DNA from: Nemertoderma westbladi
Taxonomy: Eukaryota; Animalia; Xenacoelomorpha
Direction of reading: 5' to 3'
NCBI GenBank assembly: GCA_032718475.1
Contig: JAUCBJ010008811.1
Coordinates: 54,820 to 118,819, forward strand
DNA length: 64,000 nucleotides
Both the position numbers and the translations under genes were made by a program. A model generated the notes under the pieces. The model had not been told where the DNA came from. It ran no database searches and saw only the letters and a program-made list of their open reading frames with translations. This document shows positions 1 to 64,000 of this stretch, in pieces. How positions within the stretch are numbered: position 1 is the stretch's first letter; every line of letters starts with the position of its first letter.

Positions 1-775
1 AGCCTTAGCGTATTGTGTATGTGGGCGAACCATTAAAGGAGAGAAAGTGAGCCTTAGCGTATATCTGTATGTGGGCGAACTATTAAAGGAGAGAAAGTGA
101 GCCTTAGCGTATATGTGTATGTGGGCGAAACATTAAAGGAGAGAAAGTGAGCCTTAGCGTATATGTGTATGTGGGCGAATCATTAAAGGAGAGAAAGTGA
201 GCCTTAGCGTATATGTGTATGTGGGCGAAACATTAAAGGAGAGAAAGTGAGCCTTAGCGTATATGTGTATGTGGGCGAACCATTAAAGGAGAGAAAGTGA
301 GACTTAGCGTATGTGTATGTGGGCGAACCACTAAAGGAGAGAAAGTGAGCCTTAGCGTATATGTGTATGTGGGCGAAACATTAAAGGAGAGAAAGTGAGC
401 CTTAGCGTATATGTGTATGTGGGCGAACCATTAAAGGAGAGAAAGTGAGCCTTAGCGTATATGTGTATGTGGGCGAACCATTAAAGGAGAGAAAGTGAGC
501 CTTAGTGCATATGTGTATGTGGGCGAACCATTAAAGGAGAGAAAGTGAGCCTTAGCGTATATGTGTATGTGGGCGAAACATTAAAGGAGAGAAAGTGAGC
601 CTTAGCGTATATGTGTATGTGGGCGAACCATTAAAGGAGAGAAAGTGAGCCTTAGCGTATATGTGTATGTGGGCGAACCACTAAAGGAGAGAAAGTAAGC
701 CTTAGTGTATATGTGTATGTGGGCGAACCATTAAAGGAGAGAATAGCGTATATGTGTATGTGGGCGAACCATTAA
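1..775. repeat. 50-bp tandem repeat (~15 copies, truncated by window start)
   Basis: Unit AGCCTTAGCGTATATGTGTATGTGGGCGAACCATTAAAGGAGAGAAAGTG repeated head-to-tail with no spacers. Confidence 0.97.
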
Positions 776-1036
776 TTCTGGAGTTTCGAATATTTGAACG
801 TTAATAATTTGGTCAATCCTAATTGAAATGTCACCAAACTTGGAAAACATCTCTGTGCAAAATTAACAACCTTATTCCATTTAAAGTTCGTTAAATCTGC
901 AATTTGTCCTATATCTAGGAGTTTGTATTTTTATGAATTCGTTTAGTTTTAACATTATTACCTCAAAATAAATATCAACCCCGCGAAACCTTCCCAAACT
1001 TATTATTATTATTTAGTTTTTTATTTTATAGCAAAC

Positions 1037-3289
1037 ATGCCTAGATCATCAACATTCGTTGACTGTCCTGTCTGCAATAAGAACATGCGCAGTGATAATC
1101 TCAACAAACATCTCGCAACTCATTTTAAACAATATTCATGCGATTGTTGTGGCACCTGGTCCTCCGATAAGAAAACTATGGTTAGCCATCTAGCGCTATG
1201 TACGCAAGGTGGGACTGGGTTCAGATTTATCAACGAAGAAAACACTTGCAAGTGTGGCGAATCATTCACTTTATCAGCCTTTAAAGAACACGATTGCTAT
1301 ACGCGACTCTTCTCTCGGAAACGCAAACAATCTCAAACGCCTTTGTCACCACCACCACCACCTCCACCACCAAACATTCAATCTCCAAGGGTTGGCCCTT
1401 CTACTTCAAGACAACAGACTGGAGGTTCGACCAACAACCCATTTTTACCATCCGTGAATAGCTCATCCCACAACCGCTTATTTACATATACAAACACGTT
1501 ACTTACACCACAATTAGATGTAGAGTTAACACTTAGAGAAAATGAAAGTTATATTTGGGATAGAGTGAGTCAACATTTTAATAATGAATTTAATTTTATA
1601 AAAGTTTGGTTAACTATTTCTATCTTAATGGAAAGGGAGACATCTGAGGGTACTCAATTAGAAACCTTCAGTTTCAAATCAAACGCTTCAAATAATCAAA
1701 TAACTTCTAATTTAGATTTTGAAAACTGGTTTTCGCAAACTATCGAACGAATAGATGAATTAATAGCAGTCTTTGTTTGCATGGGCAGTGGTTGGAATAT
1801 TGTTTCAATCAAAGAAATCAATTTACAAATTTCTACCTTCAATCGCAACCCCTATTTAAAAGGACACGGTGGTGGTTATATTCCTAAAATTTTAGCAAAG
1901 AAACAGTGCATTATTAACTTAGATTGCCCCATCGGGGAATGTTTTAAGTACGCAGTAGTCGCTGCTGCTTGTTATAAAAAAATTGAAAGAAAGAAACAAA
2001 ATATTAGACTATTGTCAACATATACTCCATACATGACCATGTTTGATTTCAGTACGATGAGTTTCCCAGTAGATAGAGTAGTAGGCATTCCACGTTTTTT
2101 AGAAACCAACCCTTTGTACTGCATTAATTTATTATTTTGGAGTACTGATAACATATTGAGCATTCTATCACAACCAAATTCAGAACATTGCTTCCAAAAA
2201 ACTGTTTTAAATTTAATGTTTATAGAAGGTAATCAAAACAATCCAGGACATTACTGCGCAATTGTCAACTTAAATAGACTTATTAATAAATCAGGACAAG
2301 GGACCAAAAAAATTTGTAAGCGTTGTCTGAGAGCTTTTTATACTATTAACTCATTGCAAACTCATCGGGAACTATGTTACACAAGCAAACGACAATTGGA
2401 ACAAATGCCTACACCAGATAAATTAAAAATTAAATTCAATCGATTAGATAAGACTTTATCCCCTCCCTTTTGCATATATGCCGATATTGAAAGTGTTTTA
2501 GAACCTACATCAAACCCTAAATTAGTTCAAAAGCACATTGCTAGCGCCGCCGCATTTTATACAGTACCCAATCGCGAGCTAATAAATCCCCCACAAACAT
2601 CATTGCAAATGTTTAGAGACACTGGAACAAACCATGTTATAGACGATTTTCTCACTGCTCTCGAATCACACTGTAGGGAATTATACGAGTGGACTATTTC
2701 TGGTACAAACACCAATGTTCCTAAACATTTGACTCGAGCACAGCAACAAAATTTTGATAATGCTACAAACTGTTACACTCGTAACTGTTCTCTAACCCCT
2801 GATTCACATGGACTGAATCTAGCAGAAAATCTCAATACTAAAGTTTGTGACCACAACCATCTAACGGGAGCCTATCGTGGAGCGGCATGTGTTAGTTGCA
2901 ACCGCAAACTTTCTCTTAAACGCAATAAATTTTATGTAGTGCTACACAACCTGAGGCATTACGATTCCCATTTAATATTAAAAGAAGGCCTGAAAAACAG
3001 TTCTAGAACTCATTGGCAGATAAATGTAATTCCAAAGAACACTGCGACTTATATCAATATAGAAATATCATTTCCCATAGACAAAACCATGCAGACAGCA
3101 AATGCAAAAGAAAGTATTGTCATCAATCTTCTAGACTCTCTACAGTTCATGACAGCTAGTCTAGATAAGCTAAGTAGTTATCTTACTGCAAACAATTCTG
3201 ATCTAACAAAAGCTATCCCACACACTTTGAAACAAATGAAAAATCTTCATCCCACCAATATTAGCGATTCCAAGGCATGTTTGCTATAA
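1037..3289 (+). pseudogene. Polinton protein-primed DNA polymerase B, N-terminal two-thirds only (Zn fingers, terminal-protein region, exonuclease, endonuclease-VII-like insert)
   Basis: C2H2-like N-terminus; motifs GSGW, CFKYAV, IYADIES (ExoI), DHNHLTGAYRG..C..CN, HNLRHYDSH (ExoII), LDSLQFMTASLDKL. Breaks at ~3269 before the polymerase motifs. Collinear with the copy at 30588-34600. Confidence 0.92.
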
Positions 3290-3408
3290 AATAAAAAAAC
3301 TAAATAATAATAATAAGTTTGGGAAGGTTTCGTAGGGATGGTTTTTATTTTGAGGCAATAATGTTAAAACTAAACGAATTCATAAAAATACAAATTTATT
3401 GTTCTTAC
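3284..3408 (-). other. Putative spliceosomal intron in the pPolB 5' UTR
   Basis: Minus strand reads CAG|GTAAGA at 3408 and TTTTATAG|CAAACATG at 3284. The same acceptor precedes the ATG at 1037, and TTTTCTAG|ATTCAAGATG precedes 30588. Confidence 0.55.
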
Positions 3409-4286
3409 CTGCAGATTGATTCGTGGTATTGGAAAAAGAAAATTGCTCGATTAGGAATAATAAGAAGGAAAATCAAATCACATTGATGTTATAAATGTTT
3501 GCAACAATATATTATTTATAATAATAAATGTATTATGTATAACAATCTTGAAGAAAATATAATATTATGTATAACAATAAATGTATTATAACTTTAAATA
3601 AAAAGTAAAATGGTCAATAATATTTTTGTAAGTAAAGTTCAAAGCGATGGATGGGGGTTTATAAGGGAAAGGGTAACCAATGAAAATAAAAGTGAAGCTT
3701 GTGGGAACCAATAGAAATAAAAAAGAGAGAGAGAGAGATGTGCTATTGGATTGAGCGAATAATAAACACATTTCATTGGGTTCATTAAATGTAAAACATT
3801 AGTTAGGATGGGAAATGGGGTGAATTGAGAAGCGGGGAGTGCGCCGGAGAAAAGTGTATGTAATGAATGGGCTGCTGCGTCAGAATGGGTATGTTAATTA
3901 ATGTTACACTAGAGTATCTGAACAAATATTTTAGGCATGGTATGGCAAGCGTGAGGGGTTATGCATTACTTCAAACAAAAAACTACAGTAACTAGTATAG
4001 AGAAGGTTGGGGGTTAATTTGACACATGGTGTTTGGGTACTGGCTTTGTCGTTGAGCTAATACTCGGAGTGTGCGATTAGGCTCGCGGACTGCTTCGCAA
4101 CACAATGCGAAAGAATGCAATCTATTGCAAGACCAGATGTTTATTCTAATTTCTCTGGCGAATTGACAATGGTTTACATGATAACGAAGCTGGAGTTTAA
4201 ATAATTTAAAATGTGTGGCAGGCCCACGTTGACATAGAGTATAACTCAACATGGGATTCCGTGGGATGCTTAATCCTTCACGCATG

Positions 4287-5225
4287 AGTAGTATGGTAAA
4301 CACCTGGAATAAAACAGCGTCTGCCATAGTCTACCATGTTAAAGAATTTGCCGAACGGCTCTTGCCCCGCCTACTTACTATGATTACCATTGTTGCCCCA
4401 CCCACTTACTATGGTTACCATTGTGCATATGTAACATATGTCACCACTGTGTATATGTGACATATGTGGTATAAGGCCAGTCCACAGACGGAAGTAATTT
4501 AATTAATTTGTGTCAATCGGTAGGCGTTTGACCTTGAACCGCAATAGGTAAAACCCAATATAGTAAGTGGGTTGCAGACGTTTGTTATAAAGTCTTTAAC
4601 ATGATAGACTATTACAGATGCAACAACTAAAAAAGGTGAATAAACACAGACTAACGGTGGCTACCAATATTGTCAAGCAATAAGTTGCGGGGGGCGAGCC
4701 GCGAAGTGAGAATAAGGTATTTATAATATTATTTTAATTTGATTATTCTACCTATGGGGCGAGCCATGAAGTGAGTGATAGCATCGAAGTAAGGTTATTG
4801 TATTTATACTTATCACTACGCAACAAGTTGTGGGGCGAGCCACGAAGTGAGTATAAGGTTATAGTATTTATAATATTATTTTAATTTGATTATTCTACCT
4901 ATGGGGCGAGCCATGAAGTGAGTGGTAGCATCGAAGTAAGGTTATTGTATTTATAATATTATTATTTTAATTTGATCATTTACTTAAATCCGGCACCGCT
5001 TTATTTAAAAATTTCTCCCACCACCCACCCGCTTATCCCGCTATCACCATCCGCCCAATCTTCTTCCTCATCCTCAACATCATTACCACCGCCACCATCA
5101 CCCAACATCCCCATCATTACTTCCAACATTGAAAAAATGGGGCGAGCCATGAAGCGAGTGAAGCCTTAGCATATGGGTGCCATTAATGAGTTGTGGGGCG
5201 AGCTACGACGAAGTAAGGTTATTGT
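4287..5225 (+). repeat. Left terminal inverted repeat of Polinton B
   Basis: Near-identical reverse complement of 20641-21587; contains iterated GGGGCGAGCCAYGAAG modules. Confidence 0.95.
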
Positions 5226-5382
5226 TATATGTGGAGGGGCGAGCCATGTCCTGAGCCTTCACGCAGCACGAAGTAAGCAAAGCCTTTAGCATGTAGGTAC
5301 TATTGTTGAATTTGTTGATTTTATTTATTAACGTTATTATATTACTTTAAATTATTATATTAATTATATTAAATTACTTACA

Positions 5383-5664
5383 TTAATTTTCGGTTGGAGG
5401 TGGCGTATGCGTTTCACCGATCATCCGCGGTGGGCACACACACATCGGTCGCCCCCCTGCGATCGGCAAGACGATCGCCGGGCGCGCTGGGGCCAAATCA
5501 TCATTATACCTGCAGTTTACCTCAATTGAGTGCATCACCCGCACCCTTTGTGCCCACATAACTCTTCTTAGATTCATCCTGTTCCATTTTTCTAAATTAA
5601 ATGTTGGAGGATGATGCTCGAAGGGTTGAACAACTAACGTCGGTTTTTTGCCGCCTTCAGCCAT
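5383..5664 (-). CDS. Small Pro-rich subterminal Polinton ORF, unknown function
   Basis: 93 aa. Positional homolog of 36328-36789 (MAEGGKKPT vs MAAGGDKPT; CVCPP vs CACPP). TATA-like TATATAA upstream at ~5750. Confidence 0.55.
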   Translation of the reverse strand: MAEGGKKPTLVVQPFEHHPPTFNLEKWNRMNLRRVMWAQRVRVMHSIEVNCRYNDDLAPARPAIVLPIAGGRPMCVCPPRMIGETHTPPPTEN

Positions 5665-6323
5665 TGAAATTGAAATTAATAATTAATAAATTAAGAATAA
5701 TATTAAAAATTAAAATAATAAAGTGATGCCGCTATCGTGATTCTCAATGTTATATAGCAAACTACAACAGAACTAATAACTACTTTGGTAAGGCTAATTT
5801 TCTATGCTTCGAAATTTATAGGAAGTTTTTCAAATAAGGCTAATTATCTATGCTTCGTATATGGCTTATTTCTTCTTTTGTGAAACCGGCCACATATGTG
5901 AGTAAATTGAACCCAGAGCTTTGATTGTCATTAGAGCGTTTAATTATTGTCTAATGCGTGTAGCGTGGATAGAGATTCTGGCCTTTGTGTTAACCACATA
6001 GGTTGGGCGGCAGATGCTTGGCATATAACGGAAGAGTTGGGTCCCAATGTGCTCTATACCCAATTATTATATTATTATTCCAGTTTTACCAGCCGCCCAC
6101 ACGTTAAAGAGACCCCCGCGAGGTTTCTGTGATTGACGATAAAAATTAAAAACGAATAGTGCTGCGTGAAGATCCCAACCCACGTCACTTACCGCGTCCC
6201 ATATATTTATTAAAAATATTGCTATTACTATATACCCAAGAAATAAATATTTATTATTAATATTAACGCTAATAATATGTTCACACACCGCAATTGAATA
6301 TACCCATAACCGAAATAAATAAA

Positions 6324-6770
6324 TTATTTTATTAATGAAAGTGTCCACAGTAATAACAATAAATCATTGTACCGCAAATTAGAGGTGAATATATTCATTG
6401 CTCCAGGATTTTTCGGCACCTTGGTTAAATAATACAGGCAAAATAGACCACACTGAGTCGATTGCGGCGCTTGAAACATTTTACGATTCCAAGTATGCCT
6501 TTGGGTACCATATTTATGCAGCCAATATGATATTTTTGGTGGCGGGCGGGGCTTTACCAAACGAATCTAAATAATAAGCAATTCTGTTAACCACGCGTAC
6601 GCAAGACCAGTGTTGTCCTGGTAGGCCTATACGTTGATTATTAATAATAAATGAATAATTTTGTTTATGCTTATTTTTTTTGTGTGTATTAGGTGTAATT
6701 GGTCGATTGCGTAAACACCGATGTATTCGGGCCCCACCGGGAATTTCGCTAATTGTATAGAGTCCAACAT
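6324..6770 (-). pseudogene. Adenain-like (C5) cysteine maturation protease, frameshifted
   Basis: GQHW, YLDSFG and QCG catalytic motifs split across frames; nearly identical to the intact copy at 35149-35586. Confidence 0.9.
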
Positions 6771-6864
6771 CTTAGCGTACGCGTATCATTAAAAGTTTAA
6801 GAGAATTTTTCTAATTCTGCAGGCGGTGTGGCTTCGCTTACTTTGTACTATGCGAGATCTTTAT

Positions 6865-8084
6865 TTATTCGGTTATTATTTCCTTGGCTTCTGAAATAGA
6901 TAGAAGAGCGTCATAGCTTGCCATTAATATAACGTTAATAGTGTTAACTAGCGCATTACTAAATTTCAGAATCAAATGTCCGCTTGTATGTATACTAGGT
7001 TGAATCTCATGGCTTTGATCGCCTCCGGCGGTAAGATCAAATACGATCAAAGGAAATTGGGTACGAAACCGTTCTGGTGTTAGCGAGCAAAATACGCCGC
7101 TCAAGCTCTTGAACACGTTCATTAAACTTTCGAATTCCAACATAAAATTGTTTTCCGGAAAGTTAGGGCGATATGGATACCCGTGTATAATACGGGAGTC
7201 GATGTTTAGTTCGGCATAATTTAAACCGAAATGGTTAAAATGTAGCGGATTACTGCTTAATTCCCCGTTGAAGCTGGCGTTGGTAAGCATTCCAATCAAA
7301 ATATACTTAGGTAATTTCCCTTGGATTATGTTCGATTCTGTATAACTGGACTGCCCGCCACCAATAGTGAAGGTTTTCACTTCTTGTTTTAACAAGTTAT
7401 AAATAAAGTCATTTTTTTGTGACCCCAACAAATGCGCACGCATAACCTCGGCATCAATCCTGTGGCGTTTTATTTTTAAATTAATATTCATGATTTCAAC
7501 TCTTGGGTTTACCAATCCTGCGGGGGGTTCAACTTTCAAAAAAAAATTATTCGATACTCGGTCTATACGAAGTCAAATGTTAATTCCTGGCGGCAGTAAT
7601 TTGTCCTGGCTTGTTAGGTCTAAAAAAATTGGGGCCACAATGAATTTAACATAATTCCCGCGAACGTCATTCTCAGTAGCGACTGGTACCCTGCCTAGAT
7701 TATTATTTGTATCTTCATAACCGCCAGCTCTTAAAATACTGCGTTTTTCGTTAGCATCTGTCAGCAGTAATGTCTGAAACGTAGACTTATAGGCGTAGAA
7801 CCCATTCGAGGTTTCAACTAGCTTTTCATTTAGGTATAACGAACAATTTTCAAATAGTGACCCACCGGGGTAATTGAGATGGTGGAGGGTTGTATCGTCG
7901 TTAGCCCTATTACCATCCCACGTAATTTTATATTTAATGTGAAATTTCGAATTCTTTAAATCAGTATATATTGCCTGGCATTCGCATCAAGAGTAGAAAT
8001 CGGGTAGATATCCAAAAAATGTGAAGATGTATATTCTCGCTGATTTGTTTTACTCGAGAATAATGATAATTCTAATTTACTCAT
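6865..8084 (-). pseudogene. Polinton major capsid protein (double jelly-roll), frameshifted
   Basis: Pieces MSKLELSLF...YPISTL; GGSLFENCSLYLNEKLV...YAYK; DLTSQDKLLPPG; GKLPKYILIGM...FNG...NPLHFNHF...FDLT, typical of Polinton MCP. Confidence 0.85.
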
Positions 8085-8091
8085 TGTTAAG

Positions 8092-8619
8092 TTACATAAA
8101 AATGTCGCGACATTTATTATTTCGCTTTTTACGTTTGCGCCCAACGTTCATACCCACACTTGGGTGTCGCCGTTTCCCGCTCCTCTTTTTTTTACTTTTC
8201 GGGTTTGTAAATTCATTGTATACCCGTTGGGCGATTTGGCGTGTCTTTGGATGAGGTTCTAACCGCGCGGCCACTTTATTTATCAAATCATCTGCTTTAC
8301 TGCGTAAAATACGTTTTCCTTCCGGTATTATGTATTTCCGCGCTACTCTTGCTGCTTTGGGGAGCGCTTTAGTTAGCACCTTTCTCCCTAACTTGCGCGC
8401 TAATATACCGAGGCCAGTTGTTAATATTCCGCGCCCACGCTGACGATTTTGGGTGTATTGCCGCCCGAATTTATTATTCTTATTATTCCATATACCAGTA
8501 GATGGGCCAAACCCTGGGAGAATGCTTCCACCCTTAAAAACGGGTATATCACTATAATTCCCACTTCCCAGTTGGATTTGTGGGGCGCTATATAATTTAA
8601 ACAAATTAGAATCTGACAT
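8092..8619 (-). CDS. Basic Arg/Lys-rich putative core (DNA-condensing) protein
   Basis: 175 aa, very basic, QLGSG and QRGRG motifs, C-terminal ...RDIF, immediately upstream of MCP as is usual in Polintons. Confidence 0.65.
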   Translation of the reverse strand: MSDSNLFKLYSAPQIQLGSGNYSDIPVFKGGSILPGFGPSTGIWNNKNNKFGRQYTQNRQRGRGILTTGLGILARKLGRKVLTKALPKAARVARKYIIPEGKRILRSKADDLINKVAARLEPHPKTRQIAQRVYNEFTNPKSKKKRSGKRRHPSVGMNVGRKRKKRNNKCRDIFM

Positions 8620-8741
8620 TATTATTATGAGTATTTATTATAACGTATAATAATAATTCTTTACTACATACGTATATGTGTAATCAACAAATAATATATG
8701 TACCACATAATAATACAATATAATTAATAAATATATATGCA

Positions 8742-9335
8742 TTAATTTGATGACAACCATTTCCCATAACCAACTGCGAGTTTCATAGAACAGTAATTAA
8801 AACAAGAATCTTTATCAGAATGGTAGGCACAATTTGTTATTCCCGAATAATCATGAAAAAGACATTTGGTGTCATAATCAATATATTTTTCGTTTATGCC
8901 GTACGTTTCTAGAAGTGTTCCATTCACATTAAATTCATTTTTTAAAATAAATAATTTCGGTATTCTGCGTATTAATATTTGAAACCCCAACTGTTTTTTT
9001 TCTTGTAACCATTCCTGTATGTACATTTTAAATGCGCTTTGGTCCATAAATCCGTAGCCAAAATTAATGTGATGCGTAATATTGGCGAGTTGTGTGAGAC
9101 GATCGTATTCGCTTAAACTTATAATTTTTGCGGGTGGACCATTAATAAACCATACGTTTTCTAATGATTTGATGGTAGTATTATAAGCCGCAAACTCTTT
9201 AAAATAAATGGTTGCAACGGCGTGTTGGCCGATCTGCGGATGATGCGTATAATATTGGAAATCTACTATTATTCCCGGGGTTTCCAGCGTCGGGTAATAA
9301 TCACGCCCATGGCTGCGGCTTAGAAATTTATCCAT
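8742..9335 (-). CDS. Conserved Polinton ORF, DnaQ/DEDD-exonuclease-like fold (probably degenerate)
   Basis: IIVDFQY...FKEFA...HHINFGYG...CLFH...C pattern resembling a recurrent Polinton accessory protein. Confidence 0.45.
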   Translation of the reverse strand: MDKFLSRSHGRDYYPTLETPGIIVDFQYYTHHPQIGQHAVATIYFKEFAAYNTTIKSLENVWFINGPPAKIISLSEYDRLTQLANITHHINFGYGFMDQSAFKMYIQEWLQEKKQLGFQILIRRIPKLFILKNEFNVNGTLLETYGINEKYIDYDTKCLFHDYSGITNCAYHSDKDSCFNYCSMKLAVGYGKWLSSN

Positions 9336-9409
9336 ATAGTCGCTATTACTTCAGATAATCAGATAAGAATAAATAATAAATAATTTACATCGATTAAATT
9401 GTGACTATC

Positions 9410-10213
9410 TCAATCAATTCGTATAAAATGAAGCGTCAATATTGAATTTCCATAATGAAAGCGCAACAAATTTCCCGAATCCCCAATCAACCGAACTCGT
9501 ATATAACGTAAATTAGATGTTGAATTAACTTTTTTATAGTAGACTTCCTGAACTTCTCGACTAATAATTTGCCCATATTCCCCTTCTATGGGTATGCCAC
9601 GTAACAGAGGGTATTCGCTATTGTCTACAAATTGAGGTTCGACGCAATTGATATGTATATTTATGTTGGGTTCCAGTATTTCGACAGCATTAGGATGCTT
9701 ATGGCAATTGTACTTATTATTTCGTGAATCAATCCTTAGCAAGTGATAATCCCCTACAGCATTTTGTACACACATAAAACCTTTGCCGTCAACCTCGTGT
9801 TCTGTTAATCCTAGGTAACCACCCAAACGTTTACTGACAAATATCGACAACTGTTTACCTTTAAAATGTATGGTTATATTACCGGAGCGTGCTCTATTAT
9901 CAATTTTATTAATTTGGCCTTTAATAAGGCTTTTGTTGAAGTACTCAATGATCCTTTCCAACGATAGGAAAGATCCTTCGGGGAGAGTAACATCTCTTGT
10001 AAACATTTTTTTATTTTTTATGGCCTTTATATAAATGTCGCTATTGTCATACCTGATACTAGATACGTACGTTATACCAGTTAAACCTACTAACCACTGC
10101 CCTCTAGCGAAAGGTAAAGGAATTTGCAAATTTGTTTGGAAATCGCTGGCGCTATTACGTGGGAATTCTATGGGGTTTGCGTTTGATGGTAGTACAACGT
10201 AATAACTGTTCAT
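9410..10213 (-). CDS. Polinton minor capsid protein (penton)
   Basis: YYVVLPSN...FPRNSASDF...WLVGL N-terminus; CVEPQFV...PLLR...YYK...IRVRL...LHF C-terminus. Confidence 0.85.
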   Translation of the reverse strand: MNSYYVVLPSNANPIEFPRNSASDFQTNLQIPLPFARGQWLVGLTGITYVSSIRYDNSDIYIKAIKNKKMFTRDVTLPEGSFLSLERIIEYFNKSLIKGQINKIDNRARSGNITIHFKGKQLSIFVSKRLGGYLGLTEHEVDGKGFMCVQNAVGDYHLLRIDSRNNKYNCHKHPNAVEILEPNINIHINCVEPQFVDNSEYPLLRGIPIEGEYGQIISREVQEVYYKKVNSTSNLRYIRVRLIGDSGNLLRFHYGNSILTLHFIRID

Positions 10214-10467
10214 TCTTGTAGTTTTTGTCGCCGTTGTTGTTTTTTGAGTTCTAGAACTAAAATTGTTTTACCTCCATGAAAGACTATATGCTTTCCTTTA
10301 TGGTCGCGAAGCGTTATACTAATTGTATCGAGCACTTTTTTATTTTTTAATTGTTTGTAATGTGTGTTTTTGAATTCCTGGTTGATGAATGAGTATGGTT
10401 CCCATTTCAAGGGGATTATCCGCAAAAGAGGCACCATCGAATGTCCTACGTGAGAAGATTCAATCAT
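10210..10467 (-). pseudogene. Second penton paralog, C-terminal remnant
   Basis: VGHSMVPLLRIIP...HYKQL...DTISITLRD..G...F..G..ILVL parallels the penton C-terminus; upstream sequence is decayed. Confidence 0.7.
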
Positions 10468-10857
10468 ATCTGTATATATAAACTATAAGTTATATAAGGT
10501 ATAAGTTTATTTTCTATATAGAGTTTATTATTATCACTCCACCGTACTCTGTCTCGCGAGAATCGCATCAAATAACTCAACAATCGTTTGGCTTTCTGGG
10601 ATGAAATTGTCACACCATCTAGCGGTTATATTATATTATTGCTTTTCTTATTATTATTATTATAAGTATCCATTAATAAAGTAGAAACTAGATACAACTT
10701 CTTAAAATTTCCGAGGCTAATCTCGTTATTTTTCATCGTTATATATCATTATTAATATATTAATACTATATACTAGAGTTCACGTTCATGGACCGATAAT
10801 AACCTAATTTTGGTGAAAGTCTAAACAAGGTGTGAAAATGGTTTTAGCGCGGCGTCG

Positions 10858-11567
10858 CTACTGAGGTATAGACTGAGCCTCAGGGCGTTGGTGAGGTGTG
10901 TTAGAGTTCATATTCGTGGGTTGATAAACAGTTTGCCCTAATGGGTTGAAAATATCACCCCTAACTCTTATACTATCATCCGTTTTTTGATGAAAGTCTA
11001 AGAGAAGGTGTGTGAATGGTTTTTGTGTGGCGTCACTATATGCTTGAACAATAAAATTGCTATTTTTTGGGTACACTTGCCGCGCTATATAGCTTATTTG
11101 ACTTGCGTCGCGGGGATTTTTTGTGAAAATACAATATTGGCATTTAGACTTCTAGTCCGTGTTTCCGCCCCTTTACTGAAGAAATTTTGTGTTATATAGA
11201 TAATGAAACAGGAAGTATGATGGCAGGTTTTTGTGAAGCTTTCTGTCAAACTCTCATCACTCTTACTTTCGCTTAACAAGTCGTCTATAATAATTAGATC
11301 GTTTTCGCGGAAAATAGAATTAATTTTTTGCGGTAAACCTTTGAATAGATGTGTTATACCTGGGAATTCTGGTGGGGTGGCGCCATAAAAGAATAATACA
11401 TGCTTCGGGGTTATATCAAAAACTAAATTTTTATTTTTTACAATTTTTGATACCAGCACTGTTTTTCCGGAAGAACTTGGACCCGCAATAATCATGGCCG
11501 AACCCATCTTGAAAGAGGCGTCGTTTGATGTGATTGGTTCCTGCGATATCGTCGGCTCTCGGGACAT
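10858..11567 (-). pseudogene. FtsK/HerA (A32-like) packaging ATPase, one frameshift near 11115
   Basis: Walker A IIAGPSSSGKT, Walker B IIIDDL, ITQNFF, RTRSLNA; continues in 10858-11076 (PFTHLLLDF...IRVR). Confidence 0.9.
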
Positions 11568-12046
11568 TGTTGATAGGTAGGCACTAAGTAGATGGGAAAC
11601 CTAGAAACTTGACGGTTGACGCGTGTACCAGAGGTACTAGGTCTATACCCCCGGCGGGATTGGGCTAATTTTCTGCCTCTTACAGCCGTTATTATGGGTG
11701 ATATTTTCTGATAAGCGTTAAGCCCACTCATTAAACCAGAGATTAGTAGATTTATAAATCCGCCCCTTTGCACCAATCGTTTACGATAAATTCGAATGGG
11801 ATACTTGGCTTTTGGTTTTTTAGCGATCTCGCGTATTGTTTTTTTATGGCGTTTTAACCTCACGATTGTTTGCTCAGGAATTTTTACGTTACCATTTAAT
11901 ACATTTAGAATAATATTAATTAGAAAACTTATAAGTTCGTCGGTACCGCCGACGCGTAAGAAGGTTTTTCTACGGTTGAGGGAGGCGTTAGATAAGAACT
12001 TTAAATCCCCCTCAAATTGTTTAATTAAAGCTTTGAGTGATTTCAT
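11492..12046 (-). CDS. Conserved Polinton basic protein with QxGGF hydrophobic motif (adenovirus pX-like)
   Basis: LNVLNGNV...LKRHKKTIREIA...RKRLVQRGGFINLLISGL; upstream of the ATPase. Confidence 0.7.
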   Translation of the reverse strand: MKSLKALIKQFEGDLKFLSNASLNRRKTFLRVGGTDELISFLINIILNVLNGNVKIPEQTIVRLKRHKKTIREIAKKPKAKYPIRIYRKRLVQRGGFINLLISGLMSGLNAYQKISPIITAVRGRKLAQSRRGYRPSTSGTRVNRQVSRFPIYLVPTYQQCPESRRYRRNQSHQTTPLSRWVRP

Positions 12047-12476
12047 TACATATATTAATAACTTATATAAACGAGAACAATAATTGTAAGTAATAAAACA
12101 CCACCACCGTTATAAATAGTATCGATTATATGCGTGGGTGGGGTTTTTCACGCGATAAAACCGAGCAATTATAGGAACCGGCACTCTTTAAAACCTAACA
12201 TCAATAATAATTAATAAAATACATTATATAACGCGAACAATGAATTAATTTTGACATACTGACTGACAGAAAGACCGACAAATAGACAGATAGACTAGAT
12301 TTATGTAAATATAAACCGACATCAGAAATGAAATTGACGCCCTTGACAACCTAAGACTACCGATAAAACACGTTATATATAATGTGAATAATGTTAATAT
12401 CCGCGTTTATTTAAAAACCTAACGAGATCCCACCGGACAAACCTAAAACTGGCACCAGAAATGAAAAAATTAAATA

Positions 12477-13037
12477 TTAAATATTTCTACCTAAATGACT
12501 ATCTAAATTACCGATAAAATTCAAAAACTTTGGAAAAAATACTCGAAATATCCCGGGTCTTGCCATACACACAACATTTCGTGTGTAAAAAACGCAAAAT
12601 GTTATGATATTAGAACTAGTTTTACCCCGACGATAAAACTGCACAAGAATATTATTAAATATCTCCAGCTCATATTTCACCTCCACATTATAATAATTAT
12701 CTAAAAAATGAAACCCAACCGTTTTCATTAATTTGCTATAGTCTATGTCTAGATTGTTAATAATATAAGTTTGGCTATTGATTGAAATAAAAGTTAGTTT
12801 ATAATCAGTATGCTTATATATATACTTAATAATTTTTTTTATTTTAGGCGATTTACCGAGTACAGTGACCTTACCGCTCGGGAAAAAGAGACACGTCCAT
12901 CCGCAAATTTTGGCGATATATTGAAAAGGCTTTAAGATGAGTTTTCCATTTCGAATTCGTTTAGCCAGCACATCGAATGATATGCACCCATCAACCAACC
13001 TCAAACTTATATTACTGTTGACAACACTAAAAGACAT
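12477..13037 (-). CDS. TATA-binding-protein (TBP)-like protein
   Basis: 186 aa, the size of the TBP core. Two pseudo-repeats: TCLFFPSGKVTVLG (cf. TBP LIF.SGK.V.TG) and KYELEIF...FCVFYTRNVVC (cf. SYEPELF...LIFVSGKVVLTG). Confidence 0.72.
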   Translation of the reverse strand: MSFSVVNSNISLRLVDGCISFDVLAKRIRNGKLILKPFQYIAKICGWTCLFFPSGKVTVLGKSPKIKKIIKYIYKHTDYKLTFISINSQTYIINNLDIDYSKLMKTVGFHFLDNYYNVEVKYELEIFNNILVQFYRRGKTSSNIITFCVFYTRNVVCMARPGIFRVFFPKFLNFIGNLDSHLGRNI

Positions 13038-13046
13038 CGCAATCCG

Positions 13047-16000
13047 CTATTCTATAATGGGCGGCATATAAAGCTTAGGGGCGGGCGCTTTACGATCCAA
13101 ATGTGTTTTATAATGGCCGTAAGGTAGACTTTCATTAGTCGATGTGTAGTACCTTTTATCTTCCCACAGTGTTAGCGATTTTTTTCTTTGTGAAACGGTG
13201 TATATTTTATGTAAATTAGATTGAAACCTTTGACTGTATTCATAATGCTCGCTAACCTCGTTATATACTTTTAAATATGATTCGTGGGAGAGTTTCTTTT
13301 TTATAACCATTTTTCCTACGCCTTTAGCGGCACATTGTGGAACTGACCCCCCACGAAAGCTATAACATTTTGGTCTAAGTAAAATAACCTGGTCAAACGG
13401 GATAGACTTCCCTTCATCCTTTAAATATCTATATTTCCCTTTCTGTTCTACTGTATACAACGGATGTGTAATAGGATAATTTGAACAGTCTAAAACTTTT
13501 TTTGATTGTAACGCAGATAAAAATTGGTGTTGGGATAAACCAACACAATGTAAAAAAAAGAATCCGTGTCCCCACCTAACAAATTTATACTACAATTTAA
13601 TTCGGCTTCCAGGGGCTTTAATTTCTCGTAGAAGAAACTGCAATAATCTAACTTCGACAGGTCCAATACAGCTTGCCCTAAAAAAATAGGTTTATGCAAA
13701 CAAACCGCAGTCTTAGATAGGACATGACCCGATAATGAATCAGTGAACATAATTAAATTTTCGTGATTCGGCTTGGATAATAATAAGTCACATTTCTCGA
13801 TTGAATTACATAAGCGAAATGAGACACGGTCCCGTATATTCTCCATGCTTTTCCCGAAAAGCGCGTTATTTGTTCCTTTGTGAAACTTATCATAAAAGTC
13901 ATTGCTTGCTATTTTTCTTTGCTGGGTGTTATATTCAATAAAATCCTTAAAAATGTAACCTTGCTTAAATTTAATAAGTTTATGAACTTTAATCAAGCGC
14001 ATACCATGATCAATATAAAAGCGCAATAATTTTAGATGCACACCGTACTCATACTTATCAAATTGGGTTAACATCAATTTTTTTGCTGGGCTATTGAAAA
14101 TTTTATCACCATTATAATGTCGCCAAAGACTTTTCATGTGTGGACTGAGATACCTACTATCGAGTTTAATATGCTCCGGTGCAAATGGAAGCTCGGCTGT
14201 GGCATCATGAATAGTCATTGGGTATTCAAGGTCTACAATTGCGAAGTATCCATATATTTCGTCAATTTCCAGACTCATGATATCGACACTATCAACATCC
14301 AACCATTCAAAGTCAGAATAAGGAAGTTTCTCCGACAAAGAACCGCTATATAAACTGTTGAAATCTAAATTATATAAATGAGCTTCGGGTTTATTAGGGT
14401 CGTATGTTTCTGTGCCTGGTATATTCGCATTTGCCATGTGAAGGTTGGTGTAAGAAACTCCGCCCCTAATGGAATTTTCGAATGTTAAATACATTTCATG
14501 GTCTGCAAGTAGACGAATATGTGACTTGGAAAATCTCAAAGCCGCGTCCCAACTAACCCCCGCCATCGTGTAATAGTTCGACACCTCAAGCGAATAATGT
14601 TTAGTACAATATGCGCGAAAATTTTCAAAAATATCGGCTAGCAGCAACACGTCAAGATGTAAGTAAGCTTCCAAATAATCAAAAAGTGTCTCACATTGAA
14701 ATTGCTCCCACGAAAGATGTGCAAATGTATATTCTTCAGGGCTAATAGATGATAATGTTAATTCACTGTAAAACTCTTTTGGATGCGGTAATTTAGTATC
14801 CCCCAATTTACTTAAGGAATTGACATATTCGTAAGGAAAAACTGACTTACGGCGTAAAATTTCGTTGGTAACATTTGGATATAATTTTCTCATTTGCTTC
14901 ACGGTGTGTGGAATAACGGTTGTTAAATCTGACACATCTTTTGTCAAAAACCCAGCCAAAGCAGAAAGGGAAAATCCCATAAACACGAATGAATCAATAA
15001 ACTGTATAGTTATTGATTTGCTGGTTGGGAGCCCTCTTACGTCCTTTTCTGGAATAGCATAACCAAGAACGCTAAGTGCTTCTGACATTGGAATATCGAT
15101 GCGGAGTGAGATATATCTTTCAGTATTTTTTGCAATGGTTTCAATGTTCCAATTTTTATATTTACTACTGGCAAACCCTTTTTGTAAAATTAAATGTGAA
15201 TCATAAAAAAAAAATTATGACAGACAACTGGGAATAGGTGACGTTTAACACTTAATTGTTTATTACAGGAAATACACGCCGCACCAATGAAAGCCCCGTT
15301 GTAATGGTTGTGATGCATCACACTTGGATTTATATCTTCCCGAAAAAATGATTTACAATTAAAGCAATTTGTGGTACGCATATAAGCTTGGTATTGTGTG
15401 TGATCCAGGTGTTTGGGGTGGTGTGTGTTAAAGGTAGACCATTCATAACACTTAAATAAATCAAAAACCAGACTATCAATAAAATTCTGTACCGAGTTAT
15501 TATCGATATTTTGTCTAAATGTAGACAAAAAATAATTTGGGGGGTTAATTAATTCACCGTTGGAGACAATCAAATATGAAACAGCCGACGGGAGATGTTC
15601 GGCTATATAATATTTTTTTACATTATTTGTTGGGGCTAGTACCACTTCGAAATCCATATATACTATGAAAGGTGTACTGACAGACTTATAGTAATTAGTA
15701 AAACGTAAATTCAGTTTAGATGGCATCTCCTCTATTTGGCGCCCGCCTTGCCAACACCCTAATCTATGGCGTTCTAACGCATTTGGACTGTAGAAACCAC
15801 GAATACACCGCTCACAACGATGACAATGATGGTCGCTATTGCCTTCCCCACGACTATTAAATAATCTATTTAAGTTACAAACCCCGACGATGTGATTTGT
15901 TGAGGTTAAATTTTGACGTTCAATAAGCAATAAATTTAGCAATCTTTTACCTTCAGCTTTTTTAGCGCTCGGTTGCCGTAGAAAGGAAATTTTTTCACTA

Positions 16001-17060
16001 CTTCTATCAAAATACAATAAATTTATTAAATAATTTGGATTATTTTTTTCAAACTTTAGAATATTTAGTTTCCATGATAGGGTAGAGTCTAATTCGCTTA
16101 AATTAAAAAACCCTAAATACTGATTATAAGAACTTTGGCGTGAAACATGGCGCAGTGTGTGATCATCCGATATATGTTTTGAAAATTCTGCTGTCAGGAC
16201 CACCCACTTAAAACATTCACCTTCATTACACGGTACATTTATTATACAATGTTTATTTTTTAATTTTGTCGGGATTGATTGGTTGGCATCACCGCTATGT
16301 CCAAAACGATATACCGATCGCAAGTATGACGCAATAGTAAGTTTGATGCGCGATAGAGTTACAAGTTTCCAGCCGCTACCCCGCCTAATAAATTGCGATA
16401 TTTTTTCACCGATATGGGAAATGACTTGATGATTCGTCAAAATCCGAGCTATTTTCAATATAATTATCTGTACCGATCGAAGTAAAATGGAATTCTTCTT
16501 CTAGAGTATAATTAGCATCATCACGTTCCATTATCACTGAAGCAATTACCCACACTTTATAAAACATATCAATAAAAGCCGGTGCCGCCGTGTTAAAAGC
16601 GCGCGAAGCATATGACACATTATGGGTATATTCCTGAACGCGTGATTCGTGACATGTTTTTGAGAGATAAAAACCTTCGTTGGGTGTATCTGAACTGTTT
16701 GTAATGCTTACAGGCGAACCAATGTTGAGATCCGGTTGAAATGTCGGTTCTGATTGTTTTTGGTTATGTTTGCATTTGCGGGAATTGTAATGGTTTTGAT
16801 GGCAACTATGTTTGATATATGAATCGAAGTTTTCAAAATCATCAGAGCATGTCGGGCAGGATAGCGTGTAACCGCAGTAGGTGTAATTCGGGCGAGACAA
16901 CCCGCAACATATATTACTGTGAAATATTGCTATTCTTTCAGAAGTAGTTCGGCAATTACAATTATCGCAAACATACCCATCGAAATGTGCGCGTAAATGC
17001 CGTAAATAATTTTTCTTAAGTATAGTACAACCGCAAAAAACGCAATTAATCTCCATCATT
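13047..17060 (-). pseudogene. Protein-primed DNA polymerase B of Polinton B, split into 4 ORFs by frameshifts
   Basis: GSGW, CFKW, YMDFE, EndoVII-like HNHYNG..C..CN, FPYEY, DVLLLADIFENFR, SIRGG, LDFNSLY (motif A), K..NNALFGK (B), GDTDSF (C), RPKCY, AKGV. Confidence 0.95.
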
Positions 17061-17352
17061 ATAATTATTATTATTACGATTATAATATATTTATTAACGT
17101 AGGTACAGAAAACATATTTACAATATGCCGATGAAAGAGATGCGGCAGATTTTATGTAGATAAATATATCCAATACCCAGTCAACCAGCCACCCACGCTA
17201 GAAACCGTTTAACCAACCAAAATTTACTGAACTGACATTATCCTATTTATATGCTCTATTAACTATGTTGTATAATCGCGTGTAAGAGTATTTAAATAGT
17301 ATTGACATGTGTCACCACCCGAGTTTGGTGTTATGCGTTTAATGTCACATAT

Positions 17353-17985
17353 TTAATATGCGCGGTAAAATGTCGAATTAATCTCTTCCCCATACGGCGT
17401 TAAATTCGTCGGTAAAAGCCCAAAATAATCATCTGAATAAATATTAGAAATGTAGAGTATTGCCGCATTACATTGTTGGCATATAAGCTGGCATATTTTA
17501 TCGCCCGATGTTACAACGTATTCCTTAGATGTGTTGTTAATCAATATAATTACAAGTTGATCTATATTACCGCGCGCAACGCCGGAATCAACCGCACATT
17601 CTGCAACATCGATGCCAATTTTTGTCAAGCTAAAAGTCGGTGTAATTCTTCCAAAATAATTGGCGGGTAAATATATTTTAACACCCGTCTCAATTAACAT
17701 CCGTGAGTGCGGCTCTATTGTTCTATTCACGGCGCTATATATGTCAATCCCAGCTGGGCTATATGAACCGCATACAGGTGCCCGAGCTGCCGGGCTTAAC
17801 AATTCAATTTTAATTGGAATAATTGAATTAGGACCGCGGTAACTATTTTCAGCTTGTATTATTGGAAACATTTTTTTATTATGGTGTATTTTACCTAAAA
17901 AAATTCCTAAAAGAAAGGTAACAATGAATAATATATTTGAAAAAATGATCTTATCTATAGACTCAAGCTGCCCCAGTATTGTCAT
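17353..17985 (-). CDS. dUTPase-derived protein with N-terminal transmembrane segment, degenerate catalytic motifs
   Basis: AGIDIYSA (motif 1), FGRITP, GDKICQLI (motif 4). RSG replaced by TFS, motif-3 Tyr absent, no RGxxGFGSTG. Hydrophobic IIFSNILFIVTFLLGIFLG. Confidence 0.85.
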   Translation of the reverse strand: MTILGQLESIDKIIFSNILFIVTFLLGIFLGKIHHNKKMFPIIQAENSYRGPNSIIPIKIELLSPAARAPVCGSYSPAGIDIYSAVNRTIEPHSRMLIETGVKIYLPANYFGRITPTFSLTKIGIDVAECAVDSGVARGNIDQLVIILINNTSKEYVVTSGDKICQLICQQCNAAILYISNIYSDDYFGLLPTNLTPYGEEINSTFYRAY

Positions 17986-18189
17986 GTTGCTTAATCAATA
18001 ATATTTTGACCAATGGATATATTTATAATGGGTGTGTCTTTAAAACGCCGTTCGCGTGCCGCAATCGTTCGTTTTTAGTAAATGATTACAGAAAAATATC
18101 TGTTGTGAGAGAAAGTTTGCGATCCCGGCATTAAATTAAATTCGCTCATGCTTAAAATTATGAAACTTCTAAGAAGCTACACAGTTAAT

Positions 18190-18485
18190 ACAGTTGACGT
18201 CAATCAATTTAACCGTGAGTAGTAATATTCTGCGGAATTTTGAGGGTGTGTCTATAAAAATTTATATAGGCCGCATTAATCGCCGCCGCAAGCTGTTACC
18301 ACTTACGTCAACCAATTTAAGCGTAAATAAATATTTTCCTCGAAATTTATAGGAAGTTTTTCAAAAAAAATTCTCTCAGGACAATAGCGATTAATCCGGT
18401 TGAGTGGTTAAAATATACCCGTTTTCCCGATAGCCCATCATTATATTATAAATACGTCGTAAAATACTTTATTTTGTCATTCGGG
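18190..18485 (+). promoter_or_regulatory. Putative Pol II promoter of the PC4-like gene
   Basis: TGACGTCA at ~18195, TTACGTCA plus CCAAT at ~18303, TATAAATA at ~18447 with a TCATT initiator-like site ~30 bp downstream. Confidence 0.45.
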
Positions 18486-18579
18486 TTAATTCATTATTTC
18501 ATATTTTTCGCACATTGTATAGCGCAATATTATTGTATTTTTACACTTAATTATTAATATTTCACAAAATTTGTTGATG

Positions 18580-19869
18580 GAATCTGCGAAACCATCACAA
18601 CCAAAAATGATGTCATTAAGCGGTAGCTCTACTGATAGCACGCCCGCCCCATACGTATCGGTGATTACAGGTAAGAGTGTGTGGGGCCTCGAGTGTTTGG
18701 GTGAAGGAATAGAAATAAAAGCATTTAACGGGAAATACGTTCGATTCAGCCGTTGGGGTGATACAAAAGGACACAACGTCGTGCAAGAATCGGTAAGTCT
18801 TACTTACCAGAACATAAGATTCCTGTTTGACTTCCTCAATTATAATAAAATAGCCGTTGAATATTACAAGGAATACACCAGAGGCAATTTGCTTATAACA
18901 CCAATAAATCATGCGTACTTACGCATTGGGAAAAACGGTGCATCAATTTTTATCTCGCGAAAAATTCTAGATGTCTTACAAAGCATCTACGGCAAAGTCG
19001 TTCTTTCCCGTATTGAACCAAAAAAGAAGGAAATTCATGATGAGAATTTTATGGAGTTCGAAGATTGTGGGTACATTGGATATATCTACGACTTTGAAGG
19101 GCAACGATTTGTCGGCGTTTGGGAAGTGGATGATATAGGTAGACAGCGGAAGGGTGTTCTATATTACGATGGGTTGAATCTCAGAGCGGATGAATTCTGT
19201 TTGCTCGACTTTAACATAGATAATAATGTTAAGGAGAATATCGACGAGGTTAGTGTAAGGTACACATCGATCGTTAACGAAAACGGGATATATTTGTCCC
19301 ACAACTTCGACACCAAGGCTATTTTCATCCCTCGAAACAACGCAAATGTCAAGATAATTAAGGAATTACAGAAGTACGTGGGCCACGATATTCCGTCTGG
19401 GTGTGAGTTTCTACCGATTAAAAAGTTAGTTGTTGAGGCTGCGATTGATGAATTAGTGGACGAGGAACTAATGAAAGTGGAAATGCCGGACAACGCTAGT
19501 CAGCTGAAGACGTCCGAAGCAGTAAAAGTCACTGCTAAGAAAATGGATGAGAAAAAAATCTGGTTGCCCGCGATTGCAGAAAATGAGCGGGTAGACAGCG
19601 CTGAAAAAAAGAATGATTATAAGGATATTGATACCCTCGTTGGAGGTGTGAGCGCTCAGATGAAGATGAAAACACCTAAAGCCATGAAAGAACAAGCGCT
19701 TAAGCGAAAAATTGATCTCATCGTGAATAAAACACCTAGCTATGAGTATGAAGATATCAGCGACTTTGAAGAGGACATCGTCAATGATACGGATGATGGC
19801 GAAGACATTTGCAATGAAATCGAGACTAATGGGCAACCTCAAATAAAGAAGAATAAACATTCAGTGTGA
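18580..19869 (+). CDS. Protein with tandem PC4-like ssDNA-binding domains and acidic/basic tail
   Basis: IEIKAFNGKYVRFSRW...VSLT and YIYDFEGQRFVGVWE...RKG...LNLRADEF resemble PC4 (F.G...V.IR....KGI.L). NLS-like KRK/KKNK tail. Confidence 0.55.
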   Translation, partial: ESAKPSQPKMMSLSGSSTDSTPAPYVSVITGKSVWGLECLGEGIEIKAFNGKYVRFSRWGDTKGHNVVQESVSLTYQNIRFLFDFLNYNKIAVEYYKEYTRGNLLITPINHAYLRIGKNGASIFISRKILDVLQSIYGKVVLSRIEPKKKEIHDENFMEFEDCGYIGYIYDFEGQRFVGVWEVDDIGRQRKGVLYYDGLNLRADEFCLLDFNIDNNVKENIDEVSVRYTSIVNENGIYLSHNFDTKAIFIPRNNANVKIIKELQKYVGHDIPSGCEFLPIKKLVVEAAIDELVDEELMKVEMPDNASQLKTSEAVKVTAKKMDEKKIWLPAIAENERVDSAEKKNDYKDIDTLVGGVSAQMKMKTPKAMKEQALKRKIDLIVNKTPSYEYEDISDFEEDIVNDTDDGEDICNEIETNGQPQIKKNKHSV

Positions 19870-20101
19870 ATCTTCGAGCGGTAGAAACTTTATTATATAA
19901 ATAGACCATGTTCGTAGGCGGTGTCGCCGCAACGAGTCGGGCATGGTTAAATTATTATTATTATTTTGTGGTGGTAAATTATTTGTTGGTATAATGAATT
20001 ATCGATTGAAATAAATATTATATAAATTTATTTATAGTATTATACATTATTATACACATATTTATATATTTATTACTTTATTTTATTTATTATACACGGA
20101 T

Positions 20102-20554
20102 ATGTTGGGGGAAAATGAACTTGTGGTGGATGAAGTAGATATGGATGTGGAGGAAGAGGTGGAAGAGGTGGAAGATGTGGATGATGTGGATGTGGCGGCT
20201 GAAATAGCGAAGGAGAATGAAGCAATATTGGTGGCTATGTATGCGAGGGAGAAAGAAGAAGCGCGGTTGGAGAGGTTGTTAAATCCAAGAAATGAATGGG
20301 AGGAGATAGAGAAGAACCATTATTTGGAGGAAGAGGCGAGAAGGAACAGCGCGTGGGGTGAAGATTGGGAGTTGGAGATGGAGGCTGAGGGGGTTAGGAG
20401 AGCGAGGGAGGCTGAGAGGTGTGCACAGGAGAAGGTGATGAAAGAAAGGATTGAGATGTTAGAAGGAATGATGGGGATGTTGGGTGATGGTGGTGGTGGT
20501 AATGGTAATAATGTGGAGGATGTAGATAGCGAGGATAGCGGGATAAATGGGTGA
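20102..20554 (+). CDS. Highly acidic helical protein with AWGEDW motif
   Basis: 150-aa ATG-initiated ORF, last gene before the right TIR of B. Confidence 0.6.
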   Translation: MLGENELVVDEVDMDVEEEVEEVEDVDDVDVAAEIAKENEAILVAMYAREKEEARLERLLNPRNEWEEIEKNHYLEEEARRNSAWGEDWELEMEAEGVRRAREAERCAQEKVMKERIEMLEGMMGMLGDGGGGNGNNVEDVDSEDSGING

Positions 20555-20640
20555 GGTGGTGGAAGAAATTTTAAAATAGTAATGGTGATGGATTTAAGTA
20601 TAATAATCAAATTTGTTGGTATAATGATAATATTATAAAT

Positions 20641-21587
20641 ACAATAACCTTACTTCGTCGTAGCTCGCCCCACAACTCATTAATGGCACCCATATGCTAA
20701 GGCTTCACTCGCTTCATGGCTCGCCCCATTTTTTCAATGTTGGAAAGAATGATGGGGATGTTGGGTGATGGCGGTGGTGGTAATGATGTTGAGGATGAGG
20801 AAGAAGATTGGGCGGATGGTGATAGCAGGATAAGCGGGTGGGTGATGGGAGAAATTTTTAAATAAAGCGGTGCCGGATTTAAGTAAATGATCAAATTAAA
20901 ATAATAATATTATAAATACAATAACCTTACTTCGATGCTATCACTCACTTCATGGCTCGCCCCATAGGTAGAATAATCAAATTAAAATAATATTATAAAT
21001 ACTATAACCTTATACTCACTTCATGGCTCGCCCCACAACTTGTTGCGTAGTGATAAGTATAAATACAATAACCTTACTTCGATGCTATCACTCACTTCAT
21101 GGCTTGCCCCATAGGTAGAATAATCAAATTAAAATAATATTATAAATACCTTATTCTCACTTCGCGGCTCGCCCCCGCAACTTATTGCTTGACAATATTG
21201 GTAGCCACCGTTAGTCTGTGTTTATTCACCTTTTTTAGTTGTTGCGTCTGTAATAGTCTATCATGTTAAAGACTTTATAACAAACGTCTGCAACCCACTT
21301 ACTATATTGGGTTTTACCTATTGCGGTTCAAGGTCAAACGCCAACTGGTAGACACAAATTAATTAAATTACTTCTGTCTGTGGACTGGCCTTATACCACA
21401 TATGTCACATATACACAGTGGTGACATATGTTACATATGCACAATGGTAACCATAGTAACCATAGTAAGTGGGTGGGGCTACAATGGTAATCATAGTAAG
21501 TAGGCGGGGCAAGAGCCGTTCGGCAAATTCTTTAACATGGTAGACTATGGCAGACGCTGTTTTATTCCAGGTGTTTACCATACTACT
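20641..21587 (-). repeat. Right terminal inverted repeat of Polinton B
   Basis: Reverse complement of 4287-5225 with few substitutions and a 9-bp duplication near 21450. Confidence 0.95.
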
Positions 21588-21640
21588 CGCATGCCATACC
21601 AAAAACTATGGTCCTGTTTGAAATGTTAAGGTGGACCTTT

Positions 21641-21676
21641 CTATATAAATAAAACCATGTAAAGTTAGATCATTAT
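21641..21676 (+). promoter_or_regulatory. TATA box and initiator-like site upstream of the GTSF1-like gene
   Basis: CTATATAAATA at 21641 and TCATT ~28 bp downstream. Confidence 0.5.
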
Positions 21677-21749
21677 CTCTAAAAAACATTAAGTGAAGTT
21701 TTTCAAAGTTTTTTAAAAGTAAATCTTAATAAATTTGTCTTTTGTTACT

Positions 21750-22046
21750 ATGGAATACTTTATATGCCCGTATGATGCCACACACAGAATTCATTCGGAG
21801 AAATACGTCAAGCATCTAAGAAAATGCCGCAAGAACTTTTCCGACCAAAAAATGGTTCAGTGTCCCTTTGAAGTTGCGCAGAGCTTTAGAGAAGCTGAAA
21901 AGGACCACCATCTACGATTTTGTGAATACAGGAACAGGAACTCAATTTTTGAGATATTAAAAGAAGAGAAAAAAGAAAAAAAAGTAGAGAAGAAAGGAGA
22001 AGAAATTGAATGTTCGATGGCGTGGGGAGAAGAGGTGTGGGATTGA
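21750..22046 (+). CDS. GTSF1/Asterix-like protein (tandem CHHC U11-48K-type zinc fingers plus acidic Trp tail), 98 aa, intronless
   Basis: CPYDATHRI......HLRKCRKN...CPF........HHL..C matches GTSF1 CPYD.NH.I......HL.KCRKN...CPF...H......HH...C; ends AWGEEVWD. Confidence 0.88.
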   Translation: MEYFICPYDATHRIHSEKYVKHLRKCRKNFSDQKMVQCPFEVAQSFREAEKDHHLRFCEYRNRNSIFEILKEEKKEKKVEKKGEEIECSMAWGEEVWD

Positions 22047-22193
22047 TGTGATGATGCGATTCTCCGCACTCTAGTATAAATTGTTATGTAATTATAATTG
22101 GATGTCCGGTGGTGTGGGGAGAAGAGGTGTGGGATTGATGTGATGATGCGATTCTCCGCACTCTAGTATAAATTGTTGTGTAATTATAATTGG
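22024..22193 (+). repeat. ~90-bp tandem duplication of the GTSF1-like stop/3' UTR
   Basis: TGGGGAGAAGAGGTGTGGGATTGA...TAATTATAATTGG occurs twice. Confidence 0.9.
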
Positions 22194-22486
22194 TGTATAA
22201 ATTGTATGTACGGTGCAGCCATGTATATTGTATTGTACAGTGTCTATTGTATTGTATATTTCATTTGCTGTAGTACAATTTATTCATCTCGCGTCCCTAT
22301 CTGATTGATTTGTGTCAAATTAAATTGCCTTTGGCAACATTATTTGATACAAATCGATTGATTAAACAATTAATTAATTGTTTAATCGACCAATTAATTA
22401 ATTGTTTAATTAATTAATGACCTACTTAACACCCAAGGTGCGAAGTAGGACCAAACTGTCGCCAAGAGTGGCAAACCATTACTACT

Positions 22487-23920
22487 AGAATCTCTACCTG
22501 ATTCTACTATTGATAATTCATTAATAAGTGCCTAAATAATCATCCTAACAATGGCGATGATCTGAGAACTCAAACTGATCCTGGGTACCGAGGTGGTTGT
22601 CTTTGTGTCTCTCAACCTCCCCTGTATAATTAACTCCTTAACTCTTTACAAAACAGAATCTCTACCTGATTCTACAATTGATAATTCATTAATAAGTGCC
22701 TAAATAATCCTCCTAACAATGGCGATGATCTGAGAACTCAAAATGATCCTGGGTACCGAGGAGGTTGTCTTTGTGACTCTCAACCTCCCCTGTATAATTA
22801 ACTCCTTAACTCTTTACAAAACAGAATCTCTACCTGATTCTACTATTGATAATTCATTAATAAGTTCCTAAATAATCATCCTAACAATGGCGATGATCTG
22901 AGAACTCAAACTGATCCAGGGTACCAAGGAGGTTGTCTTTGTGACTCTCAACCTCCCCTGTATAATTAACTCCTTAACTCTTTACAAAACAGAATCTCTA
23001 CCTGATTCTACAATTGATAATTCATTAATAAGTGCCTAAATAATCCTCCTAACAATGGCGATGATCTGAGAACTCAAACTGATCCTGGGTACCAAGGAGG
23101 TTGTCTTTGTGACTCTCAACCTCCCCTGTATAATTAACTCCTTAACTCTTTACAAAACAGAATCTCTACCTGATTCTACAATTGATAATTAATTAATAAG
23201 TGCCTAAATAATCCTCCTAACAATGGCGATGATCTGAGAACTCAAACTGATCCTGGGTACCGAGGAGGTTGTCTTTGTGTCTCTCAACCTCCCCTGTATA
23301 ATTAACTCCTTAACTCTTTACAAAACAGAATCTCTACCTGATTCTACAATTGATAATTCATTAATAAGTGCCTAAATAATCCGCCTAACAATGGCGATGA
23401 TCTGAGAACTCAAACTGATCCTGGGTAATGAGAAGGTTGTCTTTGTGTCTCTCAACCTCCCCTGTATAATTAACTCCTTAACTCTTTACAAAACAGAATC
23501 TCTACCTGATTCTACAATTGATAATTCATTAATAAGTGCCTAAATAATCCTCCTAACAATGGTGATGATCTGAGAACTCAAAATGATCCTGGGTACCGAG
23601 GAGGTTGTCTTTGTGTCTCTCAACCTCCCCTGTATAATTAACTCCTTAACTCTTTACAAAACAGAATCTCTACCTGATTCTACAATTGATAATTCATTAA
23701 TAAGTGCCTAAATAATCCTCCTAACAATGGCGATGATCTGAGAACTCAAACTGATCCTGGGTACTGAGGAGGTTGTCTTTGTGTCTCTCAACCTCCCCTG
23801 TATAATTAACTCCTTAACTCTTTACAAAACAGAATCTCTACCTGATTCTACAATTGATAATTCATTAATAAGTGACTAAATAATCCTCCTAACAATAGCG
23901 ATGATCTGAGAACTCAAACT
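22487..23920. repeat. 168-bp satellite, ~8.5 copies
   Basis: AGAATCTCTACCTG recurs at 22487, 22655, 22823, 22991 ... 23831; internal hairpin GGAGGTTG/CAACCTCC. Confidence 0.97.
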
Positions 23921-23933
23921 CCTCCGCAAACTC

Positions 23934-24012
23934 CTAGCCAGTGATACCGATTCTCTAATTCTAAGCGTTACCAATACACCACAGTTAACCTTTCTACGGG
24001 CAATGTTTGAGG
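23934..24012 (+). pseudogene. Short pPolB fragment around motif C
   Basis: Translates LASDTDSLILSVTNTPQLTFLRAMFE; nucleotide match to 34103-34182. Confidence 0.85.
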
Positions 24013-24241
24013 ATGCATTTGAAGTTGAACTTAGCGTCTACAAAGACAGCATTTCCGAATGGATATCGATACAAAGTTGAATCAGCGATTCAGAATATGA
24101 TTTACAGCTAACCAAGACAATTTAATGAATCCTTTACTATAGCTAACACGATTCAAGTGCGCGAAGCTCTAATCAGATTCAAGGCTGCGGCTATACAATT
24201 TGCTTTCAAACCAAAGCAGATTATGATTCACAATCACCAAC

Positions 24242-24730
24242 GTGGACTATATCTATAAGTTTCTTGTGATTAATCTTACCAACCCGCCCATCACCCACTG
24301 CTATCTCAGTCCTCACATCCATATCGAAAACAAACCAGCAGTAATTATATTCACCAATACGAAAAATACCATCACTATTACCCTAACCAATGACTTTACC
24401 ATCGCGCACATTTTCGATTTACTAAAACGCTCTCTCAGAGATCCTCACATCCATATCGAGAACAAACCCACAGAAATTATATTCACCAATACGAAAAATA
24501 CCATCACTATTACACTATCCAACGACTTTACCATCGCACGCCTTTTCGATTTACTAAAACGCTCTCTCAGAGAAGGCATCTTTCTCCCACAGCAAACACA
24601 CCTCAACCTATTTAACCCCCCAAGAAAAGATCTCAACAAGCTATTAAAGGGAAAATTAACACAAACGCCAATAGTGGACACTAAAAGGGTTAAACCGAAC
24701 ATTATTCTCGGAGGCCAACATCCCTATTAA
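24242..24730 (+). CDS. Unknown ORF with internal ~123-bp tandem duplication, probably Polinton-derived remnant
   Basis: HIHIENKP...LKRSLR twice; lies between the pPolB fragment and a Polinton TIR motif at 24961. Confidence 0.3.
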   Translation: MDYIYKFLVINLTNPPITHCYLSPHIHIENKPAVIIFTNTKNTITITLTNDFTIAHIFDLLKRSLRDPHIHIENKPTEIIFTNTKNTITITLSNDFTIARLFDLLKRSLREGIFLPQQTHLNLFNPPRKDLNKLLKGKLTQTPIVDTKRVKPNIILGGQHPY

Positions 24731-27700
24731 TATAAACAGTCTTATTTATTAAAAACTTTTCTGACTATATCTATTGCTGTTGTTGATGTTCTTATAATAT
24801 TTATTATTAATGTTGTAGGTAAATTATTTATTTGTTATCGTTATAAAATGTATTATTAATGCTATTGGTAAATTATTTATTCTTGTTTCCCTCTTATTGT
24901 TAAAAACAAAACGTTTAACCGCTTATTTTCATTTTTCTCTAATAGTTAATCTATACTATTGGTGCGAGCCATGAAGTAAGTGAGCCTTAGCATATCATTA
25001 ATGAACCTATTGTTCTATCATATTCAATTTGACTGTTAATGCTACAAAGCCTTTGACCTGAATGTTAGTACTACGGATAGATCAATGAGACATTAAACGG
25101 GGATTGATCACCGCTTCATTGAGAACATTCAAACCCATCGGTTGTAAAGTTTCCAACCGGCACTACAATTCTCCCTCTATATTTCTGAGTTTTTTGCTTC
25201 AGTTTTTGTTTGCAGAGATTGGAAGACAATCATTTGGAGTAATTCTGAAGTCTGCCTTGTAGGAATGACCAGAGTTAGTATAATGTCAATCGATGGCACT
25301 CGATGGTTTGTTATTAACTATCTTTGTCTTATACTTGACTATCCTAGGCTTTAATTCCTCTATTGAACCAATATTAGCATTGCAAGATAATTCATTCTTT
25401 ATATAAACCCTGGGGCTTTTGTCAGTTGTTGAGCTGACATATTTTAAAGATAATAATACTTTGCGGGGGTCACATGCCGTTCTGTCACATTTATGAACTC
25501 CTCGAAAATCACTAGATGATGTGCCCACACCACCAATGCAACCACAACCAGAACAAACACAACTGACACGCAGACTATGGAGAGCAGGCCGGAGCCTATT
25601 ACCCCATAACTTCAACATCTCAGAGATGAGTCTGAGGAAATAGAGTGGGACGAAGAAAGCTTTCAGCGGGAGCTCGCGATTCGGGAAATGAAGGAAGCGC
25701 GAGTGGAAGGCTTCCGGAGCTCAACTCAATGGTATGACCATTATCTTTATGAAGATTATATCCAGAATGAGTTAGCAGCAGCTGAGGAACAACGTTTCCT
25801 TTACCCTTTTCCCCAGGAAAACTGGGAGACCCCTGAAGACTTTAGAGAGGAACCCTGGTGTAAGTTATAATTAATACTAACATTCCTTTATAATATGATA
25901 TAATAAAATATGTGAAAGCAATATCCAGATTGAGCAGAAATTAATTATATAATGTCCACATTTTTTCATTAATAAATTAAAATAAAATTAACACTTGAAA
26001 AAATAAAAGTTTATAAAAATGCTGTTCGGTTAGGCCTGTACCTGTTACTAGTCCAGCAGTCTGCCTGTCAGCCTGTTCCAGTACTGCAGAAGGCCTAGTG
26101 CTGTAGAGACATGAACAGACAGACAGACTGTACATTGTACAGACAGACAGATGTAGGCATTTACCGGCAATTACCGGGCACAGTGTAGAGTATATTACCA
26201 ATGTACTGATGTAGGCCTACTCAGCTACCGGTACTGTACTGCTGTAGAACTAACCAACTCTCCATGGTTACAGGATAATGAGAAGTAATTTATTTTGGAG
26301 GATATGGAAAACCGCCATTTAATTTAAATATGTAATTGACATCTTACAGTTGTATGATTAAATCCGGTACTTTCCCAAGTGTGTTATTTTTTGGTGTAGA
26401 TTTTTTAATTACAGCTGTGTTCGCCTATGTTCCGCCTGTATTCTATTGTGTTCTGCTGTGTTCTATTGTGTTCTGCTGTGTTCTGTATAAAGATATATCC
26501 CTCCGCTCGCGACTGCAATGTTTATTTTATTATTAATGTTAGTGATATAACCAAAAGTAAAATCATTGAAAGAAATATATTCATTTGATACTAAATTAGC
26601 CAATTTCATATCAACCTAATGGACCATCAAGAGAATCCTGTAGTATTCATTATATTTAGGTATTTATTTATTTTTTTTTTTTCAAGAAATTATGTAATTA
26701 CTATTATGAAGCACTGAATTGAAACAGTATTTACCTGCTACCTGCACACTTACACTTTTAACCATCGATTTTGAATTTGAAAATCGCATCTCTCAATTAT
26801 GTTTATTTCATCATATTGGTGTAAATCATAAAAAGTTATAAACATTTTAAAAAATAATCAAAAATTAAATTTTTTATTAAAAACTAACACATGGAACCGT
26901 TTTCAATCCATATATGTTAGATAATTAACTCCAAGTGATCAACTTTTGCGCTAAAACAAAATTAGTAACAAAAATAAGTTTCCTGAAAAATGTATTTTTT
27001 TTTGTTTTTTTTTTACTTAGGTCTTTATGATATGACAGGGTTGATGTATATAAGTAGTATAGGTTTGCTCCTTTCTGCAACAGTTAGACCTAACTGACAC
27101 CCATTGGGTGTCATATGACACCCAATTATCACCCTATGGGTGTCATTGTGTGTCATTGGCGCCAGACTGTCTGGGTAACACCTCCTAATTAGGCTAATTA
27201 GATCCTAATGGATAGGTGGCATCAATTAATTAGTACAATTAAACCCTAATAGGTGTCTTACGACTCCTAATTAGGGTTTAATTGATTATCCTAATTAATC
27301 AGACTGATTAGCGCCCTGACACACAATGGGTCATCAGTGAGGTGTAACTGTCGCCGAGAGGAGCAAAGGGTGTCATAAGTGACACCGCGGCACTTTTATT
27401 TATTAATACCTATTTATTTATATTTAATTTTAATTAATTATTTGTATTTTATTTTACTTTATTTATTCGTATTTAATTTTAAATTAATTATTCATTTGTA
27501 CTTTATTTTAAATTAATAAATTGTATTAACTTTACTTTATACATTGATTTCCATTTTTAGATTAATTAGTTTTTATATTACCAATGAGATCACTATGACA
27601 TAATGTCTATATTTATCTTTATAATGGCTATGGTATACGGCTCCCTACTGGCAACTAATCGGCGGGCCCCCTCCTCTGCCGTCATTATTCATTAAGTAGA

Positions 27701-28109
27701 TACGACACGGTCTCTAATGCATTTAATCTACACGTATACCCCCAAGGCAAATATAAATCAGCGGTCCCGTCTGTTAGCAGCCCCTTTGATGACTCACTAA
27801 TAATCCCAACGCGAACGAACTTGACTATACCAAATCCGTATATCGCCCGAGGCTAATGTTCCAGCGGCCCTCATCCAACAAGCCACCTTTGTTCTCACTA
27901 TAGCCGGCATCACTTGGGTCCTTTCCTTGGGTCACTTGGGTCAATAGCTAGCCAAGCCATTGAACAAATTGGACAATTTTTCTAGAGTTTCCCGCACTCA
28001 ACCTGTAGCTGTATAAGCTGTAGGCCTGCCGACAATAAGACCAAGAAAGATACTGGTACTAGGCCTATACAGTTTTTATCCCTGAGTCAGACTACAGCCA
28101 GACAGCACA

Positions 28110-29207
28110 ATGTCCCCGCTCTTAATCTCCACAGTTTTCATCGTTCTGGGTCGTTTCGTTATGGCAGAACCATCCGATCCGCGGGGTAACCCTGCAACCC
28201 ACCCAATACCCGTATTGGACTGGTTTGCGGAACACCCTGTCGCTACCGTTTCGAACTGCCGCGCCGAATCGACGGAGATGTGGTCGACGAGTGGATTTAG
28301 CCTCTACTGCTCTCGTCGGGGAAGAAGATCTACGGTCTCCTCTCCACGATCTAGAGGCCTAATCGCTAAACTCCCGTCTCTGGCTGGGGATATTGAGACC
28401 AACCCAGGACCCAGCAGGATGCGGGCCCCGAAGATCAACTGTCCCGTCTGTCAACGAGGAACAAACTCTCGGAGTAAGATCGTCCAATGCGAGAGTTGTG
28501 ACACATTTGTACATTTAAAATGTTACCGTAGGAAATGCAGTAATTTATTCTCCACCAGAAACAATCTTGAACCAAGTTTTCTCTGCAATAGCTGTATTTT
28601 TACCGAACTTCCCTTTCATGATACAATTTTAGAATCAGAAACCGACGATTCATTTCTCACATCGCCTCTGCAAACTCCAAGTGATGCTGAGAGTGAAACT
28701 TTTAATTTTTTTAAGAAAAAAGGTCTGCATTTTTTGCACTTAAACGCACGATCTCTGCTTCCAAAACTTTCCGAAATTCGTATTTTAATCAATAAATCCA
28801 ACCCAGCAGTTTTAACAATCTCTGAAACTTGGCTCGATGATAGTGTTTCTGATGGAGAAATTTATATTGATAATTACGTAGTTTTACGTAAGGATAGGGA
28901 CAGACACGGTGGTGGTGTCTGTACTTACATTCGATGTGATTTAGCTTTTAATCGTAGGGAAGATTTAGAGACTTGTGACGAAGTTTTACTGGTGGAACTT
29001 TTACTTCCTAAAACTAAACCTATTTTAATCGGTACTTTATGTAACCAAGTAACATAAAGGACCCCCTTGGAAATAAGCTGCAAAGCTTTAGGGGTAATCC
29101 TATATGTTATGTTGGACAATACCTTTATACCGGTACATTGTTTGGTGTATTTGTTATTGTTTTTACATAATGTATAAATAAATCTATCTATCTATCTATC
29201 TATCTAT
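28110..29207 (+). mobile_element. Internally deleted CR1/L2-type LINE: 2A-like peptide, PHD finger, start of APE endonuclease, 3' end with (TCTA)n
   Basis: GDIETNPGP; C..C...VQCESC..FVHLKC...C..C; HLNARSL, ISETWL, RKDRDRHGGGVCTYI; AATAAA followed by a (TCTA)n tail at ~29180-29207. Confidence 0.88.
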
Positions 29208-30587
29208 TTTCCTATATCCAGGCATCCGGTATCATAACAATGAAGCGCCTCTAAACACGCATTCCTCTCTACTAATCCCATTCCTATGCAACAGACCTGC
29301 TTCTGTTATATACTCAACTCAACATAATTAGTCAAGATGCCTACAGGGGTTTTCTAATATAGAATCAACCTCACGAGAAGTTGCCCTGGTAACCGCTTAT
29401 GCATGAACTCACAATTAGCGAGCCATCCGATTGCTGCTGCGCCCTGATTGGCTCATTTAAGAGATAACGGCCTCCCTTAATAACCGAATTGCTATTTAAT
29501 AAGTCCCCACCAAGATATTACGTCATTATTTCATTTGCAAGTTACGATTAACATCATTTACCATTATTTTGTTTTCGAGTTTATTATTATTTATTAAGAA
29601 TATTTAATTATTATCATCAGTCAACAATCCAGTTGTACAGTTGTATTATTGTCATTTCGCCGCGTTAACGCCCATCATCGTCAACGAACTTTCCGCGAAT
29701 CCATCATACAACCGCGTAATATTTTCCAACCTAATTTCCGATACCATTCCGTTCTATCGGTAAATAAACTCTCTCGTCGTCCATGTCAACCAACTTCTTC
29801 ATTGCCAACGAACTTCCAAACTTCATCTTTCCGTGAATATTAACTGCCACCGTAAGTAAAATCTGCCATCCACCATCTGACTATACTATCGATGCTGCTA
29901 GCAAACAATTTACATTTAATGTCTACCGGTACAACAGTATTGCAGTAGGCTCATTATTAATTACTGTCAGACTGTGGTGGTACCGATAGCCTAAACTGTG
30001 ATCGAAGCATTCGATCAATAGGCCTACATCTGCCTATCTGCTTGTCTACCTGACTACCGGTACCGGATCATTCGAGTTAGCCTAATGCCGTCGTAGTAGC
30101 GATATAGACCCTACTGAACAACAATGAATACTGCAGTTTTCACTATATATCCTACTGAGTAACTGAGATCTCACACAGCGATTAGCTAGGCCTATCGTTG
30201 ATTTGTAATGGTTAACGCTACCGGTACATCTGACTTCTGGCAGACTATATCACTAGCCATACTGCACTGACTGACTGTTGACTGATGTTTATAGACCCTC
30301 TTTCCACGAATAATAACTGCCATCGCTATTGTGTCTTGGTAATCGCCACTATCTAACCGCTGGTACACTAGCACTACTGCACTAGACACTGCCGACTGTC
30401 TGCTTTATGTTTCATAGGCGCGGAGGCAACTACTGACTGATTGTTACAATACAGCAATAGGCCTAACTGTACAAATACAGTATTGTTGCCTAGTAAACAA
30501 TTAATACCTACTGTTTTACTTTATTTTTAGCAAGTATACAATATTTTTATTTTTACAAATAATCAACTTATTTTTTCTAGATTCAAG

Positions 30588-33500
30588 ATGCCTATGTCCA
30601 CAAATAAAGTCAGCTGCCCCATCTGCGACAAAGAGATGCAATAATCTAAAATCCCATATTAAAATTCATTTCGCGCAATATAGATGCGACTGTTGCCCGA
30701 CTTGGTCCTCGGAAAAGAAGACGTTGGTTGGTCATCTGGTTTCATGTCCTCAGGGGGGAACAGGATTTACTTACGTAAATGAGCCAGCCGAATGCCGCTG
30801 CGGGGAATCGCTCACTCTATCATCCTTCACTGAGCATGAATGCTACACTCGTATTTTTTCACGGAAACGCAAAACTCCATCTACCTCCCACTCATCCCCC
30901 ATCAACTCTACTCCAAAACAAGTCGGCCGTGGCGGCTCCAATAGCAAAACATCAACTTCGCGAGATTATAACTCTATTTCGCCAAACAATCCCTTTCAAT
31001 CTCCCTCCAACGGAAGCGCACACGGACAACTGTTTACTTATAATAATGAGCTCGCCGAAACAAGACTCGACGTTGAATTAACTTTAAATGAAAATTTTCC
31101 ACATATCCAAGAACACGTTAGTAGCCATTTACATAGTGCTTTGGGAACTTTTTTAAGAGTCTGGCTAACTATCAATATCATAATGGAGCACGAAACCAGC
31201 GAGGGTTTTCAAATTGAATCATTCTGTTTTAAATCTAGCAGTAACAATAATCAAATTCTAAATAATAGCGACTTTAATAACTGGTTTTCTGGCGCCGACA
31301 ATCGTATTGATCAGCTATTAAGTGTGTTTCTCTGCCTCGGCTCGGGTTGGCGCATAATAGCTTTCGAGCGAATAACTATTGAGATTGCGCGTTCCCAACG
31401 CAACCCCTATTTAAAGGGTCATGGCTTCAATAAATCTAAAATATTATTAAATAAACATTGTACTGTAAGCATAGACTGCCCGCTGGGGGAATGCTTTAAA
31501 TACGCAGTATTGATCACCGCGAATTATAAGAAAATTGATAGAAAAAAAAATAATATTAGTAGAATTTCAACGTATACTCCTTTCCTAAATATGTTTGATT
31601 TTTCCAATTTAAGTTTTCCGGTGGACAGAGTAACTGGTATTCCCCAGTTTCTGAAAGCAAACCCTGTATACTGTATAAACCTTTTATATTGGAGTAATAC
31701 AGAAGAACTCTCCATTCTAAGTCAACCAGATAGCGCGCACTGTTCCGGTAAAACTGTACTAAATTTATTATTTATCAAAGCCACAAGCAAAAACCCCGCC
31801 CACTACATAGCTATTACTAGCATAGATGGATTAATAAATTCAAAAGATTCTGACGGTAACAAGACGCACTGCGAGCGCTGTCTCAGAGGCTTTTACACTG
31901 ACAAATCGCTGGAAGAACATCGAGAGCGCTGCTATACAGGTAAACGCCAACTCGAGTATATGCCCGAAAATCTCTTGGTTAAATTTGACCGGTACGATAA
32001 GACTCTATCCCCACCTTTCTGTATATACGCCGACATTGAAACTATTCTAGAACCTACAAACAATAATAAACTCCCACAGAAACATATAGCTAGCGTGGCA
32101 GCCTTTTATACAGTACCAAATCAGAAATTAATTAACCCTTTTTAAGCCATTTTCCATGACGATGGCAGTAACCATGTAATGCGCGACTTTCTAACCGCTA
32201 TGGAAAGTCATTGTAAGGAGTTATACGATTGGTCCATTTCTAGTACAAACATGCACGCCCCAATGCAACTCACTACTAGCCAACAAAGTAACTTTAATAA
32301 CGCTACACAATGCTACGTCTGCAACTGTAATTTAACCCCCGATTCTTATCATTTAAGCCTCAATGACAATCTCAGCACCAAAGTCCGCGATCACGACCAT
32401 TATAGCGGGGAGTATCGAGGGGCTTCTTGCGTCAGCTGCAACAGGAAACTTTCACTAAAACGGAATAATTTTTATATTATATTTCATAACTTGAGGAAAT
32501 TCGATATGCATTTACTGCTAAAAGAAGGAATGACCGATAGTTCTAGAACACACTGGAAAATGACCGTAATACCAAAAAACACCGAAACTTATATTCACCT
32601 TAAAGTTAGCTTTCCAATCGATCCGAGCACACTAACAGCCAACGCTAAAGAAAGTATCTCCATTAATTTTCTAGATTCCTATCAATTTATGACTGCCAGC
32701 CTAGATAATCTTAGTAGTTATCTCACTAAAAATAATAGTAACCTAGCAACAGCCATACCCCATACACTAGCTCAAATGACCCGACTCTATCCCAACATTA
32801 GCGATATTGCAATAAAAAACAAGGGCATATTCCCATATTCTTACATTCAAAATATTTCAAACCTACACAAAACTACACTCCCCCCAATAGAAAGCTTCTA
32901 TAATGATCTCAAATTGGAGCAATGTAGCGCAGACAACTATCAGCGCGCGCTTACTACTTGGGATGAATTAAACTGCGCAATAATCTTCGACTATATGATT
33001 AGCTATTTGGTTCTAGATGTTACCCTATTGGCTGATACTTTCGAGCAGTTCTGATCCCTCTGTCGTACTAATTATGGACTCGAACCCGTAATGTACTTCA
33101 CTGCCCCAGGTTTAACTTAACGACGCGGCGCTGAAATTCACGGAATCAGAAATTCATTTACTATCAGACGCTTCCATCTACTCAGACTTTGAAACAAATA
33201 TTAGGGGTGGTCTAGTATTCTTGAATACACATTCCGTAGATGCAAATATTCCCGATAAACCTGACTACGACTCCAGTCTCCCCGAGAAATATCTAATTCC
33301 CATCGATGCGAATAACCTTTACGGCTGCGCCCTGAGTCAGAAACTTCCCTACACTAATATTAAACTCGTAACTACCCCCATAGACCTAGCTACAGTAGAC
33401 ATGAGTGGGGACACTGGTTATTATTGCATCGTTGATCTACATTACCCGAAAGAAATTCACGATTTGACCACCGATCTGCCTCTAGGAGCGGAGAAGATGT

Positions 33501-34600
33501 CAGTCCCTAAATCCTTTCTTAGCGAATACATGGAAGATCTTTGGGAGCATTACAATCTCACTGATACGGCTACCTGTAAACCATACAACGATACCTGTAC
33601 TAAGATACTACTACATCAGTTTAATAAGGTTGAATACGGTATCCATATTAATCTACTTCAGCTCTATTTGAAGCTCGGTCTTAAACTTACACAAGTTCAC
33701 AGGGTCTACTCTTTCTCACAAAAATATATTTTCAAGGACTACATTAGTTTTAATACGAATAAAAGACAGTCGGCAAATAACCCATTTGAGGTCCTATTTT
33801 ATAAGATGATGAACAATGCCTTGTATGGGAAATGCCTCCAAAAGGTTAGAGACCACGTTTCTTTCAGGTCATGCAATAGCAATGAGCAATGCGATTTGCT
33901 CTTAGCTAAGCCCAACCATGAATCATTTGTTGTCTTTACCCCCAACTTGAGTGGTCATACTTTCACTAAAGAGGCTGTTTGCCTAAATCAGGGCGTGTTC
34001 ATCGGTTGCACTATACTAGATCTATCTAAGCTACAGATGTACGACCTATTTTACAACAAACTGAAGCCTCTAGAACAAAAACTGGGTTGCCAGATTCGCT
34101 GTCTAGCCGGTGATCTAGCCAGTGTCTAATGCTAAGCGTAACTAATACACCACAGCTAACCTTTCTACGGGCAATGTTTGAGGGTGGTTTCCTAGATACT
34201 TCCAACTACAGAACAACACATCCACTCTATACCATTAAACACAAAGCGGCTCTCGGCTTCGTAAAAGATGAGAGCTGCGGTTTGCAGTATAAACAGAGGG
34301 TTTTCCTTAAACCAAAGGTCTACAATTTTCAATCCTACGATGCCCCAATCAAGAAAACCGCCAAAGGTGTATCTAGATCGGTTGTCGCTAAGCAACTAAC
34401 ACACGAGGATTATGCAGACTGTTTTGAAAACGAAGCAATGCTCTTCCGCTATAACTCTACCTTCACTTCTAGAAAGCATCAAATTTTTACTGGTCATGTC
34501 TATAAGAAGGCACTAACGCTATGGGATACAGTAAGGTAGTAAATATAGCAACAAACCATACGGGCACTATAGCACTAAGCTTGTTAGACCGGCGAAACGA
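30588..34600 (+). pseudogene. Protein-primed DNA polymerase B of Polinton C, multiple stops and frameshifts
   Basis: YADIE, RDHDHYSGEYRG..C..CN, KGIFPYSY, IDANNLYG, K.MNNALYGK, KPKVY, AKGV; motif C disrupted. Confidence 0.95.
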
Positions 34601-34649
34601 GTAGTAATCCCCCCTACTAGGATTTAATTTTATTTTTTAGAATAAGAAA

Positions 34650-35055
34650 TTGAGCAACAAAATAGAATTAACCAATAAACAGTTTACCGGAAAAAAACAT
34701 TGCCAAATTTGAACTAGAGAAAATTTCACAGCAAATTACAGGTCAAAGTTTCTTAAAACCAAACATGTTTATCTACAAAGGTGACGATTCAACTATAATG
34801 CTATTTCCCAGCGGCGCAGTAACAATTGTTGGCCTATGCAATAATTTAGCTAGTGAATTGCTTTATTTAAAACAAACTATGCAATTACAAAATTTGAAAC
34901 TTAATACCGAAACACGAACTATTATTTTTCCAAGTGTTAATTTTAAATTATTAATGAAAAAATGTGGACATCATACAATTAATAATAAAGCAATATTTAT
35001 TAGCTATACCCCCGAATTATTTTGCGCGATTAGAATATATATAGGATGTGTATAA
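34650..35055 (+). pseudogene. TBP-like gene of Polinton C, truncated
   Basis: TIMLFPSGAVTIVG and ISYTPELF; same position after pPolB as 12477-13037. Confidence 0.7.
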
Positions 35056-35148
35056 TAAAGATCTCGTATAGTACAAAGTAAGCGAAGCCGCACCGCCGGT
35101 GGAATTAGGAAAATTCTCTTAAACTTTTAATGATACGCACACGCTGAG

Positions 35149-35586
35149 ATGTTGGACTCTATACAATTAGCGAAATTCCCAGTGGGACCTGAATACATTG
35201 GTGTTTATGCAATCGACCAATTATACCTAATACACAAAAAAAATAAGCATAAGCACAATTATTCATTTATTATTAATAATCAACGTATAGGCCTACCGGG
35301 GCAACACTGGTCTTGCGTACGTGTGGTTAACAGAATTGCTTATTATTTAGATTCGTTTGGTAAAGCCCCACTGCCAAAAATATCCTATTGGTTGCATCAA
35401 TTTACCCAAAGGCATACTTGGAATCGTAAAATATTTCAAGCGCCACATTCGACTCAGTGCGGTCTATTTTGTCTGTATTATCTAATCGAGGTGCCGAAAA
35501 ATCCTGGAGCAATGAATATATTCACCCCTAATTTGCGGTACAATGATTTATTGTTATTACAGTGGACACTTTCATTAATAAAATAA
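35149..35586 (+). CDS. Adenain-like cysteine protease, intact
   Basis: GVYAIDQL, IINN...PGQHW, YLDSFG, Q...STQCGLFCLYYL, ND. Confidence 0.92.
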   Translation: MLDSIQLAKFPVGPEYIGVYAIDQLYLIHKKNKHKHNYSFIINNQRIGLPGQHWSCVRVVNRIAYYLDSFGKAPLPKISYWLHQFTQRHTWNRKIFQAPHSTQCGLFCLYYLIEVPKNPGAMNIFTPNLRYNDLLLLQWTLSLIK

Positions 35587-36327
35587 TTTATTTATTTTGG
35601 TTATGGGTATATTAAATTGCAGGTGTGTGAAAATATTATTAGCATTAATATTAATAATAAATATTTATTTCTTGGGTATATAGTAATAACAATATTTTTA
35701 ATAAATATATGGGACGTGGTAAGTGACATGGGTGGGGCCTTCACACAGCACTATTCGTTTTTTTAATTTTTTTAATTTTCATCGCTAATCGCGAAAGAAC
35801 CATCTTAAACACATTTGCGGAGCCTTCGCAAAATTCGTTATAACTGCGTCGTTTGTGGAGCGTTAAAAAAGTTAAACGCATTCATGAGACCTTCGCATGG
35901 CAACAAGTGAGGGGAAGTCTTTAGCGCGTGGGCGCCATTAATAACAACTTGCCAGTAAACCGGGAAATTCGGACATTGCCATAGTGGGGCCCAACTCTTT
36001 CCATTATATACCAAGCATCTGCTGCCCACCCTATGTGGTTAACACAAAGGCCAGAATCTCTATCCATGCTACGCGCATTAGACAATAATTAATCGCTCTA
36101 ACGACAATCAAAGGTCTGGGTTCAATTTACTCGCATATGTGACCGGTTTCACAAAAGAAATAAGCCATATATAGATACGTTACGAAGCATAGATAATTAG
36201 CCTTACCAAATTAGCTAGTTCTGTTATAATAGTTTACTATATTAACATTGGGAATAGTGATACCGGCATCACTTTATTATTTAAATTATTAAATTATAAA
36301 CTATCTAAACTAAAACATATCAACATA

Positions 36328-36789
36328 ATGGCTGCAGGTGGTGATAAACCAACGTCGGAGATTGCCGCAACTTTATTGTGGGTGAGACGGCGGCAAGAGC
36401 TACGAAGCGAAGCAAACTCGGAAGACCCCATCCAACAAATACCTGTTTCCGGCAGGGTGCCCCAAACTTTCTGCGGGGGTACCATTGAACCCCTTAGAAG
36501 GCCTAATACACCAATGGCAACGGCGTATAGACCTATCAATTTTCATCCGACGATTGATAGGCCTATTAGGCCTATTGCCACAGTACTGCCAAATTGCCGT
36601 GGGCGAGGTCGTGGTTTATCGCCATGGTTCCCCCCGGATCCACCGCAAGAAGGGGTACTCCCTGCTCAGCCAGGGAGAATTGTTGGTGGGGGAGTCTGCC
36701 TGACTTGCGCCTGCCCCCCCCCCCCCCCCCCCCCCCCCAAGAGTGATTGGGCAAATGAGAACGCCGCCTCCCATCCAACATTAATGTAA
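36328..36789 (+). CDS. Pro-rich subterminal ORF, homolog of 5383-5664
   Basis: Shared N-terminus and CxCPP motif, same position; poly-C run makes the C-terminal frame uncertain. Confidence 0.5.
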   Translation: MAAGGDKPTSEIAATLLWVRRRQELRSEANSEDPIQQIPVSGRVPQTFCGGTIEPLRRPNTPMATAYRPINFHPTIDRPIRPIATVLPNCRGRGRGLSPWFPPDPPQEGVLPAQPGRIVGGGVCLTCACPPPPPPPPKSDWANENAASHPTLM

Positions 36790-38045
36790 GTAATAATTTA
36801 ATTTCAACAATTAATATAATAACAATAAATAATTACCAAAATTCAACAATAGTACCCACACGCTAAAGGCTTTGCTCACTCCCCGCTGTGCGGGTACCCA
36901 TATTCTAAGACTTCGCTCGCATCATGGCTTGTCCTATTTTTTCATCAAATCACTGTGTAACCAAGTTATTAGCAATTAAAATTTATGTCGGCGCCAGGCG
37001 GCGATAAGACAACTCACCGATAGCACCTATATGCTTTCACACACTTCATGGCTCACCCCTCCGCATATAAGTAGAATAATCATATTAAAAATAATATTAT
37101 AAATACTATCACTTTATACTCACTTCATGGCTCGCCCAACAACTAGTTGCTTAGCAATAACTGTAGAATTGTAATATTGGTGGCTGTCGTTAGTTGAATA
37201 CAATAACCATATTTCGATGCTATCACTCACTTCATGGCTCGCCCCATAGGTAGAATAATCAAATTAAAATTATATTATAAATACTATAACCTTAACCCAT
37301 ATGCTAAGGCTTCAATCGCTTCATGGCTCGCCCCATTTTTTCATCAAATTACGAAATAACTGAGTTATTAGCAATCAAAAATTTATGGTGGCGACAGACA
37401 GTGATAAGGCAACTCGCCGGTGACACCTATATGCTTTCACACACTTCGCGGCTCGCCCCATCCCCATATAAGTAGAATAATCAAATTAAAAATAATATTA
37501 TAAATACCTTATTCTCACTTCGCGGCTCGCCCCCACAACTTATTGCTTGTCAATAACTCTATATGCTTTCACACACTTCACGGCTCGCCCCCTCCCCATA
37601 TAAGTAGTATAATCAAATTAAAAATAATATTATAAATACCTTATTCTCACTTCGCGGCTTGCCCATACAACTTATTGCTTGTCAATAACTGTAGAATTGC
37701 GATATTGGTAGCCACTGTTAGTCTGTGTTTATTCACCTTTTTTAGTTGTTGCGTCTGTAATAGTCTATCATGTTAAAGACTTTATAACAAACGTCTGCAA
37801 CCCACTTACTATATTGGGTTTTACCTATTGCGGTTCAAGGTGAAACGCCAACCGGTAGACACAAATTAATTAAATTACTTCCGTCTGTGGACTGGCCTTA
37901 TACCACATATGTCACATATACACAGTGGTGACATATGTTACATATGCATAATGGTAACCATAGTAAGTGGGCGGGGTGACACAATGGTAATCATAGTAAG
38001 TAGGCGGGGCAAGAGCCGTTCGGCAAATTCTTTAAAACTCTTAAA

Positions 38046-38425
38046 GAAAAACTCTTTACTCTTAAAACTCTTTACAAAACAGAATCTCTACCTGATTCTA
38101 CAATTGATAATTCATTAATAAGTGACTAAATAATCCTCCTAACAATGGCGATGATCTGAGAACTCAAAATGATCCTGGGTACCAAGGAGGTTGTCTTTGT
38201 GACTCTCAACCTCCCCTGTATAATTAACTCCTTAACTCTTTACAAAACAGAATCTCTACCTGATTCTACAATTGATAATTCATTAATAAGTGACTAAATA
38301 ATCCTCCTAACAATGGCAATGATCTGAGAACTCAAACTGATCCTGGGTACCGAGGAGGTTGTCTTTGTGTCTCTCAACCTCCCCTGTATAATTAACTCAT
38401 TAACTCTTTACAAAACAGAATCTCA
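38046..38425. repeat. 168-bp satellite, ~2.3 copies
   Basis: Same unit as 22487-23920, directly after the truncated TIR of C. Confidence 0.95.
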
Positions 38426-41400
38426 ACCACCATCTAGAGTGATTGATCCGCTCTGTAGTGATTGATTCTACAATTTATTGATAATTCATGAATAAGCGCC
38501 TACTTTCTGAGTTAAGTTTTTTTTTGTAAAATCTTTAGTTCTTAAAAAGTGGACCGCTTTAAATAATATAATATCATGAAATAAATTATTACAGTATTTC
38601 CTCCATCGAATCTTAGATAGTGTTTAGGACCTATTTATTTGTAGCTACAACAAACAGAGAAACAAGGAAGGGTGGTACTTTAGGGAAGTATGGGGAAAGG
38701 CTGGTACTTTAGGTCCTCCTGTTACAAAATCGTGGTATATGTTATGGTAGGTAGAACGAACTTAATGACAAATTACAAGTCATAGTATAAGTAGGTGCCA
38801 TAGTATAAGTCGTTTTGTTTTATTCTCTGTTCAACTTTCTCCTGTTTTATTTTATTATGTGCAGTTTTATTTGTACGCTTCTATGACAGCGGTGTCTCCA
38901 CCCAAATAATATAATATATAATATAATATACCAAGGAATGTAATTAGGTAACAATGGTTCATCTTCTATACTCAATGACCTGACAATAAAACTAAGGCTC
39001 ACATAGAAACCTTGTATCATTATTAAATAAAAATGAAATAATGGTGAAATAATGGTTCAGCACCCAAACTGTAAATATCATAGTTTTAACATTTTCTACA
39101 TCATGCACTTTTTTTTCTATTTACTAGTTCTTTATTTCTGTAAGTACGGTACTCTATTTACTACAGTAATTATTAATATTTACAGTAGGCCTACCGGTAG
39201 TAAACTTTTCTGTCAAAGTTATTTAATCAATCATTGTTATTTTCTTAACTTGCCATATTGTAACGGTTTTAATTTTCCTTTTTTATAGACTTTATAACTT
39301 TACTGGATTACCTTGAACCAGATTTATACCTGGACCATCGCTAAGCAAAGCATTCATCGGTTGCTACTGCATTTTAATATTGCTTAGCAACCAGGCACTA
39401 AACCTTGCTCCAATATGACTCAGATATAAGTATGAAACTTGCCATTAATAATTTAATTATTAGTACTGGTAGTTATGAGGCTCTATCCGGTTTCAGGGGC
39501 GCTGATTTTTTTTTGTCTGTTTGTTTGTACAGCATACAGACTGCTGGATACCGGTACAGATACAGGTGATAACAGTATTCTGCTCCTTAGAGAAGGTTAA
39601 TAAGAGTCACACATAGGAAATTAATATGAAATGTCAAAATACTTATCACATATAGTGCAATAGGCCTATAAAAGAAATGCTGCTCGAATCATTCTAAATC
39701 TAATATTATAAATGTTTTGCTCTTTCCTGTTTAGAGTGTATAATGGAACTGTATATACCACATGTATGCTTTTTTCTTGGGGGGGGGGGGGGGGGGGGGC
39801 AGAAATTGTCACTACGGAATACTACGAATTACTAATGCAAAATAGAGTTTTTCAGTCCAGTCTGCCGGTAGTGCAAAGAAAGTCACAAGCTTCATTATTT
39901 AGACTTGTAAAATAGCCATTCCAGTTCCAGTGGTACCCTACCTGCTTCGGGGTAATCTTTAGAAGTGCTATTACACTACAGTACATAGCCTAATGGTACA
40001 GGCAATAGAGGTCAGGAGACACATAGTATATTAAATAGTTAGGTAGACTACTGTAGTCATAAATCGTTTAAGGTAGTAATAATTAATAAACTAAGAAAGT
40101 GTCTCAAAGTCTAGTGTCTCAAATTAAATACTACCGGTAGAGAGATGTATGCTCTTGTATGGTTCTGACACGTATCTGATAGATAACTAAAGTATTACAT
40201 ACAAGCCTACTACTGTACAGGAAGTAAAATATACTGTAGGCCTATGTTATATATTGTGTATATGTTATATATTATACAGAATAAATCATCACATACCGTG
40301 GTGGTTAGAAATGATTAATAATACAGGTAAAGGACGAACCTCAACATATGGCACTCACTACAAGAGTTTACTGCAAGACCAGATTGAACCAATGAGAAGC
40401 CAGGGAGTGGAGGAATTCTATAGGACATATTAGCCAGTTATAAGGGAGCTATCATAGTCGCCAAGGAAACAGCAACCCCGGGTTAACAAAAGATACAGAG
40501 TAAATACAGAGTACAAAGGTAGATTGAGATAATGGTTATGGAATAGGTGCAGCATATGGGTAGAGTGACAAAGGATAGCTACTGGGTTACTCTCAAAATA
40601 TCTGTGAGTTAGCAAAAAGGGCCCCCTTATGGTTAATTATTGGGCCCCTGTGCGGTTGTGTGGAACCAGTTAGTGGCGCCTGGCCCTTGACTTGCAAGGG
40701 GCATGGCTGGACTGGTAGAGAGGTACGGACAATTTATACTGGCAGTAATGCAGGGAGAGCATTATGTACACTCACACTGTCTTTTACCATGAATAATTCT
40801 CCCGGCTTATTGGAGTAGTAGTAGTGTGTGGTGCATTCATAAAGGGCTTGTCTATCCAAGGTTAATGGGACAGAGAAAACAAACGGTTACAGGGCCGCCA
40901 GCAACCAACAACTTCCGCTTATTCTAAATTGGAAACCCAACAAAATTTCCTGATCTACCAACTAACAGGTCTATTCTATAAAATGAGCCATAATTTCATT
41001 ATCCCTCTCGATACGCACTCTTTACTTTTCTATTATTCATCTGCATGTGGGGCGAGACACGTATGGCGAGCCATCAACGAACTGATATAATTATACTATG
41101 CCCGTTTTTCAAAAGTCTGTGTGTGTGTGTCGGAAGCCATAAATGTCGGAAGCCATAATCGAAGTTAATATCTTCAGCTAAATTGTATGGTTGAGTCATT
41201 TTGAACGGTCTCTCCATGGAAATTAATTGTTTTACATTACTAACATTGCAAGCTAAAGTCTTTGACCAAGCCAGTGCCTAGGCTAGTACACAAGGACATA
41301 GTAGTCCAGTAGAAGGAATAGTGCTCCTTCAATACATCTCAACAGACATCAATTCATTTGCCTGTGCCTACCAACGCGTGCTCTATAACATAACATATAT

Positions 41401-41559
41401 TCTTGATTTCCATCACCTCTCACCACAATTATTATTAGTAATTAAAAGTTTCAATTCGGTTTGTCTTTCCGTTATCTGGATATTCAGTTATTGCATTATT
41501 AATAAATAAATGTTTTAAAATATATCTTACGAAATATGGTTAATAATTAAAACTTATCG

Positions 41560-42100
41560 CTAACATTCTCGCTATGGGGGTTTTAAGGAGTGCTGTTTAC
41601 ATTTCTGATGTCAGTTTTCACGTTTACATAAATCTAGTCTGTCTGTCTGTCGGTCATTCTGTCAGTCAGTCTGTCAAAACATAAAAAATAATTCAAATTA
41701 ACTAACATTCTCGCTATGGGGGTTTTAATGGGTGCTGATTTCATTTCTGATGTCAGTTTTCAGGTTTACATAAATCTAGTCTGTCTGTTTGTCGGTCTTT
41801 ATGTCAGTCAGTCAGTCTGTCAAAACTTAAAAAAGAATACTTACTAACTAACATTCTCGTTATGGGGGTTTTAATGGGTGCTGGTTTTATTTCAGATGTC
41901 AGTTTTCACGTTTAAAAAAATCTAGTCTGTCTGGCTGTCGGTCTTTCTGTCAGTCAGTCTGTGAAAACTTAAGAAAGTATACTAACTAACCAACATTCTC
42001 GCTATGGGGGTTTTAAGGGTTGCTGATTTCATTTCTGATGTCAGTTTACACGTTTACATAAATCTAGTCTGTCTGTCTGTCGGTCTCTCTGTCAGTCAGA
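41560..42100. repeat. ~143-bp degenerate tandem repeat (4 copies)
   Basis: AACATTCTCGCTATGGGGGTTTTAA...TTTCTGATGTCAG recurs at ~41561, 41704, 41849, 41991; related units at ~51170-51890. Confidence 0.85.
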
Positions 42101-43735
42101 ACTTCTGTACTGTGGTTGGCATTACTGCATTACGCCATATACCTAACACTAATAATACAGTCTACAATACAGCCTATCTACAGTACAGAATGGATTTTTT
42201 GCCATGAAGAGCAATAAATGTCATTAATACTATCCACCAGTATACCTACTCCAAAAGCCTTCCAATAAAACATGTATTCCAGCATGACGTCCACTGCACG
42301 TCTTCGTGCTGTCCATGGTGACGTGCAGTGGACGTCATAGGCTCTAAGGGGTTAAGCAACACGGTCCCTACTTCGCCCTGACGACACCCCAGCCATTTTT
42401 CACCAATCCTTTTTTAGAGTTTTTTAATTTTTTTGGTATTGGTGAAAGTTCTACAACATTAGTAGATATGTTTTTTATGATAGCTACCGGTAGTGTTTTT
42501 TTGCTAGCTAGTATTTTTTGAAATTATAAAAAATGTGAAAGTCCATGATATTTCAGGTTAAACTGTTGAAGAATATATTAATGACCAAAATAATTTCCAA
42601 AAATTACTAGCTAGTAAAAAATACTACAGTAGCTATATACCATAAAAAATCTACTAAGGTTCTAGAACATTCACTAATATAAAAAAGCACTCAAAATCAC
42701 AAAAAAATAAAGGTTAAAAAACTCATTCGGGACCCTTTTGCTTAAGGAGTCAAAATTGTAGAACAAATTCCCGAAGTTTGCGACGTTTGCGAAATTCGCG
42801 AAGAATCCGTCAGTTTCTGTGCCCTAATGGTTTCGTGACGAAACAATCAAATCTTACACACTTAACACACACGAACTAATTTAATGTGTTTATTAGTATG
42901 CCTGAACCATTAAATAGAAATTAAATTAATGAACGCTATTTCAACATGAAATCTACGGAATCAATACACAACACACGCACACTACTGAATTTAAAAATTT
43001 ATATAGATTGCAACTTATATTTGGCTACCTTTTAATGGGTGATTAATTTAATTATTCACCCCTATATATTTGTAGCCTTTTTAATTTGTGCCTCTAATTG
43101 ACTCAAACATTAAACTAAAATATATGTCACAATATTGATCTGTCTGTAGCTGGTCAATGAATCTCTCATAAATTTGTTAATTAGTCGCTGCTCAGTCATT
43201 GAACATTTGAACACGTGCTGCTCGAAGACCCCACAACGTGTAAATGACTGTCTATACATTGGCGTCAATGCCGCCTCCACAGTTTTGAAACCATCAATTC
43301 GTTCAAAAATAAATCAACTTCAACACTACATCACGTTTACATAATATCGTAATTCTATATTATGTACTGTAGTAGGGCCTGCAGGCAAAAACAAACAATT
43401 AAATATATATATTTTTTTAATCATTACGCCCCCACGCGGGGCAGCTGGTGGAACCTTTATTATTTAAACAAAATGAATATGAATATCTAATTACAGTAAA
43501 AATCACAATAAAAATATAAATATTAATTTCAATATACACCGTACGAGTAAAATAATAGTCCATTAATATAATTCATTAAAATGTACAGTATATATCAGAA
43601 AAAATTATAAGCAATTCTCATTTTATTTTGCGAGTTCGGAGAGAGCGGAGGTGCGGAAGGAACAAGATAACGCGTGGTACTTTTCTAGACAGGGTAGGTT
43701 GCAAAAACGGCAAACACAGGAATTGGAGCGGTCAT

Positions 43736-46700
43736 GGAAGGGGCGAGGGTTTCAGCAGATCTTATCGACGGTGAATATATTACGGAAGGGGCGAGGGTTT
43801 GAGCAGATCTTATCGACGGTGAATATATTACGGAAGGGGCGAGTGTTTGAGCAGATCTTATCGACGGTGAATATATTACAGAAGGGGCGAGTGTTTGAGC
43901 AGATCTTATCGATGGTGAATATATTACGGAAGGGGCGAGTGTTTGAGTAGATCTTATCAAATATATTACGGAAGGGGCGAGTGTTTGAGCAGATCTTATC
44001 GATGGTGAATATATTACAGAAGGGGCGAGGGTTTGAGCAGATCTTATCGACGGTGAATATATTACGGAAGGGGCGAGTGTTTGAGCAGATCTTATCGACG
44101 GTGAATATATTACGGAAGGGGCGAGGGTTTGAGCAGATCTTATCGACGGTGAATATATTACGGAAGGGGCGAGTGTTTGAGCAGATCTTATCGACGGTGA
44201 ATATATTACGGAAGGGGCGAGGGTTTGAGCAGATCTTATCGACGGTGAATATATTACGGAAGGGGCGAGTGTTTGAGCAGATCTTATCGATGGTGAATAT
44301 ATTACGGAAGGGGCGAGTGTTTGAGCAGATCTTATCGACGGTGAATATATTACGGAAGGGGCGAGTGTTTGAGCAGATCTTATCGACGGTGAATATATTA
44401 CGGAAGGGGCGAGTGTTTGAGCAGATCTTATCGACGGTGAATATATTACGGAAGGGGCGAGTGTTTGAGCAGATCTTATCGACGGTGAATATATTACGGA
44501 AGGGGCGAGTGTTTGGGCAGATCTTATCGACGGTGAATATATTACGGAAGGGGCGAGTGTTTGGGCAGATCTTATCGACGGTGAATATATTACGGAAGGG
44601 GCGAGTGTTTGGGCAGATCTTATCGACGGTGAATATATTACGGAAGGGGCGAGTGTTTGAGCAGGTCTTATCGACGGTGAATATATTACGGAAGGGGCGA
44701 GTGTTTGAGTAGATCTTATCGACGGTGAATATATTACGGAAGGGGCGAGTGTTTGGGCAGATCTTATCGACGGTGAATATATTACGGAAGGGGCGAGTGT
44801 TTGAGCAGGTCTTATCGACGGTGAATATATTACGGAAGGGGCGAGTGTTTGAGCAGATCTTATCGACGGTGAATATATTACGGAAGGGGCGAGTGTTTGG
44901 GCAGATCTTATCGACGGTGAATATATTACGGAAGGGGCGAGGGTTTGAGCAGATCTTATCAACGGTGAATATATTACGGAAGGGGCGAGTGTTTGGGCAG
45001 ATCTTATCGACGGTGAATATATTACGGAAGGGGCGAGGGTTTGAGCAGATCTTATCGACGGTGAATATATTACGGAAGGGGCGAGGGTTTGAGCAGATCT
45101 TATCGACGGTGAATATATTACGGAAGGGGCGAGGGTTTGAGCAGATCTTATCGACGGTGAATATATTACGGAAGGGGCGAGTGTTTGGGCAGATTTTATC
45201 GACGTTGAATATATTACGGAAGGGGCGAGTGTTTGAGTAGATCTTATCGACGGTGAATATATTACGGAAGGGGCGAGGGTTTGAGCAGATCTTATCGACG
45301 GTGAATATATTACGGAAGGGGCGAGTGTTTGAGTAGATCTTATCGACGGTGAATATATTACGGAAGGGGCGAGGGTTTGAGAAGATCTTATCAACGGTGA
45401 ATATATTACGGAAGGGGCGAGTGTTTGGGCAGATCTTATCGACGGTGAATATATTACGGAAGGGGCGAGTGTTTGGGCAGATCTTATCGACGGTGAATAT
45501 ATTACGGAAGGGGCGAGTGTTTGAGCAGATCTTATCGACGGTGAATATATTACGGAAGGGGCGAGGGTTTGAGCAGATCTTATCAACGGTGAATATATTA
45601 CGGAAGGGGCGAGTGTTTGGGCAGATCTTATCGACGGTGAATATATTACGGAAGGGGCGAGGGTTTGAGCAGATCTTATCGACGGTGAATATATTACGGA
45701 AGGGGCGAGGGTTTGAGCAGATCTTATCGACGGTGAATATATTACGGAAGGGGCGAGTGTTTGAGCAGATCTTATCGACGAGGAATATATTACAGAAGGG
45801 GCGAGTGTTTGAGCAGATCTTATCGATGGTGAATATATTACGGAAGGGGCGAGTGTTTGAGTAGATCTTATCAAATATATTACGGAAGGGGCGAGTGTTT
45901 GAGCAGATCTTATCGATGGTGAATATATTACAGAAGGGGCGAGGGTTTGAGCAGATCGTATCGACGGTGAATATATTACGGAAGGGGCGAGTGTTTGAGC
46001 AGATCTTATCGACGGTGAATATATTACGGAAGGGGCGAGGGTTTTAGCAGATCTTATCGACGGTGAATATATTACGGAAGGGGCGAGTGTTTGAGCAGAT
46101 CTTATCGATGGTGAATATATTATGGAAGGGGCGAGTGTTTGAGCAGATCTTATCGACGGTGAATATATTACGGAAGGGGCGAGTGTTTGAGCAGATCTTA
46201 TCGATGGTGAATATATTACGGAAGGGGCGAGTGTTTGAGCAGATCTTATCGACGGTGAATATATTACGGAAGGGGCGAGTGTTTGAGCAGATCTTATCGA
46301 CGTTGAATATATTACGGAAGGGGCGAGTGTTTGAGTAGATCTTATCGACGGTGAATATATTACGGAAGGGGCGAGGGTTTGAGCAGATCTTATCGACGGT
46401 GAATATATTACGGAAGGGGCGAGTGTTTGGGCAGATCTTATCGACGGTGAATATATTATGGAAGGGGCGAGTGTTTGAGTAGATCTTATCGACGGTGAAT
46501 ATATTACGGAAGGGGCGAGGGTTTGAGCAGATCTTATCGACGGTGAATATATTACGGAAGGGGCAAGGGTTTGAGCAGATCTTATCGATGGTGAATATAT
46601 TACAGAAGGGGCGAGTGTTTGGGCAGATCTTATCGACGGTGAATATATTACGGAAGGGGCGAGTGTTTGAGCAGATCTTATCGACGGTGAATATATTACG

Positions 46701-48541
46701 GAAGGGGCGAGTGTTTGATCAGATCTTATCGACGGTGAATATATTACGGAAGGGGCGAGGGTTTGAGCAGATCTTATCGACGGTGAATATATTACGGAAG
46801 GGGCGAGGGTTTGGGCAGATCTTATCGACGGTGAATATATTACGGAAGGGGCGAGTGTTTGGGCAGATCTTATCGACGGTGAATATATTACGGAAGGGGC
46901 GAGTGTTTGGGCAGATCTTATCGACGGTGAATACTTATAGACGGTGAATATATTACGGAAGGGGCGAGTGTTTGGGCAGATCTTATCGACGGTGAATATG
47001 TTACGGAAGGGGCGAGTGTTTGAGTAGATCTTATCGATGGTGAATATATTACGGAAGGGGCGAGTGTTTGAGCAGATCTTATCGACGGTGAATATATTAC
47101 AGAAGGAGCGAGGGTTTGAGCAGATCTTATCGACGGTGAATATATTACGGAAGGGGCGAGGGTTTGAGCAGATCTTATCGACGGTGAATATATTACGGAA
47201 GGGGCGAGGGTTTGAGCAGATCTTATCGATGGTGAATATATTACGGAAGGGGCGAGGGTTTGAGCAGATCTTATCGACGGTGAATATATTACGGAAGGGG
47301 CGAGTGTTTGGGCAGATCTTATCGATGGTGAATATATTACGGAAGGGGCGAGGGTTTGAGCAGATCTTATCGATGGTGAATATATTACAGAAGGGGCGAG
47401 GGTTTGAGCAGATCTTATCGACGGTGAATATATTACGGAAGGGGCGAGGGTTTGAGCAGATCTTATCGATGGTGAATATATTACGGAAGGGGCGAGGGTT
47501 TGAGCAGATCTTATCGATGGTGAATATATTACGGAAGGGGCGAGGGTTTGAGCAGATCTTATCGACGGTGAATATATTACGGAAGGGGCGAGGGTTTGAG
47601 CAGATCTTATCGACGGTGAATATATTACAGAAGGGGCAAGTGTTTGGGCAGATCTTATCGACGGTGAATATATTACGGAAGGGGCGAGTGTTTGAGTAGA
47701 TCTTATCGATGGTGAATATATTACGGAAGGGGCGAGGGTTTGAGCAGATCTTATCGACGGTGAATATATTACGGAAGGGGCGAGGGTTTGAGCAGATCTT
47801 ATCGACGGTGAATATATTACAGAAGGGGCAAGTGTTTGGGCAGATCTTATCGACGGTGAATATATTACGGAAGGGGCGAGTGTTTGAGCAGATCTTATCG
47901 ACGGTGAATATATTACGGAAGGGGCGAGTGTTTGATCAGATCTTATCGACGGTGAATATATTACGGAAGTGGCGAGGGTTTGAGCAGATCTTATCGACGG
48001 TGAATATATTACGGAAGGGGCGAGGGTTTGGGCAGATCTTATCGACGGTGAATATATTACGGAAGGGGAGAGTGTTTGGGCAGATCTTATCGACGGTGAA
48101 TATATTAAGGAAGGGGCGAGTGTTTGAGCAGATCTTATCGATGGTGAATATATTACGGAAGGGGCGAGTGTTTGGGCAGATCTTATCGACGGTGAATATA
48201 TTATGGAAGGGGTGAGGGTTTGGGCAGATCTTATCGACGGTGAATATATTACGGAAGGGGCGAGTGTTTGGGCAGATCTTATCGACGGTGAATATGTTAC
48301 GGAAGGGGCGAGTGTTTGAGTAGATCTTATCGATGGTGAATATATTACGGAAGGGGCGAGTGTTTGAGCAGATCTTATTGACGGTGAATATATTACAGAA
48401 GGAGCGAGGGTTTGACCAGATCTTATCGACGGTGAATATATTACGGAAGGGGCGAGGGTTTGAGCAGATCTTATTGACGGTGAATATATTACGGAAGGGG
48501 CGAGGGTTTGAGCAGATCTTATCGACGGTGAATATATTACA
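43736..48541. repeat. 48-bp satellite, ~100 copies
   Basis: Unit GGAAGGGGCGAGKGTTTGAGCAGATCTTATCGACGGTGAATATATTAC; highly homogeneous. Confidence 0.99.
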
Positions 48542-48729
48542 CTCAATTAATTACGACTACGACACCCAACTCAAATACAATAATTATTCTATGGCCTTTT
48601 TTCCAAAAGATGTTAGTGTGTGGGTGTGTGTGTGACGGAAGCCATAATTTGCGGAAGCCAATATGTATAACTAGCCATGATTCCAATTTTGCCATGATTC
48701 TTAGTTCCAATTTAAGCCTCATGTGAATA

Positions 48730-50705
48730 TAGTTCCAATGGAAACGAAAGTAGTTTCAATGTTGGCGAATTTAGTTTCAATTTAGGCGAACTTAGGGGTG
48801 AGTACAAATCAAAGACCCAAGACTCTACAAAACAATACATGTACATAACAAAGAGAACAAAGTCGCGTTAGGTCCCAAAGAGCGTTAGGTCCCATTGCCA
48901 TTTAATGGAGCAGGTTACAGAGGCGTGTTGGGGGAACCGAAACAATAAAGTTAACACCTGTCTTTTGTACAGGTATTGAGTCTTTGGGTCTTTATTTTGA
49001 TTCCCCGTACTTAGTTCCAATTTAAGCATCATGGGAATTTAGTTCCAATGGATACGAATTTAGTTCCAATGCATGCGAATTTAATTCCAATGGATGCGAA
49101 TTTAGTTCCAATGGATGCGAATTTAGTTCCAATGCATGCGAATTTAATTCCAATGGATGCGAATTTAGTTCCAATGGATGCGAACTTAGTTCCAATGGAA
49201 GCGAATTTAGTTCCAATGTTTCAGGAGTGCGGCGAGCCACGTAGTTGGCGAAGAATCTGTTTAATGACACTATTACTATAGGTGGATGGTTAAATAATAA
49301 TTGTAAATAACTATCCCAAAACGCCCAACCTCCTAACCAAAACAATCTTATCCCAAACAACGCCCAACCTCTTAACCGGTCTGGAATAAACTACCCTGGA
49401 AATTCGAAAATGCAAAACAAAAGGTTTATTTACAAAAAAACTAATACAACATCTCTTAGCTCTATAATAAATTCACCAAAATACTAATAATTAAAAAATC
49501 TAATGGGAATGGAACTGCTAACGAACTAAAAATATTACTTTACAATTAATTTAAATCGAATCATGAGTACTTCACAACGTTTTTTAAAAATGACAGAAGG
49601 GTTTTACAATTATTGTTGACCCTGACCCACCCCAAATTGTGGCAATACGCAATAGGCTTCGCCTACTTCTGTACGTAGCTATCCCCACGATTGAAATATT
49701 GGAACTAAGTTCGTACCCATTGGAACTAAATTCGCATCCATTGGAACTAAGTTCGTTTTGATATTCTGGGATTAGAACTAAGTTCGCCTCAATTGGAACT
49801 AAGTTCGCTTTGTCAAATTTATTTTGGAACTAAATTCGTTTCAATTGGAACTAAGTTCGCCTTTGAAAATGTACGATTAGAACTAAGTTCGTGATACCTT
49901 TATTTTGTACTCACCCGCGAACTTAGTTCCAACAACTATAAAAAACGAAAACGAATTTAGTTCCAGTGCCTGCGAATTTAGTTCCAATGGAAGCGAATTT
50001 AGTTCCAATGCATGCGAATTTAGTTCCATTGTAAGCGAATTTAGTTCCAATGGAAGCGAATTTAGGTCCAATGGAAGCGAATTTAGTTCCAATAGATGCG
50101 AACTTGGTTACAATGCACGAGAATTTAATTACAATGCATGCGAATTTAGTTCCAATGGAAGCGAATTTAGTTCCAATAGATGTGAACTTGGTTACAATGG
50201 ATGCGAATTTAGTTCCAAGGAAGCGAATTTAGTTCCAATAGATGCGAACTTGGTTACAATGGATGCTAATTTAGTTTCAATGGATGCGAATTTAGTTCCA
50301 TTGTAAGCTAATTTAGTTCCAATGGAAGCGAATTTAGTTCCAATGGAAGCGAATTTAGTTCCATTTGAAGAGAATTTAGTTCCAATGGAAGCGAATTTAG
50401 TTCCAATGGAAGCGAATTTAGTTCAAATGGAAGCGAACTTAGTTCCAATGGAAGCGAATTTAGATCCAATAGATGCGAACTTGGTTACAATGCATGCGAA
50501 TTTAATTCCAATGGATGCGAACTTAGTTCGAATGCATGCGAATTTAGTTCCAATGGAAGCGAATTTAGTTCCAATAGATGCGAATTTAGTTCCAATCAAT
50601 GCATGCGAATTTAGTTCCAATGGAAGCGAATTTAGTTCCAATGGAAGCGAATTTAGTTCCAATGGATGCGAACTTGGTTACAATGGATGCGAATTTAGTT
50701 CCAAT
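48730..50705. repeat. 21-bp minisatellite blocks in both orientations within nested non-autonomous elements
   Basis: GCGAATTTAGTTCCAATGGAW at 49010-49220 and 49915-50705, reverse-complement units at ~49700-49890. Both forward blocks are followed by GCGAGCCACGTAGTTGGCGA.GAATCTGTTTAATG. Confidence 0.9.
48798..49007. mobile_element. Small MITE-like element
   Basis: Imperfect inverted ends GGTGAGTACAAATCAAAGACCCAAGAC / GTCTTTGGGTCTTTATTTTG; same family as 58523-58847. Confidence 0.55.
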
Positions 50706-51984
50706 GTAATTGAACCAGGTGTGGGGCGAGCCACGTAGTTGGCGACGAATCTGTTTAATGCAGATTGTAGACAAGATGGCATTAACGTGAAAATAGTCTG
50801 TATCTTTGTATAGTTTGTTGGTTAAACCAGGATTTCGTAACTTTTCCCAAAATGTAATGGGCTATCCAATACAACCAACGCTATTTACATTGTTATGGTA
50901 GTTTTCGTGCTGTGGTCCCTTTCTGGCACCCATCTCCAGTATTTTTCGTGCTAAAATTTTCAAAAGATTTTATGGCTCACTAAAATTAATTTATTTGCGG
51001 TAAATAGCGGTTTTATGGACACTGATCACGATTATAGAACTCAAATATAATATTCGAGAAAATTTTTGGTAAATTTGAATGTGCCTCGGGGCACCGAAAA
51101 AACAAGTAGTGCAAATATGATAATAAAAAATCACCACAAATTCAAATTGATTGATTTTATGACCATAATATAGGGTTTTTATGATGCTGATCATGAATAT
51201 GACACTGAAATATATCGTACATTGTTGATTAGGCCATTTTTGGATATGTGTCAATGTGCGGCACGAAAAATACAAGTAACAAAAATTTGATAATCAAAAA
51301 TCATTACCAAATCAACCTGTTGTTTATGCATTATGTGTTTTCTGAGACGCTGATCACGAATATGACACTCAAAAATATCGTACTGTATTATTTAACCAAA
51401 TTCGATCTTTGTCGTGTGAAATTTTTTGCTACTTGTATTTTTCGTCCCACCAGACAAGCACCAAAAATGATGGTTGCGGTACCACGATTAATATTTAAAG
51501 TTGTATCGTGATCAGCGACCTTGTAAACCAGTATAGCTTTGGAATTACCAAACCAAAGGCAAAATTTTACAGTTTATTTTTTTTAGCTACCGGTACTTGA
51601 AATCTTCATTCTGGGGCAACAGAATGGCACCAAAATTGGGTTTGCATTTACCAGAAATATTTATAACTAGTTTCATCGTGATCAGCAACCTCGAATACCC
51701 GTATACGTTCAGATTATCACACCAAACACAAAAATTTTTAGTATTTCGAGTTTAGTTTTTTTGACATTTTTTTACTTGTACAGTACTTTTCATCCTGGGC
51801 ACCAAAATAGCACCAAAATGATGGTTGCATTGCTCGAAAATATTTTTAACAAGTATTATCGCGATTAGCGACCTCTAAAACCCTTATACCATTAAAATTG
51901 TAATTTTAAGGTTAGATCTAAATAATTTTAAAAATGAGCACCCCCCCCCCCCCCCCCCCCCCCCGGGCCAATTACTGAAGGGAG

Positions 51985-52927
51985 GATTCTGTTTGAAGAA
52001 GTTTGTTTCTAACAGCAAGGAATTCCTCCACGCATTAAATGTGGATGAACTTAGCCCTATTATAGATCTCGACCTGGACAAACTTCCTGTTACTCGGGCC
52101 CTGGGTTAAGTGGGATACAGACAACGAACGACGTGTTTACATTCAATTATACTGTCACGCAGAAGCCGCTTACCAAGGCTGGTTGTTTAGGACAACTTGC
52201 CTCTATATTTGACCCTATCAACTTTGTCGCTCCTTTCCTCCTTAAAGGAAAGTTGCTCCTTCAAGCAATTTGGAAATCTGGTTGTGATTGGAAGGAAACA
52301 ATCCCACAGGAGATACGGATGAAGTGGATTGACCAGATTCCACAATTGTCAGAAATTATTATTCCTCGGGTCTTTCGTCATGATTTATCACTAATGTGTA
52401 CTTATCAACTACACTTATTTTGTGACGCATCAGAATCTGCTTTTGGAGCAGTATGTTATCTTCGCTGTTCTGAAGATAATCAGGTCCGTACCTCATTTGT
52501 ATTATCTAGAGTTAAAGTTGTGAGTATTTCAAATAAGCCTCCACGGGTACCAAGACTTGAATTGGAAGGAGCTGTCCTTCTGGTGGACATGCTTCGAATT
52601 ATTAAAACGGAATTGAGATTAAGTATTGTGCAAATACATTGTTGGACCGACTCAACTGTAGTCATGGGTTATATTAACAATTCATCTAAGTCCTTCAAAC
52701 TATATGTGACAAACAGAGTTTCACACATTTTGACATTTACGATTCCCGAGATGTGGCATCATGTACCGGGTACTCAGAACCCTGCTGATGATATTAGCAG
52801 AGGTTTCAATGCCCGAGAACTAATCGCATCTCATCGTTGGTGGTATGGTACACAATTTATTTTGTCTTCCCGAACAACAATGGCCAATAAACGAAGGTGG
52901 ATGTATATTCTCTGTTGCTGCGGATGA
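51985..52927 (+). mobile_element. BEL/Pao LTR retrotransposon pol fragment (post-RT/RNase H region)
   Basis: IFDP..FVAP, LHLFCDASE.AFGAV.YLR, PRLEL.GA, WTDS, NRV, WHHVPG..NPAD..SRG, WW.G. Confidence 0.93.
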
Positions 52928-54946
52928 TCCAGAGGTGAAGGGCGATCATGGTGATATTGTCGCTCAAATCGGCCACTTGGGTTGTACCCCCCATGAGGGG
53001 GCTGCGGATGACAATGATTCAACTAATTATGTCGAGCTGTTCGACGAATCACAAATTCTGGAAGAATATTTAAATTGCTGTACACTGAGTCAGATAAACT
53101 TGAAGTAAACGAAATTAAATCCCCCCCCCCCCCGTGGGGGGGGGGGGGGGGGGGCGGGGGGGGGGGGGATGCGCGGGTTCGGTGTAGGGGGGGGGGGGGG
53201 GGGGGGTTCGTGAAGGGATACTACACGGCAAGCGGGGTTAGAACTTAGTCTGTAGAGGCACATTCTATGGGATCATCAAACATTTTAAACGAATATTCTA
53301 ATAAAACAATTTGACTATTTCTTAAATATTAATATGACTTGTTTGTTTACATTAGGGGTTTATGAAACCTGTTATACATTATATTTTCTGCATCTTTTAA
53401 CCGATTAAGGGCACACGCAGTTTATAGTCACAGGTAGTATTATTGTCTATGTCTATAATGTACGTGGTGTGGTGTCTGTCTCCTCTGAATGAAAAATTAT
53501 CATTTATAACTACTGTTATATAAAAACCGTTAAAGGTCTAAAAGCGCGAACAACTGATCTCGCTGCTGGACTTGTTCCTGGCCAAATAATGCTTTTGGAT
53601 GTATTTCGCAGAAAGCTATACCAGTACTTATAAACTTAGACGATGAAATACACACGGCGCGCCTTTTTTTAATAATGTCGCCTTAAAAGTTTGTTTGTAT
53701 TTTTTCAATCTATAAGCCGTTCGAAAATACCCAAAAATTTAAAGAAAAAGGAGTACTTTTTTCCTTAGGGAAAAAAATATCCCATAGGATTGCATTGATT
53801 TTACTTTTTCCCGGCGAAATTATTACATTTTATTGTATGTGTTGAAAGTGCTTTGAAGTAGAAAACGTTTTCACATAATTTGAGTAAAATCCATGCACAC
53901 ACTCAAAAGTGTCACTTTAGTGTCTCTGCGGGGCGTTTAACAAAACAGAACTCAATTAATATCTAATATTGGTTTGTAGGTGAGTTGCTCTGTACTTAAA
54001 TTGATAAATATTCCAGAACATTAAATTATTTAACATGGAGAAAGACAGCATCAGGAGTTAACTAGAGTACAAAAATTTGAATTGCTGTATTTACTAAAAT
54101 ACTGCAGTGCATTCAGTTTATTTTGTAACACTTCTTAGTTCAACTTGCCAGAACCTGAATCAACGTATGTTTTATTATCAGATTCGTTTTCAGACGAAAA
54201 AATCTATCGAATGATATAAGATACTTGCCTATTTGACCAACTTTGAAATTTCGCATAAAAGTTGCGCTTTTTGCCGCTTTAAAGTGACAGTGACCATGTA
54301 CTGTAGTCCGTCAAAAGTTTAGAAATAATCTGAAGTTTGGTGAAACATCAGACAGCCTGTCAGTCGTTACCAGTAGTTTCAGTACCATTGATGAAATTAA
54401 ACCAAACTTGCAATGTATGCAGTCTCGTGCTGCGCGAAGGCCCCACAAACGCGTTTTAATGTGAATGGTTAGCTATTGTTAAAAGTACAAATATTTATCT
54501 AAAATATTTGTATTCTAAACCTTGTTTTTTTAAGAAATTAAAAAAAAAATGTTGTTCCTACTAGCTAGCTGTTGCTATTTTAATAAATATGTTCTAGAAT
54601 ATACACTTTTAATAAAAGATTATTAGATTACATTCTAGAACGGTTCATAAAAAGGTACAGTAAAAATCATATTTAAATTTAGTATTTGTTATTATTTTAA
54701 TCAGCTAACGTGTTCCCTATTATTTAAAAAAAACGGTAGTTCTAAAATAAATTTTCATATTGAAAATGTTTTTAATATTTTTTACGCCTTTAAATTTAAC
54801 AAAAATTATTTGTTCTACAACCTTTATTTTATAAATACCTTTAAAATTAAATCGTAAAAAAACTAGTTTGATAAAGAAATAAAACAAATTGAGCAGTGCT
54901 GAGTACCCCATGACGTATCAGTCACGTACCACTCTACGTATGACAT

Positions 54947-55384
54947 GGGGGCGTTCATACTGTATGTCACGCTAATTTTTCCAATTTTGACCCTCCCCCC
55001 CCCCCCCCCCGACAAAAAATATTGTATTGTAATAATACACAATGTTTGTTATGCCAATATAATATAAATTCAATCACTATATCTACATTTTCCCACGGGC
55101 AAGTCAAGTGTTCTTATTCTACATTAATAACAGGTATTACAGTGTTGGAGTCAATGGCTTCTATGTCCTACTCAATTTATCGATTATACTCAATGTTATT
55201 GAGTTTATTGTTTTCCTTAAAGTTACCCACTCTTCTACCCATGAGTGAAAGTCAAAGCCACGCTAACATTAAAGCATAGGCCTACCGTAGAACATCGCCG
55301 TGACCGTCACAAAAGTCGACACCCCCCTCCCCCCCCCCCCCCCCCCCCCCCCCCTAGTGAGTGACATACTTTATGAACGCCCCC
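54947..55384. mobile_element. PIF/Harbinger-like MITE
   Basis: TIRs GGGGGCGTTCATA.../...TATGAACGCCCCC with subterminal GTATGTCAC/GTGACATAC; 3-bp flanking duplication CAT. Confidence 0.75.
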
Positions 55385-55799
55385 CATGTTAAATTACGTG
55401 GAACATATTTCCACCTGTTAACCTGTTACTTAACCTCAACCGGTGGATACGGTGGATACGGTGGATACTGCAGACTATCACTATTGGTACCGCGGACACA
55501 ATCTACCTGAAATATATAAAATGTGTTCCTCTCAGATTATAGCGTTTATATATTAAACTAATACGACTAAAATAATAATAAATACCAACGCGAAGGTACC
55601 GGTAGGCGGTACTCAACTTGTGTGCTACACGAAATAATGCTCGGCTAAGCAAACTGTTTGTAATGCTAAAATTCTATAAAGTCTTTATAGAATATATTTA
55701 TTAAAGATATTATAGAGTTCTAGAAGACTCACTGAAATACACGCAAATTACTTCAAAATATCTAGAGTATCAACTAATTCAGTCTATAAACCCGGGGCC

Positions 55800-56393
55800 T
55801 CAATGTAGGCCCTTGGTGCCCCCGTAGTGCAGTCTCGGTCGGTTGTGCTCCTGTTCGGTCAGATGGTCCCCCGGGAAGAACAACAACTCGACCTCCTCAC
55901 TGACCTCGTCTCGCAACAATCGACGATCCGCCTTCTCGCTGTTGAGTTTCGCCTTGTTCCCGAACCACCGGATAATAAGGTAGAAAACCCCGATCCAAAA
56001 GAAGAACAACCCCATGGCTTTGTTGGCCTCGATGTTCTGGGCCTGCCGTTGTACGGCTTCCGGGGGCGGGTTCATCCCCAGTGGGTCGCTCGCGTATTCC
56101 TCGCAGATCGCCAGGTACTTCCTCTTGAATTCCAACTCCTTGGAGCTGTTCCAGTTGGCGGGGCGCGGTACCGGGCTGGGCCAGTCGGCGTGGGGCCATT
56201 CCTGGTCCCAGTTGGCGGGCCGTGGTTGCGGCAACGAGGCAGGCCACACTACGGCGGCTCGCGAGGTATCAATAGGTGCGGAGAGGTCCGCCATCGATCG
56301 CGATTGCCGGTAACTGGTGGACGCAGTTACACTTCTGTTTCTCAGTCGCCCCGGCGCTCTGTTTCGGGCCACGGCTGCTATAACCGACGCCAT
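55800..56393 (-). CDS. Orphan GC-rich ORF, single-pass membrane protein with presequence-like N-terminus
   Basis: 197 aa, codons GC3-rich against an AT-rich background; Arg/Ala/Ser-rich N-terminus; TM segment AMGLFFFWIGVFYLIIRWF. Confidence 0.55.
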   Translation of the reverse strand: MASVIAAVARNRAPGRLRNRSVTASTSYRQSRSMADLSAPIDTSRAAVVWPASLPQPRPANWDQEWPHADWPSPVPRPANWNSSKELEFKRKYLAICEEYASDPLGMNPPPEAVQRQAQNIEANKAMGLFFFWIGVFYLIIRWFGNKAKLNSEKADRRLLRDEVSEEVELLFFPGDHLTEQEHNRPRLHYGGTKGLH

Positions 56394-57097
56394 TATTGAT
56401 TAATACAGTAATAGTCAGTAGGCAGGTAGGCCTATTAGCAGATTAGTGCTCTGCTCTACCAGTCTACTGTATTACCGGTAGTATTTCACTTCAGCCTGTC
56501 CTGTCAATAGCCTACCTATCTTACTAAAGTAGGCGTACAGCAGTACTGCAGTATGGTAGCTGAGCATCAGTACAGCAGTAGGAATTGGAATTGGAATTAT
56601 ATAGGCCTATTTGACAAACGAAGTAAAATATAAACATACCGACATATAGCCTATACATACAGTACCGTAGATATAAACCAGTAAACACAACGATTAAGAA
56701 AATGATATACTGTATGCTGGTATGGCTGTACAGCTGTATGGTAAGGCAGAGCGCAAATTACGTACATAAATTAAATTAGATAAAATTATTTTCATTCGGT
56801 TTTTAGTTCAAATTAAAATTATATAATTCTGTCATGCTAAAAACGTGTTTCGGTTAGGCAAGTGTATAAAAGTTAAAAAAAAAGAGGTGATAAATTCAGA
56901 AATATACCGAAAAATTAAGAAGGTTAAGGTGCACCATATTTGAGAATCCCTACTTTGAGTACCCTACTGCCTGACTGCTGTACTGCCTACTGACTGCTGT
57001 ACTGCCCTAAGCTAGTCAGCCAGTACAGGTACCGGTAGGTAATTTTATTAATTGTTTATTTACATCAGGCAGTACCTACGCTGGTGCTTAGTTCGTG

Positions 57098-57737
57098 GGT
57101 ACGTACTAAAAGGTAGAACGATCTATAACGGGCTATAACGATCTATAACGGGCTATAACTTCCCCATAACAAGCTATAACCACCTATAACTAGCTATAAT
57201 CTGAAAATTTACAATAATAAAACCTATTTTAGAATGGATTTATTATCCTAGTCAGTAATTTAATTACGCAATTTGGTTTTTTAGTCCAAAATGCTTTTCA
57301 TCTTTGTGGTATCACGAAATCAGTCATTACTGCATTAGTTAGCATGCCACTACTGCATTTTCTGACTTTCAAACAGTGCAGCTGAGAAGAGGTCTCTCAT
57401 CTCCCTGTCTATCCTCCATCCTGCTATATCCGCTGTCAGCTTCTGGTCGATATAGAATACAGGAATGTGAGCAATATAGGCCAATAAAAAAAAAACTTAC
57501 CAGTATCAATTAGGCATAGGCAGATAGGCCTACCCTAATTTTTAACCTGCGGGATTTTTCAGACCACCGTGTTAATCCAAAAGTTAAACACACCCAAGGG
57601 GCGTTTTTTAATGTAAATTTTCATATTATAGCTCGTTATAGGTGGTTATAGCCTGTTTATAGGAAATTATAGCCCGTTATACCCCGTTATAGATTGTTAT
57701 AGCCCGTTATAGATCGTTCTACCTTTTAGTACGTACC
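57098..57737. mobile_element. Mutator-like (MULE) MITE with 9-bp TSD
   Basis: TIR GGTACGTACTAAAAGGTAGAACGATCTATAAC and its reverse complement; TAGTTCGTG duplicated at 57089-57097 and 57738-57746. Confidence 0.9.
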
Positions 57738-58323
57738 TAGTTCGTGGCTTTTCCAGTTAACATTATTCCATTTTGTATAAAACAAGGGGGGTAAATCTTT
57801 TCGACCTACGCGTAGGCCTACGCGTAGCTACGCGTAGTTCGCAACATTGGGTCATATATTACCAGTTTCAGAGTTTTAACATTAACAACGCGTAGGTCCT
57901 ACGCGTAGGTGCTACGTATAACTACGCGTAGGTGCTACCCATAACTATGCCTACGTCGTTTATCATTAGTTGGCCTACGTATTCCAAGCGGTTCAGTACT
58001 AAAATATAAGACAATACGGTATGTTCAATAAACAACCCACAACCATCAAATGCTTTCAACAGTAATTTATCCTATATACCTGTATACTCTATATAGAGGA
58101 ATACGCTAAGACTACATATTCTTCACTTCATGCGTTGCGGGTGCTAAAATGTCTTACCGGTGTCACAGGCGAAAATGCCCCCCCGTGCGGAATATGCCCG
58201 GGGGGCATATTCGCCTAGCGCCAAATGCCCCCCCCCCGGGTCACATTGGCCTAGCGCCATATGGCCCCCTATCGCGCAGAATGCCCCCCCCCCCTGGTGA
58301 TTTGATGGTTTGAAATGAGCGAT

Positions 58324-58500
58324 TCATGATTTCTTGTAGTTATCAATGAAATTAAATCGCTTCAGTTTCTTTCCGTTCACTCTCTTCTTTAGCTCTATTC
58401 CCAGGGCATTTTGCAATTTATATGTCCCCTTCGAGAGTACTTGACTGATGGTGTATGGGCCAAGCCACGGACGTAGAAGCTTCCCTCCTTTCCTGTCATC
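58324..58500 (-). mobile_element. Gypsy-type integrase C-terminal (GPY/F) fragment
   Basis: KLLRPWLGPYTI...GTYKL...NGKKLKRF. Confidence 0.75.
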
Positions 58501-58522
58501 GTTCTTAGAATTTACAGATTTA

Positions 58523-58847
58523 AAGGAGCAGGTTACATGAGGCGTGTTGTGGGAACCAAAACAACAAACGAAAGTTAACACATATGTTAGAAGATTATGC
58601 AGGTTACTTTTATTTAAAGGCTGAAAGGAGCAGGTTACATAGGCGTGTTGGGGGAACTAAAACAATAAACGAAAGTTGACACATGTTACAAGATTATGCA
58701 GGTTACTTTTATTTAAAGGCTGAAAGGAGCAGGTTACATAGGCGTGTTGGGGGAACTAAAACAATAAACGAAAGTTGACACATATGTTTACAAGATTATA
58801 CAGCAGGTTACTTAATTGGGTCTTGGGTCTTTTGTTTTGTACTCACC
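58523..58847. repeat. ~97-bp tandem repeat (3 copies) ending in a MITE terminus
   Basis: AAGGAGCAGGTTACAT.GGCGTGTTG... three times; ends TTTTGTACTCACC. Confidence 0.8.
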
Positions 58848-60635
58848 AACACCAAACTGTTTCTTCCTGTAAATAAACGAAGCATTTCATCGGTTAACTC
58901 CTGAAATCAAAACACAACTGAAATAATTATGTATGTTAAATTCGAGCTTAGTAATCTGTAGATCGAATGTAACATAATTGAGGTTACGTTCGATTCGTAA
59001 AAACTATGTTACTGTACTTTCGATTCTGATTACGTTCGGTCTGTCACCCTACCGTTACCGTTACTGCTGCACTTGTAAAAGCTTTTGTGGGATAACTGAT
59101 ACGTTTGCCTTTGCTGGCCAGTTCCCCCCCAGTCGCTAGAATACTCTCAAAGGGATTTATAACTAAAATAGTGCAAGCTACCAGCTTATTGGCTGATGTG
59201 CTGTACGGAGATATCTGGGCTCAGTTTAATCGGCCAACTAGCTTAGAGAGGTTGCCTTAGCCTTGCTGTTCGTGTCAGCCAATAGAATTTGCGTAGGCGT
59301 TGATTTCGACCTATCCCAGCGCTACTGAACTGAATTTCCTATCTCACTGCTCATCCTCTGTGTTGAACGGGGCTTCGTGGAATAAGAGTTTTTGGTATAC
59401 TCGTATAGTAGTAGTAGTCATATGATTTTATATGATTCTGTTGTTGTGTTCCCATTTTCGCCATAACACCGGCTTTTTGGGAAGAACTCTAGTAAAACTG
59501 CTTAAATTATCGAAAGTATAAACTGTTACCTAATTAATCAATCGAATCGAAAGAACTCACTAACTCACTTAATTTAACTGCATTAATCATATTGTTTGTA
59601 CTGTTATTTACCGTCAGTTATTAATTGTACCTATTTGTTGATGGAAATATTGCTCTTTGGATAATACGGATAAATCACCCAAATTTCCCAATTTTCTTGA
59701 TACACTACAGGTTAGAGAGACCGGCTATACATAACAATTGCGATTTATATTAATGTGGTGTGTATTGAATCTAATGTTATTTAGCAGACACTACATGAGT
59801 CAATTACTGCTCTCTTTATGTGTGATCAAATATACTGACGGTCGGCAGAATAGTGTGTATGATTGTGATTGGTAACAAAGTATTTCCTAAAGAATACGCT
59901 TTATACTTTAATCATAAGCGGTATCGTTGCGTTTTGGTATAAGTCTTAGTTCTGTTTAAATAGATAGAGCGCCACGCCCTAAAGGAACTGTTAATATTTC
60001 CCGAAAGCCAATAATATCTGTCAGGAATTAATTATTAACGATCTATCGAATAATACAGTAAGTTTACGCTGCAACCTTACACTGCAATAATAAAATTTAA
60101 GCATCCGAATTCAGCCTCCCGGGTGTAGATCCATCGGGTGAATGATCGCGCATGGGCTGACTTCGGCTAATGTTTTGTGTATTAGCATAAATTGTTGTCG
60201 TATGCTAAAGGTGTTTTAATTAACTAAAAGACATATAAATTTTGGCAGGTTAAACTGCTAAAGGTCTTCAAAAGCGCGAACAGTAACAGTTTATAATCTT
60301 ATTGCAGTAGGCAATAAGGTTGCAAAATACCGTAGTGACTGGTAAAACTGAACCGGTACTTCTGTAGGTCAGTAGGCCTAACTGTCATCACCGGTACCGG
60401 TACTGCTGTACAAGTACATTTAGTATTATTCGATTTTGATTATTGTATACTGGTAGGTCTTAGTACTTAATCAGGGACTGCAGCCCTGAATTTTTATTGA
60501 GATTTTACCTATTTCTGTCGGTTTTATTTCCTAGTAGGCTAATATTGAGCAGAAGGCGTGTGACCCTGCTCAGATTGTTCAGATAATTGTAGGCTGAGCT
60601 GCTGTCTGACTGTTGTTGAGTTTGGAGAGATTACG

Positions 60636-61085
60636 GCGTGTGTAGAGTTTGTCTGATAAAGTGCCGTTAGTAAGTTGGGGCAGCCATATGCGGTAAGGTC
60701 AATCCCCTCTTAAAGAATAAGTCGTACTACCGTGTTAGAACGCATACTAACTAACAGTTTCAGAGTCTGCATATACTGTAGTTTATTTAGGCTTGATCGT
60801 AGTCTACCAGTGTTTTAGCCTGTGTTTGTTTGTGTGGTCTGTTCAGGTACCGTAATAGTTATTACTCAAATATTTGTAGGCTGGATTGTTGTCTAGCTAT
60901 TTTTAGGTCTGAAGGGATTGCTGCGTGTGTAGAGTTGGTCTGATAAAGTGCCGTTAGTAAGTTGGGGCAGCCATAAGCTGTAAGGTCAATCCCCTCTTAA
61001 AGAGTAAGTCGTACTACCGTGTTAGAACGCATACTAACTAACAGTTTCAGAATCTGCACATACTGTAGTTTGTTTAGGCTTGATA
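60636..61085. repeat. Direct duplication (~160 bp conserved, ~287-bp spacing)
   Basis: GCGTGTGTAGAGTT.GTCTGATAAAGTGCCGTTAGTAAGTTGGGGCAGCC... at ~60636 and ~60924. Confidence 0.85.
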
Positions 61086-62462
61086 GTAGTTTGCCAGCGT
61101 TTGGTTTGTATTTGTTTGAGTATTCTGTACGGGTAGCGTAATATTTATTATTCAGAGTTTATGCGATTATTCGCAACATTCATGTCCCCAAGTTTATTCC
61201 TACAGTAATTGTGCTTGTTATACATACCGTTATAGTTAAACTAACCCCGGTACTACATCAGGGCTGCTCGGCGTAGGTAAAGACTGGAGATTTTGTGCTT
61301 CGGTCACTCCAGCAGATGCCGTGGTTCTTTTAACTGTTCAAGTATATTTAACTACTGATTATTTGTTATACCGGTACTTGTACCTAATTTAGGGTTTAGT
61401 GTACAGTGCTTTCCGAAGTAATTAGTGTAGGCAGTATATTTGTGTTGTAAAGTGGTTGATAGGCACATTCGTTAGCTCTATTAGCTTCTGGGTAGGAACA
61501 ATCCGTGATACATAACATAGTACCTATAGCGATACGGTTATAGGTCGTCAGGCGGTGGTATTTTCCTATCTGGACAGTACAATATATTTACTACTTATTA
61601 TTTCAAATACCGTAGTACCCTGTCCGTTGTAATAACCAGAATTCTAACCCTTTGTTAGGCTGGTTTGTAGACTTCCTGTAAAATTACCCTAAAAATTTCG
61701 TACGTAATATTTTGTTGTGTTTAATTAGAGAATTAATCTCATCAGTATCGTAAGTAATTTGTAGTATTAAGTAACTTAGGTAAATTAGAATTATCAGTTT
61801 TAGTGTCAAATAAATAGCACTTCACTGAGAGGCGTTCAGCTTCTGTGTAGTGACTCCCCCAGAAATAATAACATTTATTTCAAATATTGACAAAAACCCA
61901 TATAAACGGGTATATAAATATTATAAATCAAATCAAACGATTTATAAATAGTAGGCTTGTCATACAACAACTAGGTCTCACTACCAGTTGGACTACTACT
62001 TAAACAACGGTAATAAAGTAAGTTAAAGTAGCTAAGTAACCTTAAAATATTCAGGAATTCAATTATTCGAAAAATAATTGACATACCGGTACTCACTATA
62101 GGCTTATTATATTTATCTCTATAAATTTGAGCTGAAATCATACCGGTACTCTGTAATTAATTCTAGTTCATAATTATACTTATATACTATAAGTGTAAGC
62201 TGTATACCGGTATTCACTATAGGCCTACTATATATATGTATATATTTGTGCTAAATTATATACCGGTACTCTGTGACAAATCTAGTCTGTAATAATACTT
62301 ATATATATTATAAGCATACCGGTATTCTAATATATTGTATATATATCACGTTACCCTGAGTAACGGTACCGGTAATAAATCGCTAGGCTTGCGGTCATAC
62401 TGAATTACTAGACTTGCTTTAACTGAAAATATAGTAGTAGACATTCAACTGTATAACTAAAC

Positions 62463-64000
62463 ATGTCTGACACTCAGCAAAACCTGTCAGACAGTCTGAT
62501 CGATACAACTATTTGTGATTCAGATGGGAGTGTGGAGCGAATAAGAAAGGAGTTCGGCTCACCTCCTACTGTAAAAAAGGTCATCCCTCCAGTAGTATCA
62601 GACCCTAGGCTAGTCCACCATAGGTCCATCATAGGCACTCGGGCACAGGTAAAACGGGACCAAGAGGCAGTTGTCCTATCGCAGCAACATCTTGGTCAAG
62701 AACCTACTTCCCAGCGACCCGATAGCTCCAGCAGTTCGGATACTGTAGAGTTGACTCCCGAACATGGAGTGCAGATGGCTGATACAGTCTACTCGGACCC
62801 CCTTCTTACTCTTCCTGCTGCAGTGCTAACTACTATATTCATTGCGGTGGAGGAACATCAAGCCGACTGGGCGAAGAATAAGCGAGCGACCCAAGATAAT
62901 TACGCGGGATACGCCAGGGAAGAATTGATATCTATTGTTGAATCACAATGGAACTTTCCCGGACTCGGACTTCCATTGGATCTGTCCGAGGCTACTTGGG
63001 AAGATATACACAGGATGGGAGTGGCTAAAGATACAATGGATCCAGCTGTTTGGAAGAGGTCGGCAGCAGGATATGTGCAGGGATTCTTCGGATCCTTGGA
63101 TCGATTGGAAGAACAACTGTTTCGACAACCTCACGGACCTCAAGAGCAGGAAGAGTTACTATATCAAATACGCGAAAGAACCCTACGCATACGACTAATC
63201 CTCTCAGCCTTTGAGGAAACTTCCAAAAGAAGACAAGACACGTCGCTGCAGGTTGCTGTCACAACTTGGTTACATCGGGTAGATCTCAAAGTCCAGGAAA
63301 CGGCCCAGTGGAAATCCCAGCTGGCTGAGAGATCAACCTATGAAGAACCAACTGATGTCACCCTTTCTCAAGCGAAAAGCGAAGAGGCCGCCGAGGAACC
63401 GCGAACTAGAGACGCTATCGACATTTATTTGTCCGACTATCAGCGATTCCTAGGAGACGAAGAGTTGAGGAGACGGCTGTCTGGACTTTCCCCTAATAGT
63501 GAAGGAACCAAGCTTGTGTTGGACTCAATCGATGCCGAAATGTTAGCTGCAAACCAAGCTGAATGTGATGAAAAACTCCGCCTTACTAGAGTCCGAGAAG
63601 AACAAATAAAGAAAAGAAGGATAGAGGAACAAAAGGCGGCGGCTATGGCAGATGCAGAAGCAGAAAGAAAAGCAGCAAAGGCGGCGGCTATAGCAGATGC
63701 AGAAGCAGAAAGAAAAGCAGCAAAGGCGGTGGCTATGGCAGATGCAGAAGCAGAAAGAAAGGCAGCAAAGGCAGTGGCAGAAGCAGAAAGGAGAGCATCT
63801 GAGCAGACTACCCAACTGGAGTTGGAAAATCTGCAAGAGACACAAGACAGTATAAATAAACAGTTTACTGCTAATCAAATGCAGATGATGAGAAAATCTA
63901 CTCCCAAGCGCCAGGGATACACATCCTCGGAGGAAGGCGATACTACCGATCCTGAAGGCGGAGGAAATAGATCTCATCTAAGTAGGCGTAGAAAAACATA
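62463..64000 (+). CDS. Long ORF open to the window end (>510 aa), probably retroelement gag/ORF1-like
   Basis: ATG at 62463 (MSDTQQNLSD...), no stop found on manual translation; coiled-coil repeats ADAEAERKAAKA. Absent from the ORF track because it has no stop. Confidence 0.65.
   Translation, partial: MSDTQQNLSDSLIDTTICDSDGSVERIRKEFGSPPTVKKVIPPVVSDPRLVHHRSIIGTRAQVKRDQEAVVLSQQHLGQEPTSQRPDSSSSSDTVELTPEHGVQMADTVYSDPLLTLPAAVLTTIFIAVEEHQADWAKNKRATQDNYAGYAREELISIVESQWNFPGLGLPLDLSEATWEDIHRMGVAKDTMDPAVWKRSAAGYVQGFFGSLDRLEEQLFRQPHGPQEQEELLYQIRERTLRIRLILSAFEETSKRRQDTSLQVAVTTWLHRVDLKVQETAQWKSQLAERSTYEEPTDVTLSQAKSEEAAEEPRTRDAIDIYLSDYQRFLGDEELRRRLSGLSPNSEGTKLVLDSIDAEMLAANQAECDEKLRLTRVREEQIKKRRIEEQKAAAMADAEAERKAAKAAAIADAEAERKAAKAVAMADAEAERKAAKAVAEAERRASEQTTQLELENLQETQDSINKQFTANQMQMMRKSTPKRQGYTSSEEGDTTDPEGGGNRSHLSRRRKT

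Follow-up and report, generated by a model that had tools for sequence, protein, structure and literature searches.

A conserved TBP-like gene beside pPolB in two Polinton-type families of Nemertoderma westbladi

Polintons, or Mavericks (adintoviruses), are by convention marked by long TIRs, AG...CT termini and a 6-bp TSD. They have no RNA polymerase of their own, and we know of no account of how their capsid genes are timed. Viral TATA-binding proteins (TBPs) are well known.

According to the covered part of PMC7221094, viruses with a TBP nearly always have a gene for a TFIIB-like protein as well. Against this background a lone TBP, as described here, is an unusual feature. The TBPs of the large-DNA-virus pairs in that part, together with that of the Polinton-type contig L015 discussed below, resemble the present proteins in being viral, two-lobed and diverged in their surfaces. 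They are, however, paired with a viral TFIIB, and none was detected in the window, that is, the whole stretch of 64,000 nucleotides analyzed (contig JAUCBJ010008811.1, positions 54,820 to 118,819). According to the sections covered of PMC12529657, the vTBPs of beta- and gammaherpesviruses, such as KSHV ORF24, likewise serve viruses without their own RNA polymerase and keep the intercalating Phe residues while the DNA interface is changed. ORF24, on the other hand, is described there as a large multi-domain protein that is part of a six-member complex, binds Pol II directly, reads TATTWAA and lacks the TFIIB-binding acids, in contrast to the bare 186-aa core described here, which keeps these acids in one of its two copies.

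A named counterpart appears in Starrett et al. (2021; PMC8502044, preprint 10.1101/697771), where the legend of Fig. 5 mentions a MELD virus gene similar to TATA-binding proteins. MELD viruses have an adintovirus-like PolB, and the TBP-labelled gene belongs, as here, to a pPolB virus or element of middle size. Within the text and the one supplement covered, the label occurs in this legend only and no bearer is named, and the lineage may or may not match ours. It is also the sole relevant mention in the literature searched on Polintons, Mavericks or adintoviruses in combination with TBP, TATA or TFIIB, a set that includes few subscription papers. A Polinton TBP is absent from the main texts of PMC11161782, 10.64898/2026.06.19.733378 and PMC12220804.

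The window contains a decayed Polinton-type element of 17.3 kb (element 1, 4287-21587) with termini AGTAGT...ACTACT. It is flanked by a 6-bp TSD (4281-4286, identical to the right copy at 21588-21593), and its TIRs of about 940 nt (4287-5225 and 20641-21587) differ from each other by 16 mismatches and 2 gaps. With Polintons and Mavericks it shares the long TIRs, the AG...CT termini, the 6-bp TSD and genes for pPolB, an ATPase, capsid-like proteins and a protease, the last three by blastp to Polinton-type loci (E 1e-24 to 1e-6). Genes on the minus strand start with a dUTPase (17353-17985; Pfam PF00692, E=2.4e-15) and the family-1 pPolB, split into four frame pieces (13047-17059; 213 homologues at E≤1e-30, including adintovirus PolB). 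These are followed by the TBP-like ORF, a basic protein like the ATPase neighbour in other Polintons (11492-12046; blastp to L008, L161 and L162, E about 1e-6), a packaging ATPase (A32/FtsK-like) recognized by similarity in two pieces (10858-11567) and two penton-like frames (9410-10482), namely a fragment at 10482-10210 and an ORF at 10213-9410. Downstream lie an intact orphan ORF of 197 aa (8742-9335), a basic core-like protein of 175 aa (8092-8619), labelled by composition and position, a broken major capsid protein (6865-8084), whose C-terminal piece is closest to L111 (28%, E=1e-24), and a broken cysteine protease (6324-6770) recognized by similarity. The capsid labels, including the inferred ones of the penton-like frames and the major capsid protein, rest on similarity and gene order. 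A second intact orphan, of 430 aa, is found on the plus strand (18577-19869); neither orphan has a confident Pfam, NCBIfam or PHROGs match.

Compared to Polintons and Mavericks, the TBP-like and dUTPase genes are extra here and an integrase was detected in neither copy of the element, tblastn with three Polinton integrases returning nothing like a retroviral integrase at E≤1 in the window. Element 1 is a Polinton-derived copy without integrase. Its 6-bp TSD suggests that an integrase did act, either in trans or before its loss. The stretch between ATPase and penton genes (10210-10860), where L008-like Polintons carry their integrase, holds a short degraded stretch and the penton-like fragment, and is likely the site of this loss. 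Among the 33 ORFs of the window scanned with Pfam there is no TFIIB, and tblastn with the TFIIB of L015 gave a best match of E=0.086, located inside pPolB; an RNA polymerase gene was not detected in the elements either. Since both element copies are decayed or deleted, the TFIIB content of intact families may differ.

Two repeat features of element 1 contain TATA words. Sub-repeats of about 140 nt in the TIRs (4680-4980 and 20886-21188) carry a GGGCGAGCC word and four TATAAA words per TIR. In addition, a 29-nt direct repeat (97%) that includes a canonical minus-strand TATA word occurs before a small terminal ORF (5809-5837) and in the divergent intergenic region ahead of the dUTPase (18340-18368), and is possibly a duplicated early promoter.

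The TBP-like ORF of element 1 (copy 1; 12477-13037, minus strand) encodes 186 aa with 26 K+R and 10 D+E residues. As the first-pass annotation of this DNA had claimed, it is intact from ATG to stop and lies directly downstream of pPolB, its ATG at 13037 following the last pPolB frame piece by 9 nt. When the flanking 1.45 kb (12047-13500) was dinucleotide-shuffled 1000 times, no ORF of this length arose, and a chance ORF is rejected. About eight frame breaks are spread over some 11 kb of ORFs in the element, however; at that rate a gene of 561 nt would by simple arithmetic stay intact by chance in one-half to two-thirds of cases, so the open frame is no sign of selection on this particular copy. 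Only part of the proposed two-repeat TBP signature stood: both motifs, F.SGK.T..G (residues 52-61) and YE.E.F (residues 122-127), are present, but they represent different positions of the two lobes, and no internal repeat is detectable at the sequence level.

A diverged syntenic copy had been proposed at about 34650-35055. The frame found there (copy 2; 34672-35055, plus strand, 127 aa stop to stop) is homologous to copy 1, with 29% protein identity over 97 aa (E=1e-9) and a longest DNA match of at most 14 nt. It begins about 130 nt after a second pPolB, that of family 2 (30505-34539, plus strand, in pieces, PF03175 over the cut-off), whose pieces are 19-47% identical to those of family 1 (36-47% without the N-terminal piece). 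Contrary to what an intact gene would show, copy 2 is broken at both ends: it has no in-frame start codon at its 5' end, it is without its last third, and it stops at a junction at 35054. Past this point the DNA turns into a protease arm (35054-35771, plus strand) that is 92% identical to 6865-6141 of element 1 and includes a protease ORF (35149-35586, plus strand). A terminal repeat remnant (37031-38035) is missing its last ~52 nt, and no left terminal repeat is present in 26000-30600. Element 2 is a remnant consisting of pPolB, the TBP-like frame, the protease arm and part of a terminal repeat.

Further fragments and repeats lie elsewhere in the window. Fragments at 23934-24015 and 25940-26011 are 86% identical to the pPolB end and the TBP-like gene of family 2, and a third pPolB fragment (953-3289), 59-67% identical to family 2 and ending before the polymerase domain, is flanked by 122-nt inverted repeats (922-1042 and 3273-3394). 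Tandem arrays at 43569-48700, 22487-23920 and 1-775 have units of 48, 168 and about 50 nt, respectively, the 168-nt unit recurring at 38066-38428, directly after element 2. An ORF fragment with LINE-like PHD and endonuclease parts lies at 28110-29057 and a BEL/Pao retrotransposon fragment at 52319-52927.

Presence of the gene across each family was assessed from contig depth in public sequencing runs, four per locus and contigs throughout, where depth is not a measure of copy number. Copy 1 is covered in run X3 by a contig of depth 3345, next to neighbours of 2767 and 3081-3270, and for family 2 the values are 1843-2122 over the TBP-like gene versus 1975 over pPolB; run X4 leaves part of copy 1 without cover. 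A search for RNA over the region listed no sample. High-depth contigs differ from copy 1, among the rows listed, by at least four differences at three or more codons, at least two of which are non-synonymous, and there are no indels inside the ORF among the differences listed. The changed codons include that of residue 38, a candidate intercalating Phe, and one in the lobe-2 motif, at which other copies are nearer to the TBP pattern than copy 1. A third, diverged subfamily, present in X1 and X3, aligns without gaps to the 5' portion of the ORF at ~82% and also matches the end of pPolB, the 67 nt in between being unmatched. Depth on a par with that of the neighbours in both families and the same slot in a third subfamily indicate a conserved element gene, as had been claimed, and not a chance capture; the TBP-like gene is a real, conserved gene of two Polinton-type families.

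The junction at 35054 was examined in the same way. Contigs over copy 2 extend beyond it into other sequence in all four runs (three samples), and the X1 contig that bridges the junction has a depth of 75 versus thousands, indicating that the cut is local to copy 2 or to few copies. Read by eye, the frame past the cut fits the fourth-Phe strand pattern of TBP.

Scans with pPolB alignments listed 91 related loci, the metagenome part comprising 80 of 345, and 23 of the 91 are at least 10 kb long. Two distinct contigs among them bear a TBP, so this is not a general Polinton trait as far as these loci go. The first, the metagenome Polinton L111, has the order pPolB, a 186-aa ORF and TBP (49 bits, over the cut-off), followed by protease, capsid and core genes on the opposite strand. 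The 186-aa ORF (L111:2793-3353) is conserved, belongs to no known family, overlaps the TBP start and is begun in L108 and L109. The second contig, L015, encodes TBP (51.8 bits), TFIIB (42.9 bits) and an integrase, with TBP and TFIIB among the capsid genes and away from pPolB. Its adjacent TBP and TFIIB genes (L015:9876-11071) lie in a 20.6-kb Polinton on an IMG/VR contig that has been assigned to a giant-virus bin, perhaps through mis-binning or because the element is integrated; the TBP cluster concerned counts 26 members, one of which was found on 201 contigs.

For the pPolB tree, 141 of 211 stretches were used (69 database proteins were thinned out and one duplicate was dropped) with a quick method and midpoint rooting. 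In this tree the pPolBs of families 1 and 2 form a sister pair (SH-aLRT 98, subject to a long-branch warning) and fall, together with L111, in a 16-row clade (SH-aLRT 99) that excludes the L015 contig. The expected synteny of pPolB and TBP does recur in this clade, since L111 has a clear TBP one ORF past pPolB; the penton fragment and the C-terminal capsid piece of element 1 are also closest to L111. Named pPolB relatives of family 1 come mostly from insects (34-37%). On the other hand, the short stretches downstream of pPolB in the clade loci L119, L135, L150, L156, L157, L159 and L163 hold other ORFs and no TBP, and loci L108-L110 end at pPolB or soon after. These loci do not show the TBP-like gene to be universal, even within this clade. 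The first-pass annotation had counted two independent copies. The families are diverged indeed, but with their pPolBs as sisters one ancestral gain is likelier than two; two independent captures are not needed, and a single gain of TBP in this pPolB lineage would be the simplest reading. Recent capture of a host TBP gene is rejected as well, the proteins being far too diverged from cellular TBP for that.

The identity of the gene products was approached with profiles, an embedding atlas and fold comparisons, which gave part of the anticipated TBP match. TBP (PF00352) is the sole Pfam family listed for copy 1 (13.8 bits, E=0.053; all of Pfam, E≤10) and for copy 2 (13.4 bits, E=0.069; E≤0.1). 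As neither score reaches the gathering threshold of 22.9 bits, we class the proteins as TBP-like and not as threshold members of the TBP family. No TBP match for the protein came from NCBIfam, PHROGs or a search of PDB sequences, and hhalign probabilities versus TBPs were just 5-16%. In the ESM Atlas, TBP clusters make up 29 of the 30 matches listed for either copy, with top scores of 0.94 for copy 1 (203 of 256 features in common) and 0.93 for copy 2 (189 features), at recognition values of 1818 and 1795, below the 2300 under which a high score is weak evidence. A single-lobe profile was built that left out the window proteins and drew on at most 23 TBPs of archaea and viruses. Its score was equalled or beaten by none of 1000 shuffles for copy 1 and by 1 of 1000 for copy 2, and, taken by lobe, by 0 of 1000 for the first and 16 of 1000 for the second. 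When 3872 frames of the window and the loci were searched with this profile, only the two copies scored at E<1 besides its own members. Direct search of 1.84 billion representatives yielded 0 matches, a word-indexed search restricted to near lengths found no homologue, and no locus was listed when loci were scanned with the copy 1 protein or with the alignment of the two copies, although one such scan counted eight confirmed stretches. The four loci picked up with a degenerate motif were all chance matches in phage genes.

AlphaFold models of copy 1 are of low confidence, with a pLDDT of 35.0 for the single sequence and 38.1 with a four-row Polinton alignment. Compared to 48,161 structures, the low-confidence alignment-based model ranked TBP chains 3rd, 4th and 19th over residues 34-90 (Z 4.2, 3.9 and 3.2; rmsd 2.7-3.1; 56-57 residues aligned), with 23-32% identity versus at most 13% in the other 47 rows listed; the ranking is partly circular, the model alignment having included two known TBPs. 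With these models Foldseek had no match at E≤0.001, nor was a TBP among the matches it listed; the 50 rows listed by a wide VIA search with the single-sequence model were mostly kinase N-lobes, again without a TBP. Given the low confidence of the models, such absence is no evidence against the fold.

Cellular TBPs (PF00352; eukaryotic and archaeal) resemble copy 1 in their length of ~180 aa and in the order of landmarks over the two lobes. The window proteins are about 18-25% identical to them, below the Pfam cut-off, and have about 10 extra residues after lobe-2 helix 1. By alignment, three of the four Phe residues, the first Asn and the acidic stirrup are kept in copy 1. In a 12-row alignment of both copies with Polinton and archaeal TBPs, in which the start of lobe 2 is misplaced, Asn7, Gly55, Tyr122, Glu125 and Phe127 do not vary, and Phe52, Gly61 and Phe150 are almost constant; a four-row alignment gives a better lobe-2 register. 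The intercalating Phe residues, whose role in TBP is treated in the covered part of PMC12529657, had been singled out for inspection: Phe52, Phe127 and Phe150 align with three of the four positions, while the candidate for the first, Phe38, corresponds to Asn in copy 2 and its codon differs in the contigs of high depth. The first central Asn is Asn7 in 12 of 12 rows, and the second is ambiguous in register by one position (Asn87 versus Ser88). Glu123 and Glu125 of copy 1 align to the acidic stirrup that binds TFIIB, the second alone being found in copy 2; the TFIIB surface of copy 1 appears kept, as judged from the alignment. Several other DNA-facing positions are replaced, among them the strand-5 Thr of either lobe and the Pro that follows the third Phe, and these changes predict an altered sequence preference. 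The last Gly is replaced too. As for TFIIA, lobe-1 helix 2 is Lys-rich in copy 1 and not in copy 2. Furthermore, the TBP of L111 and both copies have a lobe-1 F-P-x-G motif and an L-K-P word in common. Weak lines that agree, a clear TBP in a related Polinton and the residue mapping, set against Pfam scores below the cut-off, make it likely that the products of both copies are heavily diverged TBP homologues with a TBP fold.

As for function, we lean slightly towards a solitary TBP, encoded by the element and altered in specificity, that would direct host TFIIB and Pol II to element promoters. The two-lobed protein would bind AT-rich element promoters and then recruit host TFIIB and RNA polymerase II. 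By analogy with the herpesvirus vTBP (KSHV ORF24), it might be made early along with pPolB and subsequently switch on the structural genes. TATAAA is found upstream of three of six non-structural versus none of seven structural genes, small numbers that provide a lead only. No word of 5 to 8 letters is shared by the seven structural-gene upstream regions above the level of shuffles, a comparison of low power in one decayed copy, and TATAAG and TAAGA each precede one structural gene of seven (the capsid window being off by one base). More tentatively, and with less than even expectation, one lineage of animal Polintons might run the smallest viral transcription switch described so far: a bare, fast-evolving TBP without viral TFIIB or polymerase, its DNA face rewritten and its grip on host TFIIB kept, which travels with pPolB and so ties late genes to replication.

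Alternatively, the TBP fold could serve replication by binding and bending AT-rich TIR DNA and helping to load pPolB. Host DNA-bending factors act at the adenovirus origin. The gene follows pPolB immediately in both families and with one ORF in between in L111, a position that would suit such a role. Element 2, in which pPolB and the TBP-like gene are deeply diverged next to a 92% identical protease arm, looks as if the two moved as one module, although this chimaera may stem from recombination local to that copy. Likewise, the four TATAAA words per TIR, in repeated sub-units, lose weight in AT-rich element 1, where the word occurs 46 times in 17.3 kb. The TBP of L015 sits beside TFIIB among the capsid genes, distant from pPolB, and copy 1 and L111 retain the stirrup acids; we regard a replication role as unlikely.

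We rate as equally unlikely that the protein is a decoy or competitor which binds TATA boxes, host TFIIB or further partners of TBP and thereby dampens host transcription. It would account for the missing partner TFIIB, which almost all TBP-bearing viruses in the covered part of PMC7221094 encode, for the lack of an element-specific promoter word and for the strongly altered DNA-facing residues. For a protein decoy, however, three intercalating Phe positions and the first Asn, retained over a long distance, would be superfluous, and a general inhibitor of transcription would presumably be costly to an element residing in the host genome. Slightly less probable again is that the proteins are not TBP homologues, or have one lobe only, a short strand-turn-strand motif in an unrelated small alpha/beta protein having been mistaken for TBP: the lack of a profile match at threshold, the pLDDT of 35.0 and 38.1, the weak second lobe (16/1000) and the 0 direct homologues in 1.84 billion representatives are in line with this, but TBP is the sole Pfam family and accounts for 29 of 30 Atlas matches for each of two sequences only 29% identical, the lobe-2 landmarks keep their order and spacing in both families, and L111 has a clear TBP in the syntenic slot within the same pPolB clade.

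Scoring below every standard profile threshold, TBP-like genes of this kind have probably been missed in Polinton annotation. For Polintons, the solitary TBP encoded by the element provides a single small candidate protein for the timing of capsid genes. If this reading is true, the protein would represent a TBP whose specificity was altered naturally and which may still fit host TFIIB, a point in which the TBP-TFIIB pairs of large DNA viruses differ from it.

Follow-up and report, generated by a model that had tools for sequence, protein, structure and literature searches.

Does a Polinton of Nemertoderma westbladi carry a genuine homolog of GTSF1/Asterix, a core cofactor of the piRNA pathway, and, if so, would the product oppose or assist the silencing of its carrier? 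The question arose from a preliminary description of positions 54,820 to 118,819 (forward strand) of contig JAUCBJ010008811.1 in assembly GCA_032718475.1, a stretch of 64,000 nt hereafter called the window. A short open reading frame (ORF) near a Polinton terminus was read there as a captured, streamlined decoy, one that keeps the hook for PIWI proteins but may not potentiate silencing. Our analysis upholds a Polinton-borne GTSF1 homolog under selection, whereas the signs by which it had been taken for a decoy fail. The features on which the argument rests are collected in Table 1.

Table 1. Features of the GTSF1-like gene, its carrier (element A) and the nested element B, in window coordinates
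Feature	Position	Strand	Basis
5' part of pPolB gene, high-copy sibling of A, opposite orientation	922..3272	+	
Element A pPolB: upstream region and first two codons, cut at junction 3272/3273	3273..3394	-	
Element A spacer, pPolB start to B insertion site	3395..4280	.	
B target-site duplication, 6 bp, left copy	4281..4286	+	
Polinton B, 17.3 kb: pPolB pieces, dUTPase, ATPase, capsid-like and protease-like frames, many broken	4287..21587	-	
Maelstrom-like ORF of B, not part of A	8742..9335	-	
B target-site duplication, 6 bp, right copy	21588..21593	+	
TATA box and Inr-like motif	21642..21674	+	Match to consensus alone
GTSF1/Asterix-like gene, 98 aa, intronless	21750..22046	+	ORF, Pfam, PDB, fold
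CHHC finger 1: C6, H12, H22, C26; His15 at mouse R26; K18, K25, K28 at R29, K36, K39	21765..21827	+	
CHHC finger 2: C38, H54, C58; position 44 Gln here, His in most copies	21861..21923	+	
92-bp tandem duplication of tail-coding sequence	22004..22187	+	
Acidic Trp tail AWGEEVWD	22020..22043	+	
Polinton A terminal repeat, ends in AGTAGTA terminus	22222..22486	-	Contig depth, terminus pattern

With respect to identity, the compact intronless ORF that had been proposed runs through its 98 codons without interruption and closes on the acidic Trp tail, as claimed; the promoter motifs, which are consensus matches only, lie upstream in the arrangement described, a TATA box at 21642 with an Inr-like TCATT 28 bases downstream. 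The profile search that had been suggested returned a single Pfam family, zf-U11-48K, at an E value of 1.3e-6, which passes the curated cutoff and bears out the homology. Both CHHC fingers are present in GTSF1 spacing, and they are the only two motifs so spaced in all six frames of the window. Among PDB entries, mouse GTSF1 (6x46) matches best, at E=1.2e-10, and the GTSF1 chain of 9nhb reaches 5e-8, with U11-48K well behind at 0.009. A structure model built from 24 sequences has a pLDDT of 91 to 96 across both fingers (residues 1 to 60), and the fold search with it ranks 6x46 and 9nhc (the SIWI-piRNA-target-GTSF1-Maelstrom complex) highest. By PDB E values, fold ranks and Atlas, the protein is nearer to GTSF1 than to U11-48K or TRM13. 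The ORF is a genuine GTSF1/Asterix-family gene.

An exhaustive search recovered 278 relatives, the best at an E value no lower than 1e-10, and among 20 homologs that were looked up those with names are animal host proteins, none bearing a viral name; short ones without a name (P0020, P0047, P0100, P0152 and P0053) come from contigs of 10 to 49 kb. The viral structure library gave nothing with an E value below 0.07 for the model, and a word-index search with the ORF gave 36 candidates, none significant. In contig collections that hold few animal Polintons, no related loci were found among viral contigs for the ORF, the homolog P0152, the Maelstrom-like ORF of B or two polymerase pieces, nor among metagenome contigs for the ORF or the homolog P0053, and the terminus pattern had no match. 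A tree built by quick search only from 141 finger regions (the query and 140 of the 150 hits) leaves the query outside every supported group and points to no donor; the query's terminal branch is 1.0, against a median of 0.32, and its identity to any homolog is at most 42%. The tail-coding sequence is repeated downstream of the stop codon by a tandem duplication. No poly(A) tract follows the stop, in disagreement with the retrocopy, flanked by poly(A) and a target-site duplication, that had been considered as a contrary outcome.

Which element carries the gene? The window has three matches to the terminus pattern AGTAGTA(N)TGGT, at 4287+, 21587- and 22486-, where 0.12 would be expected. Two of these occurrences are the ends of B, whose terminal arms of about 940 bp are 97% alike and whose flanks bear the same 6-mer. 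The third is the end of A, whose terminal repeat begins AG(TAGT), the same terminus motif as both B ends, common to many contigs. The GTSF1-like gene lies outside B: it starts 157 bp beyond the target duplication, and the TACTACT terminus at 22486 lies 440 bp past its stop, the distance given in the preliminary description.

We compared the locus with contigs at least 80% identical to the window from three DNA runs (X1, X2 and X3), which come from two samples under the same species label and contain 65 to 71% of sampled words. Two contigs in X2 and two in X3 extend leftward as far as 21588 and then match the window just left of B's target duplication (16 of the last 18 letters, read by eye). 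These contigs join both flanks of B without B, and a site lacking B therefore exists; B jumped into A. Once B is removed at its duplication, the gene stands divergent from a pPolB start at 3273-3394 (-), as had been claimed. This start is 94% like that of the plus-strand pPolB piece (at 922-1042), which has a DNA_pol_B_2 match in Pfam. Contigs of X2 and X3 continue past 3272 into different sequence, and the plus-strand piece therefore comes from a sibling copy. A's own pPolB in the window consists of its first two codons, after which the junction follows, and its other end, its target-site duplication and its core genes (integrase, capsid, ATPase and protease) are not in the window. The link from polymerase to gene within A rests on the window and the empty B site, with zero contigs joining both. 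Polinton A carries the GTSF1-like gene, and the nested B does not.

Two observations concern the sibling sequence itself. Within 922-3394, two sibling copies that run in opposite orientation are joined head to tail, and the family of the plus-strand piece is very uniform and of high depth (1 to 8 differences per 160 to 345 bases in X2 and X3); the GTSF1-like gene is much more varied among its copies.

The same runs also show other copies of the gene. Across 21400-22500, X1 to X3 yield many short contigs with 0 to 28 differences per 107 to 196 bases, and several distinct variant classes of the gene occur within one sample. Contigs bridge the 3' region of the gene into the terminal repeat in all three runs (X1 record 8, spanning 22148-22314 at depth 436; X2 record 15; X3 record 24). 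Outward of 22222, the summed depth is tens of times to about a hundred times greater, and inward of it other contigs diverge; 22222-22486 is therefore a terminal repeat common to many more elements. A fourth run, X4, covers 7 of 30 bins, in the terminal repeat only. Depths in X3 are 64 to 355 for gene contigs and 34 for one from the flank (805-922), depth being no copy count. The GTSF1-like gene is multicopy with divergent variants, its dispersal being read from contigs, all from one species; the single-copy gene that had been considered as a contrary outcome is at odds with the several distinct variant contigs in each run.

These variants also made the proposed dN/dS comparison among copies feasible. 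The 40 best supported of 76 variants include 27 in the ORF, at codons 6 to 58. Classed singly, 18 are synonymous and 9 are not, for an expected synonymous share of 0.18 to 0.29. The excess has a P value of 4e-8 to 5e-5 and corresponds to a rough omega of 0.11 to 0.20, figures to be read with the caveat that sites are not independent on a tree. Variants at C6, C26 and C58 are silent, and the only listed change of a zinc ligand is at codon 44. None of 12 indels shown (of 15) falls in the ORF, and 8 fall in the 90 bp upstream. Because 18 of 27 variants are synonymous where 18 to 29% were expected, the protein is under purifying selection and not evolving neutrally, a result that covers codons 6 to 58, the tail codons having no variants among those shown.

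Is the selected protein crippled, as a dominant-negative decoy might be? The preliminary description had pointed to a missing first His in finger 2, to a His in place of mouse R26 and to the streamlined form. Finger 1 of the window copy is complete. Finger 2 does have three of four ligands there, with Gln at position 44, but this is a minority state: most copies have all four, and His is coded by 1024/1455 of the summed contig depth at codon 44 in X1, 443/481 in X2 and 860/860 in X3. In mouse GTSF1, RNA binding requires R26, R29, K36 and K39, and PIWI binding requires W98, W107 and W112 (PMC9385479, excerpt). By alignment in 6x46 numbering, the residue after H-x-I at the R26 site is indeed His (H15), and R29, K36 and K39 align with K18, K25 and K28, so that three of the four mouse RNA-binding positions of the finger 1 ridge are basic. 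The His is a poor sign of a decoy: R26 is Arg in only 31 of 150 homologs (His in 6), and the GTSF1 chain of 9nhb has Glu there, whereas the other three sites are basic in 139, 142 and 126 of 150. The tail Trps are W92 and W97, the latter 39 residues past the last Cys; in host proteins this spacing has a median of 40 and quartiles of 36 to 44 (101 of 140 two-finger hits with the motif).

Compactness is no better a mark, as lepidopteran host proteins of 99 to 105 aa have the same two fingers and a terminal acidic-Trp ending. The silkworm Gtsf1L binds Vreteno and BmAgo3 by its terminal Trp (PMC10711660, excerpt) and is an activator of BmAgo3 (bioRxiv 2022.06.30.498350, excerpt). A dominant-negative decoy would be expected to have lost a zinc ligand or the RNA-binding residues throughout its family, and no such loss was found among the contig copies and 150 homologs. 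Because Gln44 is a minority state, the R26 site is Arg in a minority of homologs, the other ridge residues and the tail spacing are kept and compact host proteins are alike, the protein looks complete rather than crippled, and its predicted anatomy bears no mark of a broken decoy. Antagonism is plausible from the selfish context of the gene, not from lost residues.

Compared to GTSF1/Asterix itself (mouse 6x46 and the 9nhb/9nhc chain), the protein has the two CHHC fingers at the same spacing, the finger 1 ridge and an acidic Trp about 40 residues past finger 2; it differs in being encoded without introns in a multicopy mobile element, in lacking an N-terminal leader and a long tail and in its His at the R26 site. 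It also resembles paralogs of the silkworm Gtsf1L type (P0185, P0186, P0191, P0192 and P0195), which have about 100 aa and two fingers and end in acidic-x-Trp-Asp. Those, however, are host proteins, and no tree support ties the query to any homolog, these five not being in the tree.

GTSF1 and Maelstrom are the two partners of the PIWI* complex (PMC13269885, excerpt; PDB 9nhc title), and a candidate for the second lies in the nested element. For the ORF of B at 8742-9335, Pfam matches Maelstrom weakly (E=0.04), with an Atlas Maelstrom cluster at 0.91 on rank 15; closer Atlas neighbors, at 0.93, are unnamed clusters including Preplasmiviricota. It had no PDB or word-index matches, and its single-sequence model is unusable (pLDDT 34). 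Two Polintons at one locus thus appear to hold homologs of both PIWI* partners, the Maelstrom one as a candidate with a weak match.

B holds further observations. Just inside its right terminal repeat, at 20102-20554 (+), lies an acidic 150-aa ORF with AWGEDWE. When the other 322 frames of at least 50 aa were compared with the GTSF1-like tail, this motif scored highest; 39 of 5,000 shuffles reach its score, and the comparison was post hoc. Its product is possibly a fingerless PIWI or Tudor hook. B also carries a dUTPase and a 430-aa ORF without assignment (18577-19869), and Pfam found no integrase-like frame among those scanned within 4287-21587, despite the 6-bp target duplication.

Considering these data, we propose, with somewhat less than even confidence, that the intact GTSF1 paralog competes for host PIWI complexes and thereby blunts silencing of the element. 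In this scenario, a Polinton family would have captured an animal GTSF gene, which would be expressed from its own putative TATA/Inr promoter. Finger 1 would bind RNA, and the tail would bind PIWI or a Tudor scaffold. As GTSF1 joins PIWI after target engagement (PMC13650160), and does so with Maelstrom (PMC13269885, excerpt), the product would dock on target-bound host PIWI complexes in place of host GTSF1. The occupied PIWI or Tudor slot would then give less than full output, and silencing of the element would be blunted, this inhibitory net effect being the most speculative step.

The mode of action would be that of a mismatched paralog and not of a broken protein. GTSF paralogs are PIWI specific (PMC9385479; bioRxiv 2022.06.30.498350, excerpt): activation fails in the pairs GTSF2 with MILI and BmGtsf1 with BmAgo3 (PMC9385479). 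Because of this selectivity, a mismatched paralog could inhibit by failing to activate the wrong PIWI. Furthermore, zinc-ligand mutants of the fingers keep Piwi binding and fail to rescue (PMC9539491), and a nonproductive binder is therefore a workable design. We count in favor of the competitor the mael-labeled genes of Polintons, the Maelstrom-like ORF of B, the long end branch and the identity of at most 42%. Against it, no sequence feature separates the protein from a working activator, the Maelstrom call for B is weak and concerns a gene in another element, and, as has been argued (PMC6719617, excerpt), an element that blocked the piRNA pathway broadly should reduce the fertility of its host and thereby harm itself.

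The inverse, that the protein is a working PIWI activator, is in our estimate rather unlikely and yet the closest competitor of this proposal. Here, the element would supply GTSF1 where or when the host does not, for self-restraint, latency or the silencing of competitors such as B. Nothing that is known to be required has been lost: three of the four residues are basic, most copies have both fingers, and the tail has the host spacing. The form is as compact as that of the lepidopteran proteins of about 100 aa, the silkworm Gtsf1L is an activator (excerpt cited above), and self-restraint is common among transposons (PMC6719617, excerpt). Boosting a pathway that targets the element would, however, bring it little gain, the protein has diverged widely from the host GTSFs that are known, and a copy without the finger 2 ligand is still found in X1 and X2, at measurable depth. 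If it is an activator, an element would be arming the host silencing machinery, which would be just as unexpected.

We consider it improbable that the protein was repurposed away from PIWI, serving as an RNA or tRNA binder or as a ligand of a Tudor scaffold or RdRP in the element's own cycle. GTSF1 does bind tRNA (PMC9539491), nematode GTSF-1 has moved from PIWI to RRF-3 (PMC13650160), and silkworm Gtsf1L uses its terminal Trp-Asp to bind Vreteno (PMC10711660, excerpt). Nevertheless, the RNA ridge and Trp tail are kept here at the spacing of a PIWI cofactor, whereas the nematode protein lost the basic ridge (PMC9539491).

Still less credit can be given to the view that the gene is a passenger evolving neutrally, or a retrocopy or duplicate of a host gene, that happens to lie among Polinton debris. 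Such an origin would accommodate the nested and broken elements heaped up at the locus, the incomplete state of A, the fact that no contig covers the whole unit and the fact that no relative was found in other genomes (word index, viral and metagenome contigs); the multiple divergent variants, the 3' region bridged to the terminal repeat, the empty B site, the absence of a poly(A) tract and purifying selection speak against it. Finally, piRNAs from the captured sequence might knock down host GTSF1 at the RNA level, as TART-A's captured piece of nxf2 sets a precedent (bioRxiv 2020.02.20.957324, excerpt), but the synonymous excess and the intact frame indicate selection at the protein level, and copies differ among themselves by up to 28/162 bases, which makes this very improbable.

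Returning to the competitor for host PIWI, the locus suggests a wider hypothesis, which we consider possible but doubtful: Polintons counterattack the piRNA pathway by capturing PIWI* factors, Maelstrom-like in some, a full GTSF1 here and perhaps the hook of B. Maelstrom-like genes on Polintons are already known in print. A MAEL label occurs at least four times on adintovirus maps in the supplement of PMC8502044 (excerpt), and mael-labeled Polinton genes appear in bioRxiv 2025.02.07.637071 (excerpt). This accessory gene of Polintons and adintoviruses, for which B has a candidate, is likewise a homolog of a PIWI* partner; unlike the gene described here, it belongs to a different protein family, is widespread and is labeled in gene maps. 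The cargo of nematode Mavericks (proteases and kinases; excerpts of bioRxiv 2022.07.12.499685 and PMC11131425) provides another example of host-type genes spread by Polintons, although it is not part of a silencing machinery aimed at the element.

Element-encoded antisilencing, which we propose here by inference, is known from VANC, mir820, the Athila6 siRNA (PMC6719617, excerpt) and TART-A/nxf2 (excerpt cited above). Those cases are plant proteins or act at the RNA level, whereas the present candidate is a protein homolog of a core piRNA cofactor. A 2019 review knew of no transposon-encoded antisilencing factor directed at the piRNA pathway (PMC6719617, excerpt), and later cases may have escaped us. 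Hypothetical transposon-encoded mimics have been proposed to explain the fast evolution of the pathway (PMC6367137, excerpt). If our proposal is true, GTSF1 capture would represent this long-postulated mimic of a piRNA-pathway protein. The small, well-folded GTSF1 homolog that selection maintains in this Polinton offers existing slicing and co-IP assays a concrete candidate.

The preliminary description was not aware of GTSF1 having been described for Polintons, and our literature search agrees: the matches listed contain no report of a Polinton-borne or virus-encoded GTSF1, subscription journals, repeat databases and bioRxiv supplements being outside its scope. The term GTSF is absent from the searched text of PMC8502044 (with its supplement), PMC11131425, PMC10748475 and bioRxiv 2025.02.07.637071, and none of the matches listed for Polintons names Maelstrom or zf-U11-48K.

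The remainder of the window holds several further elements. A third Polinton remnant, C, occupies 30505-38035. Its polymerase is 66% like the A-family piece, and its protease region and terminal repeat are 85 to 92% like those of B; C is possibly a recombinant or a deletion derivative. TBP-like ORFs, similar to each other, directly follow pPolB in both B (12477-13031, -; Pfam TBP E=0.054) and C (34672-35055, +; E=0.069). One and the same 168-bp tandem array follows the terminus of A (22487-23920) and the truncated terminal repeat of C (38066-38428), and short pPolB-like and other Polinton-like remnants lie after the array at 23934-24015 and 25940-26011. At 43736-48540, about 100 copies of a 48-bp unit form an array in which long frames are open, followed by 21-bp arrays at 49031-50706. 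Retroelements are represented by a piece with PHD and endonuclease domains at 28086-29057 and by a Pao-type peptidase piece at 52055-52927.
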